64,000 bases of DNA from Azolla caroliniana (taxonomy: Eukaryota; Plantae; Polypodiophyta). Below are positions 1 to 64,000 of the stretch, one piece after another. The stretch's first letter is position 1; every line of letters begins with the position of its first letter. The position numbers were made by a program, and so were the translations under genes. A model generated the notes under the pieces. It was not told the origin of the DNA. It searched no databases and was given only the letters and a program-made list of their open reading frames with translations. The stretch lies in contig JBHGNT010000008.1 of assembly GCA_043228905.1 (NCBI GenBank), forward strand, positions 1,674,001 through 1,738,000, read 5' to 3'.

Positions 1-423
1 TTGGGTATACCCTTTTTCCACGATGTTCGTGCCACCATTTCCTTTTTTGTTGAGCCAAATAACGTTAATTTCTCTTTCCTTTTTGTGCTTCTTTCAATTA
101 CAAATTTCACCCTAACCTTCTTCTCCTCCCAATAGTTTTCTTTTTTCGGTGCAAAGCTATCTCACAACTCATTGTAGTCTTCACCATATGACCCAACTTT
201 ATACCTTCTCTTTTATCGTCCGTCATTGAGATCCTCCCTTTCATTCATCCTTTCATTATATCTTGAACTTTTCCCTTCTTTCACTTTATTTTAGCTCAAA
301 TGTGGAGTGACTTTGTGTTGAGGGAGCAAGCTCAACCGAATCCGGATCGGCTGGATAAGCCAGAGCCGGATCATATCCGGATTGGTGTTTGGATGATATC
401 CGGAACCAGGAGCTGGATCGGAG

Positions 424-512
424 TGTTGGGGACAAGGTCATCAGTGCGGAAGAACAAACAACATTTGTGACGTTGAAGGACTTGTGTATGAGAATGAACA
501 AGATACACACAC

Positions 513-582
<70 letters not shown>

Positions 583-3500
583 GCACAAAGAAACGTTTTA
601 TTTCTTTATAGCAACAGTTACAAATGACAACCAACAACACTTACTAAAGGTTACAAAGTCACTTTATATAGTGACTATCCTAGGGCAACTGCCCTTTATG
701 CTATTTACAGAAATAGCCCAAACTTGGGCTGTCCAAAGGGACAGTGTGAATACGGCCATTATACATTCATATTCGACACTCCCCCGTAATGGGCGTATAC
801 ATGGGTTATCTGAAACTACAGGTATATACAAGGTTTATCAGATAGATCGGTTTTGTTCGAGTCGGCAAGATCTGAAGACAAAAGACCGAACCGGTCGGGT
901 CGGAAGAGCAGAAGCCGATCCTCAAAGGACTGATGTCGGTTGTCCAAAACCATCCTGTGTTGTGTGTCCGACTTTAACTAGAACGATTTTTCGTTACGCC
1001 CATCTGGTGCCGAAGGAACCGGAAGCGATCCGCCAAGAGACACTTGGTCATTCCATCTGCGACATTATCGGTTGTGGATATCTTCTCGAGACCGATTTTC
1101 CTTGAAATGACGCAGTCCCGAACAAAGTGATATCGAACGTCGATATGCTTGGAGGCGTTGTGGTGAACCGGATTTTTTGACAAAGCAACAACACCCTGAC
1201 TGTTGCTCTAGAAAACTGGAGCCGAGTTGCGGTTGACTTGTCGAAACGTGTGGCTCAGGCGACCGAGCCATAAAGCTTCTTTTGCCGCGTCGGACGCAGC
1301 TATATATTCCGCTTCGGTCGTTGAGGTGACTGTGCACTCTTGAAGTTTCGACTTACACAAGATTGCTCCATTTCCGAATGGGTTGTTGATTTCTGACTGT
1401 CCATGCAGCTGGCGAAGTCCGAGTCGGTGTAACCGACTACGCATGAGGTTGAGTTCGGGCCAAAGAGAATGCCGTGGTCTTTTGTGCCAGCTAGATATTT
1501 GAACACATGCTTGATTGCGTTCTAGTGCGATCGGCCTGGGTTGTGCATGAATCTGCTGACAACTCCTACGACATGAGAAATATCAGGCCGTGTCGTGACC
1601 ATCGCGTACATAAGGGAGCCGACTGCTGGTGCATACAGTACTGACTTCATATCTTCCCCCTCTAGACCGGATGTCGGGCAGTCTCGCTGAGACAACCGAA
1701 GGTTAATGGGGAGCGGGGTCAAAGCAGACTTGGCCGAGTGCATGTTGAAGCGTTCCAAGACACGTCCGATGTAGTCGGTTTGAGACAAGAAAAGTTGTCG
1801 TTTATTGCGATGCCGGCTAATCTTCATACCAAGTATGTGTCTTGCTAGACCGAGGTCCTTCCTGGCAAACTTCAACCGCAGTTTCCGAACGAGTTCGGTG
1901 AGCTCTCCAGCATGTCGGCCGGAGAGTAGCATGTCGTCCACGTAAATGATGAGGAAGACGAGAGACCTGTCTTGAGCTGTTTTGGTGAAGAGACAGTGGT
2001 CCTCATCGCTCTTGGAGAAGCCGACCGACTGGATGAGGTCGTTGAACTTCTTGTACCACTGTCTGGGTGCTTGTTTCAGGCCGTATAAACTCTTCTTGAG
2101 TCGGCAGACTAGATGTTCCTGGCCGGATGCCACAAAGCCTTTCAGCTACTCCATATAGATTTCCTCATGTAGGTCATTGTGGAGGAATGCCATTTTTACA
2201 TCTAGCTGAATCAGCTCCAAGTTGTCGGTGGCCATGGCGCCGAGCATGAAACAAAGGGTTGTCATTTTCACCACTGGTGAAAAGATTTCGTCGAAGCCGA
2301 CGCCATATTCTTGTCGAAATCCCTTCACAACTAATCTGGCCTTGTACTTTGGGTTGGTTGAGTCAGACGTCTCTTTTAGTTGATAGACCCACTTACACGG
2401 AAGAGCACGTCGATTCTCCGGTAATTCGACCAAGTCCCAAGTCTTGTTTGCGCAAATGGAGTGCATTTTCGACTCCATTGCTAGATGCCAGGTGGTTGAG
2501 TCGGCAGAAGCCGATGCTTCTTCGTAAGACATCGGTTCGCCAGCGTCGGTAAAGAAAATTCCGGTAGAGTACCTTTCCAGAGGTTGCGACAGTCTCTCGA
2601 ATCTTCGAGGTATGACTTGACTGGTCACACCAGATATAGGTGTCGGATGGTCGGAAGCCAAGCCATTCGGCTGTGTTGAATCGGTGGATTCAGGACAAGA
2701 GGTGTCGGTTACCTGTGAAACCGATCTCGTGTTGTGGGTTGGGCCTTCATGAAGGGTTGGCACTTCGGAAAATATTACCCTTCGGACTTCAATAGGCCTT
2801 TCGGCTGTTTTATGCATTGCCGACTTGTTGAACACGACGTCCGAACTTCGGACGATTTGTCTGTGGTCGGGGTCCCAGAGTCGGTATCTGATCTCGCCGT
2901 CGGGTCCATATCCAAGGAAAATGCATTTCCTTGATCTTGGTTTGAGCTTCCGGCGGTCTCGCAACCGAAGATCCTCAGCTGGTCATAATTCAGCTTACTA
3001 TCGGTCCATGTTTCCTGAGGTATTTTAAGTCCTAGAGGTCTACTTGGCGACATAGTTATTATGTGTACTGCCATAAGTAGAGCCTCCGCCCAAAAGCCAT
3101 CTGACAATCCGGAGTGTTGGAGCATGGACACTATGTGTTCTTGAATCGTCTGATTCATGCGTTCAGCAATTCCATTATGCTCTGGACTATAGGGTGCCGT
3201 ATATTCACGTCGAATGCCGCGTTCTCGGCAAAATTTGACGAATCCGTCAGACTTGAATTCTCTTCCATTATCGTTTTGGAGACATTTTAGTTTCCGACCG
3301 GTGAGGTTTTCGACCATTGCAAGCCATTCGGAGAAGATCGAGAACACTCGATCTTTGGTTCTAATGGGGTAAGCCCACACCTTTTGAGTCGAGTCGTCAA
3401 TAAAACTGACGAAATACGAAGCACCACCAAGAGATTGATGTGGCATCGGGCCACAGACGTCCGAGTGGACCAAATCGAGGGGACTTGATTCTCTTGGTGC

Positions 3501-5649
3501 TGATGTCGGGTGTGATGCAACTACCTGTTTGCCGTATTGGCAATGCTCGCAGAATTGGTGGTCCGAGAATGAGAGCTTGGAGATGTAACCGGCTCTGGAT
3601 AGGTGCGTTATGCCGGCCTTGTTGAGGTGTCGAAGTCGTCCGTGCCATAACGACGACACGGGGATATCAACCAAAAATAAGTCACCCTCTTTGAGTGTGA
3701 CATATAAAGGGTACAGTGAGTGTACCTTTGGTCCTCGAGCAAGCAGGAGGTTCCCTTTGTGGAGTGTCCACCCTCTTGATGAGAACTTGGCACGGATGTC
3801 GGTTTCATCATCAAGGGTCTTGTAAGCTCAGGAACGTGTCGGACGTTCTGTAGTACGAGTGTAGAGCCACCTGGAAGGTTAAGCTCTACGGTGCCGATTC
3901 CGATTATGGCACAGTGTGGCGAGTTCCCGACTTGAACTGAATCGGAGTGCCGGTTTGAGTATTGCCGAAATTGAGATCGATGAGGTGTCACATGATACGA
4001 TGCGCTTGAGTCCAGGAGCCATGTGCTCGATTCCTCAGTCGTAAGCAAAACTTTTGATTCGACTGGGTTCTCTATGGACAATATGTTCGGGTCGGTCGTC
4101 AAAATTTTGGCTGAAGAGCCGACGTAGTTGACCTCCTCATGCCGGCTACTCTTTTGATCCGCTCTCTGAGCTTTGTCGGTTTTTGCTTTGAGTGCTCGAC
4201 AGTCAGCTTTGATGTGTCCCGGTTTCTTGCAGTAGTTGCAGATTAAGTTGTCCCGGGACTTGCTTCGGCTTCGCTGATTGTTCAGCGGTCGAGAAGAACT
4301 TCTTCCCCGGTTGTTCGATCGGTCGGTCGAACCTTGTACTATGTAAGCTTCATTTGCCGAGTCTTTGGCGAAAGACATTCTCCGAGCTGTTTCAATCAGG
4401 ATTGCGCTCATGATTTCAGAGTACTTAATGGCAGTTGTTGAAGCATTGCACACGGTTGTGACGAAAGTTTCCCAAGAAGAGGGGAGATTACTCATGAGTA
4501 TCATTACTCTGAGTTCATCCTCTATTGCCGTCCCCTGAGACGATATTTGGGAGCTTAGGCTTTCGTACTTGTTGAGGTGTGCTTGAACCGAATCCGATTC
4601 TTTCATCTGCAAGTTGTAGAGGCGCCAGATCAGATACATCTTCGTTGCGGCGACCTTCTTTTCATAAGTTTCCGACAACATTTTCCAAAGTTCAAAAGCT
4701 GTCGAGCATGATTGCACTGTGAAGTACATTGACATCGACAAGTGCATCCGAATCGTGGTGCAGACGATTTTGTCAAGATTTAGCCACTCGTTTGCTTTGT
4801 ATGCTTTTGGAGGATTTTCACTCTCAATCGGGTCTATCTGACCCTTGACTATGAGATAGTCCTGCATTTGTTCCATCCAGAAGTTGAAGTTCGAACCGTT
4901 GAACCTCCTTAGACTCATCTCCGATGAGCTAGATGTTGATGCCATCTGATTCGGTTTCGGTTGGTAAGACTCTGTTCGGAGTTGACTAGGAACCTTAGTT
5001 GGGTGCAGCCAGTCGGCTCACCCGATATCGTTCTAGTCAGTCTTGAACCCGAGTCGGTTTGGTTTCGGATACTTGTTTGCTGAGCCTTCTTGGAGTGACT
5101 CCAGTTAGCTTCCGATTGTATGCCGAATACTGATCACAAGAAACCGATTGTTTAGGCTGATTCTGCTTCGGATGACTGCAGCGATGAGAGGGACGGATCC
5201 AACTGATCCTCCCGAATGTCGATCAGCCGAATGAAGCACGAATTTGGTTGTTGCCTAGAGACCAATCTGCAGTGGGTGGTTACAATAGGCGGGTGAATAG
5301 CGTCCGGTGACCTATTCGGATGTTGTTTAACCAAATGAAGCACGATTGGGTTGGGTGTTGCACAAGGAGCTCACCTCAAGTGGTTACTATCATAGGAACA
5401 GAATACAACCGACTAGATTACTCCAATTAGTGATTTAACACAATGAGATGCAAACTTCTTGTTTGTCTTCTCTTTTCTCTGTTCTTCAAGAAAAATAGAA
5501 ACATAATGTTGTGTGGTGTACTATGATGGCCGACAACGCGTTGAAGAACCTCCAATGCCCTGATTCCAAATGTTGGGAACAAGGTCATCAATGCGGAAGA
5601 ACAAACAACATTTGTGATGTTGAAGGACCTGTGTATGAGAATGAACAAG

Positions 5650-5705
<56 letters not shown>

Positions 5706-5901
5706 GCACAAAGAAACGTTTTATTTCTTTATAGCAACAGTTACAAATGACAACCAACAACACATACTAAAGGTTACAAAGTCACTTTATATAGTGACTA
5801 TCCTAGGGCAACTGCCCTTTATGCTATTTACAGAAATAGCCCAAACTTGGGCTCTCCAAAGGGACAATGTGAATACGGCCATTATACACTTGTATTCGAC
5901 A
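424..5901 (-). mobile_element. Ty1/copia LTR retrotransposon (element C1), nested in the C2 5' LTR
   Basis: LTRs 424-778 and 5571-5901 (TGTTGG...TCGACA, with an internal (GA)n). TSD CGGAG/TGGAG. Met-type PBS variant TGGAATCAGGGC at 5557-5568 (-); PPT (CTCCCCC on +) 779-785. Confidence 0.95.
974..4945 (-). pseudogene. copia gag-pol of C1 (gag zinc knuckle, protease, integrase, RT, RNase H), frameshifted
   Basis: CNYCKKPGHIKADC and WLLDSSAS in 3608-4945; HSDVCGP/FIDDS in 2775-3674; YGLKQAPRQW/YVDDML in 1522-2133; KHIDVRYHFVRD in 974-1183. Confidence 0.92.
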
Positions 5902-6322
5902 TGGAGAGCCGAACCCACGTGTGTACTGATAGGCTGTTTAGAGGTCTACGCTTCTAGATTACTAGGTAGTCATGGTTCTCGTAGTTAGTGTTAGCCGCTC
6001 GTATGAGCATTGAAGTACATATTACTTCTGTCAGTCCCTTGTGGAGTTGTATAAAGAGTGCTCACTAAGCACATCCCATGTACAGAGAGTTATTATTTTG
6101 AATTTAGTTTATGGTTTTTGCTGTCTCTCCTGTGTATTCCTTGTTCTTAAGCTTCCATTAAACCTTCATTCTCTGATTTATGTTACTATCCGGATAAACC
6201 GGTTTGTTAAAGCTTCCGCGTATTAACTTTGACATGGTATCAGAGCGCGAGGTTTGAGAACCTCCGCAACCGACGAGCGATTACTGAAGACAATCACTAA
6301 CAATCGGTAAACAGAGAAAGAT

Positions 6323-9300
6323 GGATAGAGGTATGGCAAACTCGCTTCCAACAAAGAAGCTTGACAGACACAACTATGTATCTTCGTTGTACAAGATGCA
6401 CCAGTATTTGCTCGGACATGGATACTGGAGTTATGTTGAGGGTGCGAATTAAACAGTGCCGGAATCGTCACAAAAGGAGTTCCTGGCATGGGAACAAGGA
6501 GCAAGTAGAGTTCTATACTACCTTGCATCCTCCGTGCATGACCAGATGATTGGTTACATTAGAGATGCTAAGACGCCGAAACAGGCCTATGAAAATTTGA
6601 AAAAGATTTTTGCCTCAAGTACCTTAGCCCGCAAGCTACAACTTCGGCAAGAACTGAACAATTTCCGACAAAAGGATATGTCAGTTTTAGACTATACCGT
6701 GAAGATAAAGGAGATTTGTGACGCCTTACTACATGTTCCGAGAATCACAAAGAACCCGATGTTGGTCGGGCAAATCGTTGACCAGGGGTTGCAGGTGCAG
6801 TTCACGCACCTCGGGTGCTTCGTAGAGGAAGAAGGCCGGATAATCGTGCAAGGGCGTAGGGACGGGAGGATGTTCATCCTCAATATCAATGGCATCGGCA
6901 CCACTATGTTCGCAAAAGGACAGAAGATCGAATCAAACATCGATCTCTGGCACAAGTGGATCATCCACGTCAACCACCGTAGGCTTTAGGACCTGCAATC
7001 GAAACAAGTTGTTTTCGGATTGCTGAAATTTAGTGGCTGGAAGGCCCAAATTTGTGAAGCTTTCCAACTCAAGAAGAAACACCGACTTCCCTTCCCCACC
7101 GAAAGAAACTGGAGCCATAACAATCTCGATCTAATACATTTAGATGTATGGGGACCGGGACAGAATGTTATTCTCGGCGGGAGCCGATATTTCGTCTCAT
7201 TCATCGACGACTATAGCCGGCACACATGGATCTACCTCATCGAGAAGAAAAGCGAAGTCTTCAATAGTTTTTGGAACCTGCAAAGTCTTGTTGAATGGGA
7301 AACGGAGAGGAAGATCAAGTGCCTACAATCGGATGGCAGAAAAGAATATTTTTCCGGCCAATTCAACAATTATCTGCAGTAGAAAGGAATTCAGAGAGAA
7401 TTCAATTGTTGATACACACCGGAACAAAATGGTGTGACCGAAAGGAAGAACTGGTTGATCATCGACACGGCATGGGCAATGCTGGAAGAGAAGAGCATGC
7501 CCAAGTTCTATTAGGCCGAAGCAGTCAAGACGGTCATCTACATCTAAAACCGGATCGGGGATAAGGTGTCAGCCCATGAGTTGTACTTCGGGAGGAAGCG
7601 AAATTTAAGGCACCTTAAGATATTCGGTAGCATTGCATATGTGCATGTGCCGGATGAGAAGCGGAGAAAGCTAGACCCGAAGTCGAGGAGTGCATCCTTG
7701 TTGGCTACTCACATGAGCAAAAGGGTTATAAGTGATATAACCCCCAAACAAAACAAGTTCGAGTGAGCCAAGATGTCGAATTCGATGATTCGGCATTATG
7801 GTACTCTCTATCGACTCTGATGTCCAACTCTGACCCTATTCTTGAGGATGAGGCTAGTGAGCCCAAAACGATCCGGGTAGAAGATGAGAGTCCGATCTCA
7901 TTCCGGCTAAGTGGGCCGAATGAGCGACTGAGTTGCGATGACCAGTCAAATGAAGAGCCGGCGAGTAGTGACGACTCGGCCGTGCACTCCCTGCACAAGG
8001 AACTGAGGAGATGGTTCACGCGCAAAGAAAAGGGGAAGACAAAGATGCGTAAATACGACACCGGCAGAGACGAGTCGGATTGGAGCAGATCCGACTCCGG
8101 ACAGATCGAAGATGGACCTTCGGAGGAGAAGTTCGAGTCGACCAAGAAGGCCAAGAAATTGGCAGAGCAGAAACTTCGCCGATCCACCTGCTAGAAGAAC
8201 CCCGTAAAAAGGTACGAGTACAATGCATATATGGCACATCATTATGCGTACATGGTGAAGGTGGTAGCCATGCGTGAGCCGGAGAGCTACCTAGAAGCGG
8301 CGAAGGACGCAAATTTGCGTGCCGCTATGGTGGACATATCGAAAGGAGTGAAGCCGATTAGTTGGCGGTGGGTATACAAAGTTAAATACAACACTGACGG
8401 CTCTGTCAACAGATACAAGGCCTGGTTAGTGGCAAATGACAACGTGTAGTAGCACGACCTCAACTACGATGGGGCATTTGCGCCGATCGCAAAGATGACG
8501 ATTGTCCGTGTCTTACTTGTGGTGGTTGCGGCGAAGGGGTGGCATCTACATCAGATCGATGTAAAGAACGTGTTCCTACAAGACGATATTTAGGAACAAG
8601 TGTATATGGTTCAGCCCCTCGGATTTTAGTCCGACATGGATACATTGGCAGTGTGCCGATTGAAGAAGTCCCTCTACGAACTCAAGAAAGCCCCACACGC
8701 CTGGAATGTGAAGATCACACAGAGATTGCGTCGGATGGGGTTTGCTCCGCGAAATCAGACTCCTCTCTCTTCATCTAGCAGGGTTAGAATGGGCTGGTTA
8801 ATATTTTACTTTATGTTGATGATTTAGTCATCGCTGGTGCCGACCTGGATGAAATCAACCGCGTCAAGTCCCAACTTGTGGCATTGTTCGACATGAAGGA
8901 TCTTGGGAACCTTCATTACTTCCTCGGGATTGAAGTGATCCGCACCTCGGAGGGCATACTGATCAGTCAACGGCATTATGTGCTGAGTATGCACTTCAAA
9001 TTCAGTAGGACGGAATGCAAATCCGTCTCAACCACTTTGGACCGGAACGTGAAGCTTTGTCCTGACTCTGGAATGGCATGCGACCCAAAAAGGTTCAGAC
9101 AGATAGTTGGAAGCCTTATCTATCTGAACATCACCCAGCCGGACCTCAGTTATCCAGTTGGATTGATCAGTCAATTTATGGTGCATCCGATCGTGGAGCA
9201 CCTTCAATGCGCACACCGAATCCCGCGATATGTTAGCGGCACTAAGGACAGGGGGTTGTTGTATCAGACCGGTGTATCTAGACAATTTGTCAGCTACATG

Positions 9301-9700
9301 GATACCGATTGGGCCAGAAACGCCGAAGAACGTAGGTCTACATCTGGATATGCGTTTTCACTTGGAAGCATCGCGATCTCTTGGAGCAGTAAGAAGCAAC
9401 CGATAGTTGCACTGTTGAGCACTGAGGCTGAGTACCGAGGAGTGGCTGTCGTGACATGCGAAGCCATATGGCTCAAGAGGCTCCTAAAGGATTTGCAGGT
9501 GGAGGTATCGTATCCGACGGTGATCTATTGAGATAACCTCAACAACATCCAGTTGGCTAAGAACCCTGTCTTTCATGCTCAAACTAAGCACATCGAGGTC
9601 CATTATCATTTTGTCTGAGAGCACGTTCTCTCCGGTGAAGTGGAACTAGTGTATGTTCCGACGGATTGACAGGTGGCTGATATCTTCACCAAATCCCTAG
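6323..9700 (+). pseudogene. copia gag-pol of C2, with many stops/frameshifts and a deletion of the gag C-terminus and protease
   Basis: ORFs 6456-6989 (gag RKLQLRQEL fused to HVP...GAG-pre-integrase), 7020-7382 (integrase) and 8878-9531 (RT/RNase H, STEAEY). Confidence 0.9.
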
Positions 9701-11064
9701 GCTTAAAAGTTGGAGTGCACGAGACGACTGAAGAAGCCAAGACCGGACGCAAGGGGAGCTACCGAAACAGGGAGCCTAAGTCAAAGCCAACCGAAAAAAG
9801 GGGAGGCAAAGCCGGAAAGGCCAAGATCAAGACATGGGCAGATGTGGTCAAGGGCCTGGAAGAGGACGAATTGGAGACAACCAATTCGGACAAGAGCTGG
9901 AATGAATTGGAGGAAGCCGATTCACGAGAGGAGTTTGATTTGGAGGAGCCAAATCAACTAGAGGCCAAACGGACAAGAAGGCAGTGGAAGTAGACACCGA
10001 CACGGAGGAACCGACGGGTCGAGAAGCACCGAAGTCGCAACAACGAAGGAGTTGAGATGGGCCTGTTGAGTAGATAAACCGACCGAGAAGGTTGAGGAGT
10101 GCAGAATCAGATGGGTCATAGAAGGAGGAACCGGACCGGACGAGGAACACGAGCGAGGCAGGAGGACACCAGAAGGAGCCGGACGAAAGAACTGGCTGCC
10201 CCAAACACTAACACCACGATCCAACCTGATGTTGAGCTTGAGGGGGAATGTTGAGTGAGCAAGCTCAACCGTATCCAGATCGGCTGGATAAGCCAGAGCC
10301 GGATCGTATCCGGATCAATGTTCGGAACCAGGAGTCGGATGGCGATCGAGGAGCCGGATCGGAGAGCCGGACCCACATGTGTACTAGTAGACCGTTTAGA
10401 GGTCAACGCTTCTAGGCTACTAGGTAGTCATGGTCCTTGTAGTTAGTGTCAGCCACTTGTATGAGCATTGTAGTACATAGTACTTCTGTCAGTCCCTTGT
10501 GGACTTGTATAAAGAGTGCTCACTAAACACATCCCATGTATAGAGAGTTATTATTTTGAATTTAGTTTATGCTTTCTGCTCTCTCTCTCTCTCTGCCTCT
10601 CGTGTGTATTCTTTGTTCTTAAGCTTTCATTAAACCTTCATTCTTTGTTTTATGTTACTATCCGGATAAACCAGTTTGTCAAAGCTTTCGCGTATTAACT
10701 TTGACACTTTGCAAATTGATCTTGCCTCAAAAGTCATAATCCATTGTATTCATCTCATATATATGTGCTCATTGTGAAGGTCTCTATCAACCTCCTTTTG
10801 ATATACCAGGGAATCACATTTCCTACTTATAAGAGAGTTACTATTTTTATTTCACACATATCACATAATCTTCCGCGGTTTAATCACATACGTGATAATC
10901 ATTAACTTCTCACATAATTAGATATTATTTAACCCTAAGATAATTACCTATTTATTAACATGTTCTAATGAATGACACAAAAGTGGAAATTGGCAAGGGC
11001 AAACTGACACGGAATGCTAACTTACGGTGGCAAGAAAGGCCACCGGGAAAGCAAGTGTTGGAAG

Positions 11065-14000
11065 TGACGGGAACTGCAACGCTCCTTATGCGCAACGCTC
11101 GGCCACAACCGAGCTTAGAATCATACACAGAAAACAGGAAACAAAAAAAAACACGCGACACAAAGGAGAGAAGAGTACACAAGATGTTTAACGTGGAAAA
11201 CCCCAAACTGGGGAAAAACCACGGCAGCCCATAGGTTGCAAACTATCACTAGGTTAGTATGTACAGCAGTGAGTTCACGGAGGCAACGACCTCGTGCTCA
11301 CGATCTTCGCCATAGGCGGCGGTTACAACAGAGGCAACGACCTCTTTCTCTCTCTCTCTCTCTCTCTGTACACTATTACGTGCTCTCTCTTCTTCTTCTT
11401 GCACCAACAAGAAAAATAACAACAACAGTTAATAAAAGTTTGCCCTAAGTCATATTTATACTAATATGACTTTTTGGCTATTTACAAATATAGCCTCGAT
11501 GGACTCTCAGAAACATATTTACGAATATGTCTCTTCATTCGGTTCTCACCGGGTCTGCACCATCCGGCTCTCCGTAGCCGGGTACTCCTCATCCGGATCT
11601 CACCGGGTCTGCACCATCCGGCTCTCCGTAGCCGGGTACTCCTCATCCGGTTCTCATCGGGTCTGCGTCATCCGGCTCTCCGTAGCCAGGTACTCCTCAT
11701 CCGGTTCTCACCGGGTCTGCGTCATCCGGCTCTCCATAGCCAAGTACTCCTCATCCGGTTCTGACCAGGTCTGCGTCATCCGGCTCTCCGTAGCCGGGTA
11801 CTCCTCATCCGGTTTCGGCCTCGGCCGAGTTTGTTCATCGGCACTGTTCTTCTCTCTTCCCATCCGGAGGGACCTGTCTCCCAACAAACTCCCCCTTCAC
11901 TCCGGCATGGGGTGTCTTACTAGTCCGATCCTCTTCCGGCATGCATTCAGATTGTCGGGTATTAGAACTTTGGTTAGCATATCTGACCCGTTCTCGGCCG
12001 TGTGGATCTTCGTCAGTGCGAACTCCTGGTCATCTACTCTTTCCCGGATCCAGTGATATCTTCGCTGGATATGCTTTGTCCGGGAATGGTAGGCCGCATT
12101 CTTAGCAAGATGGATGGCTCTTTGACTGTCACAATAGAGTCGATATTCATCTTGCCGGATACCGAGCTCTCCGATGAAGTCCTTCATCCATAATATTTCC
12201 TTGCCGGCTTCCACAGCTGCCATGTACTCCGCCTCTGTGGTTGACAATGCAACCGTCTTCTGCAACCTCGACTGCCACGAAACAGCTCCCCTTGCATATG
12301 TCATTACATACCCGGATGTAGACCGGCTGGTATCCACATCAGCCGACATGTCCGAATCGGTGAAACCGTCAAGTTGAGGTTTTCCGGAGCCGAATCGGAG
12401 ACACATATTTGAAGTGCCCTTCAAATACCGGAGTATCCATTTGACCGCGTTCCAGTGCTCCTTGCCGGGATTGCTCATGAACCGGCTCACCACTCCGACT
12501 GCGTATCCAATGTCCGGTCGGGTACAAACCATTGCGTACATCAAGCTCCCGACGGCAGAGGCATATGGAATCGTCACCATATCCGCCTTCTCTGCTTTCG
12601 TCTTCGGGCTTTGCTTACCGGATAGCTTTCAGTTTGCCGGAAGTTTCGATCCGACCGGTTTCGCATCTGTCATGTTGAACCAGTGAAGCACCTTTGTCAC
12701 GTACTTCTCCTGTGACAGCCATAATTGCTTCGCTGACCGGTCCCGAATGATGTGCATCCCCAACATCTGTCTTGCCGGACCCAAGTCTTTCATTGAGAAG
12801 GTCCGGTTGAGAGCCTTCTTCAGCATCCGTATTTTGACTTGGTCCCGTCCGACGATCAACATGTTGTCCACGTACAGAAGGAGTATCAGGAAGTTGCCTC
12901 CTTCGAACTTCTTCTCAAACACGCAGTGATCGGCCTGCGTCTTGTGGTACCCTTGATCGGTCATGAAGTAGTTGAACTTCCGGTACCATTGCCAGGGGGC
13001 CTGCTTTAACCCGTAGAGGCTCTTATTCAACCGGCAAACCAGGTGCTCCTTCCCTTTCTCCACGAATCCTTCCGGTTGCTGCATGTAGATCTCTTCTTCG
13101 AGGTCACCATGAAGGAATGCCGTCTTCACGTCTAGCTGCTCTACCTCGAGGTCCATGCTGGCCGCTATACTCAGCACCGTTCGGATGGAGGTCATCTTTA
13201 CTATCGGGGCAAATATCTCGTTGAAGTCCACGCCCTTCTTCTGCTGGAACCCCTTCACTACGATCTTGGCTTTGTATCTCGGGGGGTTGCTGGCATCTCC
13301 CGGTTTCAACTTGTACACCCACTTGTTTCGGAGTGCCCGCTTTCCTTTCAGCAACTCCACCAATTCGTACGTATGGTTCTCATGCAGGGAATCCATCTCA
13401 TCTTGCATGGCACTTAACCATTTTCGGTTGTGGGTGTCTTCCTTCGCTTCTTCGAAGCTTTTCGGCTCCCCCTCATCGGTGAGCAGAACATGCTCTGGAT
13501 CCGGAAATCTCCGGGGGGCCCTTCTCTCTCTGAGAGGATATCTCCGTCTCTGGGCTTCGGTAACCGGCTCCTCCATTTGCTCTTCATCCGAATCCGATTC
13601 GGGGTATTGGCCGGTTCCAGATTCGGCTTCCTCTACTTCTTCTTCAGCCTGTTCGGTATCCTCACCGTAATCGTCTGGTCCCTCGAGTGTTAACCGGTCT
13701 CTTGCCGGTTGGGTCTACTCATCGTAGAGTCGATCCTTACCGGTCGACTCGGAGTTCATTATCTTCTTCTCCGACTCCCAGTCGGCGAGCGTCTTGTTCC
13801 CCATGAAGATAATATCGCGACTCCGGAATACCTTCTTGTCAACCAGGTCCCACACTCGGTAGCCGAACTCATCGTCACCGTAACCGAGGAATATGCATGG
13901 CTGGGTCTTTGGATCTAACTTTCCTCTTCGGTCCTTAGCTACATGCACGTACGCGAGACATCCAAATACCTTCAGATGCCGGTAGGACACTTCCTTACCG

Positions 14001-16703
14001 GTCCACACTCTCTGTGGCGTGTCTCCGTCCAAGGGTACTGAGGGTGATCTATTTATCACATATGTCGCCGTCGACAATTCCTCAGCCCAAAACTTCTTGG
14101 GTAGTTTTGCATGCGCTAGCATACTCCGGACCCTCTCCATTATGGCTGGTTCATCCTCTCGACCAGTCCGTTTAGTTCCGGCGTCTTTGGCACGGTAAAT
14201 TTGAGCCGGATTCCCTTCGAGCGGTAGTACTCCTCGAATTGCCCCCGGTATTCTCCTCCGTTATCTGCTCGAACCGCCTTCAGCTTCCGGCCAGTTTCTC
14301 TTTCCACTCTCGCGTGGAGCTCTTTGAAGACGGATAGCACCTGATCCTTCGTCCTCAACGGTGTGGCCCACAGCTTGTGGCTCTGGTCATCTATGAACGT
14401 CATGAAGTACTGCGCTCCGACATGTGACTTCGTGTGTACCTGACACACATCCGCATGCACCAACTCCAGTGGTGCATTACGTCTCATCGGTGGCCTTGGT
14501 CGGAAGGAGGTTCGGTTTTTCTTACCGGCCAGACAATCAGTGCACTTCTCCAAGTGCACGTTCTTCACTGGAAGAGGTTGTCGTCTGCAAGCCTCTTCAT
14601 CCCCTTCTCGCTCATATGACACAGCCTCTTGTGCCACAGCTCACCGGCAGTGTCGTCTTGCTGAACTTCATGACACCGTTCCGGATGCTACCCGTGTAGC
14701 CCTGATCATCTAGCCGACCGGCAGATATCAGGTTCAGTCGAACTTCCGGAACGTGTCGGACATCCCTCAGCAGCAACTTGCATCCGGTTGGTGTCGACAG
14801 CTACACGTCTCCTATGCCGACAATTCGGCATGTACCTTCATTCCCTATCTGGACACAGCCGTGATCACCGGCTAAGTAGGATGAGAAGCATTTCCGGTCC
14901 GGGGTAAGGTGGAACGACGCTCCGGAGTCTACCACCCAGGTCATCTCGTCGCCGGCAAGGTTTATCTCACTCTCCTCGGTGATGAGCATCAACTCCTCTT
15001 CACTTGCCGCGATTGCCGTCGTTCCCTTCCGGTCCGGTCCCCTACGGTCTTTACCGTTCCGGTCCGGTGTCCTCTTCGAATCGGTGCCGTCGGTTTCCTT
15101 GTCTTTACGGAAGTGCCGACAGTTCTTCTGGAAGTGTCCCGGCTTGCCGCAATAGAAGCAAGTAGGCCTCCCCCTTGACTTTGACCGTGTCCCCGACTTC
15201 TCCCGGTTCTGGGGACTACGGTTTCTATGTCTTCCGCGTTCCGATTCGGTAAGGAGCGCTTTGGATTCGGAGCTCGTATCTCTGTCTTTCCGACGCGCCT
15301 CCTCATCTAGCAAGCTCGACTTTACTCTTGCTAGGGATAACCGTTTTGTTTCCGGCCAGGGCGTTGCCCAAAGTGACAACCAACGTCTCCCAGCTATCCA
15401 GGAGGGAACTGAGTAGGAGTAGCGCTAGTACCTCATCGGCGAGAGGTACTTCCAATGAAGTTGCCTGGTGGATCAGCCCCTGGAAGGCATTCATGTGCTC
15501 CGCCATGCTAGAGCCATCTTGGTACCGGAGTCTTACTAGCTTCAGGAATACCGAAACCTGATTAACAGCATTTTTGTTCTGAAACATTATGCCGATCTTC
15601 TCCCAGAGCTCATGAGCCTTGCTCTCTTCATTGAAGTTGTTGTACAGGCTCATGTCGATGAAGCACCATATGTACGTCGTGGTCTTCATGTGCATCACCT
15701 CCCATATCGCGACGTCGATTTTGTCCGGTCTCTTGTCCCCGAACTGAACCGGCAGACAAAGGTCTTTAACCACGAGCATGTCCCTCATGTTCGACTTCCA
15801 CACTGAATAGTTGGAGCCGGTGAGCTTGAACATGCCGCCAAACGATTCGTCCATTTTCTGTGTTGTTTCGCTCTGATACCACTTGACGGGAACTGCAACG
15901 CTCCTTATGCACAATGCTCGGCCACAACCGAGCTTAGAATCATACACAGAAAACAGGAAACAAAAAAAAACATGCGACACAAAGGAGAGAAGATTACATA
16001 GGATGTTTAACGTGGAAAACCCCAAACTGGGGAAAAACCACGGTAGCCCACAGGCTGCAAACTATCACTAGGTTAGTATGTACAACAGTGAGTTCACGGA
16101 GGCAACGACCTCGTGCTCACGATCTTCGCCACAGGCGGCGGTTACAACAGAGGCAACGACCTCTTTCTCTCTCTCTCTCTCTCTGTACACTGTTACGTCC
16201 TCTCTCTTCTTCTTCTTGCACCAACAAGAAAAATAACAACAACAGTTAATAAAAGTTTGCCCTAAGTCATATTTATACTAATATGACTTTTCGGCTATTT
16301 ACAAATATAGCCTCGATGGACTCTCAGAAACATATTTACGAATATGTCTCTTCATACGGTTCTCACCGGGTCTGCACCATCCGGCTCTCTGTAGCTGGGT
16401 ACTCCTCATCCGGATGTCACCGGGTCTGCACCATGCGGCTCTCCGTAGCCGGGCACTCCTCATCCGGTTCTCACCGGGTCTGCGTCATCCGGCTCTCCGT
16501 AGTTGGGTACTCCTCATCCGGTTCTCACCGGGTCTGCGTCATCGGGCTCTCCATAGCCGGGTACTCCTCATCCGGTTCTCACCGGGTCTGCGTCATCCGG
16601 CTCTCCGTAGCCGGGTACTCCCTATCCGGTTTCGGCCTTGGCCGAGTTTGATCATCGACACTTTTCTTCTCTCTTCCCATCCGGAGGGACCTGTCTCCCA
16701 ACA
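11065..16703 (-). mobile_element. Ty1/copia LTR retrotransposon (element C3), degenerate
   Basis: LTRs 11065-11886 and 15884-16703 (TGACGG...CCAACA). PBS TGGTATCAGAGC 15870-15881 (-); PPT 11887-11897. Gag-pol fragments 11897-15854, with a ~95-bp deletion near 14655 relative to C4. Confidence 0.93.
11536..11815. repeat. 54-bp CCGG-rich tandem repeats in C3/C4 LTRs (also ~16352-16625, 28928-29197, 33832-34155)
   Basis: Unit TCATCCGGTTCTCACCGGGTCTGCACCATCCGGCTCTCCGTAGCCGGGTACTCC, 5-6 copies per LTR. Confidence 0.92.
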
Positions 16704-17100
16704 AACTCCCCCTTCACTCCGGCATGGGGTGTCTTACTAGTTCGATCCTCTTCCGGCATGCATTCAGCTTGTTGGGTATTAGAACTTTTGTCAGCATATC
16801 TGACCCGTTCTCGGCCGTGTGGATCTTCGTCAGTGCGAACTCCTGGTCATCTACTCTTTCCCGGATCCAGTGATATCTTCGCTAGATATGCTTTGTCTGG
16901 GAATGGTAGGCTGCATTCTTAGCAAGATGGATGGCTCTTTGACTGTCACAATAGAGTCGGTATTCATCTTGCCGAATACCGAGCTCTCCGATGAAGTCCT
17001 TCATCCATAATATTTCCTTGCCGGCTTCCACAGCTGCCATGTACTCCGCCTCCGTGGTTGACAATGCAACCGTCTTCTGCAGCCTCGACTGCCACGAAAC
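16704..17100 (-). mobile_element. second copy of the C3 PPT and RNase H beyond its 5' LTR (truncated tandem unit)
   Basis: 16704-17100 repeats 11887-~12283 (PPT, RNase H STTEAEY...KHI) directly against the LTR, then breaks off at about 17100. Confidence 0.9.
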
Positions 17101-17158
17101 TCGATGAAGCACAAGGCAAACTCGATGAAGAAGATCACTTCCAAATCGGGAGGATCTC

Positions 17159-18100
17159 ATGAACCAAGTAGAATGTCGGGCGCTACGGAGGAAAATATTG
17201 TCTACAATATGTCAATTTCTCTTGGAAGAAGTGTTCTGTAGGTACGGGTGCGTAGGACAAGTGATTGCAGATCGGGGAGAACTTAACTCCGATAAAGCTA
17301 GGGAATACTTGGACAAACATGGAGTAGGGTTGAAACTAACCACGAAATACAATCCAGAAGCAAATACGAAGATCGAACGAGGACATAGTAATTGAATCAT
17401 AAAAGCACTTGCAAAAGCATGCGACGGAAGGGTGAAGATTTGGCCACAGATGCTTTCGTATGCACTATGGGCGGATCACTCAACACATAGTTTCATGACT
17501 AGTTGTATACCAACAGAACTTATGATTGGAGAAGCTCCGGTAATGCCTACGGAAACTACAATTGCGACATGGATGGTGCTACCATGGAAGGAAGAGATGA
17601 CTCGGGAAGAACTACTTGCGATCCGAATACGACAACTGGAAGGAAGACCAAAAGACATAGTGGAATCGGTACGCCAACAACAAGAATCATGATTTCGGAG
17701 AAAACGACAATTTGACAAAAGGCGTAGTCGACTACCACGGAAGATTGAAGAAGGAGATTGGGTGATAATGTACAACAGTTTGGATCATCAACCCAAAATG
17801 ATACAGAAATTCACTCGGACGTGGTTCAGACCATACGAGGTTCAAAAAGTATTTGACAACGGAAGTTACCGGCTGAGTGAGCTAGATGGAAAAGTACTTC
17901 GAGTGCCTATATGGGGGAAGCAAGTGAAGCATTTCAAGAAGCAAAGTGATGCCGAACCCTACATAATCTTAGACAACCCCGGCACAGAGGAGCAATCAAA
18001 CAAGGATAATGGCAGTGCGGAATGTGAAGAAAGTGGGCTTGAATTAATAATCAACATTAAAGGGGAAGACACAGACGGTGTTGTAGATGAAGGAGAGTAA
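17159..18100 (+). pseudogene. Ty3/gypsy integrase remnant (element G2)
   Basis: RYGCVGQVIADRGEL, YNPEANTKIERGH, WPQMLSYALWA and a GPY/F-like WFRPYEVQKVFDNGSYRL segment, followed by the PPT-like AGAGGAGGTGAG (~18145-18156). Confidence 0.85.
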
Positions 18101-18156
18101 CAAGCATCAACAATTTCGGCACATATCGGAGGATGTGCAAGTTTAGAGGAGGTGAG

Positions 18157-19149
18157 TGTCGTAGTATACAGAGTAACTGATCAATATGTACACTACGTGC
18201 AATATGTACGGAGCAACTGATCAAATAAATATAAACAAATAGAAGAAAATACTAAAAAGTATTTGTTACATGCATAGGGGAGGATTCAAACCCTATACCT
18301 ATGTGTAAACAGACTCAATCCTTGATATTATACCAACTCATCATAAGTGATATAATTATAGATTTAATATATAAAAAAGCTTATCCTTAAGTATAAATTC
18401 TAGAAAAAGCTACTTATACACATGTAGTGTGCATAAAACTTTAGTTAGAAGAAAACGCATGATAGAAAAAGCTATTCATGCACATCTAGCATGCATGAAC
18501 ACTATAATTAGAGAAAAAGCATGATAGAAAAAGACGATTCATTCACATCTAGTGATATAATTATGAATATAATTATGGATTTAATATTTAGGGAAAGCTT
18601 ATCCTTAAGTATAAATTCTAGAAAAAGCTACTTATACATGTGTAGTGTGCATAAAACTTTAGTTAGAAGAAAACGCATGATAGAAAAAGCTATTTATGCA
18701 CATCTAGCGTGCATGAACACTATAATTAGAGAAAGAGCATGATAGAAAAAGATGATTCATGTACATCTAGTGTGCATGAACACTTTATAGAAAGCATGAT
18801 GCTTGCCATGTGGTAAGTTATACTTCGCCTCTTCCATCACAATATAAGGAGAGGAGAATGATGTATTGTGGTTGTTGATTCTTAGGTTTTAATAGGATTT
18901 TGAAATATTGATCTAATTTACTATACTCGTGTGATTCATGATTTTTCGATCTATCTTTTCTAATATATTCCAATCTACTATAATTAGGGTTTTAAGGATT
19001 GATTGGTCTAGTATAATATACTCATGGAATTCACGAGGATTTCAACATCTCTCTCTCTTTCAATCTTGTATTCTTATCTACCTCAAATTCCTCATCCTCT
19101 TAGTCCAAAACCCCAACGGTTTCCACTCGACTCATGTAAAGATCCGACA
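18157..19149 (+). mobile_element. 3' LTR of gypsy element G2
   Basis: Starts TGTCG right after the PPT and ends CGACA. Its TAGTCCAAAACCCC motif is shared with the related LTRs at 19211 and 44615. Confidence 0.7.
18361..18790. repeat. ~217-bp tandem duplication inside the G2 LTR
   Basis: The block GATTTAATAT...AAAGCTTATCCTTAAGTATAAATTCTAGAAAAAGC starts at 18361 and again at 18578. Confidence 0.85.
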
Positions 19150-19210
19150 CCAAAAGGCACAACAATGGTGTTATCACCAAAGCCTAAAAATGGTTTTAGA
19201 CGACTTACAT

Positions 19211-20063
19211 TGTCGTGATGTGGCGTGCTCGGGAGTGGGAAAAACCGGCGAAAGGGGGGGCGTCAAAATGTGCATGTGCAATGTGTGTGAACACAAAGAC
19301 GATTAATTGTGCACATGCAAAAGAAAATGGAAAAGAAAGGGTAAAAAGGATGTATAGAAGCTCGTGTAAAAAGTAAGAGAGAGGAGAGATAAAAAGTAGA
19401 GGGGAGACAGGCTATTAATTTATAGAGATAGAATTATATATTATATAACAGAGAGTTAATGGGCTAGTGGATAGTCACATTGACTTCTAGCTAGAGGTGC
19501 ACGATTCAAATCCGGTCTTATAATGTAACGTGATTTAAGGAATTTTACTCCTTTTGCATTGAAGACAAAATTGGCGACCCCCCTTCTTTTTTATCCTATA
19601 AAAGGAGGTCGAGGGGGGCTCATTTGGGAGGACATTTTGGGAGGAGGAGACTATCCCCATTTATCCTTCAGAGCTCTTCATCTTCTTCTTCACCACTTCT
19701 CTTCATCTCATACCCCTTCATCCCCTCATCGCCACGTGCTCGTCTTCTTTGTGTTGGCACTCGAAGTGCTCGTGAGCCCAAGCGTCGTTGGTTTGATGTT
19801 GCTTTGCCTCATTCATCATTGCGAGCCCGTGTGCTCGCCGTTCGGGTGGTCGTGATTCGTTGGGGTTGGCATTTTGGTAGTGCTCGTGTGTTCGTCTTTG
19901 CCGTGTTCGAATTTGCTCTTGTCTCTAATGGCATTTAGTATTTATGTTTTTGATTGAGCTTGTGGTTAACTAGAAGTTGCCATTGTAATCAAACCCTATT
20001 TTATAAAGGGTCCTCTTGCGTTGGAATTGAACATGTATTTATTTCTTTAGCCAATATCATTCG

Positions 20064-20095
<32 letters not shown>

Positions 20096-20996
20096 TGTTC
20101 TCGTCCACTTGTACGTTCAGCCGTCTTGTGATGAGGGAGCGTTTCGGGCGTGCCCATTCACGTCTCCTCCTCATAAAGGCGTACGAGCATTTGTGTGTGT
20201 GCTTGTGTCTTCCTTGTACGTTCGGTCGTCTTGTGACGAGGGAGCGTTTTGGGCGTGCCCATGCACCTCTCCTCCTCATAAAGGCGTATGAGCATTTTGT
20301 GCGTGTGTTTGTGTCTTCCTTGTACGTTCGACCTTCTTCTGACGAAGGAGCGTTCGGGCTTGCCCATGCACCTCTCCTCCTCATAAAGGCGTACAAGAAT
20401 TTTGTGTGTGTGTGTGTGTTTGTGTCATCCTTGCATTTTCGGTCGTCTTGTGACGAGGGAGCGTTTCGGGCGTGCCCATGCACCTCTCCTCCTCATAAAG
20501 ACGTACAAGCATTTGTGCATGTGTTTGTGACTTTCTTGTATGTTCGGCTGTCTTGTGACAAAGGAGCATTTGGGCTTGCCCATGCAGCTCTCCTCCTCAT
20601 AATGGCGTACAAGCATTTGTGCGTGTGTTTTGTGTCTCCTCGTACGTTCGACGTCTTGTGATGAGGGAGCATTCGGGTGTGCCCATGCACCTCTCCTCCT
20701 CATAAAGACGTACGAGCATTCATGTTTGTGATATCGTCCCCTTGTGTGTTCATCTTGCATGCCCATCTTTGCTTGTATCCGTTTGATCACTTGGCTCGTG
20801 CGGTGATCTCGAAAAGTCAACGAGTCATGATGAACGAAAGCCACCAGCCTCACAAAAAAAAAGGGCAACGAGCCCTTGCTCGGGAAGGGGTCGGGAAGTA
20901 GTATTGTCGTAAAGCAAACCTCGGATCTTCTCTATCCCTTGAGTGCTCCCTAGTCCAAGACCCCCGTGGTCCCGCCCAAGTAACACATAAGTGCGA
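19211..20996 (+). mobile_element. long gypsy-type LTR (solo or right-truncated) of the TGTCG...CGACA group
   Basis: Starts TGTCGTGA after ACAT; TATA-like CTATAAAAGG ~19597. The 3' end TAGTCCAAGACCCCCGTGGTCCCGCCC is identical to that of the 44615 LTR. It joins G1 integrase at ~20996. Confidence 0.6.
20110..20725. repeat. tandem array of ~6 units of ~106 bp
   Basis: The unit GTACGTTCGGTCGTCTTGTGACGAGGGAGCGTTTCGGGCGTGCCCATGCACCTCTCCTCCTCATAAAGGCGTACGAGCATTTGTG... repeats head to tail with no unique spacers. Confidence 0.9.
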
Positions 20997-22535
20997 AACT
21001 TCGAAGCTCGATCACTAACAATATCCATCAGTAATCCATAAAAAATGAAATAACTCATCAACAAATTGATAAGCCAATTGTTGACTGGTTACCATGGTTT
21101 TGTTAGTGAGGTAACGACAACCCAAATGACATCATGACCCCTCTATGTACGAGGTAAACTAACAATAAAATCCATCGAGATACTTTCCCATTTGTTGTTG
21201 GGAATATCTAAGGGATGCAAAAGACCAACAACTTTAAGTCATTCCGACTTATTAATCTGATATTGTAAGCATTGAGTCACATATTTATGCATGTTAGAGC
21301 GCATCTTAGGCTAGAAAAAAGTACTCAAGATGAGAATGAGTGTGCTTTGCATTCCAAGATGACCAGCAAATGGTGCATCATGACATTCATGAAGAATTTT
21401 CTATTTCACATTTGGTAAATTTGGAACAAAGACCTTTCCACTATGGTAGAGCAAACCATTTGTAATGTGAAAGGTCGCCTTCGAGGGTAGGGTGCTAGTA
21501 ACGAAATCTAAACTAGATTCGGCTTTCGTCTAGTATTTCAAGAAATAATTGTCATCAAGGTATTTCCCTCTAAGTTGATCTAAAAGATAAGATTTTATTT
21601 CCGTGAAGCTAAGCATGTTAACTTCTTGAATGTGACTATGAGCATCCGCAATGCTGTTCATAGAACCTTGGTGATACCGTATGGAAAAATCAAAATCTTG
21701 CATAAGGTCAAGCCAACAGCCGTTACTACCAATAAGATCTGGCTGGTTGCAAAAATACTTCAATGATTGATGATCCGTTGTAACCACAAATTGATTTCCA
21801 TAGAGGTAATGCTTGTATGTTTTTAGTGCATGTATTACCGTGAACAACTCTTTCTCTTGATCCGAATACCAAGATTGAGTAGCATCAAGCTTTTTACTTT
21901 CAAAAGCAATAGTGGTACCGCCTTGATAAAGGACGATACCAATAGCATAATAACTAGCATTGGTTTTGATTGAGAAAGGCTTGGAAGGGTCCGGTAATAG
22001 AAGAGTGGGAGCTTGACACACATGCTCTTTGAGTGTCTCAAATGATGTGTCAAGTTTTTCATTCAAGGAAATTGGTTTGACAGAGTTATGTGGATGACCT
22101 TTTAAAAGGTCAGTTAATGGGGTAGTCAATTTGGAATAGTTACAAATTGATTTACATAAAAATCCAACAAATCCTAAGAATGAGCGAAATTCACGAATAT
22201 TATCGGGAATGTGCCAAAGTTTAATCTTTTCAATATGAGAAGGTTCAATTTCAACGCCATTTTCCGTAATTAACTAACCTAGGTACACAATAGATTTTTG
22301 AAAAAATCACATTTTAAATGTTTTGCATAGAAAGGGTTGTCACGCAACTTTTGCAAAACAAATCAAACATGTTGAACATGATCTTGCAAGGTATGACCAT
22401 ATATGAGAATATCATCCAAGAAGACGACAAGAAAATCACCGAGTTGATCTCGGAAAACGTCATTCATTGCTTGTTGGAATGTGGTTCGAGAATTAGTCAA
22501 CCTGAAAGGCATGACTAAAAAATCACAATGGCCAT
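20997..22535 (-). pseudogene. Ty3/gypsy (chromovirus-like) RT C-terminus, RNase H and integrase N-terminus (element G1, 3' part)
   Basis: HGHCDFLVMPF, FLDDILIY, RNase H (TNASYYAIG, EKELFTVIHAL, TDHQSL) and integrase DIVSDRASKF. Confidence 0.88.
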
Positions 22536-23371
22536 GGACTGTGGTTAAGTGGATACTTCGATACTTGAAAGGCACGTCGAGTATGCCTTCGATTTAGCTC
22601 AGGTAAACCCCAACTTGAAGGATTCATGGATTTAGATATGTCGGCTGATGCAGATACTAGCCGGTTTACATCCGGATATGTCATGAGTTATGCAGGGGGA
22701 GTTGTATCGTGACAGTCAAGGCTATAGAAGTCCATTGCACTGTCGACAATGGAAGCAGAGTACATGGCAATTGTAGAAGATGGCAAAGAGGTAATCTAGA
22801 TGAAGGACTTCATGGGAGAGCTAGGGATCCAACAGGAGGAATTCCGGCTCTATTGCGATAGTCAAAGTGTCATCCACCTCGTGAAGAATGCGGCCTACCA
22901 CTCCCAGATCAAAGACATCTAGAGGAGATATCATTGGCTCTGGGAGAAGGTAGAAGATAAAGAGTTTTTGCTGAAGAAGATCCATACAGAGGAGAATGGG
23001 TCAGACATGCTGACCAAGGTGTTGTTAGTTGACAAGTTGGACGTGTGTCAAAGACGGATCAGATTGACGAGACATCCCATGCTGGAGTGAAGGGGGAGTT
23101 TGTTGGGAAATAGGTCCCTCCGGATTGGATCCACATGAGTCGGATCAGACGAGCCGAAGGAAGGAACCGGGTTGGATGGATCCGGAAGGAGTTTGGCCGG
23201 ATCCGGTATGAACCAACAAATAGGAACATATTAGTAAATATGTTCATACGTGACCGTTGAGGTCATATTTGTAAATAGCCCCAAAGTTATATAAGTATAA
23301 ATATAACTAGGGCAATATTGTTATGGTGTGATTATAATTGTAGTTGCTTTGTTGTATCATTGTACAGAGAC

Positions 23372-23422
<51 letters not shown>

Positions 23423-23811
23423 ATTATCGTCTTTGGAGGTCAAATATGACCTATGAGACCAAAAATATTACATTTCATGTGATACGTGTGAAAGTGAATA
23501 GAGACTCTCAATGTTCAAGAACTTTACCAATGAATGTTGCAATCGAGAGAGCACATTGTGGTTGTGAGAGGAATTCATGCAAGGATTGGGCTTGATTGAA
23601 GAGATGTGGAAAGCATGGTTGAAGATGTGGAGGGTGTAGGGCGTTTGTTTCTTAACCTATAGAAACTTTGTAAGAAAATGTTTTTGGACATTTTCAAACT
23701 CTTTCCACATAGATTTAGGGATGCTACGGCCCCATACTTCCACCCCATAGAGAAGGACCGGTGACACCAAAGTGTCGAAAAGATATTTCTTGAGGACCCA
23801 ACACTTAATAT

Positions 23812-24229
23812 TGTTGAGAGACAAGCTCAACATTGGGTGCGTAAACGGGTGTGTAACCCAGTACATAGACTAGGTGCGTAAAACTATACGCAAAATATGG
23901 TTGTGGTGGTGTTTAAACCGAGAGGCCGTTAGAACGTTATTCCTCGTAAGCAATAGTTTTGGGAGTTAGTGTAGAAGGCTCATTTATGAGCAGTCAAGTA
24001 CAAGTACTTGTGTCAACTCAATAGTCAGGGCTTGTATAAAAGGTGCTCACTGAGCACAAAATATGTACACAGAGAATTATTTTGAATATAGTTTTTGTAT
24101 CTTTCTGCTCTCTCTCTCTTTCTCTCCCTCTCTTTCTCTGTGATTTCTGTGTTTTACCGAACTATTGTACTTCCGAATCGTGTACTCTGTGTTCTTACGC
24201 ATACGCTTCCGCACACGTATTCTTTTACA
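23812..24229 (+). mobile_element. solo LTR of the C2-related copia family
   Basis: TGTTGAG...TTTACA with a perfect TSD AATAT (23807-23811 / 24230-24234). Shares GCTCAAC, TATAAAAG-GTGCTCACT and GCTTCCGC motifs with the C2 LTR. Confidence 0.9.
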
Positions 24230-26299
24230 AATATCTCCAAGATTGCATGTGTTCTCAAATGCATAGTATGCTCGCTTACCCGCCTCTAAGCGGCATGTAA
24301 CACATTCATTCAATCTATGATTTGAAGGAACTTCAAGGCCAAGATATTTGAAGCTTTCCACACATTCAAGTGGCTCATTGTTGTACATAATGCATGGTTT
24401 ATCTCTTTTTTGGCCCTTTACAAGCATAATCTTTGTTTTAGAGCTATTGACACTAAATTTAGTGTTACCCGTAAGAATATACGGGGAGGCATAAGGGTAT
24501 GTGTAATGATGTGTATAATATGAATGAGTGTGTGAGGATGAACACATGCACATTTGTGTGCATGTGTACAAGGGTGAGAAAGTGGGTAAGTAATGTAACT
24601 CCCTACTTGACTCATTCTTTATTTGTAATGGTTACTTCTTGTACTATATAAACCCCACCCATGGGGCATAATGAAAAGATAACTTTTTCCCTCTTATTTT
24701 GGTGTCATTCTTATTTTCACTCTCTCCTTCTCTCTCTCTCTCTCTATCATAATCCCCTTGGCTTCACCCCCCACCCCAACAACACTTTTGGCATGAACGG
24801 TCGACCCCCTTGAGAGGAAGTCTATTCTCACTAATTTGTCTCTCCACCCTCTCTACTGATTGGTCTTTGTGTTAGAGAGTGTGATTTGTGTATAAACTCC
24901 CTATGAGATTGGCCTCCAATGACAATCATATGGCTATTTCTCTTGCGATTATGTCTAATGTATTCAAGGCCTGATGGATATGGCGAGGGGGGGCTGCTTA
25001 TCGTTTGCTAGCATAACTAGTCTCTGTGGTCTTCTCAACCCTTTCAGTCAGCAGAGCCATGGTGTGGCTTCACCCATGATGGGAAGGCGCTAGAGAGCAA
25101 CATTGGGAGATCTATGGCGGTGGTAGTATCAGCGATGGAGAAGGTCATCACCTGTCATCGTCTAGCAATCGGAAACCCATCAGGAAGAATGGGAAGATGT
25201 ATTCTAGCTTGCCCAACTCTCCTCACCTGCATAGGATTGAGGCTGCAGATGTATTCTAACGATCGAAAGGGCCCTACTAGATACCTGCGCATGTCAAGAT
25301 CCCGAAGGAGACAGTTCGAGGGGATGGATATGGCGTGGAATCGAGTGTGAAATGCGGAATCAGAAGGATCATGCAGAAGTGAGAATTAATGCATCTTCAC
25401 CTCCAAAGGTGCTTTTGAGGTACCTTTCTGCTCTGACTGTGAATCAAACTTCTTCTGATGAATATGCACAGCACAAGTCGTTAGATCATTGGTCGGTTAA
25501 ACCTAAACCTAACGAGATCTCTGTTCTCAAGGGACGACTCATGAGCTTGAAAGAAAGCTTCTTCCTACATGAATATAGCTTCCTCCTAAAAGAAAGCTAT
25601 CAGGAGACGAAATTCTACCCACGGGGCAGGATCCCGATGCACGAGCATGAAGACGAGAAGACGGCCGAGGGACCACCGACCTGTCGGATAGAGAAATCGG
25701 ATAGCCACAGAGAGAACCTGACTGACGGTCCGACAACGATGGATGTCGATGGTTGACAAACAGCTATCCGTCCGGATAGAATTCCGACAGATGGTATGGC
25801 CGGACAGACATTACGACAACTGACCAGAGGCGGCCGTATTGACCGGCCGACAACCGATGAATAGACGGCTGACGCGAGAGAGAGACAGAAAGAGGCATGG
25901 AGAGAGACAACTCTGCCCTCCAAGACCTCATGCCATGGTAGCATCAGGTCTTCTCCCCAATGGTCAGCAGACCATGCCATACCCACCATCAGATGCAGAC
26001 AAGGAAAAGAAAGAAGAAATGAAACATGAGACTAAGGAGAAACACAGGAGGCACACATTAGAGAAAGACAGAAGCTATAGAGAGGAGAAGAAGAAAGTGA
26101 CGATGATAGAAGATGCATTAAGAAAGAAGCAACAAACATAAAAGAAGAAAAAGGCAGAACTAATAGAGAAGAGACAAAGAGGAAGAAAGCAGAAGAACAA
26201 TGCAGGTCGAAAGAGGGAAAATAATCAAGAAGTAGCAGAAAGCAAGAGATTTTCTAGAAGAAAGTAGGAGAAAAGAAAGGATGCATTTGGATCAGAGTT

Positions 26300-26388
26300 C
26301 TCATGCCTCGATAAAGAGGCTTCATTCAGAGATTCTGGTGTCTTACCAAGGTGTTGAATCAATCACCGCAACTATGAAGAAGGCAAGA
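26300..26388 (+). pseudogene. captured DUF632-family (DUF630/632) gene fragment
   Basis: [31 protein letters not shown] resembles the DUF632 helix (IKxLHxxIxVxxQxVESIxxxIxKLRDEEL). Recognised from memory only. Confidence 0.55.
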
Positions 26389-26505
26389 GATGAACTCATC
26401 ATGGTTAGCCACATGAGACAGATGAAGAACAATGCCATAGTTTGCAACATTGGTCATTTTGACAATGAGATTGATATGTGCTGCTTCAGGAATTACCATG
26501 GAGTG
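26389..26505 (+). pseudogene. SAHH: captured S-adenosylhomocysteine hydrolase fragment
   Basis: [27 protein letters not shown] matches the highly conserved SAHH motif [19 protein letters not shown]. Confidence 0.9.
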
Positions 26506-28382
26506 ATATGTACATGGCTTGATCTCCATCAAATGGTCTAAACAATCGCCGCCACTGCCACCGCCGCCGCCATCCGCTAGAATCGAAAGGCTGAAGTACA
26601 AATTTAGAATTGGAGAATAGTTGGATTGCAAGTAAAAGGATTCAAGAAGGAGAAGAGGGGCATATAGAAAATTACAATAACTCGAGGGCACGCACTCGAA
26701 TTTTAGAAGCTCGAGGGTAGTAGAGAAGATTTCCAAAACCGGAGGATACCTAATAAAATTCTAAAAACGTGAGGGTAAAAATTAGAATTTTAAACTAAGG
26801 GGTACAAATCGTGAAATTTCGAAAACACAACTCACATGATAAAAGAAAGAATACACAAACGCACAACACGATTTCACAACCCATGCCACATTGAACTAGT
26901 CGATTGGTGTATGATCCAATCGCGACTTGTGCTGACCGAACGAGAAGGTTCGAGTCAAGAAAAGCTCCAATCGAAGTTATCAATCGTAGAGCAGTGATCC
27001 GGTCGAGGGATTTCCGACCGTTGAGGTGACCGATGGAGTTCCGGTCGAGAAGAGTTGTCATGGAGAGTGGGTTCACTGTGCAATGCACTGTCCCACAGGC
27101 GTGCCATGTGTTACCCGTAAGAATATACGGGGAGACATAAGGGTATGTGTAATGATGTGTATAATATGAATGAGTGTGTGATGATGAACACATGCACATT
27201 TGTGTGCATGTGTACAAAGGTGAGAAAGTGGGTAAGTAATGTAACTCCCTACTTGTCTCATTCTTTATTTGTAACGTTTACCTCTTGTACTATATAAACC
27301 CCACCCATGGGGCATAATGAAAAGATAACTTTTTCCCTCTTAGTTTGGTGTCATTATTATTTTCACTCTCTCCTTCTCTCTCTTTTTCGTAACCCCCTTG
27401 GGGGGGGGTTGAAGCCATTCTAAGCTTTACCCCCCACCCCAACAACATTTAGTATGCATGCAAATTTTTTCCAATGCCTTCATAAGGTTTTGTGCATCTC
27501 CTAAAGTATTTGCAAAAAACATTACATCATTTGCATATAGCAAAAGCATAATCACAACATTCCCAATGCCAACTTCTTCAATACATTCTTCCTTTGAAAA
27601 CTTGGTAACCATTTCTTCCAATTCATCAATGCATAGACCAAATAGTGTTGGTGAGAGTGGGCATCCTTGCTTAACACCAATAGTGCTTTTGAAAAAATCT
27701 GAAAGTTGATCTGTCATGCGTACACAACATATAACCTTCTCATAAATTCGGGAAATTGCAAGCATATATTCACTTGACACCTCAAGTTCTTCCATTCGCC
27801 TCCAAAGATGCTCACGAGGTACCATATCGAAAGCTTTCTTGAAGTTTGCAAAGTAACAATATAAACCTTTACCTCTAAGGCAACTTTCCTCCATTAATAC
27901 TTGAAGGGTGACAAGGTGATCAATGGTGCTATGGTGTTTTCGAAATCCAACTTGTCCATAAGCTCTCGTACCATTTTTTTAGCCCATACACTTATCTTTG
28001 ATTCCATTATACATCCAAATAGTTTTGCCATTAATGAGCCAACCATGATGGTTCCATAGTAACTGTTTACATTATTTACATCTCCACCTTTATGTAAAGG
28101 TTTGATCCAATTTGTAGTCCAATCGTATGACATAGTACCATGTTGCAATGCATCATTAAACATATCGCTTATCCATACATGTGCTTCCTTTCCCGTCCAT
28201 TTGAGCATTTCAGCCTTTATACATTGAAGATCGCTTGCCTTTCGAGAGGCCAATTTCTTAAGTCCTATGCATATATCTTCAATTGTAAAGATGAGACACA
28301 TATGTGAAAGAGAACCATAACACATCATCTTTCCAGCAAGAGATACCTCATATAAATTCTTACTATGCATAGACAAGTCGTG

Positions 28383-28441
<59 letters not shown>

Positions 28442-28462
28442 GGAGATACAGAAAGCTTTTTT

Positions 28463-31400
28463 TGACGGGAACTCAAGGCTCCTTATGTCCAACACTCGGC
28501 CACAACCGAGCTTCTTTTCATACGCAGAAAACAGGAAACAAATGCACGACACAGTGGAGAAGAAAAATAATAGTACACAGGAGGTTTACGTGGAAAACCC
28601 CAAACTAGGGGAAAAACCACGGCAGCCCACAGGCTGCAAACTGTCACTATGTGAGAATGTACAACAGTGAGTTCACTGAGGCAACGACCTCGTGCTCACA
28701 GATCTTCGCCACACGCGGCGGTTACAACAGAGGCAACGACCTCTTTCTCTCTCTCTCTGTACACTATTACGTGCTCTCTCTTCTTCTTGCACCAACAAAG
28801 GAAAAATGACAACAACAACAGTTACTAAAAGTTTGCCCTAAGTCATATTTATACTAATATGATTTTTCGGCTATTTACAAATGTAGCCTCAATGGGCTCT
28901 CAAAAACATATTTACGAATATGTCTCTTCATCCGGTTCTCACCGGGTCTGTACCCTCGGGCTCTCCGTAGCCGGGTACTCCTCATCCGGTTCATACCGGG
29001 CCTGCACCATCCAGCTCTCCGTAGCCGGGTATTCCTCATCCGGTTCATACCGGGCCTGCACCATCCGGCTCTCCGTAGCCGGGTACTCCTCATCCGGTTC
29101 ATACCGGGCCTGCACCATCCGGCTCTCCGTAGCCGGGTACTCCTCATCTGGTTCATATCGGGCCTGCACCATCCGGCTCTCCGTAGCCGGGTCCTCCTCA
29201 TACGGTTTCGGCCTCGGCCGAGTTTGTTCATCGGCACTGTTCTTCTTCCTTCCCATCCGGAGGGACCTGTTTCCCAACAAACTCCCCCTTCACTCCGGCA
29301 TGGGGTGTCTTACCAGCTCGATCTTCTTCCGGCATGCGTTCAGCTTGTCGGGTGTCAACACTTGGGTCAGCATATCTGACCCATTCTCGGTCGTGTGGAT
29401 CTTCGTCAATGCGAACTCCTGGTCATCTACTCTTTCCCGGATCCAGTGATACCTCCGCTGGATATGCTTCGTCCGGGAATGGTAGGCCGCATTCTTAACA
29501 AGGTGGATGGCACTTTGATTGTCGCAATAGAGTCGGTATTCCTCTTGCCGTTTACCGAGCTCTCCGATGAAGTCCTTCATCCATAAAATTTCCTTGCCGG
29601 CTTCCACAGCCGCCATGTACTCCGCCTCCGTGGTTGACAATGCAACCGTCTTCTACAGCCTCGACTGCCACGAAATAACTCCCCCTGCATATGTCATTAC
29701 ATACCCGGATGTAGACCGGCTGGTATCCACATCAGCCGACATGTCCGAATCGGTGAAACCGTCCAGTTGAGGTTTTCCGGAGCCAAATCGGAGACACATA
29801 TTTGAAGTGCCCTTCAAATACCGGAGTATCCATTTGACCGCGTTCCAGTGCTCCTTGCCGGGATTGCTCATAAACCGGCTCACCACTCCGACTGCGTATC
29901 CTATGTCCGGTCGAGTAGAAACCATTGCGTACATCAAGCTCCCGACGGTAGAGGCATATGGAATCTTCATCATATCCGCCTTCTCTGCTTTCATCTTTGG
30001 ACTTTGGTTACCGGACAGCTTGCAGTTTGCCGGAAGTGTCGATCCGACCAGTTTTGCTTCTGACATGTTGAACCGGTGAAGCACCTTTGTCACATACTTC
30101 TCCTGTGACAACCATAATTGCTTCACTGACCGGTCCCGAATGATGTGCATCCCCAACATCTGTCTTGCCGGACCCAAGTCTTTCATTGAGAAGGTTCGGT
30201 TGAGAGCCTTCTTCAGCATCCGTATTTTGCCTTGGTCTCGTCCGACGATCAACATGTCATCCACATATAGGAGGAGTATCAGGAAGTCCTCTCCTTCGAA
30301 CTTCTTCACAAACACGCAGTGATTGGCCTGCGTCTTGTGGTACCCTTGATCGGTCATGAAGGAGTCGAACTTCCGGTACCATTGCCGGGGAGCCTGCTTC
30401 AGTCCGTACAGGCTCTTCTTCAACCGGCATACCAGGTGCTCCTTCCCTTTCTCCACAAATCCTTCCGGTTGCTGCATGTAGATCTCCTCTTCGAGGTCGC
30501 CGTGAAGGAATGCCGTCTTCACGTACAGCTGCTCTACCTCGAGGTCCATGCTTGCTGCTATACTCAGCACCATCCGGATGGAGGTCATCTTTACTACCGG
30601 GACAAATATCTCGTCGAAGTCCACGCCCTTCTTCTGCTGGAACCCCTTCACCACGATCCTGGCTTTGTATCTCGGGGGGTTACCGGCATCTCCCGGTTTC
30701 AACTTGTACACCCACTTGTTTCGGAGTGCTCGCTTTCCTTTCGGCAACTCCACCAATTCGTACGTATGGTTCTCATGTAAGGAATCCATCTCATCCGGCA
30801 TGGCACTTAACCATTTTTGGTTGTGGGTGTCTTCCTTCGCTTCTTCGAAACTTTCCGGCTCCCCCTCATCGGTCAGCAGAACATGCTCTGCATCCGGAAA
30901 TCTTCGGGGCGCCCTTCTCTCTCTGAGAGGATATCTACGTCTTCGGGCTTCGGTAACCGGCTCCTCCATTTTCTCTTCATCCGAATCCGATTCAGGGTCT
31001 TTGCCGGTTCCGGTCTCAGCTTCCTCTACTTCTTCTTCTGCCGGTTCGGTATCCTCACCGTAACCGGCTGGTTCCTCGAGTTCTAACCGGTCTCTTGCCG
31101 GTTGGGTCTGCTCATCGTAGAGTCGATCCTTACCAGTCAACTCGGAGTTCATTATCTTCTTCTCCGACTCCCAGTCGGCGAGCGTCTTGTCCTCCATGAA
31201 GATAATATCTCGACTCCGGAATACCTTCTTGTCAACCGGGTCCCACACTCGGTAGCTGAACTCATCGTCACCGTAACCGAGGAATATGCATGGCCGGGTC
31301 TTTGGATCTAGCTTTCCTCTCCGGTCCTTAGCTACATGCACATACGCGAGACACCCGAACACCTTCAGATGCCGGTAGGATACTTCCTTACCGGTCCACA

Positions 31401-34217
31401 CTCTCTGTGGCGTGTCTCCGTCCAAGGGTACTGAGGGTGATCTATTTATCACGTATGTCGTCGTCGACAATTCCTCAGCCCAAAACTTCTTGGGTAGTTT
31501 TGCATGCGCTAGCATACTCCGGACCCTCTCCATTATGGTCCGGTTCATCCTCTCGGCCAGTCCGTTTAGTTCCGGCGTCTTCGGCACGGTAAATTCGAGC
31601 CGGATTCCCTTCGAGTGGCAGTACTCCTCGAACTGCCCCCGGTATTCTCCTCCGTTGTCTGCTCGAACCGCCTTCAGCTTCCGGCCGGTTTCTCTTTCCA
31701 CTCTCGCGTGGAGCTCTTTGAAGACGGATAACACCTGATCCTTCGTCTTCAGCGGTGTGGCCCACAACTTCCGGCTGTGGTCATCTATGAACGTCACGAA
31801 GTACTGTGCTCCGGCATGTGACTTCGTGTCTACTTGACACACATCCGTATGCACCAACTCCAGTGGTGCATTACGTCTCATCGGTGCCCTTGGTCGGAAG
31901 GAGGTCCGGTTCTGCTTACCGGCCAGACAATCAGTGCACTTCTCTAAGTGCACGTTCTTCACTGGAATGAGGTTGTCGTCTGCAAGCCTCTTCATCCCCT
32001 TCTCGCTCATATGACACAACATCTTGTGCCACAGCTCACCGGTAGTGTCAGATGCCACGTTCACTTCTTCCGGACATAACCGGGCATTCATCAGGTACAA
32101 CGTGTTGACCTTCTGGGCCCGAGCCACAATCCGGCTCCCTTTGTTCAACTTCATGACCCCGTTCCGGATGCTACCCGTGTAGCCTTCATCATCTAGCCGA
32201 CCGACTGATATCAGGTTCAGACGAACCTCCGGAACGTGTCGGACATCCTTCAACAGCAACTTGCATCCTGTTGGTGTTGACAGCCACACGTCTCCTATGC
32301 CGATAATTCGGCATGTACCTTCATTTCCCATCCGGACACAACCGTGGTCACCGGCTAAGTAGGATGAGAAGCATTTCCGGTCCGGGGTAAGGTGGAACGA
32401 CGCTCCGGAGTCTACCACCCAGGTCATCTCGTCGCCGGCAAGGTTTATCTCACTCTCATCGGTGATGAGCATCAACTCTTCTTCACTTGCTGCGATTGCC
32501 GTCGTTCCCTTCCGGTCCATCCCCTTCCGGTCTTTACCGTTCCGGTCCGGGGTTTGCTTCGAATCGGTACGGTCGGTTTCCTTGTCTTTACGGAAATGCC
32601 GACAGTTCTTTTGGAAGTGTCCCGGCTTGCCGCAATAGAAGCAAGTAGGCCTCCCCCTTGACTTTGACCGTGTCCCCGACTTCTCCCGGTTCTGAGGACT
32701 ACGGTTTCTATGTCTTTCGCGTTCAGATTCGGTAAGGAGCGCTTTGGAGTCGGAGCTCGTATCTTTATCCTTCCGATGCGCCTCCTCATCTAGCAAGCTC
32801 GACTTTACTCTTGCTAGGGATAACCATTTTCCTTCCGGCCCGGCGTTGCCCAAAGTGACAACCAACGTCTCCCAGCTATCCGGGAGGGAACCGAGTAGGA
32901 GTAGCGCTAATACCTCATCGGCAAGAGGTACTTCCAATGACGTTGCCTGGTGTATCAGCCCCTGGAAGGCATTCATATGCTCCGCCATGCTGGAGCCATC
33001 TTGGTACCGGAGTCTTACTAGCTTCCGGAATACCGAAACCTGATTAACAACATTTTTGTTTTGAAACATTATGCCGATCTTCTCCCAGAGCTCATGAGCC
33101 TTGCTGTCTTCATTGAAGTTGTTGTACAGGCTCATGTCGATGAAGCACCGTATGTACGCCGTTGTCTTCATGTGCATCACCTCCCATATCGTGGCGTCGA
33201 TTTTGTCCGGTCTCTTGTCCCCGAACTGAACCGGCAACCAGAGGTCTTTAACAACGAGCATGTCCCTCATCTTCGACTTCCATACTGAATAGTTGGAGCC
33301 GGTGAGCTTGAACATGCCGCCAAATGATTCGTCCATTTTCCGTGTCAACCTCGCTCTGATACCACTTGACGGGAACTCAAGGCTCCTTATGTCCAACACT
33401 CGGCCACAACCGAGCTTCTTTTCATACGCAGAAAATGGGAAACAAATGCACGACACAGTGGAGAAGAAAAATAATAGTACACAGGAGGTTTACGTGGAAA
33501 ACCCCAAACTAGGGGAAAAACCACGGCAGCCCACAGGCTGCAAACTGTCACTATGTGAGAATGTACAACAGTGAGTTCACTGAGGCAACGACCTCGTGCT
33601 CACAGATCTTCGCCACACACGACGGTTACAACAGAGGCAACGACCTCTTTCTCTCTCTCTCTGTACACTATTACGTGCTCTCTCTTCTTCTTGCACCAAC
33701 AAAGGAAAAATGACAACAACAACAGTTACTAAAAGTTTTCCCTAAGTCATATTTATACTAATATGACTTTTCGGCTATTTACAAATGTAGCCTCGATGGG
33801 CTCTCAGAAACATATTTACGAATATGTCTCTTCATCCGGTTCTCACCGGGTCTGTACTATCCGGCTCTCCGTAGCCGGATACTCCTCATCCGGTTCATAC
33901 CGAGCCTGCACCATCCGGCTCTCCGTAGCCGGGTACTCCTCATCCGGTTCATACGGGGCCTGCACCATCCGGCTCTCCGTAGCCGGGTACTCCTCATCCG
34001 GTTCATACCGGGCCTGCACCATCCGGCTCTCCGTAGCCGGGTACTCCTCATCCGGTTCATACCGGGCCTGCACCATCCGGCTCTCCGTAGCCGGGTACTC
34101 CTCATCTGGTTCATACCGGGTCTGTACCATCCGGCTCTCCGTAGCTGGGTCCTCATACGGTTTGTTCATCGGCACTGTTCTTCTTCCTTCCCATCCGGAG
34201 GGACCTGTTTCCCAACT
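28463..34217 (-). mobile_element. Ty1/copia LTR retrotransposon (element C4), near-intact, inserted in the C5 3' LTR
   Basis: LTRs 28463-29279 and 33367-34217; PBS 33353-33364 (-); PPT 29280-29290; TSD TTTTT. Same family as C3. Confidence 0.95.
29290..33336 (-). pseudogene. copia Gag-Pol polyprotein of C4 with a single in-frame stop (29653-29655)
   Basis: Continuous ORF from MDESFGG through CFYCGKPGH, WVVDSGAS, HTDVC, YGLKQAPRQW and YVDDML to ...WQSRL*. RNase H continues in frame to 29290. Confidence 0.93.
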
Positions 34218-35189
34218 TTTTTGTTGTAACCGCCGGTTGCCGAAGGTAGTGAAGGTAGAGCTCGAGGTCGTTGCCTCTGAATCTTACATTGTCGTACCTC
34301 TTCTCTATAGTGATCCTGTTCGGAGTTCTAAGAACTCCCGTGGTTTTGCCTCTTGAGGGTTTCCATGTTAATACTATGTGCCGTCTTATTTCTGTTTATT
34401 TATTTTCTTCCATTGAGCGAGTGAGACTCGGTTGTGGCCGAGCACTCTTACACACACTTATGCGCTTCACTATCCTTTCTCCATCCCTATATTTCAGCCT
34501 TACAATCTTTCTCATCAGAGATGTTTTGTTGAGGGCATTCTTTCTCTTATATAGACCTGACAGCTTCTACCACATCTCGTAGGCATTTGTGTCATTCGCC
34601 ACATGTTGAAGGACACTTACATCGACGCACTGTCTGATGGTGGCCACCACCTTTCTGTTTAGAAGTTTCCATTCAGACTCTAATACCCCGTTGGGTATTT
34701 CTGCTCTGTCAATGGGCTCATACAAGTCTTTTACTATGAGAAGGTCTTCCATCTTTATCTTCTAGTCTACATAGTTCTATCAGTTTAGAACTATCATAGC
34801 TGGAAAACCGCTAACACCTCCTTCCAGCTTTCACCTCGATGGTCTGATGCTAGTTTGTTACGATGGGATCGTAGATTTACAAACAAGATATGCTGAAATG
34901 TACAGATAGAATGCAAAGTGCATAGAGACACACTGAGTTTTACGTGGAAGCCCTAGTAATGGAAAACCATGGGAGCAGAGATTCCACTATACAAGAGAAT
35001 ACATAAACGGTTATAGAACTTCTCTGATGATCTTAGAGGATAACCCACTTAGGGTTCTTGGCAGGTTTGCAAACTCTATCGCCGCTCTCTCTCACACACT
35101 CTGTACACAGCGCTTCGCGGTGTTCTACACTATTCTCCTCTCTATCTCACCTAAAGTTTGCCTTAGGTCTCACCTACAGTTTTAGGTAT

Positions 35190-36840
35190 TCGAGTAGTTG
35201 CAAGATCTGGAAAAAAATGGTTCTTGGATCTAGCCTTTCAAGAAGGCTTGCGGTGTTGTTCATTGTGGGTTTTTCAAAGAAAATCGCTTTACAATTTGGA
35301 TTGGGATCCAACTAATTATCAATGGAAAAAGCCGAGTGCTGGTGGAAATGGTAAACATTTGGAGTTTTTCCAATATTCAGTTAAGCTAGGTAGAAATTTT
35401 TTGTTGCAATTAGAGTATAAATGCCCTATTTCCATGAAGCATTGGATTGCAAATAATGTGAATGCATTGCAACTTACCAAATTTTGGAAATGATTGTGGA
35501 GTATGCAGTTGCCGAAAAAAGTGATTTGTTTTCGTTGGCTATTGCTGCACTATGCTCTTCCGGTTGGTGATTGGTTGAGGCAAAATCAGCCATATGCTTG
35601 TGGAATGCATTGTGGTGTATCAATGGAATCTATGTTGCATTTGTTTTCGTTATGTCCCAGGAGCAAGCAATTTTGGAGTAAGTTGTTTTTATTGCTGAGA
35701 CACCATTATTCTCATTCTATTTACTCGTGGTGCAGTATTTTGGGTTGTCCTTCATGGATACATTATGAAGTATGAAAGTAGGCATGCTTCTCATGTCTTT
35801 CATTTTTCCCATGGGCACCTCTATATCACTTCATTTTCATCTTCTATTCCACAGTTTAGAATTGAAAATCTGGTTATTTGGTGTACTATTGCATCATTAG
35901 TTCTTTGGATAATATGGAAGGCGAGATGTGATGTCGTTTTTAATAATGCTTACATACATATCCGCGCCATGCTTATTGAATTCTGGCTATTATTTGTCCA
36001 TACACTATGTGGTCAATATGATGATCTACATGGTTCAGTTGATGTTCTATGGCAACGTCAAGTGGACATTAAGAAACGATGGCAAAGGTTTCACTTATTT
36101 TCAAAGACAACTTTTGGTCTGAGATGGAATTATGCATACCTTCTTTTTTGTTGCATAGGTTGTAGTTTGTGCTCCACTTGTTTCTGTTAGGAATCGACCG
36201 GCCACAACCCGTTACACATTCGTATTCGTGTGCAGAAATCAAGAACTAGTACGCAGACAGAAAAATGTGAAGACACAGAGACATCGATATTTTATGAGGA
36301 AAACCTGAAATGGGAAAAAACACGGGGGTCCACAAACCCCGAGAAAATAGGTAACTATAGTAGAGAGGAAGTATAAATACGGAACTTGGAGGCAGCAACC
36401 TCGAGTTCTGCTTCGTTTGACAGACGACTACAAAGTTACACTCTCACTCTCTTACTCACAGTTGAAGAGGCAACTACCTCATTCTAACTATACAATAATG
36501 ATCACTTAACTCTCTTATAAAGTTTGCCCTAGTTGCTTATAAACAAAAGCAATTTTTTGGCTATTTACAGGTATAGTCCACAAGGGCATTTTAGACTATT
36601 TACAATTATAGTCTTCCAAAACGATTTTGGTTTTCAATTCGACTTCGATTTCCGATTTCGGTTTCGGTTTTGGTTTTGGTTTTGGACTATGATATCATCT
36701 GTTTGATCAGATGTTGGTATTAGCCTTTGTATCACAATAAAGGTGAGACGAAATGTCTCCTTTTGTTTTCTATATGTACATTTCTCAAGTAATATACTAA
36801 GGTGTATCTTTCTTTAAAATAAAATAAATTTTTTTTTCCC
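35190..36840 (+). mobile_element. L1-type LINE 3' fragment (zf-RVT region) inserted in the C6 5' LTR
   Basis: LPKKVICFRWLLLHYALP, C..CG.SMESMLHLFSLCPRSKQFW and LWIIWKARC are typical of the plant L1 ORF2 C-terminus. A-rich end at ~36816-36828. Confidence 0.75.
36185..36710 (-). mobile_element. copia-type solo LTR inside the L1 fragment (right boundary approximate)
   Basis: Starts TGTTAGG and shares GGCCACAACC, GAAAACC, GGCAGCAACCTC, AGTTTGCCCTAG and GGCTATTTACA with the C3/C4/C7 LTRs. No TSD confirmed. Confidence 0.6.
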
Positions 36841-39063
36841 TAATTGTATTTATACTTATACACACTATGGGCTATTTACAAATATGTCTAGTATTATTAT
36901 TGTCTGCTAATAACACTAACAATCCATAATCAACCAATTGATCAACTAGTCAATTCAACTAGTCGGGTCTAGTGTTGACTGAGCGACTAGTCGATCAATT
37001 ATTCCGCCTTGTCGTCGACCCTCTAGTCGGCCCGACTAGTTGGTCTTGTCTTTGACTTGGATCGTCTACTGTTGACTGTCTCTTAGTTGACTCACCCAGT
37101 CAACTCTCATTGTCTTCAATTGTCGGCTCTCTACCCGACTAGTCGGTTACTCCTTGTCTTCGAACGTTGGATCTCGGGCCAACCAGTCGGCTCCTCCCAT
37201 AGAAGGGACATATTCCTAACACTTTAGTAGTCTCATCATTCAAGGGAGATAAGAAAGAAAGTACCAAGGAGGCCATCAACATTTGGCTTGGTCGTTGGGA
37301 GTCTCACTTTTAGCTTCATCCCAAATCAGAAGTTGTAAACATTGGTTATGTCAGCCATGAGTTCGGTGGCCAAGCTGATGCTTGGTGGCGTGGCCTAAGG
37401 ACTGCAAAGAACTTACCCACAACTTGGGAAGGTTTCGTCAATGTTTTCAAGAAACGGTTCTTGCAGCCACCTTCTCAAATCGAACAAGCGCAACACTTGA
37501 TCACGTTGTTGAGTAAGCCATTTACCTCTCTCGAGGATTATGTGCATCGTGCTTCGACCCAAATCCAAAAATTGGGACTCACGGGTGAGAAATGGTTTGT
37601 CGCTTGTTTTTTGAATGGTATTCCCAATGGCAATTGCCATTGAATCTTCCATGACAAGGACCCCGCAACTTTTGAGGAAGCAGTCAACATTGTATTCCGG
37701 TACCATAGGACTTCCAAGAAAGACTACAATAAACCTGAGTTCGCCAAATCTCCGGATGTCAAGTTCATTGGGAAATGTAAGCAATCTAGTGACATTCTTG
37801 ACCGTGACTCAAAGAAATTGAACCTCTTTTGTGTGTATTGCAAGAAGCAGGGCCACACAAAGGATAGTTGTCGTCATCTTGAGAGAAGTCAATGAACAAC
37901 CCTACTCAGGACAAATCTATGAGTCACACGTGTGAGGCTTTTGATGTTATTGAAGTTCATACCAACCATTTAAGTTCATGTGAATGCACTTTTCCTTCAC
38001 ATTTACTTGGACCTAATGATTTACTTCGACCACTCGGGTATATCAATGGAACACAAGCACATTTCTTGTTTAATTCAGGTAGTTCTCACGGTTTTCTTAA
38101 TGATCACTTGGTGCAACAAATGCAACTCCACATAAACGCAAGTGATCATATCTAAACATTTTATTCAATGTGTTGTTGGGGTGGGGGGTGAAGCCATTCT
38201 ATAGCTTCACCCCCCTGCCAAGGGGGTTACATGTGTGCGAAAGAGAGAAGTAAAGAAAAATTGAGAATGACACAAAAATGTGAGGGGAAAAATGTCTTTT
38301 CATTACATGCCCATAAGGGGTTTATATAATACATCTAATGTAACGGTTACATGACCATTATAAATAAGACCGTTACACATTCTTGTACACATGCACATAA
38401 TTGTGCATGTGTCCATACACATACTCACACACTCATTTACTTTACACATACACATTAACCACACCATTACACCTACCCTTATGCCTCCCCGTATATTCTT
38501 ATAGGTAGCACATGGCACGCCTGTGGGACAGTGCCTTGCACGGTGAACCCAATCGCCATGGCAACTCTTCTCGATCGGAACTCCATCGATCGTCTCAATG
38601 GTCGGAAATCCCTTGACCGGATCACTGCTCTATGATCGATAACTTCGATCAGAGCTTTGCTTGACTCGAACCTTCTTGTTGAGTCAGCATAAGTCGCAAT
38701 TGGATCATACACCAATCAACTAGTTCAATGTGGCATGGGTCGTGAAATCGTGTTGTGCGTTTGTGTATTTTTTATTTCATAATGTGAGTTGTGATTTCGA
38801 CATTTCATGATTTGTACCCCTCAGTTTTTTTTTTCTTAAAATTATATTAAGTACCCTCCGGTTTTAGAAATTTTATGTCCTGCCCTTCTGTTCCCGAAAT
38901 TTGTTTGCGTGCCTTCAAGTTTCTGAAATTTTCTTCTTGCCCCTTTCTCTTTTCTTTCTTTTCGATTTTTGAAATTCCCTTGTTCACCCTTGGCATTTTG
39001 AAATTTGTCTTCTACCCTCGAGCTTTTGAAATTCGAGTGTGTGCCCTCAATTTTCTGAAATTT

Positions 39064-39473
39064 TGGAAGACCAACAGAAACCTCAAGGCCATAATCATCC
39101 GCAACTTGTTTCATAAGAGAGTTAACTTGATCTTCAGGGGTAGAAAGAGATGTGCTTCCAACCATGGCCTACTCAACAAACTCAGCCTGGACCTCCATAT
39201 TGACAAACGTCTGTTCAAACTAATCCATGGTCTGGGATATATCTTCTGGATATTTCCCAGAGCAAGGGCGTTATTGAGAGCTTTAACTATATCGGACATG
39301 GATTTGTTTATGGTCTGCATATTGCTCTGTGTGTTGAGGCGAAATATCACTGCGTCAAGGCGACATAATTCAACTGCTCATTTCTCTTACGAATTGTGCT
39401 CTTGGCGTAGATCCGAGCTCCATCCATGTTCCCTTTCTTGATGGCTTTCTTGACCTTGACCTTTTCGCTCTTC
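39064..39473 (-). pseudogene. CHMP1: captured ESCRT-III CHMP1/VPS46 coding fragment
   Basis: [23 protein letters not shown]...RLDAV...NKSMSDIVKAL...[32 protein letters not shown]; frameshifted, with no intron visible over ~410 bp. Confidence 0.9.
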
Positions 39474-39494
39474 TGTACAAGGTTGTTTGAGCCA

Positions 39495-39630
39495 GATCTA
39501 GTTTTCACGCTGGATAAGCTCAACAAATTGTCTGCAAAGGACCTTGTGCTAGGGCTGGGCTGATCATGTCCTTGTTGTTGATGGCTATAGCATCCCTTAG
39601 AAGATTGCCATCCAGATCTCTGGGGATGAA
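39495..39630 (-). pseudogene. possible captured F-box gene fragment
   Basis: Reading through stops gives PEIWMAIF...[16 protein letters not shown], an F-box-like pattern. Confidence 0.4.
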
Positions 39631-42600
39631 GACGGTGTCTTCTTCGACTTCTTCGTCTTCTTCTTGGAAGACGCTACAACACTCGTGAGACACCGTGGAT
39701 GAGGCGTCAACAAGAGCACACATATATAAGACTCAGCCTGATGATCTGCAGGAAAGGGATGCAGATGAGTTATCACTCCCATGATTATGTTCCATTCCGG
39801 ATGCCTCCCCAAAAGGCATATGAGTGCAGCAAGCATTCCTCCAGTGGCAGCAACTATGGTCGCTGGACATTTCTACTATTGTCGCTCTTTCTTCCTGCTT
39901 CCCTCAACAAAACTAGGCTCCCGTAGCGGGGAGATCGGGAAGAGATGGAGGAGGAGAAGGAGAAGATCAGAAAAAAGGAAGAAAATGGAGGAAGAATCAT
40001 CCGTGCGAACAGGGAAGATTCCATCAAGAAGAAGTTCATGCCCAGATAACCGCGTAGTGAGCTAGCATCTGAGGGTTTCTTGTAGATGCCAAAGTCATCC
40101 TCTGACAGGTCGCTGCACTTGGGTTCTCTAAGAGAGTAGCAACAACAGGGGAAAAGGAAGTGGAAAGGAAGAAGGCCCAGCCTCTCCCGATCTCAGATCA
40201 TATTCATCGCCACGCTCGTGTCTCATGTATGTAAGGTCTGGCCGAGGAGGAGCAGGCAACATTATGGATGATACATTGTAACATTCCCTGTGGTGTGCTT
40301 ATGAATGAATTTGCATGAGGAATGAAGAGGTTCCTCTGAACAAGGTAGAGAAAGGAGAACACAGGAAGGCTCTCAACATAGAGACTACATGGACAAACGA
40401 CGATACTCTCTTCTGACACAGACACAAACAAACACACATAGAGATGGAGAGAGAGATTTGTGATGGAGAGGGGGAGTGAGACTTCTTCTCAAGGGAGGTC
40501 GTCCCAGCGGGGCGTGCCAAAAGTGCTGTTGGGGTGGGGGGTGAAGCTCAAAGGGGTTACAATAGGGAGAGAGCTAGAGAGAGAGACATAGAAACAACAC
40601 CAAAATGAGAGGGAAAAATGTATATATCATTACATGCCCATAAGGGGTTTATAAAATACATCCATTGTAATGGTTACATGACTGTTATAAATAAGACCGT
40701 TACGCATTCTTGCACACATGCACATAATTGTGCATGTGTCCATACACATACTCACACACTCATTTAGTTTACACATACACATCAACCACATCATTACACC
40801 TACCCTTATGCCTCCCTGTATATTCTTACAAGTAACACAAAGTTCCAAACTTCCTTCTCTTTCACTTGTGTCTTATAAATCTTTAAGTGAGCATTCTCGT
40901 TTATCAATTTATTCGTGTGTAATTGATCTTGCGCTTCAATTTTATTATTTTAATATTGACGCCACACAATTGCCACATTATGAAGGACAATTACTCGACT
41001 CTATTTTAGACGATTTTCAAGATGTGTTTCCTAACGATCTTTACCACCAAAACGTAATGTGGACCATCAGATTGAACTCATCCCCTGTGCTGCTCCTGTG
41101 AGCATTCCATCTTGTCGACTTAGTCGATTAAAAGAGGATGAGGTCGATTAGGTATAGTAAATCACCTTGGGTTGCGCCAATTTTGTTTGTTAAGAAGAAA
41201 GAAGGTTCATGATGAATGTGTATCAATTATCGTCGTTTGAATAAAATGACAATAAAAAATGCATGTTCGTTACCTCGTGCCGATGATTTGATTGATCATT
41301 TGCATGGGGCTAGATATTTTACGAAAATTGACTTACAAAAAGGTTATCATCAGATTCGCATTGCCGAAGATAATATTCTCTTCCTGGATTGCTCATGAAC
41401 CGGCTGACCACTCCGACTGCATATCTGATATCCGGTCGTGTGCACACCATTGCACACATCAAACTTCTGACAATAGAGGCATATGGTATCTTCATCATTT
41501 CCGACTTCTCTGCGTTTGTCTTCGGACTTCCGGACAACTTGCAATTTTCTGGAAGTATTGACCCGACCGGCTTAGCATTCGTCATGCTGAATCGTTGGAG
41601 CACCTTCATCACATACTTCTCTTGTGACAACCATAACTGCTTCTTCGTCCGGTCTTGGACTATGTGCATCCTCAAAATCTGTCTTGCCGGTTCCATATCT
41701 TTCATTGCAAAGGACCGGCTCAAGGCCTTCTTCAGCATTCCGATTTAGATACGGTCTCGTCCGACGATCAACATGTCATCCACGTACAATAGTAGTATCA
41801 GAAAATCCCCTCCGACAAACCTCTTCACAAATATGCAGTGGTTGGCTTGCGTCTTGTGGTATCCTTGGTCGGTCATGAAGGAGTCGAACTTCCGGTACCA
41901 TTGCCGAGGATCTTGCTTCACTCTGTGTAAGATCTTCTTCAACTGGCACACCAGGTGCTCCTTCCCTTTCTTGACAAACCCGTTTGGTTGTTGCATGTAG
42001 ATCTCTTCTTTGAGGTCACCATGTAGGAACGTCGTCTTGACAACTAGCCACTCGACCTCGAGGTCAACGCTTGCCGCAATGCTCAAACACAGTCCAGATG
42101 AATGTCATCTTTACTACCGGGGCAAAGATCTCATCGAAATTCACTCCTTTCTTCTATTGGAAGGCCTTCACCACAATTCAGGCCTTATACCTTGGTGGAT
42201 TTCCTGCGTCTCCTGGTTTCAACTTGTGCACCCATTTGTTCCGGAGCGCTCTCTTTCCTTTCGGCAGCTCCGTCAGTTCATATGTGTGGTTCTCATGTAG
42301 GGAATCCATCTCATCCTACATGGCACTTAACCACCTGCGGTTGTGAGTGTCTTTCTTTGCTTCTTCAAAGCTTCCTAGCTCCCCCTCTTTGGTTAGTAAA
42401 ACGTGCTCTGCATCCAGAAATCTCTGGGGGGCTTTCTCTCTCTAAGAGGATATCTTTGTCCTTGGTTTCCGACCACCAGTTCCTCTGCCTGTTCTTCATT
42501 TGAATTTGTTTCAGGGTCTTGACTGATTCCGGTGTCCAATTCTTCTCCTTCGGTTGGTTTGGTTCCTCATCCGAATCTAGCCGGTTCATCATGGTCCTCG

Positions 42601-44420
42601 TCTGACATCCAGCTTCCGACGGGATGTGTCCTAGCATCATCCAACTGATCTCTGTTGGTTGACCTGGAGTGCACTATCTTCTTCTTCGACTCTCAATCGG
42701 CAATGATGTTGTTTTTCATGAAGACTATGTCTCGACTCTGGAAAACCTTCTTGTCAACCATGCCCCAAACCCGGGAGCCGAACTCATCATCGTCGTATCC
42801 AAGGAATATGCATGGTCCGGACTTTAGATTCAATTTCGTTGTCCTTTGCTACATGTACGTAGGCAAGACAACCGAACACCTTCAGATGCCGATAAGACAC
42901 ATCTTTACCGGTCCATACTCTCTATGGTGTGTCTCTGTCCAAGGGCGCTGATGGTGAGTTATTTATTACATATGTCGTTGTCATCAGTGCCTCAGCCCAA
43001 AACATCTTGGATAGCTTGGCATGTGCAAGCATAGTTTGGACTCTCTCCATTACAATCTGCTCATCCTTTCAGCCAATCCGTTCAGCTCCAGTGTCTTCAG
43101 CATAGTAAATTCGAGCCGTATTCCTTTTGACCGACAATACTCCTCAAACTACCCCCAGTATTCTCTTGTGTTGTTCACTTGAACCACCTTCAACTTCCGA
43201 CCTGTTTCTCTTTCCACTCTCACGTGGAACTCCTTGAAGCCGAATAATACCTAGTCCTTCATCTCGGTGAGACCCATAGCTTCCAACTGTGGTCATCTAT
43301 GAATGTCATGAAGTACTCTGATCTGGTATGTGACTTCATGTCCACTTGGCATACATCGGTATGCACAAGCTCTAGCAGTGCGTTCTGTTTTATCGGTGAT
43401 CTTGTCCGGAAAGAGGTATGGTTTTGCTTGCTGGCCATGCAGTCGATGCACTTCTCAAGCTGCACGTTTTTCACCTCCGAAATGAGGTTTTCCTCAGCAA
43501 GTTTACGCATCCCTTTCTGGCTCATGTGGCACAACCTCTTGTGCCACAACTGAGCGGCATTGTCGGATGCCACGTTCACGTCTTCCCGGCATATCCGGGC
43601 ATGCATCAGGTATAGTGTGTTGATCTTCTAGGCTCGAGCCACGATCAGGCTTCTTTTGCAAAACTTCATGAGTCCGTTCCGGATGCTACCCATGTAGCCT
43701 TCATCATCTAGCCGACCAGTTGATATCAGGCTCAACCGAACCTCCGGAACGTATCATACATATTTTAGTAGTAACTTGCACCCGATTGATGTTTTCAAAC
43801 ACACATCTCCTATGCCGACAATTCGGCATGCACCTTCATTTCCCATCCGGACACAACCGTGATCTCCAGCTCTGTACGATTAGAAGCATTTTTGGTCGGG
43901 GGTAAGATGGAACGACGCTCCAGAGTCAACCACCCATGTCGTCTCATTGCTAAGAAGATGCAACTCATTTTACTTAGTGATGAGCAACGGTTCTTCTTCA
44001 CTTGTCATGATTGCTGTTGTTCCTTTCCGATTTGAACTTCTCCGGTCTAGACCCTTCTTCGAGTCGGCATTTTCGGTTCCTTTCTCCTTTCGGAAGTGTC
44101 GTCAATTCTTCTGGAAGTGCCCTAGCTTCCCACAATAAAAGCAAGTGGGCCTTCCCCTGGACTTTGACCTCGTCCTTGATTTTTCCCGGTTTCGGGGACT
44201 CCAATTCTGGCCTCTTCCCCGTTTTTTGTTGTCTTCCATAACCAAGGCCTTCGGATCAGTTCTGGACTCCTAGTCCTTGTAGCGAGCTTCTTCATCCAAC
44301 AAACTTGATTTTACCCTTGTTAGGGATAGGTGTTTACATTCCAGCCCGACGTTGCCCAAGGTGACAACCAATGTCTCCCAACTATATGGGAGGGAACCGA
44401 GTAGCAGCAACGCGAGTACC

Positions 44421-44680
44421 TGTTTGGTTAGAGGCACTTCCAACGAGGTTGTTTGGTTTATTAGCCCCTAGAAATCATTCACGTTGTCATGAAGATTTCC
44501 GGCTATAGTGTGAAACCGGGGTGGAATGGGCAAATCGGTGGTGTGCAACATGTTTGGTTAGAGGCACTTCCAACGAGGTTGTTTGGTTTATTAGCCCCTA
44601 GAAATCATTCACGTTGTCATGAAGATTTCCGGCTATAGTGTGAAACCGGGGTGGAATGGGAAAATTGGTGGTGTGCAACA
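44421..44680. repeat. 130-bp tandem duplication spanning the gag/solo-LTR junction
   Basis: TGTTTGGTTAGAGGCAC...GTGTGCAACA at 44421-44550 and 44551-44680, with two visible mismatches. Confidence 0.92.
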
Positions 44681-45140
44681 TGTGCATGTGTATACTAGGA
44701 AATGGTGTGTAGAAAGAAGAGGGGAAATTTTATCCCATATTGTAAGGTCCCTCCCTCCTTGGGCTATAAAAGGAAGGGAGGGGTCACTTATGAAGGGTTG
44801 CCTATTTTGCGTATGAAAGGTATACCCCTTAGTGTAGAGTTCTTACCGTTTTAGGGTTAGGGTTTCGTGTAGGGTCTCCTTGTTCATCCCCGGTTAGGGT
44901 TTTCTCATAGTTTTGGTGTGGTCCATGCGGCCACCATCGTTGTAATCAATCGTTCATTTTAATATATCTTGTTGTGGATCTTGCTTCCATCTATTTTGGT
45001 CTATGCTTATGTGCTACTCTTCATCTTCTCATCCGGTGTTAAGCTTCCATTTCTCATATCTTATTCTTTCTCCTCTACTCCCTAGTCCAAGACCCCCGTG
45101 GTCCCGCCCCTTCTACATGCACACGCATAACAACGCGACA
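44615..45140 (+). mobile_element. solo LTR (gypsy-type TGTC...CGACA group) in the C5 gag
   Basis: TGTCATGAAG...CGCGACA with a 4-bp TSD ACGT (44611-44614 / 45141-45144); TATA-like CTATAAAAGG. Confidence 0.85.
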
Positions 45141-46078
45141 ACGTGCTTGGACATACTGGAGCCGTCTTGATATCTGAGTCTCACTAACTTTCGGAAGACT
45201 GAGACTCGAGTTACAACATTCTTGTTCTCAAACTTGAGGCCTATCTTCTTCCGAAGTTCACGAGCCTTAGTCTCTTCATTGAAATTGTTGTACATGCTTA
45301 TGTCGATGAAGCATCGAATATAGGCTATCGTCTTCATGTGCATCACTTCCTAGGTCACGACATCGATCTTGTCTGGTTTTTTGGTCCCGAACTAACTGAC
45401 ATCCTGAGATTTTTAACCACAAGCGTGTCCATCATCTTCGACTTCCACACTGAGCAATTGGAGCCGGTGAGCTTGAAGATGTTGCTGAATGGATCTTCCA
45501 TGCTCTGATACCAGCTTGTGCGGAATTGTGCTCGGCCACAATCGAGTCTCACTCGCTCAATGGAAAAAAATAGAAAAATAGAAAAAAGACGACATAGAGT
45601 ATTAACGTGGAAAACTTAAAAGGCAAAACCACGGAAGTCCTCGGAACTCCGAATAGGATCACTATAGAGAAGAGGTACAACAATGTGAAACTCAAAGGCA
45701 ACGACCTTGAGCTCTACCTTCACCAATCGGCAGTTACAATAGAAAAACTTTCTGTATCTCTCTTTGTCTCTCTCTCTCTCTATACAACGATACAACATAG
45801 CAACTACAATAATAATCACACCATAATAGTATTGCCCTAGTTATATTTATACTTATATAACTTTGGGGCTATTTACAAATATGACCTCATGGTCATGTTT
45901 GAACATATTTACTAATATGTTCTTATTTGCTGGTTCATACTGGATCTGGCCGGTCTCCTTTTGGATCCATCCGATCCGGTATCCGTATACCTTTTGAACC
46001 CATTTGGTTTGGTTCCTTCCTTCGGCTCGTCTGATCTGGCTCATCCAGATTCCATCCGGAGGGACCTGTTTCCCAACA

Positions 46079-49000
46079 GTAAGCACATTCATGGGGTATG
46101 TGAACCAACTTGTGGCAACCAAGTTTCCCCTTGAGGATAATGCAAGCCATCCTACTATTGTGTACCCTGCCGAACACCTGGGAGAATCTAGTGGTGACTC
46201 TTAGCACCTCGTGTCAAGAAGAGAACTTGTCTCTTCAAGTGGTAAAGAGAAGCATCTTGAACAAGTAGACAAGAAGGAAGGACAAGAGTATCCTATCCAA
46301 GTCAGAGTCAAATCTGACTCAACATACCGATAGAGGAAGGAACAGACAACGATGTCCACAAAGAAGGGACAAGTCCCAAGTGAGGTCCAAGTTCAGAGGC
46401 AAACTAACATGTTTTTATTGTGGAAAGCCTGGACACCTCAAGAAGGACAAGAGTGTCGATAATAATTTCGAACCCATGAAGATTCTTGATGAAAAGGGCA
46501 CATCAGCCGTAACTACGAGTGTAGAGGAGATCCTGTTCATTTGTGAGGAGGCAAGCACAAATCTTGCAAGTGAAGAGTGCACCTGGGTAATCGACTCGGG
46601 TGATTCATTCCATATAATTCCTTCGAGAGAGTGTTTCTAGACTTACATAGTTGGGGATCATGGCTATGTAAAGATGGGAGATAATGGAGACTGCAAGATA
46701 GTTGGCATAGGAAGTGTAAGCCCGGTGACGTCGACAGGTTGTCGACTGATCATTCGACATGTCCCCGATATTAAATTGAATCTTATATCGACTGGAAGGT
46801 TGGATGATGAAGGCTACAATGGTAGCTTACGAAACACCAAGTTTAAGTTATGCCATGTAAAGCTCATAGAGGCTTGAGCATAGAAAGAGGGCACTCGGTA
46901 TATGATGCATGCCCAACTGTGCAAGTCAGAGCAAATGTGGCAGCCCACTTGAGTGGAGAGTTATGGGATAAGAGGCTATGGCACATGAGTGAAAAAGGAA
47001 TGTGCATCCTGGCTGACCAAGAACTTCTCCAATAAGTGAAAGGAGTACACTTGGAGAAGTGTGTCGATTTCATAGTCGGAAACCAGAACAAAGCAACATT
47101 CCACACAAGACCACAAAGAAGAAGAGAAGATGCCCTGGAAGTAGTGCACACATATGTGTGCTATGTTGATGCTCCATCACAATGAGGTGGATAGTACTTC
47201 GTAACATTTATTGACGACTATAGTCGGAAGACATGGGCCTTTGTTCTAAATTCGAAGGATCAAGTACTGTCAATGTCCAAGGAATTCCAGGCAAGAACTG
47301 AACAAGAGTTGGTTCGGAGGTTGAAGGTTGTCCGAACCGACAAAGGTGGCGAATATAGAGGGTAGTTTGAAGAATACTACAAGGCTCAAGGTATTCAAAT
47401 TGAATACACAGTCCCAAAGACCCCTGAGCTGAACGGTCTTGTAGAGAGGATGAATCGAACAATTATGGAGAGAGTAAGGAGCGTGTTGTCGCATGCTACG
47501 ATACCAAAATCGTACTGGGCTGAGGCGATGTACATAGTTGCTTATCTAATCAACAACTCTCCCTTAGTGACATTGAAAGGTGATGTCCTACATAGAGTGT
47601 GGACAGGAAATGATGTTTCCTACTGACACCTAAGGGTGTTTGGATGTTTAGTGTATATGCACGTGGATAAGGATCAAAGGTTGAAGCTCGATTGTAAGTC
47701 GAAACCATGCATATTCATGGGATACTAAAAGGATGGTTCGGGTACTAGTTGTGGGACTTAGTTGACAAGAAGGTAGTGAGGAGTCAAGATGTAGTCTTCA
47801 TGGAAGACAAGACAATAGAGGACTGGAAGCAACCAAAGTTGGAATCGACTTCCCAGTCGACTCCAACTACCACCGACTTAAGACTAGTCGAACTAACACA
47901 GTCGGTTGTTTGGAGATAGCTAGTCGGTACAGCCGAATCTCAGTCCATCGACTCGAAGCAACTGACAAATATAGACGAGTCAGAGTCAACGGACCTATTG
48001 AAGTTGATCAAGGACTACGAGTCAAAATCGGCTAACCCTCAACGACAGATCGACACATATGAACCCGAGCCTAGAGAAGAGTTGGCAGAGACATCCGAAC
48101 TAGTGCTGACAAGGGGTGGAAGAAGATACCCTCTCTAAGAAAGAAGAGCACCGACTACATATGGTAGTCAGTACATCCTCTTGACTGATCAAGGTGAACT
48201 TGAGTGCTATGAAGAAGCCATAGCCGATGAGCACAAAGAAAAATGTCTGAGTGCAATGCACGATGAGATGGACTCCTTGCATGAGAATTACACCTACGAC
48301 CTGGTGGAGCTACCGAAATGTACGAGAGCACTCAGAAATAAATAGGTATACAAAGTGACGATTGGAGAAGTCGACAACACACCCAGATATAAAGCCCACA
48401 TTGTGGTGAACCGGTTCCAATAGAAAAAGGGTGTCGACTTTGACGAAATATTCGCACCAGTCGTGAAGATGACATCAATTCGAACTGCTTTGAGCATAGC
48501 TGCCAGTATGGATTTGGAGGTCGAACAGTTAGATGTCAAAACAACATTCTTGCACGGGGAGCTGGATGAAGAGATCTACATATAGCAGCCCAATGGCTTT
48601 GAGGAGAAAGGGAAAGAGAACTTGGTGTGTCGACTAAAGAAAAACTTGTATGGGTTGAAACAACCTCCACGCCAATGGTACAAGAAGTTCGAGTCCTTCA
48701 TGTTGGAACATAGGTTCCAAAAAACACACGTTTATCACTGTGTTCGTAATGAGGCACGATGAACGAGATAGTGAGCTTAAAGAAAGCTCTAGGCAAGTCA
48801 TTTTCCATGAAAGATCTTGGACCTGTTAGACATATTTTAGGAATGCACATAGTTCGGGACAAAACTTAGAAAGTGTTGTGGTTGTCACAAGAGAAGTATG
48901 TGACAAAGATCCTAGAAAAATTCAACATATTGGAAGCAAAGCCAGTCGGCTCTGTGTTGCCGACAAATTGCAAGATGAATGCAAAGCAATGCTAGAGAGG

Positions 49001-50390
49001 GGAGAAAGAAAAGGTTGAGATGAGGAAAGTACCATATGCCTCAGCCAACGACAATCTAATGTATGCTATGGTCTGTACGAGACCAGACATAGCCTTTGTT
49101 GTGGGGGCAATAAGCCGATATATGAGTAATCTAGCCAGAGAAAATTGGGCAATGGTGAAGTGGAGACTCAAATTGATCTACTTCAGGGTACGTGATGACC
49201 TGTGTAAGGGGAACAGTGTCGTGGTAGTGTTGACTACAGAAGTTTGTGGCCTTGTCGACTACAGAGGTAGACTATATGACCGTTGTAGAGACCGCCAAAG
49301 AGCTGATTTGATGAGAAGTTTTCTTAGTGAGCTGGGAATCAAGCAAAGGGATTTATTGCTTCATTGCGACAGCCAGAGCGCCATACATCTAGCCAAAAAT
49401 GTTGCGTACCATTCCCATACCAAACATATATAGAGGAGGTATCACTGGTTGCGGGAGAAGGTAGAAGAAGGAGAGTATACCCTTGTGAAGATCCATACGG
49501 ATGACAATGGATTTGACATGCTGACGAAAAACCTAGTGATGAACAAACTCAGAGTCTGTCGATAGAGGACAAGGCTAATCGACTCCACCCATAGGAGTGA
49601 AGGGGGAGTTTGTTAGGAATATGTCCCTCCTATGGGAGGAGCCCACTGGTCGGACTAAGAGCCGACAGTTGAAGACAAGTGGTAGCCGACTGGTTGGGTT
49701 AAGGGCTGACATTCGAAGATAAGGAGTAATTGACTGGACGGGCTGAGACCGACATTCAAAGACAAGGAGTAACAGACTGGTCGAGCTGAGAGCCGACAGT
49801 CGAAGACAAGGAGAGTCGACTGGGTGAGTCAACTAAGAGAGAGTCGACATGAAGAGTCGACAACAGATGATCCAAGTCGAAGACAAGACCGACTAGTCGG
49901 GCTGACCGGAGAGTCAACCACAAGGCCAACTAGTCAGGCGAACTGGACAATCGGCACAGGAGTTGGCTAGTCAAATTGACTAGTCGATCAGTCTGCTGAT
50001 TATCGATTGTTAGCGTTATTAGCAGAAAATAATAATACTAGACATATTTGTAAATAACCCATAGTGTGTATAAGTATAAATACACCTAGGGCAAACATTA
50101 GGTGAGAGAGAGAGGAGAATAGTGTAGAACACAACAAAGCGTTGTGTAGAGAGTGTGTGAGAGAGAGTAGCGGTAGAGTTTGCGAACCTGCCAAGAACCC
50201 TGAGTGGGTTATCCTCTCAAATCATCAGAGAAGATGTGTAACCATTTTTGTATTCTCTTGTATAGTGGAATCTTTGTTCCCATGGTTTTCCTTCTTTAGG
50301 ATTTCCACGTAAAACTCAATGCGTCTCTATGCACTTGGCATTCTGTCTGTACATTTCAGCGTATCTTGTTTGTAGATCTACGATCCCATC
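46079..50390 (+). mobile_element. 3' part of copia element C6 (rest of gag, pol, 3' LTR), heavily degenerate
   Basis: STFMGYVNQL, CFYCGKPGH, WVIDSG, then integrase, RT and RNase H fragments. PPT AAGGGGGAGTT ending at 49610; LTR 49611-~50390 lacks its last few bases. Confidence 0.88.
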
Positions 50391-51364
50391 TCAATCGAAA
50401 GAAGTTTCACTTTCTTTCTTGGACTCAATAGTCAATTGTTGGAATTTCTTTTCCAAAGCCATATTGCCTTGCCTCATTTCGGCCAAATTGATTCAAGGTA
50501 GTTCTGAGCAATTGCTCAATAGTGATCTCAGTTTGTGTGCGAGATGCGAATTGGAGTTGAAAGGTCTCGATCGGAGCTATTGCTCCAACAGTGTTCAAAA
50601 CTTGTCCCATGATGCAAGTTGTGTGTACGCAATATAATACGGAGGTTAAGAAAATACGCAAACAAAATGAATGCTTGAAATTTTGATGGGAAGAACTTTA
50701 TCCAAGAAAGCATCTCGCGTCTTTATCGGTCTAGACATAGGAGATATAATTCAAGATTCGATAACTATGGTAACACTATGGTGATTTAAAAAACATGGAG
50801 GAAAACATGGCTAAGATGTCTTTCTCAGATCTCTATCTTGAATAATCATAGTGGCTCACAAAGGCTCCACCATGGTTCTACCATCAATGTAATTTCCTAG
50901 TTAGCCTTATATTAAAATGCCAACCCAACATGTATTGATATGGTCGAGAAAGTGTATTATGTGCAAAAACAAGTGCACTCGCAAGTAATATTCTAGTCTT
51001 GCGAGTAGCAAGATGTTATGAAAAAAAAGTTAAAAATAAGTCACTACCTATAAGAGTCAAGAGGTGACGAAATCAAGGTTCAAAGAACCATGTGTTACCT
51101 ACTAAAAAAAATGCCACAAAAAAATGGAAGGTGCGAGGTATGCATATATCCATACCATATATGGTGATTGTAATTTGCACAATTGGGACATAAGCCACAC
51201 ATTGATACAAATGGTGGTGGTGTTGTGCGCAAAGATGTCGCAAAGAAGAATACCAGGTTTAGAATGTTGTTTTGATCTTGAGAAGAGCATGACGAGCCTT
51301 GTTAGATCACCATTGCTCACACGCAAAAGAACATAAGAAAAACAACAAAAAATTGTTATTAAAT

Positions 51365-51376
51365 GCTTTGATACCA
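51365..51376 (-). promoter_or_regulatory. tRNA-Met PBS next to an LTR end at 51378 (candidate 5' end of gypsy G1)
   Basis: GCTTTGATACCA-C-TGTTAAG on + reads ...CTTAACA-G-TGGTATCAAAGC on -. The partner LTR was not found. Confidence 0.55.
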
Positions 51377-53985
51377 CTGTTAAGAGTCTATTACTAACTA
51401 ATAGACCAATAAAGTAAAATAAGGTAAACATATTGCATAGAATAACCTGTTCCACCCGACCACCCCCGAGCTATGATCAAGACATAGCCAACCTACCACT
51501 CACGTCCCATACCGCCGGATATTAGAATGACGAATACCTTGGAAGAGATTATCATGATCGTCGTGACAAAAGCCTAGCCCACACCACCGGTGTCTAAGAC
51601 AACCACCCTTCAACGTAATGTACCTGTGAGGGTAGCTAAGCCTCATATTTATACCTCTCCCTAAGCCTCTTGAATAGATGTGCCTTTCTAAAAGACTCTC
51701 CATTCATTGATTGTCCAAATCATGATAGTGCATGCACCTATCACTCCTTCTATCCTATCACATTAGTCTGTTTTTAACATTAGTGAACATGCCCTTCACT
51801 TATGCAAATATTAGTGACCTACCTTCACCTATATTATGTGTAAATAACAAAAGCTTATAAGAGAAAGTACCAAGACTACTTTGTAACTAGCCATTTGCAC
51901 TCCCTACTAAAAATCATAAATCATAAATAAGAAGAAATGTTATTTATAATGACTACATTCATCAATAACTACGTCAACATCCTAACCCCGCCATTCAAAA
52001 GCTACATTTCGTATGTACGCCAACTCTTATGCATCCTTTTAACAAATCTGGTGTTCCAAGCCCCTGAGAATCATGAATGTGGTAAATCTTGGTGGGGTTT
52101 AGAGTTTGATTTGAATACATGTCTTGGGAAGTGGCAATGAAGTGGTTTATGGAGTTGATTTTCAAACTATGGTGGACAACATTATTCATCCCACCCTTGG
52201 TGGAGTTTGGCAAACACCCTTCATCTCTCACCTCCTGGTTAGCCATCTGGCAACTTTATATATGAACCAACTCTCCATCTTTCTCTATTCCTCTCGATCA
52301 ATATAACAAACACGCTCACCCCTGTCAACACTCAAACGCCTCCTTCATACCCTAGTACCATTCCCACTCTTACCTTTTGTTCATCGAATGCATTGCATGA
52401 ATCCCCATTTACTAAACACATCACCACTGTGGGTGGACCCAAGAGTGTGCACTCATTAGGTTTGGGGGGATGTTACAGATAGGTACCACAAGATCAAAGG
52501 AAAAGAGACCTTACGATGAACAAACAAATGTAGCTCCAAGAGGAGTAGAAATGGAAATAACTAAAAATATGTAAAAGAACACATATAAAACTAGTGTTTA
52601 AAGCTTTATTCATGGACTATGTGCTTTTCATATCATTTTATTATCTTCATCAGAGCTAGTTGTATCTCTCCAAGCTTGGATCTATGTGTATATACAAACT
52701 ATTGAGGAATGCAAGATCTAATATAAGGTTAAGTCTATTGAGGTGCTATTTTATTAAGTTTCATATTAAGGTTTAGTCTAAAAAGTTATTAGTGAAGTTT
52801 ACAAATAGGTGTTAAGTAGTTTGTTGATACCCTGAAAGTTGGATTGACACACATTTTCCACCCCTTCCCAACAAAAAGGGTGCATGATTACTCGTTCCTC
52901 ACAACGATCTTACATGAATGAATTCGTTTGTTAGTCACAAAAGAGAGTTACATGTTTGCTTTTGAAAAGAACTGAAATTCCATCTCAATACACATGGCAA
53001 GAATATCACCTTCTAATATAAGGCCTTTTGTGCACCCTATTATGAAAAAGGTTAAAATATTGTAAAAGACATTAAAGGTTGTTGAGAGTCGAACTCAACT
53101 TCCCATAGTAATAGGTTTCACACTAGCTCATGGACATACCATGCTAGTTTTGTAAATAGTAGAAAGAGCACTTACCCTAGCTTAGTTGGTATTTAAACCA
53201 ACCCCTTGTAACTTAGTTACTATTGGAAGTATTTTGGTCAATGTAATATACCGTCTTTTATATCTGTCTTAAGCTCTCTCTATCTCTCTCTGTTTTGCCT
53301 TACGTGCATACACACACACACACACACAGTCCTTCCGCTGCATCTCAACCACTCTTGCTCCTCATTTTGTTTACATGGTATCAGAGCATGTTGTTGCTTA
53401 ATCGAATCTATTCAACTGTGTTGTGGTACACGTTGACGATCGACAGAACTAGCTCATCAACAAAGAAGAAATCGACATAATGAACACTCAGATGGGAAGC
53501 GCTCTTCCTATCGAGAAGCTTGATAGAATGAACTTCGAATCTTGGGAATACAAGATGCATCAATACCTTGTTGGACAAGGTTACTGGAGCTACATTGAAG
53601 GAGCTGACAAAACTCAACCCAACCCAACACACGTCGACTATCCCGCTTGGGAGCAGGCCGCAAACCATGCGTTGTATTGCCTTGCATCATGCGTTCATGA
53701 TCATAAGCTTGGCTATATTTGAGATTCGAATACACCGAAAGAAGCTTGGGGAAACCTCAAGAAGATTTTTGGGGCCAACACGACTGCATGAAAGCTCCAA
53801 CTTCGACAAGAGCTAAACAACATGCAATAGAGGGACATGTCGATCACAGGCTATACACTAAAGATTAGGGAGCTGTGTGATGCCCTCGGTTCGATTAATG
53901 TCGTAATCGACGATGAAGAGATGGTGCAAATATGTTGGGATTACGGTCCCTCCGGATGGGATGGTCAGATGTCCGGGAATCGGGA

Positions 53986-54150
53986 ATGAAGACCCGGTTC
54001 CGGAGCCGGATAATGAAGACCCGGTTCCGGAGCCGGATGATGAAGACCCGGTTCCGGATCCGGATGATGAAGACCCGGTTCCGGATCCGGATAATGAAGA
54101 CCCCGGTTCCGGATCCGGATGATGAAGACCCCGGCTACGGAGCCGGATGA
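53986..54150. repeat. 27-bp CCGG-rich tandem repeats in C7 LTRs (also ~58801-58965)
   Basis: Unit ATGAAGACCCGGTTCCGGA(G/T)CCGGAT(A/G), about 6 copies. Confidence 0.92.
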
Positions 54151-54333
54151 CGAATGTACCCGGAGAGAGATCCGGATGCGGGGACATATTTGTGAATATG
54201 TTTGCCAAGGGCCCTTGAGGCTATATTTGTAAATAGCCCGAAAGTCATATGTGTATAAATATGACTTAGGGCAAACAGTTTTGTTGTTGTTGCTCATTTT
54301 TCTGTTTTCACTTAGAGAGAGTGAAGAGAGCAG

Positions 54334-54368
<35 letters not shown>

Positions 54369-54663
54369 GAAGAGGTCGTTGCCTCTGTGTATTACCGCCG
54401 CCTGTGGCGAAGACAGTGAGCTCAAGGTTGTTGCCTTGTAGCTTCACCATTGTACATCTCTGTTTGTAGTGATAGTTGGAGTTTGAGGACTCCCGTGGTT
54501 TTTTCCCATTTAGGGTTTTCCACGTAAAACATCCAGTGTACTCTTCTCTCTATAGACTTCGTGCATTTTGTATTTCCTGTTTTCTGTGAGTTAATCATAT
54601 TCCTCGGTTGTGGCCAAGCATTGTGCTCAACAAAGTGGTATCAGAGCGACGGCAGTGCAGAAA

Positions 54664-57600
54664 ATGGACGGCGGCAGCAGCGGGCAGCCGGGGATGATGG
54701 TGCTGAATGCGCAGAACTACGCCGACTGGAAGATAAAGATGGAGGATCTGCTCATTGTTCGGGACCTGTATGAACCGATCGACAGGTCGGAAATACCCAA
54801 GGGGGTACTTGAGACGGAATGGAGGCTTCTGAACCGGAAAGCCGTTGCAACCATTCGGCAATACGTCGACGTGAGCGTTCTACAACATGTGGCGAACGAC
54901 ACCAACGCATATGAGATGTGGCGAAAGCTGTCGGGCCTCTACGAGAGGAAGAATGCGTTGAACCGGACCTCCCTGATGAGGAAGATAGTGAACCTCAAGT
55001 ACCGGGACGGCGAGAGTATGGTGGAACACGTAAGCACGTTCATGGGATTCGTGAACCAGCTTGCGGCGATCAAGTTCCCGTTGGAGGATGCAATGCAAGC
55101 CATCATCCTGATGTGTACATTGCCGGAAAGCTGGGAGAACTTGGTGGTGACTCTCAGCACCTCCTGCACCGAAGATAACTTGTCTCTACAAACGGTAAAG
55201 ACAAGTATTTTGAATGAAGAAGCGCGTCGGAGAGATAAAGAACCGGCCTCCGACTCGAAGGCACTGCTTACTGAATCGGAACGGGGAAGACAACGGAACC
55301 GGAGTCCGCAAAGACGGGAGAAGTCGGGGACCCGGTCGCAGTCAAGAGGAAGGCCCACATGCTTCCACTGTGGGAAGCCGGGGCACTTCCGGAAGAATTG
55401 TCGGCATTACCGAAAAGACAACGGAGCCGACGACACCGATTCGAAGAAGTCACCGGAGCGAAACGGTGCATACCGGGGAGCCACGGACCGGAGAGGTCCG
55501 GATCGGCGAGGGCAGGACCGGAAAGGAACGACGGCACTCGCGGCAAGTGAAGAAGAGATAATGCTCATTACCGAAGAGAGGGAGCTGAACCTTGCCGGTG
55601 AAGAGATGACTTGGGTGGTCGATTCCGGAGCATCGTTCCACCTGACCCTGGAGAAGAAATACTTCTCATCCTACACAGCCGGTGAGCACGGCTGTGTCCG
55701 GATGGGAAATGAAGGTACATGCCGGATTGCCGGCATAGGAGACGTGTGGCTGATGACATCAACCGGATGCAAGATGCTGTTGAAGGATGTCCGACACGTT
55801 CCGGAGGTTCGATTGAACCTGATTTCGGCCGGGAGGCTAGACGATGAAGGCTACACGGGTAGCATCCGGAACGGTGTCATGAAGTTCAGCAAAGGGAGCC
55901 TGATAGTGGCTCGGGCCCGGAAGGTCAACACATTGTACCTGATGAATTCCCGGCTATGTCCGGAGGAGCTGAACGTGGCAGCTGACACTGCCGGTGAGCT
56001 ATGGCACAAGAGACTGTGCCACATGAGCGAGAAGGGGATGAAGAGGCTTGCCGAAGACAACCTGATACCGGTAAAGCATGTACACTTGGGGAAGTGTACC
56101 GACTGTCTGGCCGGTAAGCAAAACCGGACCTCCTTCCACTCAAGGCCACCGACGAGACGTAGTGCACCATTGGAGTTGGTGCACACTGACGTGTGTCAAG
56201 TAGAAACGAAGTCACATGGCGGAGCCCAGTACTTCGTGACATTCATTGATGACCACAGCCGGAAGCTGTGGACGGCACCGTTGAAGACAAAGGACCAAGT
56301 ATTGTCCGTCTTCAAAGAACTTCACGCGAGAGTGGAAAGAGAATCCGGCAAGAAGCTGAAAGCGATACGAGCGGATAACGGAGGAGAATACCGAGGGCAA
56401 TTTGAGGAGTATTGCCGTTCGATGGGAATCCGGCTCGAGTTTACTGTGCTGGAGACGCCGGAACTGAACGGGCTGGCCGAGAGGATGAACCGGACCATAA
56501 TGGAGAGGGTCCGGAGTATGCTAGCACATGCGAAATTACCCAAGGGATTTTGGGCTGAGGCAATGTCGACGACGACATATGTGATAAATAGATCACCCTC
56601 AGTACCCCTGGATGGAGACACGCCACAGAGAGTGTGGACCGGCAAGGAAGTGTCCTACCGGCATCTGAAGGTGTTCGGGTGTCTCGCATACGTGCATGTG
56701 GCAAAGGACCGGAGAGGAAAGTTAGATCCAAAGACCCGGCCATGCATATTCCTCGGCTACGGCGACGACGAGTTCGGCTACCGAGTATGGGACCCGATCG
56801 ACAAGAAGATATTCAGGAGTCGAGATATCATCTTCATGGAGGACAAGACACTCACCGACTGGGAGTCGGAGAAGAAGATGAAGAGCTCCAAGTCGACCGG
56901 TGAGGATCAACTCTACGAGGAGCAGTCCCGACCGGCAAGGGACCGGTTAGCACTCGAGGATCCGGCCGAAGACGGTGAAGAAACAGAACCGGCCGAGGAA
57001 GATGAAACTGATACCGGAACCGGCCCCGATCCCGGAATGGATTCGGATGAAGAGGAAACGGAGGAGCCGGTTATCGAAGCTCCGGAACGGAGATATCCCC
57101 TAAGAGAGAGAAGGGCCCCCCGGAGATTTCCGGAACCAGAGCACGTGCTGCTGACTGACGAGGGGGAGCCGGAGAGTTTTGAAGAAGCAAAGCTTGACAC
57201 CCATAGCCGCAGGTGGTTAAGTGCCATGCAGGAGGAGATGGATTCCCTGCATGAGAACCACACATATGAACTTGTGGAGTTGCCGAAAGGAAAGCGGGCA
57301 CTTCGAAACAAGTGGGTGTTCAAGCTGAAACCGGGAGATGCCGGAAACCCCCCGAGATACAAAGCCAGGATCGTGGTGAAGGGGTTCCAGCAGAAGAAGG
57401 GCGTCGACTTCGACGAGATATTTGCCCCGGTAGTGAAGATGACCTCCATCCAGACGGTGCTGAGCATAGCGGCAAGCATGGACCTCGAGGTAGAACAGAT
57501 GGACGTGAAGACGGCATTCCTTCACGGTGACCTCGAAGAAGAGATCTACATGCAGCAACCGGAAGGATTCGAGAAGAAAGGAAAGGAGCACCTGGTATGC

Positions 57601-58737
57601 CGGTTGAAGAAGAGCCTTTACGGATTGAAGCAGGCTCCCCGGCAGTGGTACCGGAAGTTCGACTCCTTCATGACCAACGAAGGGTACCACAAAACGTAGT
57701 CCGATCACTGCGTGTTTGTGAAGAAGTTCGAAAGAGGAGACTTTCTAATACTTCTCCTGTACGTGGACGACATGTTGATCGTCGGACGGGACCAGGTCAA
57801 GATACGGATGCTGAAGAAGGCTCTTCACCGAACCTTCTCAATGAAGGACTTGGGTCCGGCGAGGCAAATACTAGGGATGCACATCATCCGGGACCGGAGG
57901 AAGAAGCAGTTGTGGCTGTCACAGGAGAAGTACGTGACAAAGGTGCTTCAACGGTTCAACATGTCGGAAGCAAGACCGGTCGGATCGACCCTCCCGGCAA
58001 ACTGCAAGTTGTCCAGCAAGCAAAACCCCAAGACAAAGGCTGAGAAGGAGGACATGACGAAAGTACCATATGCCTCTGCCGTCGGAAGCTTGATGTACGC
58101 AATGGTGTGTACAAGACCGGACATAGGATATGCAGTTGGAGTGGTGAGCCGGTATATGAGTAATCCCGGCAAGGAGCACTGGAACGCGGTCAAATGGATA
58201 CTCCGATACTTAAAGGGCACTTCGAACATGTGCCTCCGATTCGGCTCCGGTAAGCCCGAACTCGATGGATTTACCGATTCGGACATGTCGGCTGATGCAG
58301 ATACCAGCCGGTCTACATCTGGGTATGTAATGACATATGCAGGGGGAGCCGTTTCGTGGCAGTCGAGGCTGCAGAAGACGGTTGCTTTGTCAACCACGGA
58401 GGCGGAGTACATGGCGGCTGTTGAAGCCGGCAAGGAAATGATATGGATGAAGGACTTCATTAGAGAGCTCGGTATCCGGCAGGAGGAGTACCGACTCTAC
58501 TGCGACAGTCAGAGTGCCATCCACCTTGCGAAGAACACGGCCTATCACTCCCGGACGAAGCACATCCAGCGAAGATATCACTGGATCCGGGAAAGGATAG
58601 AAGACCAGGAGTTCGTGCTGACGAAGATCCACACGGACGAGAACGGGTTAGACATGCTGACCAAAGTGCTCACACCCGACAAGTTGGAAGCGTGCCGGAA
58701 GAGGGTCGGACTGGAAAGACATCCCATGCCGAAGTGA
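54664..58737 (+). pseudogene. copia Gag-Pol polyprotein of C7 with a single in-frame TAG (57697-57699)
   Basis: ORFs 54610-57699 and 57712-58737 share a frame. The TAG replaces the Gln codon of HKTQ seen in C3/C4. Confidence 0.94.
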
Positions 58738-59148
58738 AGGGGGAGTTTGTTGGGATTACGGTCCCTCCGGATGGGATGGTCAGATGTCCGGGAATCGGGA
58801 ATGAAGACCCGGTTCCGGAGCCGGATAATGAAGTCCCGGTTCCGGAGCCGGATGATGAAGACCCGGTTCCGGATCCGGATGATGAAGACCCGGTTCCGGA
58901 TCCGGATAATGAAGACCCCGGTTCCGGATCCGGATGATGAAGACCCCGGCTACGGAGCCGGATGACGAATGTACCCGGAGAGAGATCCGGATGCGGGGAC
59001 ATATTTGTGAATATGTTTGCCAAGGGCCCTTGAGGCTATATTTGTAAATAGCCCGAAAGTCATATGTGTATAAATATGACTTAGGGCAAATAGTTTTGTT
59101 GTTGTTGCTCATTTTTCTGTTTTCACTTAGAGAGAGTGAAGAGAGCAG

Positions 59149-59183
<35 letters not shown>

Positions 59184-60001
59184 GAAGAGGTCGTTGCCTC
59201 TGTGTATTACCGCCGCCTGTGGCGAAGACAGTGAGCTCAAGGTTGTTGCCTTGTAGCTTCACCATTGTACATCTCTGTTTGTAGTGATAGTTGGAGTTTG
59301 AGGACTCCCGTGGTTTTTTCCCATTTAGGGTTTTCCACGTAAAACATCCAGTGTACTCTTCTCTCTATAGACTTCGTGCATTTTGTATTTCCTGTTTTCT
59401 GTGAGTTAATCATATTCCTCGGTTGTGGCCAAGCATTGTGCTCAACAAAATATGCCTCGGCGGCATAGCAACCCGATTTGGCTCGATTAGATCGGCTATC
59501 TTTGCAAGGGAGAACCCTCGTTCATTTTTCGATGTCCAATCAATATTGTTGGTTGAGGAAAATCATGCTCGACAAAGGAGCAATGCACCAGAGGCTCATA
59601 TGGTCTACTCCCAGTCAGATGATAGAAGAAATTTCGGCCGTGGAAATAGAGGTTGATTTGAACAAGGCCGTAATGGTCGGTAGACTCAAGAGGGTAACTC
59701 CCACCAATGACAAGCGGACAGAAATGGTCCCAGAGGGTTCGGCAGAAGCGGGAGTGCCGGAAAAAGGTATGAGACTTGGCTTCAACTAGCTGACAACTCA
59801 CGAACTACGCATCGAATTTCGACTACGACAATCGTAGTGGAATGTTTACGAATTACGCTACAAATTCCGACTACGATGATCGTAGCGGAATGTTCGTAAT
59901 GAGACATGAAGCACACTCGATGTCAGCACAGGATTCAACTATTGCCACCAACTCAAATAACGTATGGTTTATCAATTCGGGAGCATTCAATCACATGAAG
60001 T

Positions 60002-60812
60002 TGTCGTGAAGATTCACGGCCATAGTGAGAAAACCGGAGAAGTTAGTCGCATCGGCGAAGTGCATCATGTGCACTTACCCTTGTAGAAACATGTGAATAA
60101 TAGGGGCGCCGAACAGGAGATAATTCGGGACAGAGGATCCCATGTACAACGGGATTTATCCCACATTGTTACGCATCCCTCTCCTTGTTCTATAAGAGGA
60201 AGGGAGTGCCCCTTGTAAAAGGGTTACCCATTTTGAGTTAGGAGGGTATACCACTTAGATCTAGGGTTTGGTAGTTTTTTTCTTCCTTACTTCTTTAGGG
60301 TTTCATTTAGGTCTTCTTCGTCGTCGTCATGTGGGTTGACTCTTCATGTCTGTTTAGGGTTTAGTCTTGTGAAGAGCTTGTATGTCTTGTGGGGATTTGA
60401 TTCTGCTCGGTCTCTTGTGCAAAGACCCCGCTTGGCACGACGAGCTCGAGAGCTCCCCGATCGGGGGTTGGCGGTTGATTACTGTTGTGACCTAACCTAC
60501 CTTAGTCCGGCTCGAAGCCGGAGTTGTATCTTGCTCTTGTAATTTTTTATATATAAAAGGTTGTGCATATTTATGTCTCTGTTGGTGTCGAGTGCACTTC
60601 TTTCCCTTTGTTTCCTACACATAAGAGGCGTATGTTGAGTCGGTGTTGCGCGCGTGGTCTCTCTCTCTCCCTCTCTCGTGTTCAATAGCCGCCGGTACGC
60701 GTCTGGAATCGGTCCGGTTTGAGCCACAACCGGTGCAACTGGGACTGGAGAGAAGTCGGCTTCTTGTAAACCCTAAACCCCTTTCAACACGTACTCGCAG
60801 ATTACTGCGACA
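60002..60812 (+). mobile_element. solo LTR (TGTCG...CGACA group) in the C8 protease
   Basis: TGTCGTGAAG...TGCGACA with TSD AAGT/ACGT. Removing it restores NHM(T)SHEDW. Its 5' end resembles the 44615 LTR. Confidence 0.85.
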
Positions 60813-63779
60813 ACGTCTCATGAAGATTGGTTTCGGGAACTTCGGAAGCCCTAACGTCTTGGATATGTCGAAACAAGATAGGACACGACTCATCCAATAC
60901 AGCATATCAGAAACGTCCCATTCGGAAACGAAGAAAAACAAACCTACCGCAAGAATGTACTGCATGTCCCCATCATCACAAAAAACTTGGTCTTAGTCAG
61001 CCAGATTGTCGAACAAGGAATGCAAGTATGATTCAACAACGACGGGTGCTTCATCGAAAGGGGCGGTCAAGTCATAGCTCACGGTCGATGAGAAGGCCGT
61101 ATGTTTATCCTCGAATTGAACGAGGTAAAGTCGGCCATATTTGTAAAGGGCGTCAAAGTCGAAACGGACTTAAATTTGTGGCACAAAAGAATCGGCCAAA
61201 TCAATCTCTAAAAACTTTAGAACATGCAATCGAAAGGATTCATAATCGGACTCTCGAACTTTACTGCGAAGGAGATTACGGGCATATGCGAAGCGTGCCA
61301 GTTCAGAAAGCAACGCCGAAATCTATTCTTGAAAGAGCTGAATGTGAGCAAAGGGACCCTGGATGTTGTACATTCAGATGTATGGGGACCATCCCAGACA
61401 AGCACACTCAGCGGATGCCGATATTACGTTCGTTCATCGACAACTTCTCTAGGAACACCTGGATCTACCCGATGAAAGAAAAGAGCGAAGTGTTTGGATA
61501 TTTCTAGAGATTCAAAGCCGAAGTCGAAAAAGCTATGGGTCTGGACATATGCTGCCTTCGATCGGATGGAGGCAAAGAATACTTCTTGGCCGAGTTTATG
61601 GCATATCTCTGAAACGAAGGAATCCAACGAGAATTCTCATACCATCACACACCTCAACAGAACGACGTAGCTGAGCATAGAAACCGGCACATAGTAGAAG
61701 TCGCACGGGCTATGATGAATGAGAAAAACCTATCGAAATCATTCTGGGTAGAAGTAGCAAACACGGTTGTATACCTCATGAATAGGTGCACAACCTCGGG
61801 ATTACACGATGTAACTTGTAATGAGAAGTTCTTTGGAAAGAAGCCGAACTTATCACATGTTCGCATTTTTGGCGCAATCGCTTATGTACATATTCCCGAT
61901 GATACGCGACAAAAGCTCGACCCAGAGTCGGAGAAATGTATCCTTGTAGGATACTCACTCGAATAGAAGGGGTACAAATGCTACAACCCATCTACCAGAA
62001 AAGCTCGTGTAAGTCGAGATATCATTTTCAACGAGTCTGCATCATGGTACGCACCAAAAACAACTTTGACTCTGACTCCGCTCGACCTAGAATCCAACGA
62101 AATGGAGGTAGAAGATAGAGATCAGCTCATGGGCATGCTTGAAGAAAGCCCGATTACGACACGACTTAGTGGACCACTGGAGCTCCCAAGTGACCAAAGC
62201 ACATTTGGACCAAGTCCAAAACTTGACAAAGGGAAGGCCAAGATGTCCGAATATGAAGATCCAATCGAGAACGCATCAACTCACTCCCTTGACAATGAGT
62301 TCGAAGGCCTGCACATCCCAATCATCCAGACAAATGGAGTGAAGAAAGCCTTAGTATCCGCAAACGAGAAGCTCTGTTGATCGACCTGTGAAAAGAACCC
62401 CGTAAGCCGCTTCGGCTACAACGATTATATGACGTACCATTATGCCTTCATGATGAAGGTAGCGTCAGTACGGGAGCTGGAGACGCATTCCGAAGCCGTA
62501 AAGGATCCACGATGGGTCAATGCGATGCATGACGAAATGGAAGCATTCTGCAAAAATGAGACATGGGATCTCATCCCTCACACGCCGCACAAGAAAGTGA
62601 TTGATTGTCAATGGATTTAGAAAGTGAAACACAATGCTGACGGCTCCGTAAATCGCTTCAAAGCACGGCTCGTTGCAAAAGGATACACGCAAACACACGA
62701 CGTAGACTACGAAGAGACCTTTGCCCCAGTGGCAAAGATGACCATCGTGAGGACCGTAATTGCTCTTGCAGCAGCAAAAGGATGGCACCTCCACTAGATG
62801 GATGCGAAAAACTCCTTCCTCCAAGGAGAATTAGAAGAGGAAGTATATAGGATTCAACCACCCAGATTTGAATCGTGTAGTCATCCACACATCGTATGCC
62901 ACCTCAAGAAGCCACTATACTGCCTCAAACAAGCACCCCGTGCGTGGCACTCGAAGATCACGCGGTATCTTCATCAAATCGGATTTCGAATGTCAAAATC
63001 TCATACTTCCCTGTACATTCGAAACGAGTCGGATAGCCCGATTGTCATCATCCTTTACGTGGATGATTTGGTCATCAGAGGAAAGGATCTCGTCGAGATT
63101 AACAAAGTTAAATCTCTTCTCTCTAGCCAATTCGAAATGAAAGACCTGCACGAGCTCCATTACTTCTTAGGCATTGAAGTAATTCGGACACCAGTTAGAA
63201 TAATGATCTCTCAATGGCACTACGTTCTCAACTTGCTCTACAAGTTCGGAATGACCGAATGCAAACCTGTGTCCACCCCTCTCGATCATAATCTCAAGAT
63301 GGATGCCGATTCCGGCACATCTGTGTGCGAGTCAACTGATCGGTAGCTTAATCTATCTCACCATTACGCGACCTGATCTCAGTTATTCAGTCCGCCTACT
63401 TAACCAATTCATGCAGCGTCCGCGAAACCTTCATCTCGATTGTGCTAATAGGATACACCGGTATGTCAGTACTATGATGGATTACAACATTATGTATAAG
63501 TCAAATACGACCATTCGCTCGAAGGATACACAGACGCGGACTGGGCAGGCTACAAAATGGATAGACGATCCACATCTGGATTTGTCTTCTCCCTCGGCAG
63601 TGGAGCGATCTCTTGGAGCAGTAAGAAGCAACAGACAGTCGCATTGTCGAGCACGGAAGCCGAATATAGGGGTGTGGCAGTCGCCACATGTGAAGCCGTA
63701 TGGCTCAAGCGCATACTGAAGGATTTGGGCGTTCCCATTATGGATCCAATTCGCCTCTTTTGTGACAACATGAGCAACA

Positions 63780-63844
<65 letters not shown>

Positions 63845-64000
63845 GTCCTTCCGCTGCATCTCAACCATTCTTGCTCCTCATTTTGTTTACAAAGGTCAGT
63901 TCTATGCTTCTTCTCATTCTCTAGGTTACCTCTCTAGACTCTCTATCAAACATATTATCTATGAATTTCATTCTTAGAAACCATCTCAAACATCATTGCA

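What the first reader, a model, noticed from the sequence alone, without database searches (positions are those of the whole stretch)
24785..27108. Same element family carries different host-gene cargo in one variable slot
Seen: copies A and B share LTRs, a short region after the PBS and ~450 bp before the 3' LTR (26650-27108 vs 38511-39060). The sequence between these is unrelated. A carries DUF632-like and SAHH fragments; B carries CHMP1 and a possible F-box fragment. All are in element-sense orientation and end near the shared block. Established: LTR elements can capture mRNA by template switching. Inference: this is a Pack-MULE-like, LTR-based exon-shuffling vehicle with a preferred capture position, and the unidentified internal stretches (e.g. 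24950-25600) may be more cargo.
Basis: partly seen in the sequence, partly recalled or inferred. Interest (0 to 1): 0.75.

Follow-up and report, generated by a model that had tools for sequence, protein, structure and literature searches.

The report
Retrotransposons priming both strands with tRNA
These two copies belong to a gene-fragment-carrying family of plant jumping genes whose whole lineage has a copy of a tRNA end where the usual second-strand primer (a purine tract) should be, so they likely start both DNA strands from a host tRNA, a way of copying not found in the papers searched.

Summary
The cargo observation holds. A (24463-27447, +) and B (38171-40837, -) are non-autonomous Ty3/gypsy-type copies. 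Across 26 copies the ends are shared and the middle varies. Identified cargo is sense in 12 of 12 cases, lacks introns where testable (tubulin, HSP70, EF1B) and includes 18S rRNA, so it was captured from RNA, as in maize Bs1. The F-box call is not supported, and the 'slot' is the whole dispensable interior.

The larger finding lies in the shared 3' block. It has no polypurine tract. Instead a 17-nt copy of the 3' end of host tRNA-Arg(UCU), a covarying hairpin and a T-arm match sit 2 nt before the 3' LTR. The pattern has 1,720 exact genomic matches (control 0), including intact autonomous elements. One family's 5' PBS fits a different tRNA. Six independent loci keep a mature tRNA-Arg(UCU) copy (with CCA, up to about 60 nt) fused to an LTR start; in five the LTR is followed by a PBS. 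This is the expected trace of an unremoved plus-strand primer. Best reading: tRNA-primed second-strand synthesis (about 0.8; inferred, no bench test). Ten literature searches found no description.

The parts
24458..24462 (.). Target-site duplication TTTAG, left of copy A (repeated at 27448-27452)
24463..24784 (+). Copy A 5' LTR (TG...CA)
24785..24806 (+). 4-nt spacer CTTT plus degenerate first-strand PBS for tRNA-Arg(UCU)
24807..24984 (+). 5' leader shared with a subset of family copies
24990..25072 (+). Cargo: sense piece of an intact host gene (L103), 87% identical; cellulose-synthase-like name recalled from its motifs, not from a tool
25078..25566 (+). Cargo: sense piece of an intact host gene (L099) with short deletions; TRM/LONGIFOLIA-like name recalled from a VARLMGL motif, not from a tool
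25567..26309 (+). Unresolved interior; two short pieces (25876-25993, 26200-26272) recur at other loci, most of them family copies
26310..26394 (+). Cargo: DUF632 gene piece, 96% to an exon of intact gene L089
26396..26506 (+). Cargo: SAHH piece, 93% to an exon of intact gene L086, in frame with the DUF632 piece; same junction in copy L085
26547..27068 (+). Conserved 3' block; its last 400-500 bp are shared by all 26 compared copies
27069..27108 (+). Likely plus-strand primer site of A: T-arm match, 4-bp hairpin, 17-nt copy of the tRNA-Arg(UCU) 3' end (27090-27106), 2-nt spacer TG; no purine tract
27109..27447 (+). Copy A 3' LTR
40524..40837 (-). Copy B 5' LTR
40502..40523 (-). Copy B spacer CTTT and first-strand PBS for tRNA-Arg(UCU), near full 18-nt register
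39870..40400 (-). Copy B interior shared with sister copies L081/L343 and L352; parents not identified
39467..39869 (-).
39065..39466 (-). Cargo: CHMP1 coding piece with frameshifts and stops; parent gene not found in the assembly
38551..39064 (-). Copy B conserved 3' block
38511..38550 (-). Likely plus-strand primer site of B (17-nt tRNA copy at 38513-38529, hairpin, T-arm match, 2-nt spacer)
38171..38510 (-). Copy B 3' LTR

Best explanation
A and B are non-autonomous copies of a Ty3/gypsy lineage that has a copy of the tRNA-Arg(UCU) 3' end instead of a polypurine tract before the 3' LTR, and that likely primes its second DNA strand with that host tRNA. Shown: anatomy, conservation, and tRNA copies fused to LTR starts. 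Inferred steps: (1) a tRNA primes the first strand at the 5' PBS, which is sometimes rewritten from the tRNA; (2) once the minus strand has copied the 3' site, it exposes a site that would pair tRNA nt 59-76 (one C bulged at the acceptor/T-stem border), loop out a 4-bp hairpin at the 58/59 border and pair nt 51-57; (3) a second tRNA would prime there, adding 2 nt and then U3; RNase H would normally remove it and integrase clip the 2 nt; when removal fails, the tRNA is copied onto the left end; (4) only the two ends are needed in cis, so during minus-strand synthesis the polymerase likely switches onto co-packaged cellular RNAs, chaining sense, spliced fragments into the interior; (5) because the 3' site complements the end of plus strong-stop DNA, mis-jumps likely give the copies that carry the helper's 3' part inverted.
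For: No purine run over 5 nt before the 3' LTR in 38 of 38 fetched copies; 36 of 38 carry the 17-mer with at most 3 mismatches; the spacer is 2 nt in 60 of 61 sites. Four other LTR ends in the window have ordinary purine tracts. 1,720 exact genomic matches to tRNA copy + 2 nt + TGTT, reversed control 0. 20 sampled matches fall in 6 LTR clusters distinct from A's and include autonomous elements with 98.7-100% identical LTRs over the aligned part and an intact 1,952-aa gag-pol frame. The same site occurs at 80 places in 79 metagenome contigs; 74 of these match fetched host loci at only 66-92%. Hairpin: 306 of 396 Watson-Crick cells vs shuffle mean 227, max 251, with double-sided changes. In the L137 family the 5' PBS matches tRNA-Arg(UCG) for 13 nt, so the 3' site cannot pair with its own PBS. 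The 5' PBS is the exact 18-nt tRNA complement at 12 of 97 listed sites (counted by eye). The first 100 listed 3'-type sites are all 1 nt short, and none of the 7 exact 18-nt hits is a 3' site. Six independent loci have an 18-63 nt tRNA-Arg(UCU) copy with CCA and the extra C, joined by the family's 2-nt spacer to an LTR start; in five a PBS follows that LTR. At the C20 locus the copy is the A isoform while the element's own site is G. Cargo: 12 of 12 identified sources sense (p 2e-4); GT-AG introns absent for tubulin (376 nt) and HSP70 (239 nt), and two EF1B introns absent against paralogs. Helper link: L029 and L033 join A-type LTRs to the helper's leader; L044, L068 and L070 join them to its inverted 3' end with the PBS now the exact 18 nt.
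Against: No biochemical or read-level test. The tRNA copies are rare (6 events against about 1,700 normal sites) and could also arise if the minus strand switched onto a tRNA as template. Hairpin wobble does not favour either strand (14 G-T vs 10 A-C cells), and the shuffle does not control for relatedness. Left ends that keep the element's own 17-nt sequence (the RNA-remnant model) were looked for only at 103 sites: 7 hits, all in metagenome contigs where the two LTRs may be collapsed and none in own-genome loci, a sample too small to exclude them. One of five displayed host tRNA gene copies has CCA in the genome. A's four cargo pieces each lie within one exon, so intron loss is shown only in sister copies. 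Direct parents of the CHMP1 and EF1B cargo were not found.
Confidence: 0.8

Rival explanations
1. The element's own RNA at the 3' site (a tRNA-half mimic) resists RNase H and primes the plus strand like a PPT; the tRNA copies at LTR starts come from rare template switches onto tRNA.
For: The sense RNA could fold a T-stem-like hairpin; wobble pairs do not favour the minus strand; needs no second tRNA in the particle.
Against: Retained left-end sequence is the host tRNA (18 nt, different isoform at C20, read-through up to tRNA nt 14), not the element's 17-mer, and sits on LTRs followed by a PBS whose elements keep a normal 3' site. Common variants in the T-arm match are mostly those that keep wobble pairing with the tRNA, and the position opposite nt 58 is free.
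Confidence: 0.13
2. The 3' site pairs with the element's own 5' PBS (panhandle or self-priming), or is a packaging or circularisation signal, with plus-strand priming elsewhere.
For: In A/B and the L065 family the two sites are complementary for about 9-17 nt. Drosophila Gypsy and Ty3 use 3' tRNA sites that are not plus-strand primers (PMC1635307, discussion).
Against: In the L137 family the 5' PBS fits tRNA-Arg(UCG) and cannot pair with the 3' site. The site is 2 nt from the LTR at 60 of 61 sites, which fixes the left end, and no purine tract is near. Gypsy's 3' site binds tRNA on the RNA, whereas this one is tRNA-identical on the RNA.
Confidence: 0.05
3. The cargo was gained at DNA level (gap repair, as in Pack-MULEs) or by later independent insertions.
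For: A's pieces are single-exon, so they do not by themselves prove RNA origin; junction microhomology is short or untestable.
Against: Precise intron loss in tubulin and HSP70 cargo, two more introns in EF1B, 18S rRNA cargo, 12 of 12 sense, and shared cargo chains at separate insertion sites (L085 with A; L081 with B; four EF1B copies).
Confidence: 0.05

Closest known systems
Non-chromovirus Ty3/gypsy lineages (Athila, Tat, Phygy, Selgy; Neumann et al. 2019, PMC6317226: passages, section 13, supplementary file 5)
   Same: gag-RT-RH-INT order, no chromodomain hit, about 9-10 kb, 5-bp TSD, tRNA-Arg PBS after a 4-5 nt spacer, extra ORF after pol. RT relatives are in liverworts, ferns and conifers.
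   Different: No polypurine tract; a tRNA-identical site with hairpin instead. No second RNase H hit (unlike Tat), TSD not 4 bp (unlike Phygy, Selgy, TatI), sense extra ORF and Arg primer (unlike typical Athila). The paper lists three first-strand primer types and a PPT for the second strand; the parts read mention no tRNA for the second strand.
Drosophila Gypsy and yeast Ty3 with 5' and 3' primer-binding sites (PMC1635307: abstract and discussion)
   Same: A tRNA-related site near each end of the element.
   Different: There the 3' site binds tRNA on the genomic RNA, and in Gypsy it is not needed for cDNA synthesis. Here the 3' site is identical to the tRNA, so only the minus strand can bind it, and it replaces the PPT.
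[quoted passage not shown]
   Same: Non-autonomous LTR elements carrying pieces of several host genes, template switching proposed, in-frame chimeras possible.
   Different: Here a family of several hundred candidates differs in cargo from copy to copy, includes rRNA, and has the unusual second-strand site.
Helenus, Ajax, Cassandra TRIMs (PMC10886601: abstract and passages)
   Same: Non-autonomous LTR elements with small-RNA-derived sequence.
   Different: Their tRNA or 5S sequence is inside the LTR as a promoter and they keep a PPT; the author reports it does not prime.
Pack-MULE / Pack-TIR elements (search listing and recall)
   Same: Many copies, each with different chained gene fragments.
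   Different: DNA transposons with DNA-level capture; here LTRs, 5-bp TSD and spliced sense cargo.

Membership tests
LTR retrotransposon (non-autonomous) | Direct LTRs with TG...CA ends and a 4-6 bp TSD | tested here: met
   A: TTTAG TSD; exact 5-bp TSDs also seen at L017, L019, L029, L030, L034, L042
LTR retrotransposon (non-autonomous) | PBS after the 5' LTR | tested here: met
   tRNA-Arg(UCU) complement after CTTT, often degenerate
LTR retrotransposon (canonical) | Polypurine tract before the 3' LTR | tested here: not met
   Longest purine run at most 5 nt in 38 of 38; tRNA copy instead; controls have PPTs
Ty3/gypsy (autonomous partner) | gag, RT, RNase H, integrase in RT-RH-INT order | tested here: met
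   L137 single 1,952-aa frame; protease had no Pfam hit
Tat clade | Extra archaeal-type RNase H | tested here: not met
   No second RNase H family in the L137 frames at E 0.01
Phygy / Selgy / TatI | 4-bp TSD; PBS for Trp or Ala | tested here: not met
   5-bp TSDs at L061 and L065; Arg PBS
Athila | RT/RH/INT placement with Athila references | not testable with these tools
   Reference FASTA too large to read. The tree shows a 9-row clade (99/99), sister to a fern protein, without lineage labels
Athila | PBS mostly Asp/Asn/Ala; extra ORF, if present, antisense | tested here: not met
   Arg PBS and sense extra ORF of about 980 aa
Chromovirus | Chromodomain | tested here: not met
Bs1-like RNA-level gene capture | Cargo spliced and in sense | tested here: met
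   (sister copies; A's own pieces are single-exon)
Pack-MULE | TIRs, 8-11 bp TSD, DNA-level capture | tested here: not met
   LTRs, 5-bp TSD, spliced cargo; Pack-MULE features recalled
tRNA-primed plus strand (proposed) | tRNA covalently at the 5' end of plus-strand DNA | not testable with these tools
   Only genomic traces at six loci

The most novel reading that the evidence does not exclude
A widespread, recently active Ty3/gypsy clade of ferns has replaced the polypurine tract with a structured tRNA-binding site on the minus strand and primes both DNA strands with host tRNAs, in some families two different tRNAs. This symmetry lets its non-autonomous vehicles flip helper segments while they chain host RNA fragments.
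Probability: 0.75. Interest if true: 0.88.

Novelty: new variant of a known kind. Interest (0 to 1): 0.8.

Why it matters
PPT-primed second-strand synthesis is treated as near-universal for LTR retrotransposons and retroviruses (PMC10886601 introduction, PMC6317226 background). A natural lineage of over a thousand copies that uses a tRNA on the minus-strand DNA would show a second solution and raise testable questions: how RNase H removes a second tRNA, why the site keeps one bulge and a hairpin at the nt 58/59 border, and whether tRNA fragments regulate both steps. Such elements could be mis-oriented or down-scored by tools that look for a PPT. The cargo side adds a large natural record of RNA capture in a seed-free plant, but that part is of a known kind.

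Tried and rejected
Opposite orientation of the family (suggested by L044, where pol runs the other way): rejected, because intact autonomous elements have the 4-nt-spacer PBS upstream of gag-pol, and L044, L068 and L070 are inversion chimeras. Self-pairing of the two sites: rejected by the L137 family. F-box in B: no support. CHMP1 parent gene: four own-genome searches and one comparison found none; absence not shown. Direct EF1B parent not found; paralogs at 75-80% were used. The first tubulin intron (about 100 nt) appears in the search pieces but was not resolved cleanly by my alignment, so only the 376-nt one is counted as precise. Strand of the hairpin: wobble counts uninformative. RNA evidence: no RNA holder listed, so no reads were laid. 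Atlas look-ups of the extra ORF and of L083 gave only weak leads under 0.8. The TSD tally was faulty (missed overlapping LTR ends) and is not used. L150's RT was too short for the tree and was dropped; it is 47-63% identical to L137 pol and not nested. Of the 40 hits, those ending in the 4-nt 5' spacer were set aside as first-strand sites; L317, L344 and L018 are 3' sites with a 1-nt insertion; L310, L314, L321, L334, L340 and L341 read as 5' PBSs; L322 is unresolved. Literature: 10 searches listed no paper describing a tRNA-primed plus strand or an inverted PBS in place of the PPT; most subscription papers and Repbase entries are outside the library, and two large supplements of PMC6317226 could not be read.
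Full report
Observation. Self-BLAST and alignment give two copies: A at 24463-27447 (+; LTRs 95.9% identical; TSD TTTAG) and B at 38171-40837 (-; 90.2%; TSD 4 of 5). They share LTRs, a short stretch after the PBS and the 3' block; the interiors are unrelated. A search with the 3' block found 795 candidates in a 523-Mb genome. I fetched the 38 other top-scoring copies. Among 26 copies with both LTRs, the last 400-500 bp are shared by all, the first 100-200 bp by a subset, and most of the middle by 0-3 others. The best named matches of the CHMP1 cargo include fern proteins at 69-72%, so the host is likely a fern (inference).

Cargo. A carries four sense pieces of intact host genes: 24990-25072 (L103), 25078-25566 (L099), DUF632 at 26310-26394 (L089) and SAHH at 26396-26506 (L086). 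The names of the first two are recalled from motifs. Each piece lies inside one exon. Copy L085 has the same DUF632/SAHH junction. B carries CHMP1 and a piece of an unnamed ORF that is not an F-box by any test; sister copy L081/L343 has the same chain.

Pfam on 141 sense and 135 antisense stop-free segments from 18 copies (only 1.5 kb of four long ones) gave seven sense hits in six copies: tubulin twice, HSP70, cytochrome b5, SpoU, FAE1 twice. Antisense gave one sub-threshold DUF3915 hit and two hits to a nested copia. One of 14 loci scanned with Rfam holds 530 bp of 18S rRNA in sense. Counting distinct identified sources, 12 of 12 are sense (p 2e-4; 0.002 if DUF3915 is counted). Tubulin cargo lacks a 376-nt GT-AG intron and HSP70 cargo a 239-nt one. 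EF1B cargo, present in four copies, lacks two introns relative to 75-80% identical paralogs. Capture from RNA is therefore well supported and is of the known Bs1 kind (PMC13317346, passages).

The 3' block. Directly before the 3' LTR there is no purine tract: the longest purine run is at most 5 nt in 38 of 38 copies. Instead 36 of 38 have, within 3 mismatches, a 17-nt copy of the 3' end of tRNA-Arg(UCU), and the spacer to the LTR is 2 nt in 60 of 61 sites. Four other LTR ends in the window have ordinary purine tracts. The exact pattern occurs 1,720 times in the genome, reversed control 0.

Autonomous partners. An RT search and a PBS search led to autonomous gypsy elements with the same two ends and 5-bp TSDs. 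Twenty sites sampled from the first 100 listed fall in six LTR clusters distinct from A's. L137 and L139 have LTRs identical over the aligned part, a frame of about 1,950 aa (gag, RT, RNase H, integrase; no second RNase H, no chromodomain in L137) and a sense extra ORF of about 1,000 aa. Nine RT rows from such elements form one clade (99/99), sister to a fern protein, among liverwort, fern and conifer relatives. The same site occurs at 80 places in 79 metagenome contigs, 74 of which match fetched host loci at only 66-92%, so it extends beyond the families sampled here.

Anatomy of the site. Read on the minus strand it is: complement of tRNA nt 59-76 minus one C of the C65/C66 pair; a 4-bp hairpin; then the complement of nt 51-58 (tRNA numbering by convention). 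Stems covary (GTGC/GCAC, GTAC/GTAC, GGAC/GTCC, GGGC/GCCC and others): 306 of 396 cells are Watson-Crick in 99 of 101 unique sites, against a shuffle mean of 227 and maximum of 251; the shuffle ignores relatedness. The position opposite nt 58 varies freely, and the commonest changes elsewhere keep wobble pairing with the tRNA. Wobble in the stem does not favour either strand.

Which strand it primes. The 5' PBS is the exact 18-nt complement at 12 of 97 distinct listed sites (100 of 153 rows shown, counted by eye), as expected when the first-strand primer is copied. The first 100 listed 3'-type sites are all 1 nt short. In the L137 family the 5' PBS matches tRNA-Arg(UCG) for 13 nt, so the two sites of one element cannot pair.

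tRNA copies at LTR starts. The 7 exact 18-nt hits are not 3' sites: one is a 5' PBS and six are three events in which a tRNA copy is fused to an LTR start. Widening to one mismatch (40 hits) added three events. The six are:
(1) C2, 12.01 Mb: tRNA nt 20-76, TG, 5' LTR, UCG-type PBS and a full element; triplicated locally.
(2) C16: LTR end and spacer, 18 nt, AG, LTR, twice, then PBS and gag-pol.
(3) C20: partial U3, 18 nt of the A isoform, TG, 5' LTR, while the element's own site is the 17-nt G form.
(4) L337: nt 28-76 before the 5' LTR of a short non-autonomous element whose own 3' site is the 17-nt form.
(5) L331: 18 nt with one mismatch, LTR, PBS.
(6) L342: nt 14-76 between two LTRs; 5' status not shown.
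All include CCA, which four of five displayed host genes lack. This is the product expected when a plus-strand tRNA primer is not removed and is copied at the left end; the 18-nt forms end where the methylated A58 would stop the polymerase (established knowledge). None belongs to the A/B family itself, so the extension to A and B rests on the shared site.

Helper link and inversions. L029 and L033 join A-type LTRs to the helper's leader in sense. L044, L068 and L070 join A-type LTRs to the helper's 3' end inverted, with the former 3' site now serving as 5' PBS and reading the exact 18 nt. A mis-jump of plus strong-stop DNA onto the 3' site would give this (inference).

Comparison. Neumann et al. 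list three first-strand primer types and a PPT for the second strand (PMC6317226: passages, section 13, supplementary file 5). The elements fail defining features of Tat, Phygy, Selgy and chromoviruses and differ from typical Athila; placement against references could not be run. Gypsy and Ty3 have 3' tRNA sites that bind on the RNA, and Gypsy's is dispensable for cDNA (PMC1635307: abstract, discussion). Helenus carries tRNA sequence in the LTR and keeps a PPT (PMC10886601: abstract, passages). Ten searches listed no description of this arrangement; for all other papers I saw listings only, and the library is incomplete.

Verdict. The shared block reveals a gypsy lineage without a PPT that most likely primes both strands with tRNA (0.8). 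Main rival: priming by the element's own RNA remnant (0.13), weakly tested. Interest 0.8.

Noticed in passing
window 11065-17100, 28462-34216, 53933-59449: Related LTR elements with ordinary purine tracts and 54-bp tandem repeats in their LTRs; a 1,278-codon open frame at 29653-33489; LTRs of the last copy 99.7% identical.
   Followed up: partly
window 27453-28340 (-): Copy A's right flank looks by eye like a decayed LINE reverse transcriptase region; not tested.
   Followed up: no
window 37250-38160: Copy B's flank looks by eye like a decayed gag-protease region of another gypsy element; not tested.
   Followed up: no
L300:4992-5039, L301:5005-5060, L297, L302, L303, L305: tRNA-Arg copies of 39-56 nt read through at sites with a 4-nt spacer, taken as first-strand PBSs; in L300 and L301 they are followed by jumps into pol.
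   Followed up: partly
L304:4947-8410: Cluster of 11 full or partial tRNA-Arg(UCU) gene copies in 3.5 kb.
   Followed up: no
L137:6274-9210: Sense extra ORF of 979 aa, conserved across families; no Pfam hit, only a weak plant-mobile-domain lead at score 0.75.
   Followed up: partly
   Followed up: partly
L310, L321, L334, L341: A subfamily related to A/B whose 5' PBS follows the LTR after only 2 nt instead of 4.
   Followed up: no
G000:C2:12004000-12024000: Local tandem amplification of an element together with its tRNA-fused left end and flank, 99.6-99.9% identical.
   Followed up: partly
L027:7178-7707: 530 bp of 18S rRNA captured in sense inside a family copy, followed by further host pieces.
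   Followed up: yes

Follow-up and report, generated by a model that had tools for sequence, protein, structure and literature searches.

Copies A and B are non-autonomous LTR elements

The window, i.e., the whole 64,000-nt stretch of Azolla caroliniana DNA that was analysed, carries two LTR elements, here referred to as copy A and copy B. Their features are listed below.

Copy A
24458..24462, TSD (TTTAG), left
24463..24784, + strand, 5' LTR
24789..24806, + strand, minus-strand PBS, eroded, 4 nt (CTTT) from the LTR
26383..26496, + strand, captured S-adenosylhomocysteine hydrolase gene fragment (Pfam PF00670, E 1.2e-11)
27066..27106, + strand, 41-nt site (49-58 block 27066-27075, hairpin 27076-27089, 17-mer 27090-27106)
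27109..27447, + strand, 3' LTR, starting 2 nt past the CCA
27448..27452, TSD (TTTAG), right

Copy B
38166..38170, 3' TSD (CAATG)
38171..38510, - strand, 3' LTR
38511..38512, - strand, 2-nt spacer (TG) from the CCA to the 3' LTR
38513..38529, - strand, 17-mer at the place of a PPT, tRNA-Arg(UCU) positions 59-76 including CCA, minus one base
38530..38543, - strand, hairpin (GTGC/GCAC stem), inserted at the tRNA A58/G59 boundary
38544..38553, - strand, upstream block, tRNA positions 49-58 (T-stem 5' strand and T-loop)
38554..40500, - strand, interior, gag-pol similarity absent
40501..40519, - strand, minus-strand PBS for tRNA-Arg(UCU), 4 nt (CTTT) from the LTR
40524..40837, - strand, 5' LTR (TG...CA), 276 identities in 313 aligned columns with the 3' LTR
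40838..40842, 5' TSD (CAAAG), 4/5 match to 38166-38170

A coordinate check agreed with all motif positions of the original prediction for the two copies, including the 17-mer of copy A, which is identical to that of copy B, and the erosion of the copy A PBS. The 5-bp TSDs predicted for both copies are perfect in copy A (5/5, TTTAG) and imperfect in copy B (4/5, CAATG/CAAAG). The PBS of copy B, TGGCACGCCCCGCTGGGAC, is the tRNA-like allele with one extra base, and TATA-like words occur on both strands of the LTR. The interior of copy B has only about 100 nt at its 5' end and 280-570 nt at its 3' end in common with most other copies.

Copies A and B are thus non-autonomous LTR elements (LARD/TRIM-like), with LTRs, both priming signals and a TSD and without coding capacity; neither has similarity to the pol or ORF2 of the autonomous clade described below. 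No autonomous element with a B-family LTR was found, and nine longer B-family regions contained nested copia or distant pol only. Copies A and B would be mobilised in trans, probably by the L076-type autonomous family, because the B family and this family share the CTTT spacer and the PBS, and because two chimeras join a B-type LTR end to the L076 5' UTR.

A split tRNA-Arg tail occupies the place of the PPT

The 17-mer originally noted at the 3' LTR is real, but it forms only part of a 41-nt site, of which a further 24 nt (38530-38553 in copy B, 27066-27089 in copy A) consist of a hairpin and a second tRNA-matching block. In full, the site comprises tRNA-Arg(UCU) positions 49-58, a covarying hairpin, and positions 59-76 less one base. 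The match of the 17-mer to a tRNA 3' end was confirmed with four tRNA-Arg(UCU) genes (L103, L107, L108, and L110, found with ARAGORN), none of which has a genomic CCA. A tRNA gene itself missing the base was not found among the 23 matches of a pattern allowing such a loss. The genome holds 427 matches to the exact 17-mer and 1,310 to the one-base variant with NN-TGT, versus 0 for the reversed patterns, so the site is not a chance match. Exact copies of the core number more than 1,700 in this 523-Mb genome, and the one-base deletion is fixed in them.

The site lies 2 nt before the 3' LTR in 12/12 two-LTR copies of the B family, in 7/7 longer copies whose 3' LTR was seen, and in 19 of the 20 RT-selected autonomous copies, the 3' LTR of the 20th being beyond the stretch. 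The predicted lack of a PPT held: no PPT is present next to the 3' LTR at any of the 19 visible RT-selected 3' junctions, only 7 of the 15 nt before the spacer are purines, and two copia elements of the window, serving as controls, have ordinary PPTs at that place.

At the level of the B family, a refuting condition of the original prediction came true: conservation of the 17-mer (0.94) does not exceed that of its flanks (0.95-0.97). Conservation of the 17-mer shows between families, e.g., 32 LTR types retain the site while the columns upstream of it are unconserved; most rows of alignment A1 were found by the exact 17-mer, so conservation of the 17-mer within A1 is circular. In the hairpin, 17 cells are changed on both sides across the 32 LTR types (0/500 shuffles, a test that is inflated by related rows). 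The upstream block was recognised by pattern in 39 of 40 loci, and the 40th has the block with one more change. Two further 17-mer matches, L203 and L205, lack both block and hairpin and were set aside as unrelated or chance matches; L211 is internally deleted. The second block strengthens predicted binding by more than 1 kcal/mol in only 22 of the 32 rows, a prediction made with RNA parameters and unmodified tRNA and in which copy B folds differently. A self-folded T arm of the element RNA was rejected, as the T-stem shows no compensatory change and G53-C61 is broken in 10 of the 32 rows.

The autonomous carriers are a clade of Ty3/gypsy elements

The autonomous relatives are Ty3/gypsy elements, with Gag-PR-RT-RH-INT, direct TG...CA LTRs with a TSD, and a tRNA PBS. 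This PBS is of the Arg(UCU) or the Arg(UCG) type, and genes and retained copies were found for these tRNAs. The 1937-aa ORF of L093 contains, in order, Retrotrans_gag, zf-CCHC, RVT_1, RT_RNaseH, Integrase_H2C2, and rve (Pfam); its protease motif was read by eye and has no Pfam match, and its RNase H motifs are intact. ORF2, which lies on the same strand as gag-pol, matches no Pfam family and has only Atlas leads below 0.9.

The proposed kinship with Tat elements was not supported, since an archaeal-type RNase H (aRH) was not found in L093 (no match to RVT_3 or RNase_H at E 0.01) and the clade falls apart from the four aRH-bearing proteins in a quick RT-RH tree. In this tree, which took in no REXdb, Phygy or Selgy references, the clade (100) groups with proteins of seed-free plants (liverwort, fern, others), apart from the angiosperm rows, which we take to be Athila. 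The clade has the Athila-type features of being non-chromovirus, without aRH and with an extra ORF, and the marks of Brassicaceae-type Athila (tRNA-Asp/Asn PBS, PPT-LTR junction) were not found in it. Viral contigs gave nothing, either by site pattern or by RT.

The clade is large and recently active. In one family that keeps the site, at least 121 copies share 98-100% RT identity, and LTR pairs are nearly identical. The autonomous carriers group in one clade, and a single origin is therefore likely. This origin, together with the missing excess of conservation within the B family, is what might be expected if the site were a relic without function, left by a single old inversion or tRNA insertion. 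Such a relic is largely refuted and almost certainly not the explanation: the site persists in 32 LTR types next to unconserved columns and with compensatory changes, it is kept in the young family just mentioned, and there is no adjacent purine tract to do the job.

Host tRNA-Arg at the minus-strand PBS

Real tRNA copies stand at U5-type ends in 19 of 24 matches, so the primer of the minus strand is a host tRNA. A tRNA-Arg(UCU) copy with CCA is found on a B-family U5 end (L291); this junction and the gag-pol strand in 19 of the 20 RT-selected copies confirm the element orientation first assigned. For tRNA-Arg(UCG), a first pattern gave no match and a looser one did, with CCA-bearing copies at U5-type ends in 5 of its 13 matches.

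In some copies, tRNA sequence has replaced the 5' PBS; among the 3' sites found, none has been overwritten. Among the CTTT-spaced 5' PBSs, 22 match the tRNA over 18 nt versus 60 with the family allele, and at C1:14810620 and C10:14180267 the whole tRNA complement follows a 5' LTR. The full-length 18-mer followed by NN and TGT occurs at 14 distinct places, at none of which a hairpin lies upstream.

In the B-type and L076-type families, the site is complementary over about 10 bases to the element's own 5' PBS, as it might be if it served the RNA as a tRNA mimic (a self-primer for the 5' PBS, or a cyclisation or packaging signal) and something unrecognised primed the plus strand. This is extremely unlikely, however, as the L093-type families keep their Arg(UCU) 3' site although their PBS is of the Arg(UCG) type, the T-stem lacks compensatory change, the copies at U5-type ends are of real tRNA, and tRNA at U3 ends would be left unexplained.

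tRNA copies retained at U3 ends

At five independent loci, few in number and all from one assembly, a true tRNA-Arg(UCU) copy with CCA is joined via the family's spacer to a U3 end.

C2:12014889, 54 nt, three duplicated copies, no clean TSD
C2:12742724, 53-nt match, T at A58
C16:17527333, 18 nt, twice, whole structure inside an AATAG TSD
C20:881301, 18 nt, no clean TSD
C3:21697344, 18 nt, inverted copy

All five copies lack both the hairpin and the one-base deletion, and three are exactly 18 nt long, ending at the m1A58 stop. Except at C3:21697344, the copy is followed by a 5' LTR and then a PBS, of the Arg(UCG) type at three of these four loci, and differs from the 3' site of the same element. 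In an independent read set, the C2:12014889 junction was covered by one 48-nt contig with 16 nt on the LTR side, which is below the bridging rule, and the left flank was uncovered. At L363, an 18-mer is joined to an end of no recognised type.

RNase H might instead spare the tRNA-like stretch of the element's own RNA, which would serve as a PPT without purines; RT would then switch by homology from that stretch onto a packaged tRNA and so leave the tRNA copies at U3 ends. The site does lie at the PPT position with the usual 2-nt spacing, its fixed one-base deletion is what an element-specific signal might have, and homology of at least 10 bases at the CCA end would presumably allow the switch. 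Nevertheless, this reading is unlikely: all five junction copies carry the sequence of the tRNA and none that of the element, four of them at 5' LTRs followed by a PBS; no LTR was seen to be preceded by a short stretch of the element's own site lacking the hairpin, the upstream block being present in all 40 loci; and an RNA:DNA hybrid cannot hold a hairpin, yet the hairpin covaries.

The original prediction also considered that transcripts of either strand are copied. If antisense transcripts (or both strands) were templates, the 3' site would be a first-strand PBS, and retained tRNA at the U3 end of the 5' LTR would, by symmetry, be expected as well; the TATA-like words on both LTR strands would fit. 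This is very unlikely, given that a first-strand PBS gets overwritten in this clade (22 vs 60; C1:14810620 and C10:14180267) and no 3' site was, that gag-pol and ORF2 share one strand, and that a tRNA primer would still be needed at each end.

Two host tRNAs as probable primers of both strands

The absence of a PPT, the split tRNA-Arg tail in its place, and the five retained copies together indicate that host tRNAs likely start both strands. As the first of the two ideas in the original prediction had it, and as the tRNA copies at U3 ends support, a second tRNA very likely anneals to the minus-strand cDNA and primes the plus strand in place of a PPT. The broader reading, quite likely as well, is that a whole plant Ty3/gypsy clade has lost the PPT and relies on host tRNAs for starting each strand (two different isoacceptors in some families), the second tRNA docking on single-stranded cDNA by a three-way junction around m1A58.

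From the anatomy and orientation of the elements, the tRNA match and the tRNA copies at both LTR ends, we infer the following priming steps. (1) Minus-strand synthesis would begin on the sense RNA, at its 5' PBS, from tRNA-Arg, UCU or UCG depending on the family. (2) RNase H would degrade this RNA together with its tRNA-like stretch. (3) The minus-strand DNA so exposed would pair with positions 59-76 of tRNA-Arg(UCU), one tRNA base being bulged, and with positions 49-58, while its own 4-bp hairpin would loop out opposite m1A58, a base unable to pair. (4) RT would extend from the CCA, so that the left cDNA end would be the 2-nt spacer plus TG. (5) RNase H would normally cleave at the RNA-DNA junction and so release the tRNA, and integrase would trim 2 nt, giving 5-bp TSDs. 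(6) If removal fails, RT would copy the primer, mostly up to m1A58, and this copy would become fixed at the end of U3. The model does not account for the fixed one-base deletion, which was counted against it.

If true, RNase H need not make the second primer, and a tRNA annealed to DNA can serve RT as a primer. Such a clade would be successful, with more than 1,700 core sites in one genome and many identical LTR pairs, and annotation tools demanding a PPT will miss or invert its elements. A second target for tRNA fragments is predicted, on the antisense strand or the cDNA. Retained-primer junctions make primer use readable directly from an assembly, and a site of 41 nt makes the mechanism testable with short oligonucleotides.

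Comparison with known systems

A description of this dual-tRNA arrangement was not found in the literature searched. Cer7 of C. elegans codes for a tRNA-like primer of its own. The accounts cited here regard the PPT as the general plus-strand primer of LTR retrotransposons and retroviruses; for example, Ty3 and HIV-1 are described as using a tRNA at the PBS and, to start the plus strand, a PPT that resists RNase H (PMC5371799, PMC13191261, PMC5618025). As in these canonical systems, the minus strand of the clade is tRNA-primed with a stop after 18 nt, at m1A58, LTR-LTR junctions carry remnants of primers, and a single ribonucleotide is retained at the U5 end (here an extra T at the C16 junction); a short spacer before U3 and an integrase-type TSD are likewise shared. 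Unlike them, it has no PPT, and the remnant at the U3 end is host tRNA rather than a purine tract.

Among plant elements, the clade resembles the non-chromovirus Ty3/gypsy elements on the Athila side of OTA, as outlined in Neumann 2019 (PMC6317226), in having Gag-PR-RT-RH-INT without a chromodomain or aRH. Further shared features are an additional ORF on the 3' side of pol, a short T-rich spacer that separates the PBS from the 5' LTR, and a 5-bp TSD (PMC6317226; ATHILAfinder, 10.64898/2026.03.20.713144). In these same accounts, Brassicaceae Athila have tRNA-Asp/Asn and a conserved PPT-LTR junction, whereas the present clade uses tRNA-Arg, is without a PPT and, in the quick tree, stands away from the Athila-like angiosperm rows.

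As in the bipartite PBS described for Ty1 and Ty3 (PMC5371799), two separate blocks would pair with one tRNA, at its acceptor end and its T arm. There, genomic RNA pairs and the minus strand is made, whereas here minus-strand DNA would pair and the product would be the plus strand. Lastly, Helenus, Ajax, and Cassandra TRIMs are likewise non-autonomous LTR elements with tRNA-derived sequence; in the account cited (PMC10886601), however, theirs lies inside the LTR, PBS and PPT are both present, and its author found no priming role, unlike the tRNA-Arg tail of copies A and B, which stands at the place of the PPT.

Copies A and B in the window

All motif positions of the original prediction were recovered in the window sequence. 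In copy B, the primer-binding site (PBS) lies 4 nt inside one LTR, and a 17-mer corresponding to tRNA-Arg(UCU) 59-76 with CCA minus one base lies 2 nt inside the other, where a polypurine tract (PPT) would be expected. The target site duplications (TSDs; 5 bp) ascribed to both copies are perfect for copy A, but only 4 of 5 bases match for copy B.

Features of the window
24463-27447 (+), copy A, non-autonomous LTR element; 17-mer identical to that of copy B, perfect TSD
38171-38510 and 40524-40837 (-), LTRs of copy B
26383-26496 (+), S-adenosylhomocysteine hydrolase gene fragment (PF00670) captured within copy A
27427-28472 (-), LINE-like RT fragment (RVT_1), apparent insertion target of copy A
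11065-17100, 28462-34216, 41383-46078 and 53933-59449, several related copia elements; LTR pair of the last 99.7% alike
20108-20753, six tandem units of ~105 nt

Ordinary PPTs were present in both window copia elements examined. Given the captured gene piece, and because interiors differ almost wholly among copies, the LTR family of copy B (B family) may shuffle host fragments.

Abundance and structure of the site

Pattern searches of the host genome (523 Mb) returned 427 exact matches to the 17-mer and 1,310 to a variant (G for A) followed by NN-TGT; reversed control patterns returned none. Of the 427 matches, the first 40 listed come from several unrelated LTR families, and in all 40 the distance to the ACA LTR end is 2 nt. 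In a second sampling of the B family by its LTR, independent of the motif, the motif's end directly precedes 96 of 241 LTR starts, and the first 30 of these loci comprise 12 3' LTRs with the site, 6 5' LTRs with the PBS, 4 solo LTRs flanked by exact TSDs, and 8 unplaceable cases. All 12 two-LTR copies examined (A, B and 10 fetched pairs) carry the site, and in their TSDs 4 or all 5 bases agree.

The site spans 41 nt rather than 17. The 3' end of the host tRNA-Arg(UCU) genes reads GTGGGTTCGA GTCCCACCGGGCGTG, and the elements hold, in order, tRNA 49-58, a 14-nt insert, and 59-76 with CCA minus one C. This site is also present in metagenome contigs, on LTR types absent from the host genome sample used. 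An alignment was built of 32 LTR types (12 rows from the host genome, 20 from metagenomes), namely, medoids from 27 of 33 clusters and five single loci; three clusters that were near-duplicates, and also L203, L205 and L211, were set aside. Conservation is absent in the columns upstream of the tRNA 49-58 block. The insert forms a hairpin in which compensatory changes involve 17 cells and three of the four pairs, a level reached in 0 of 500 shuffles (2-4 cells in slid controls), in rows that are related and mostly found through the exact 17-mer; a self-paired T-stem had no compensatory change in the same alignment. In cofolding with unmodified tRNA and RNA parameters, 22 of 32 rows did better with the whole site than with only the 17-mer, and a three-way junction with the tRNA was predicted for the four rows whose fold was inspected and for copy A, but not copy B. 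The expectation that the 17-mer would be better conserved than its flanks did not hold inside the B family: across 11 3' LTRs chosen through the LTR, agreement with the majority was 1.0 for the block, 0.94 for the 17-mer and for the hairpin, and 0.95-0.97 for the flanks. No excess is visible here because post-insertion decay masks any.

Autonomous carriers and lineage

The intact carrier L093 (9.8 kb, identical LTRs, GACTC TSD) contains a Gag-Pol of 1937 aa plus a second ORF, and the site lies at the element's 3' end, reading in the tRNA sense; the L093 3' region had matches in sequencing runs from two organisms with the codes A and B. The extra ORF (L093 500-3397, -; 966 codons, downstream of pol) is coiled-coil-like by eye and gave no Pfam family; Atlas leads were below 0.9 and fell in streptophyte clusters, including a Transposase_28 set and a plant mobile domain set. 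An RT search yielded at least 121 matches with 98-100% identity. In 19 of 20 fetched for their long ORFs the site lies 2 nt before the 3' LTR (the 3' LTR of the 20th lies outside the fetched stretch), and 10 of those 19 have LTR pairs without mismatch over the first 380 nt. The arrangement is real, widespread and recently active.

In a rapid 123-row RT-RH tree (leaving out 18 of 20 L093 clones and ~29 mostly animal or algal proteins), carriers form a single clade of 26 rows with support 100, which adjoins three proteins and is surrounded by sequences from liverworts and ferns; angiosperm and aRH-bearing rows lie elsewhere. The nearest named RT relatives are from Riccia, Marchantia and Adiantum (49-52% identity), which points to a land plant, probably seed-free, as the host. 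A motif-bearing tag was also given to four rows that lie outside the clade (24-33% identity), interpreted as unrelated insertions within carriers. Most rows with the tag 'nd' lack downstream sequence; the site was later found in L101, L297, L300 and L302, and not in L272 and L279, both rearranged. By the Neumann 2019 criteria (PMC6317226), the clade counts as non-chromovirus but lies outside Tat, and may belong with Athila, Phygy or Selgy. The arrangement appears to be new within Ty3/gypsy replication; the literature searched described neither plus-strand priming by a tRNA nor replacement of the PPT by an inverted PBS, although subscription papers, Repbase and the Neumann 2019 supplements could mention one.

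Retained tRNA primers at LTR ends

In HIV-1 cDNA, a tRNA left in place identifies the U5 end, and a PPT left in place the U3 end (PMC5618025); tRNA copying halts at m1A58 after 18 nt (PMC13191261). The tRNA-Arg(UCU) 3' end with CCA gave 24 matches, 19 at U5-type ends, 4 at U3 ends and 1 without an LTR, the U5 assignment being checked independently for L061/L066-type, C16-type, L101 and B-family ends and made by spacer form alone for five (L272, L284, L290, L292, L293). In L291, of the B family, the tRNA copy sits on the CTTT-spacer end, which is therefore U5. Position A58 is T in five of the tRNA-Arg(UCU) matches, G in one and C in one. An A58-to-T change is the signature of RT read-through at m1A. 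Mature copies with CCA are common on host LTR ends (23 of 24 matches, L271-L294); several would pass as tRNA genes, and ARAGORN called L101.

The full-length 18-mer with NN-TGT occurs at 14 distinct places (8 U3 ends, 5 U5-type ends, 1 unclassified), the eight U3 places representing five events.

Retained tRNA copies at U3 ends
Event 1, C2:12014889: 54 nt of tRNA, CCA, TG, then 5' LTR, PBS and complete L244 element; locus triplicated
Event 2, C2:12742724: 53-nt tRNA match in which A58 reads T, followed by the TATG and LTR of the family and by a PBS
Event 3, C16:17527333 and 17527821: two times, a U5 end with spacer and an additional T, leading into a tRNA copy of exactly 18 nt, AG and U3
Event 4, C20:881301: 18 nt of tRNA, TG, LTR, PBS and gag-pol, with the element's own site (17 nt) at 871582
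Event 5, C3:21697344: 18 nt of tRNA, GG, L076-type U3; copy inverted and rearranged

In event 2, the element's own site lies 2.5 kb further with the same TATG, and the LTR resembles that of copy B; event 3 continues with PBS, gag-pol and an own site differing at three bases, the whole inside an AATAG TSD. At a mirror junction (C10:14180236) the minus-strand primer is kept and the AG-U3 end is clean. The PBS of events 1, 2 and 4 is TGGCGACCAC, which fits tRNA-Arg(UCG) genes (L329, L330, L338), and 5 of 13 matches to tRNA-Arg(UCG) copies with CCA are at U5-type ends. Junction 1 was matched in an outside read set by a 48-nt exact contig, whose LTR side is too short to count as bridging.

Order of strand priming

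Retained primers by themselves cannot separate plus-strand priming from first-strand priming on antisense RNA; overwriting can. CTTT-spaced 5' PBSs hold an 18-nt tRNA match in 22 cases, which may take in families other than B, and the B-family allele in 60. A tRNA-like PBS was detected by script in 8 of 50 fetched B-type junctions, copy B being a ninth by eye, and a hairpin upstream of the full-length 18-mer was found at none of the 14 places. In Ty1 and Ty3, the PBS that is passed on does not come from the tRNA (PMC5371799), so the overwriting argument is valid only because the present clade overwrites its 5' site. The retained copies at U3 ends and the overwriting pattern, both genomic footprints, make it highly probable that a second host tRNA annealed to minus-strand cDNA would prime the plus strand; the original prediction had named plus-strand priming by a tRNA on this cDNA as one of two possibilities.

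Three other arrangements were observed in the host genome. At L321-L322 (C18, around 2305139 and 2305486), the 5' UTR of the autonomous L076-type family is joined two times to a B-type LTR end. L324 (~200-4200; C18:10912699-10916655) looks like a tandem TRIM-like array. Its units are ~1.3 kb long; complete tRNA complements occupy three PBS positions, and four 3' sites are present in degenerate form. At L368 (~1500; C21:3207025), a U5 end, an 18-nt tRNA copy and a U5-type end of another family follow one another, a junction of two different cDNAs joined end to end.
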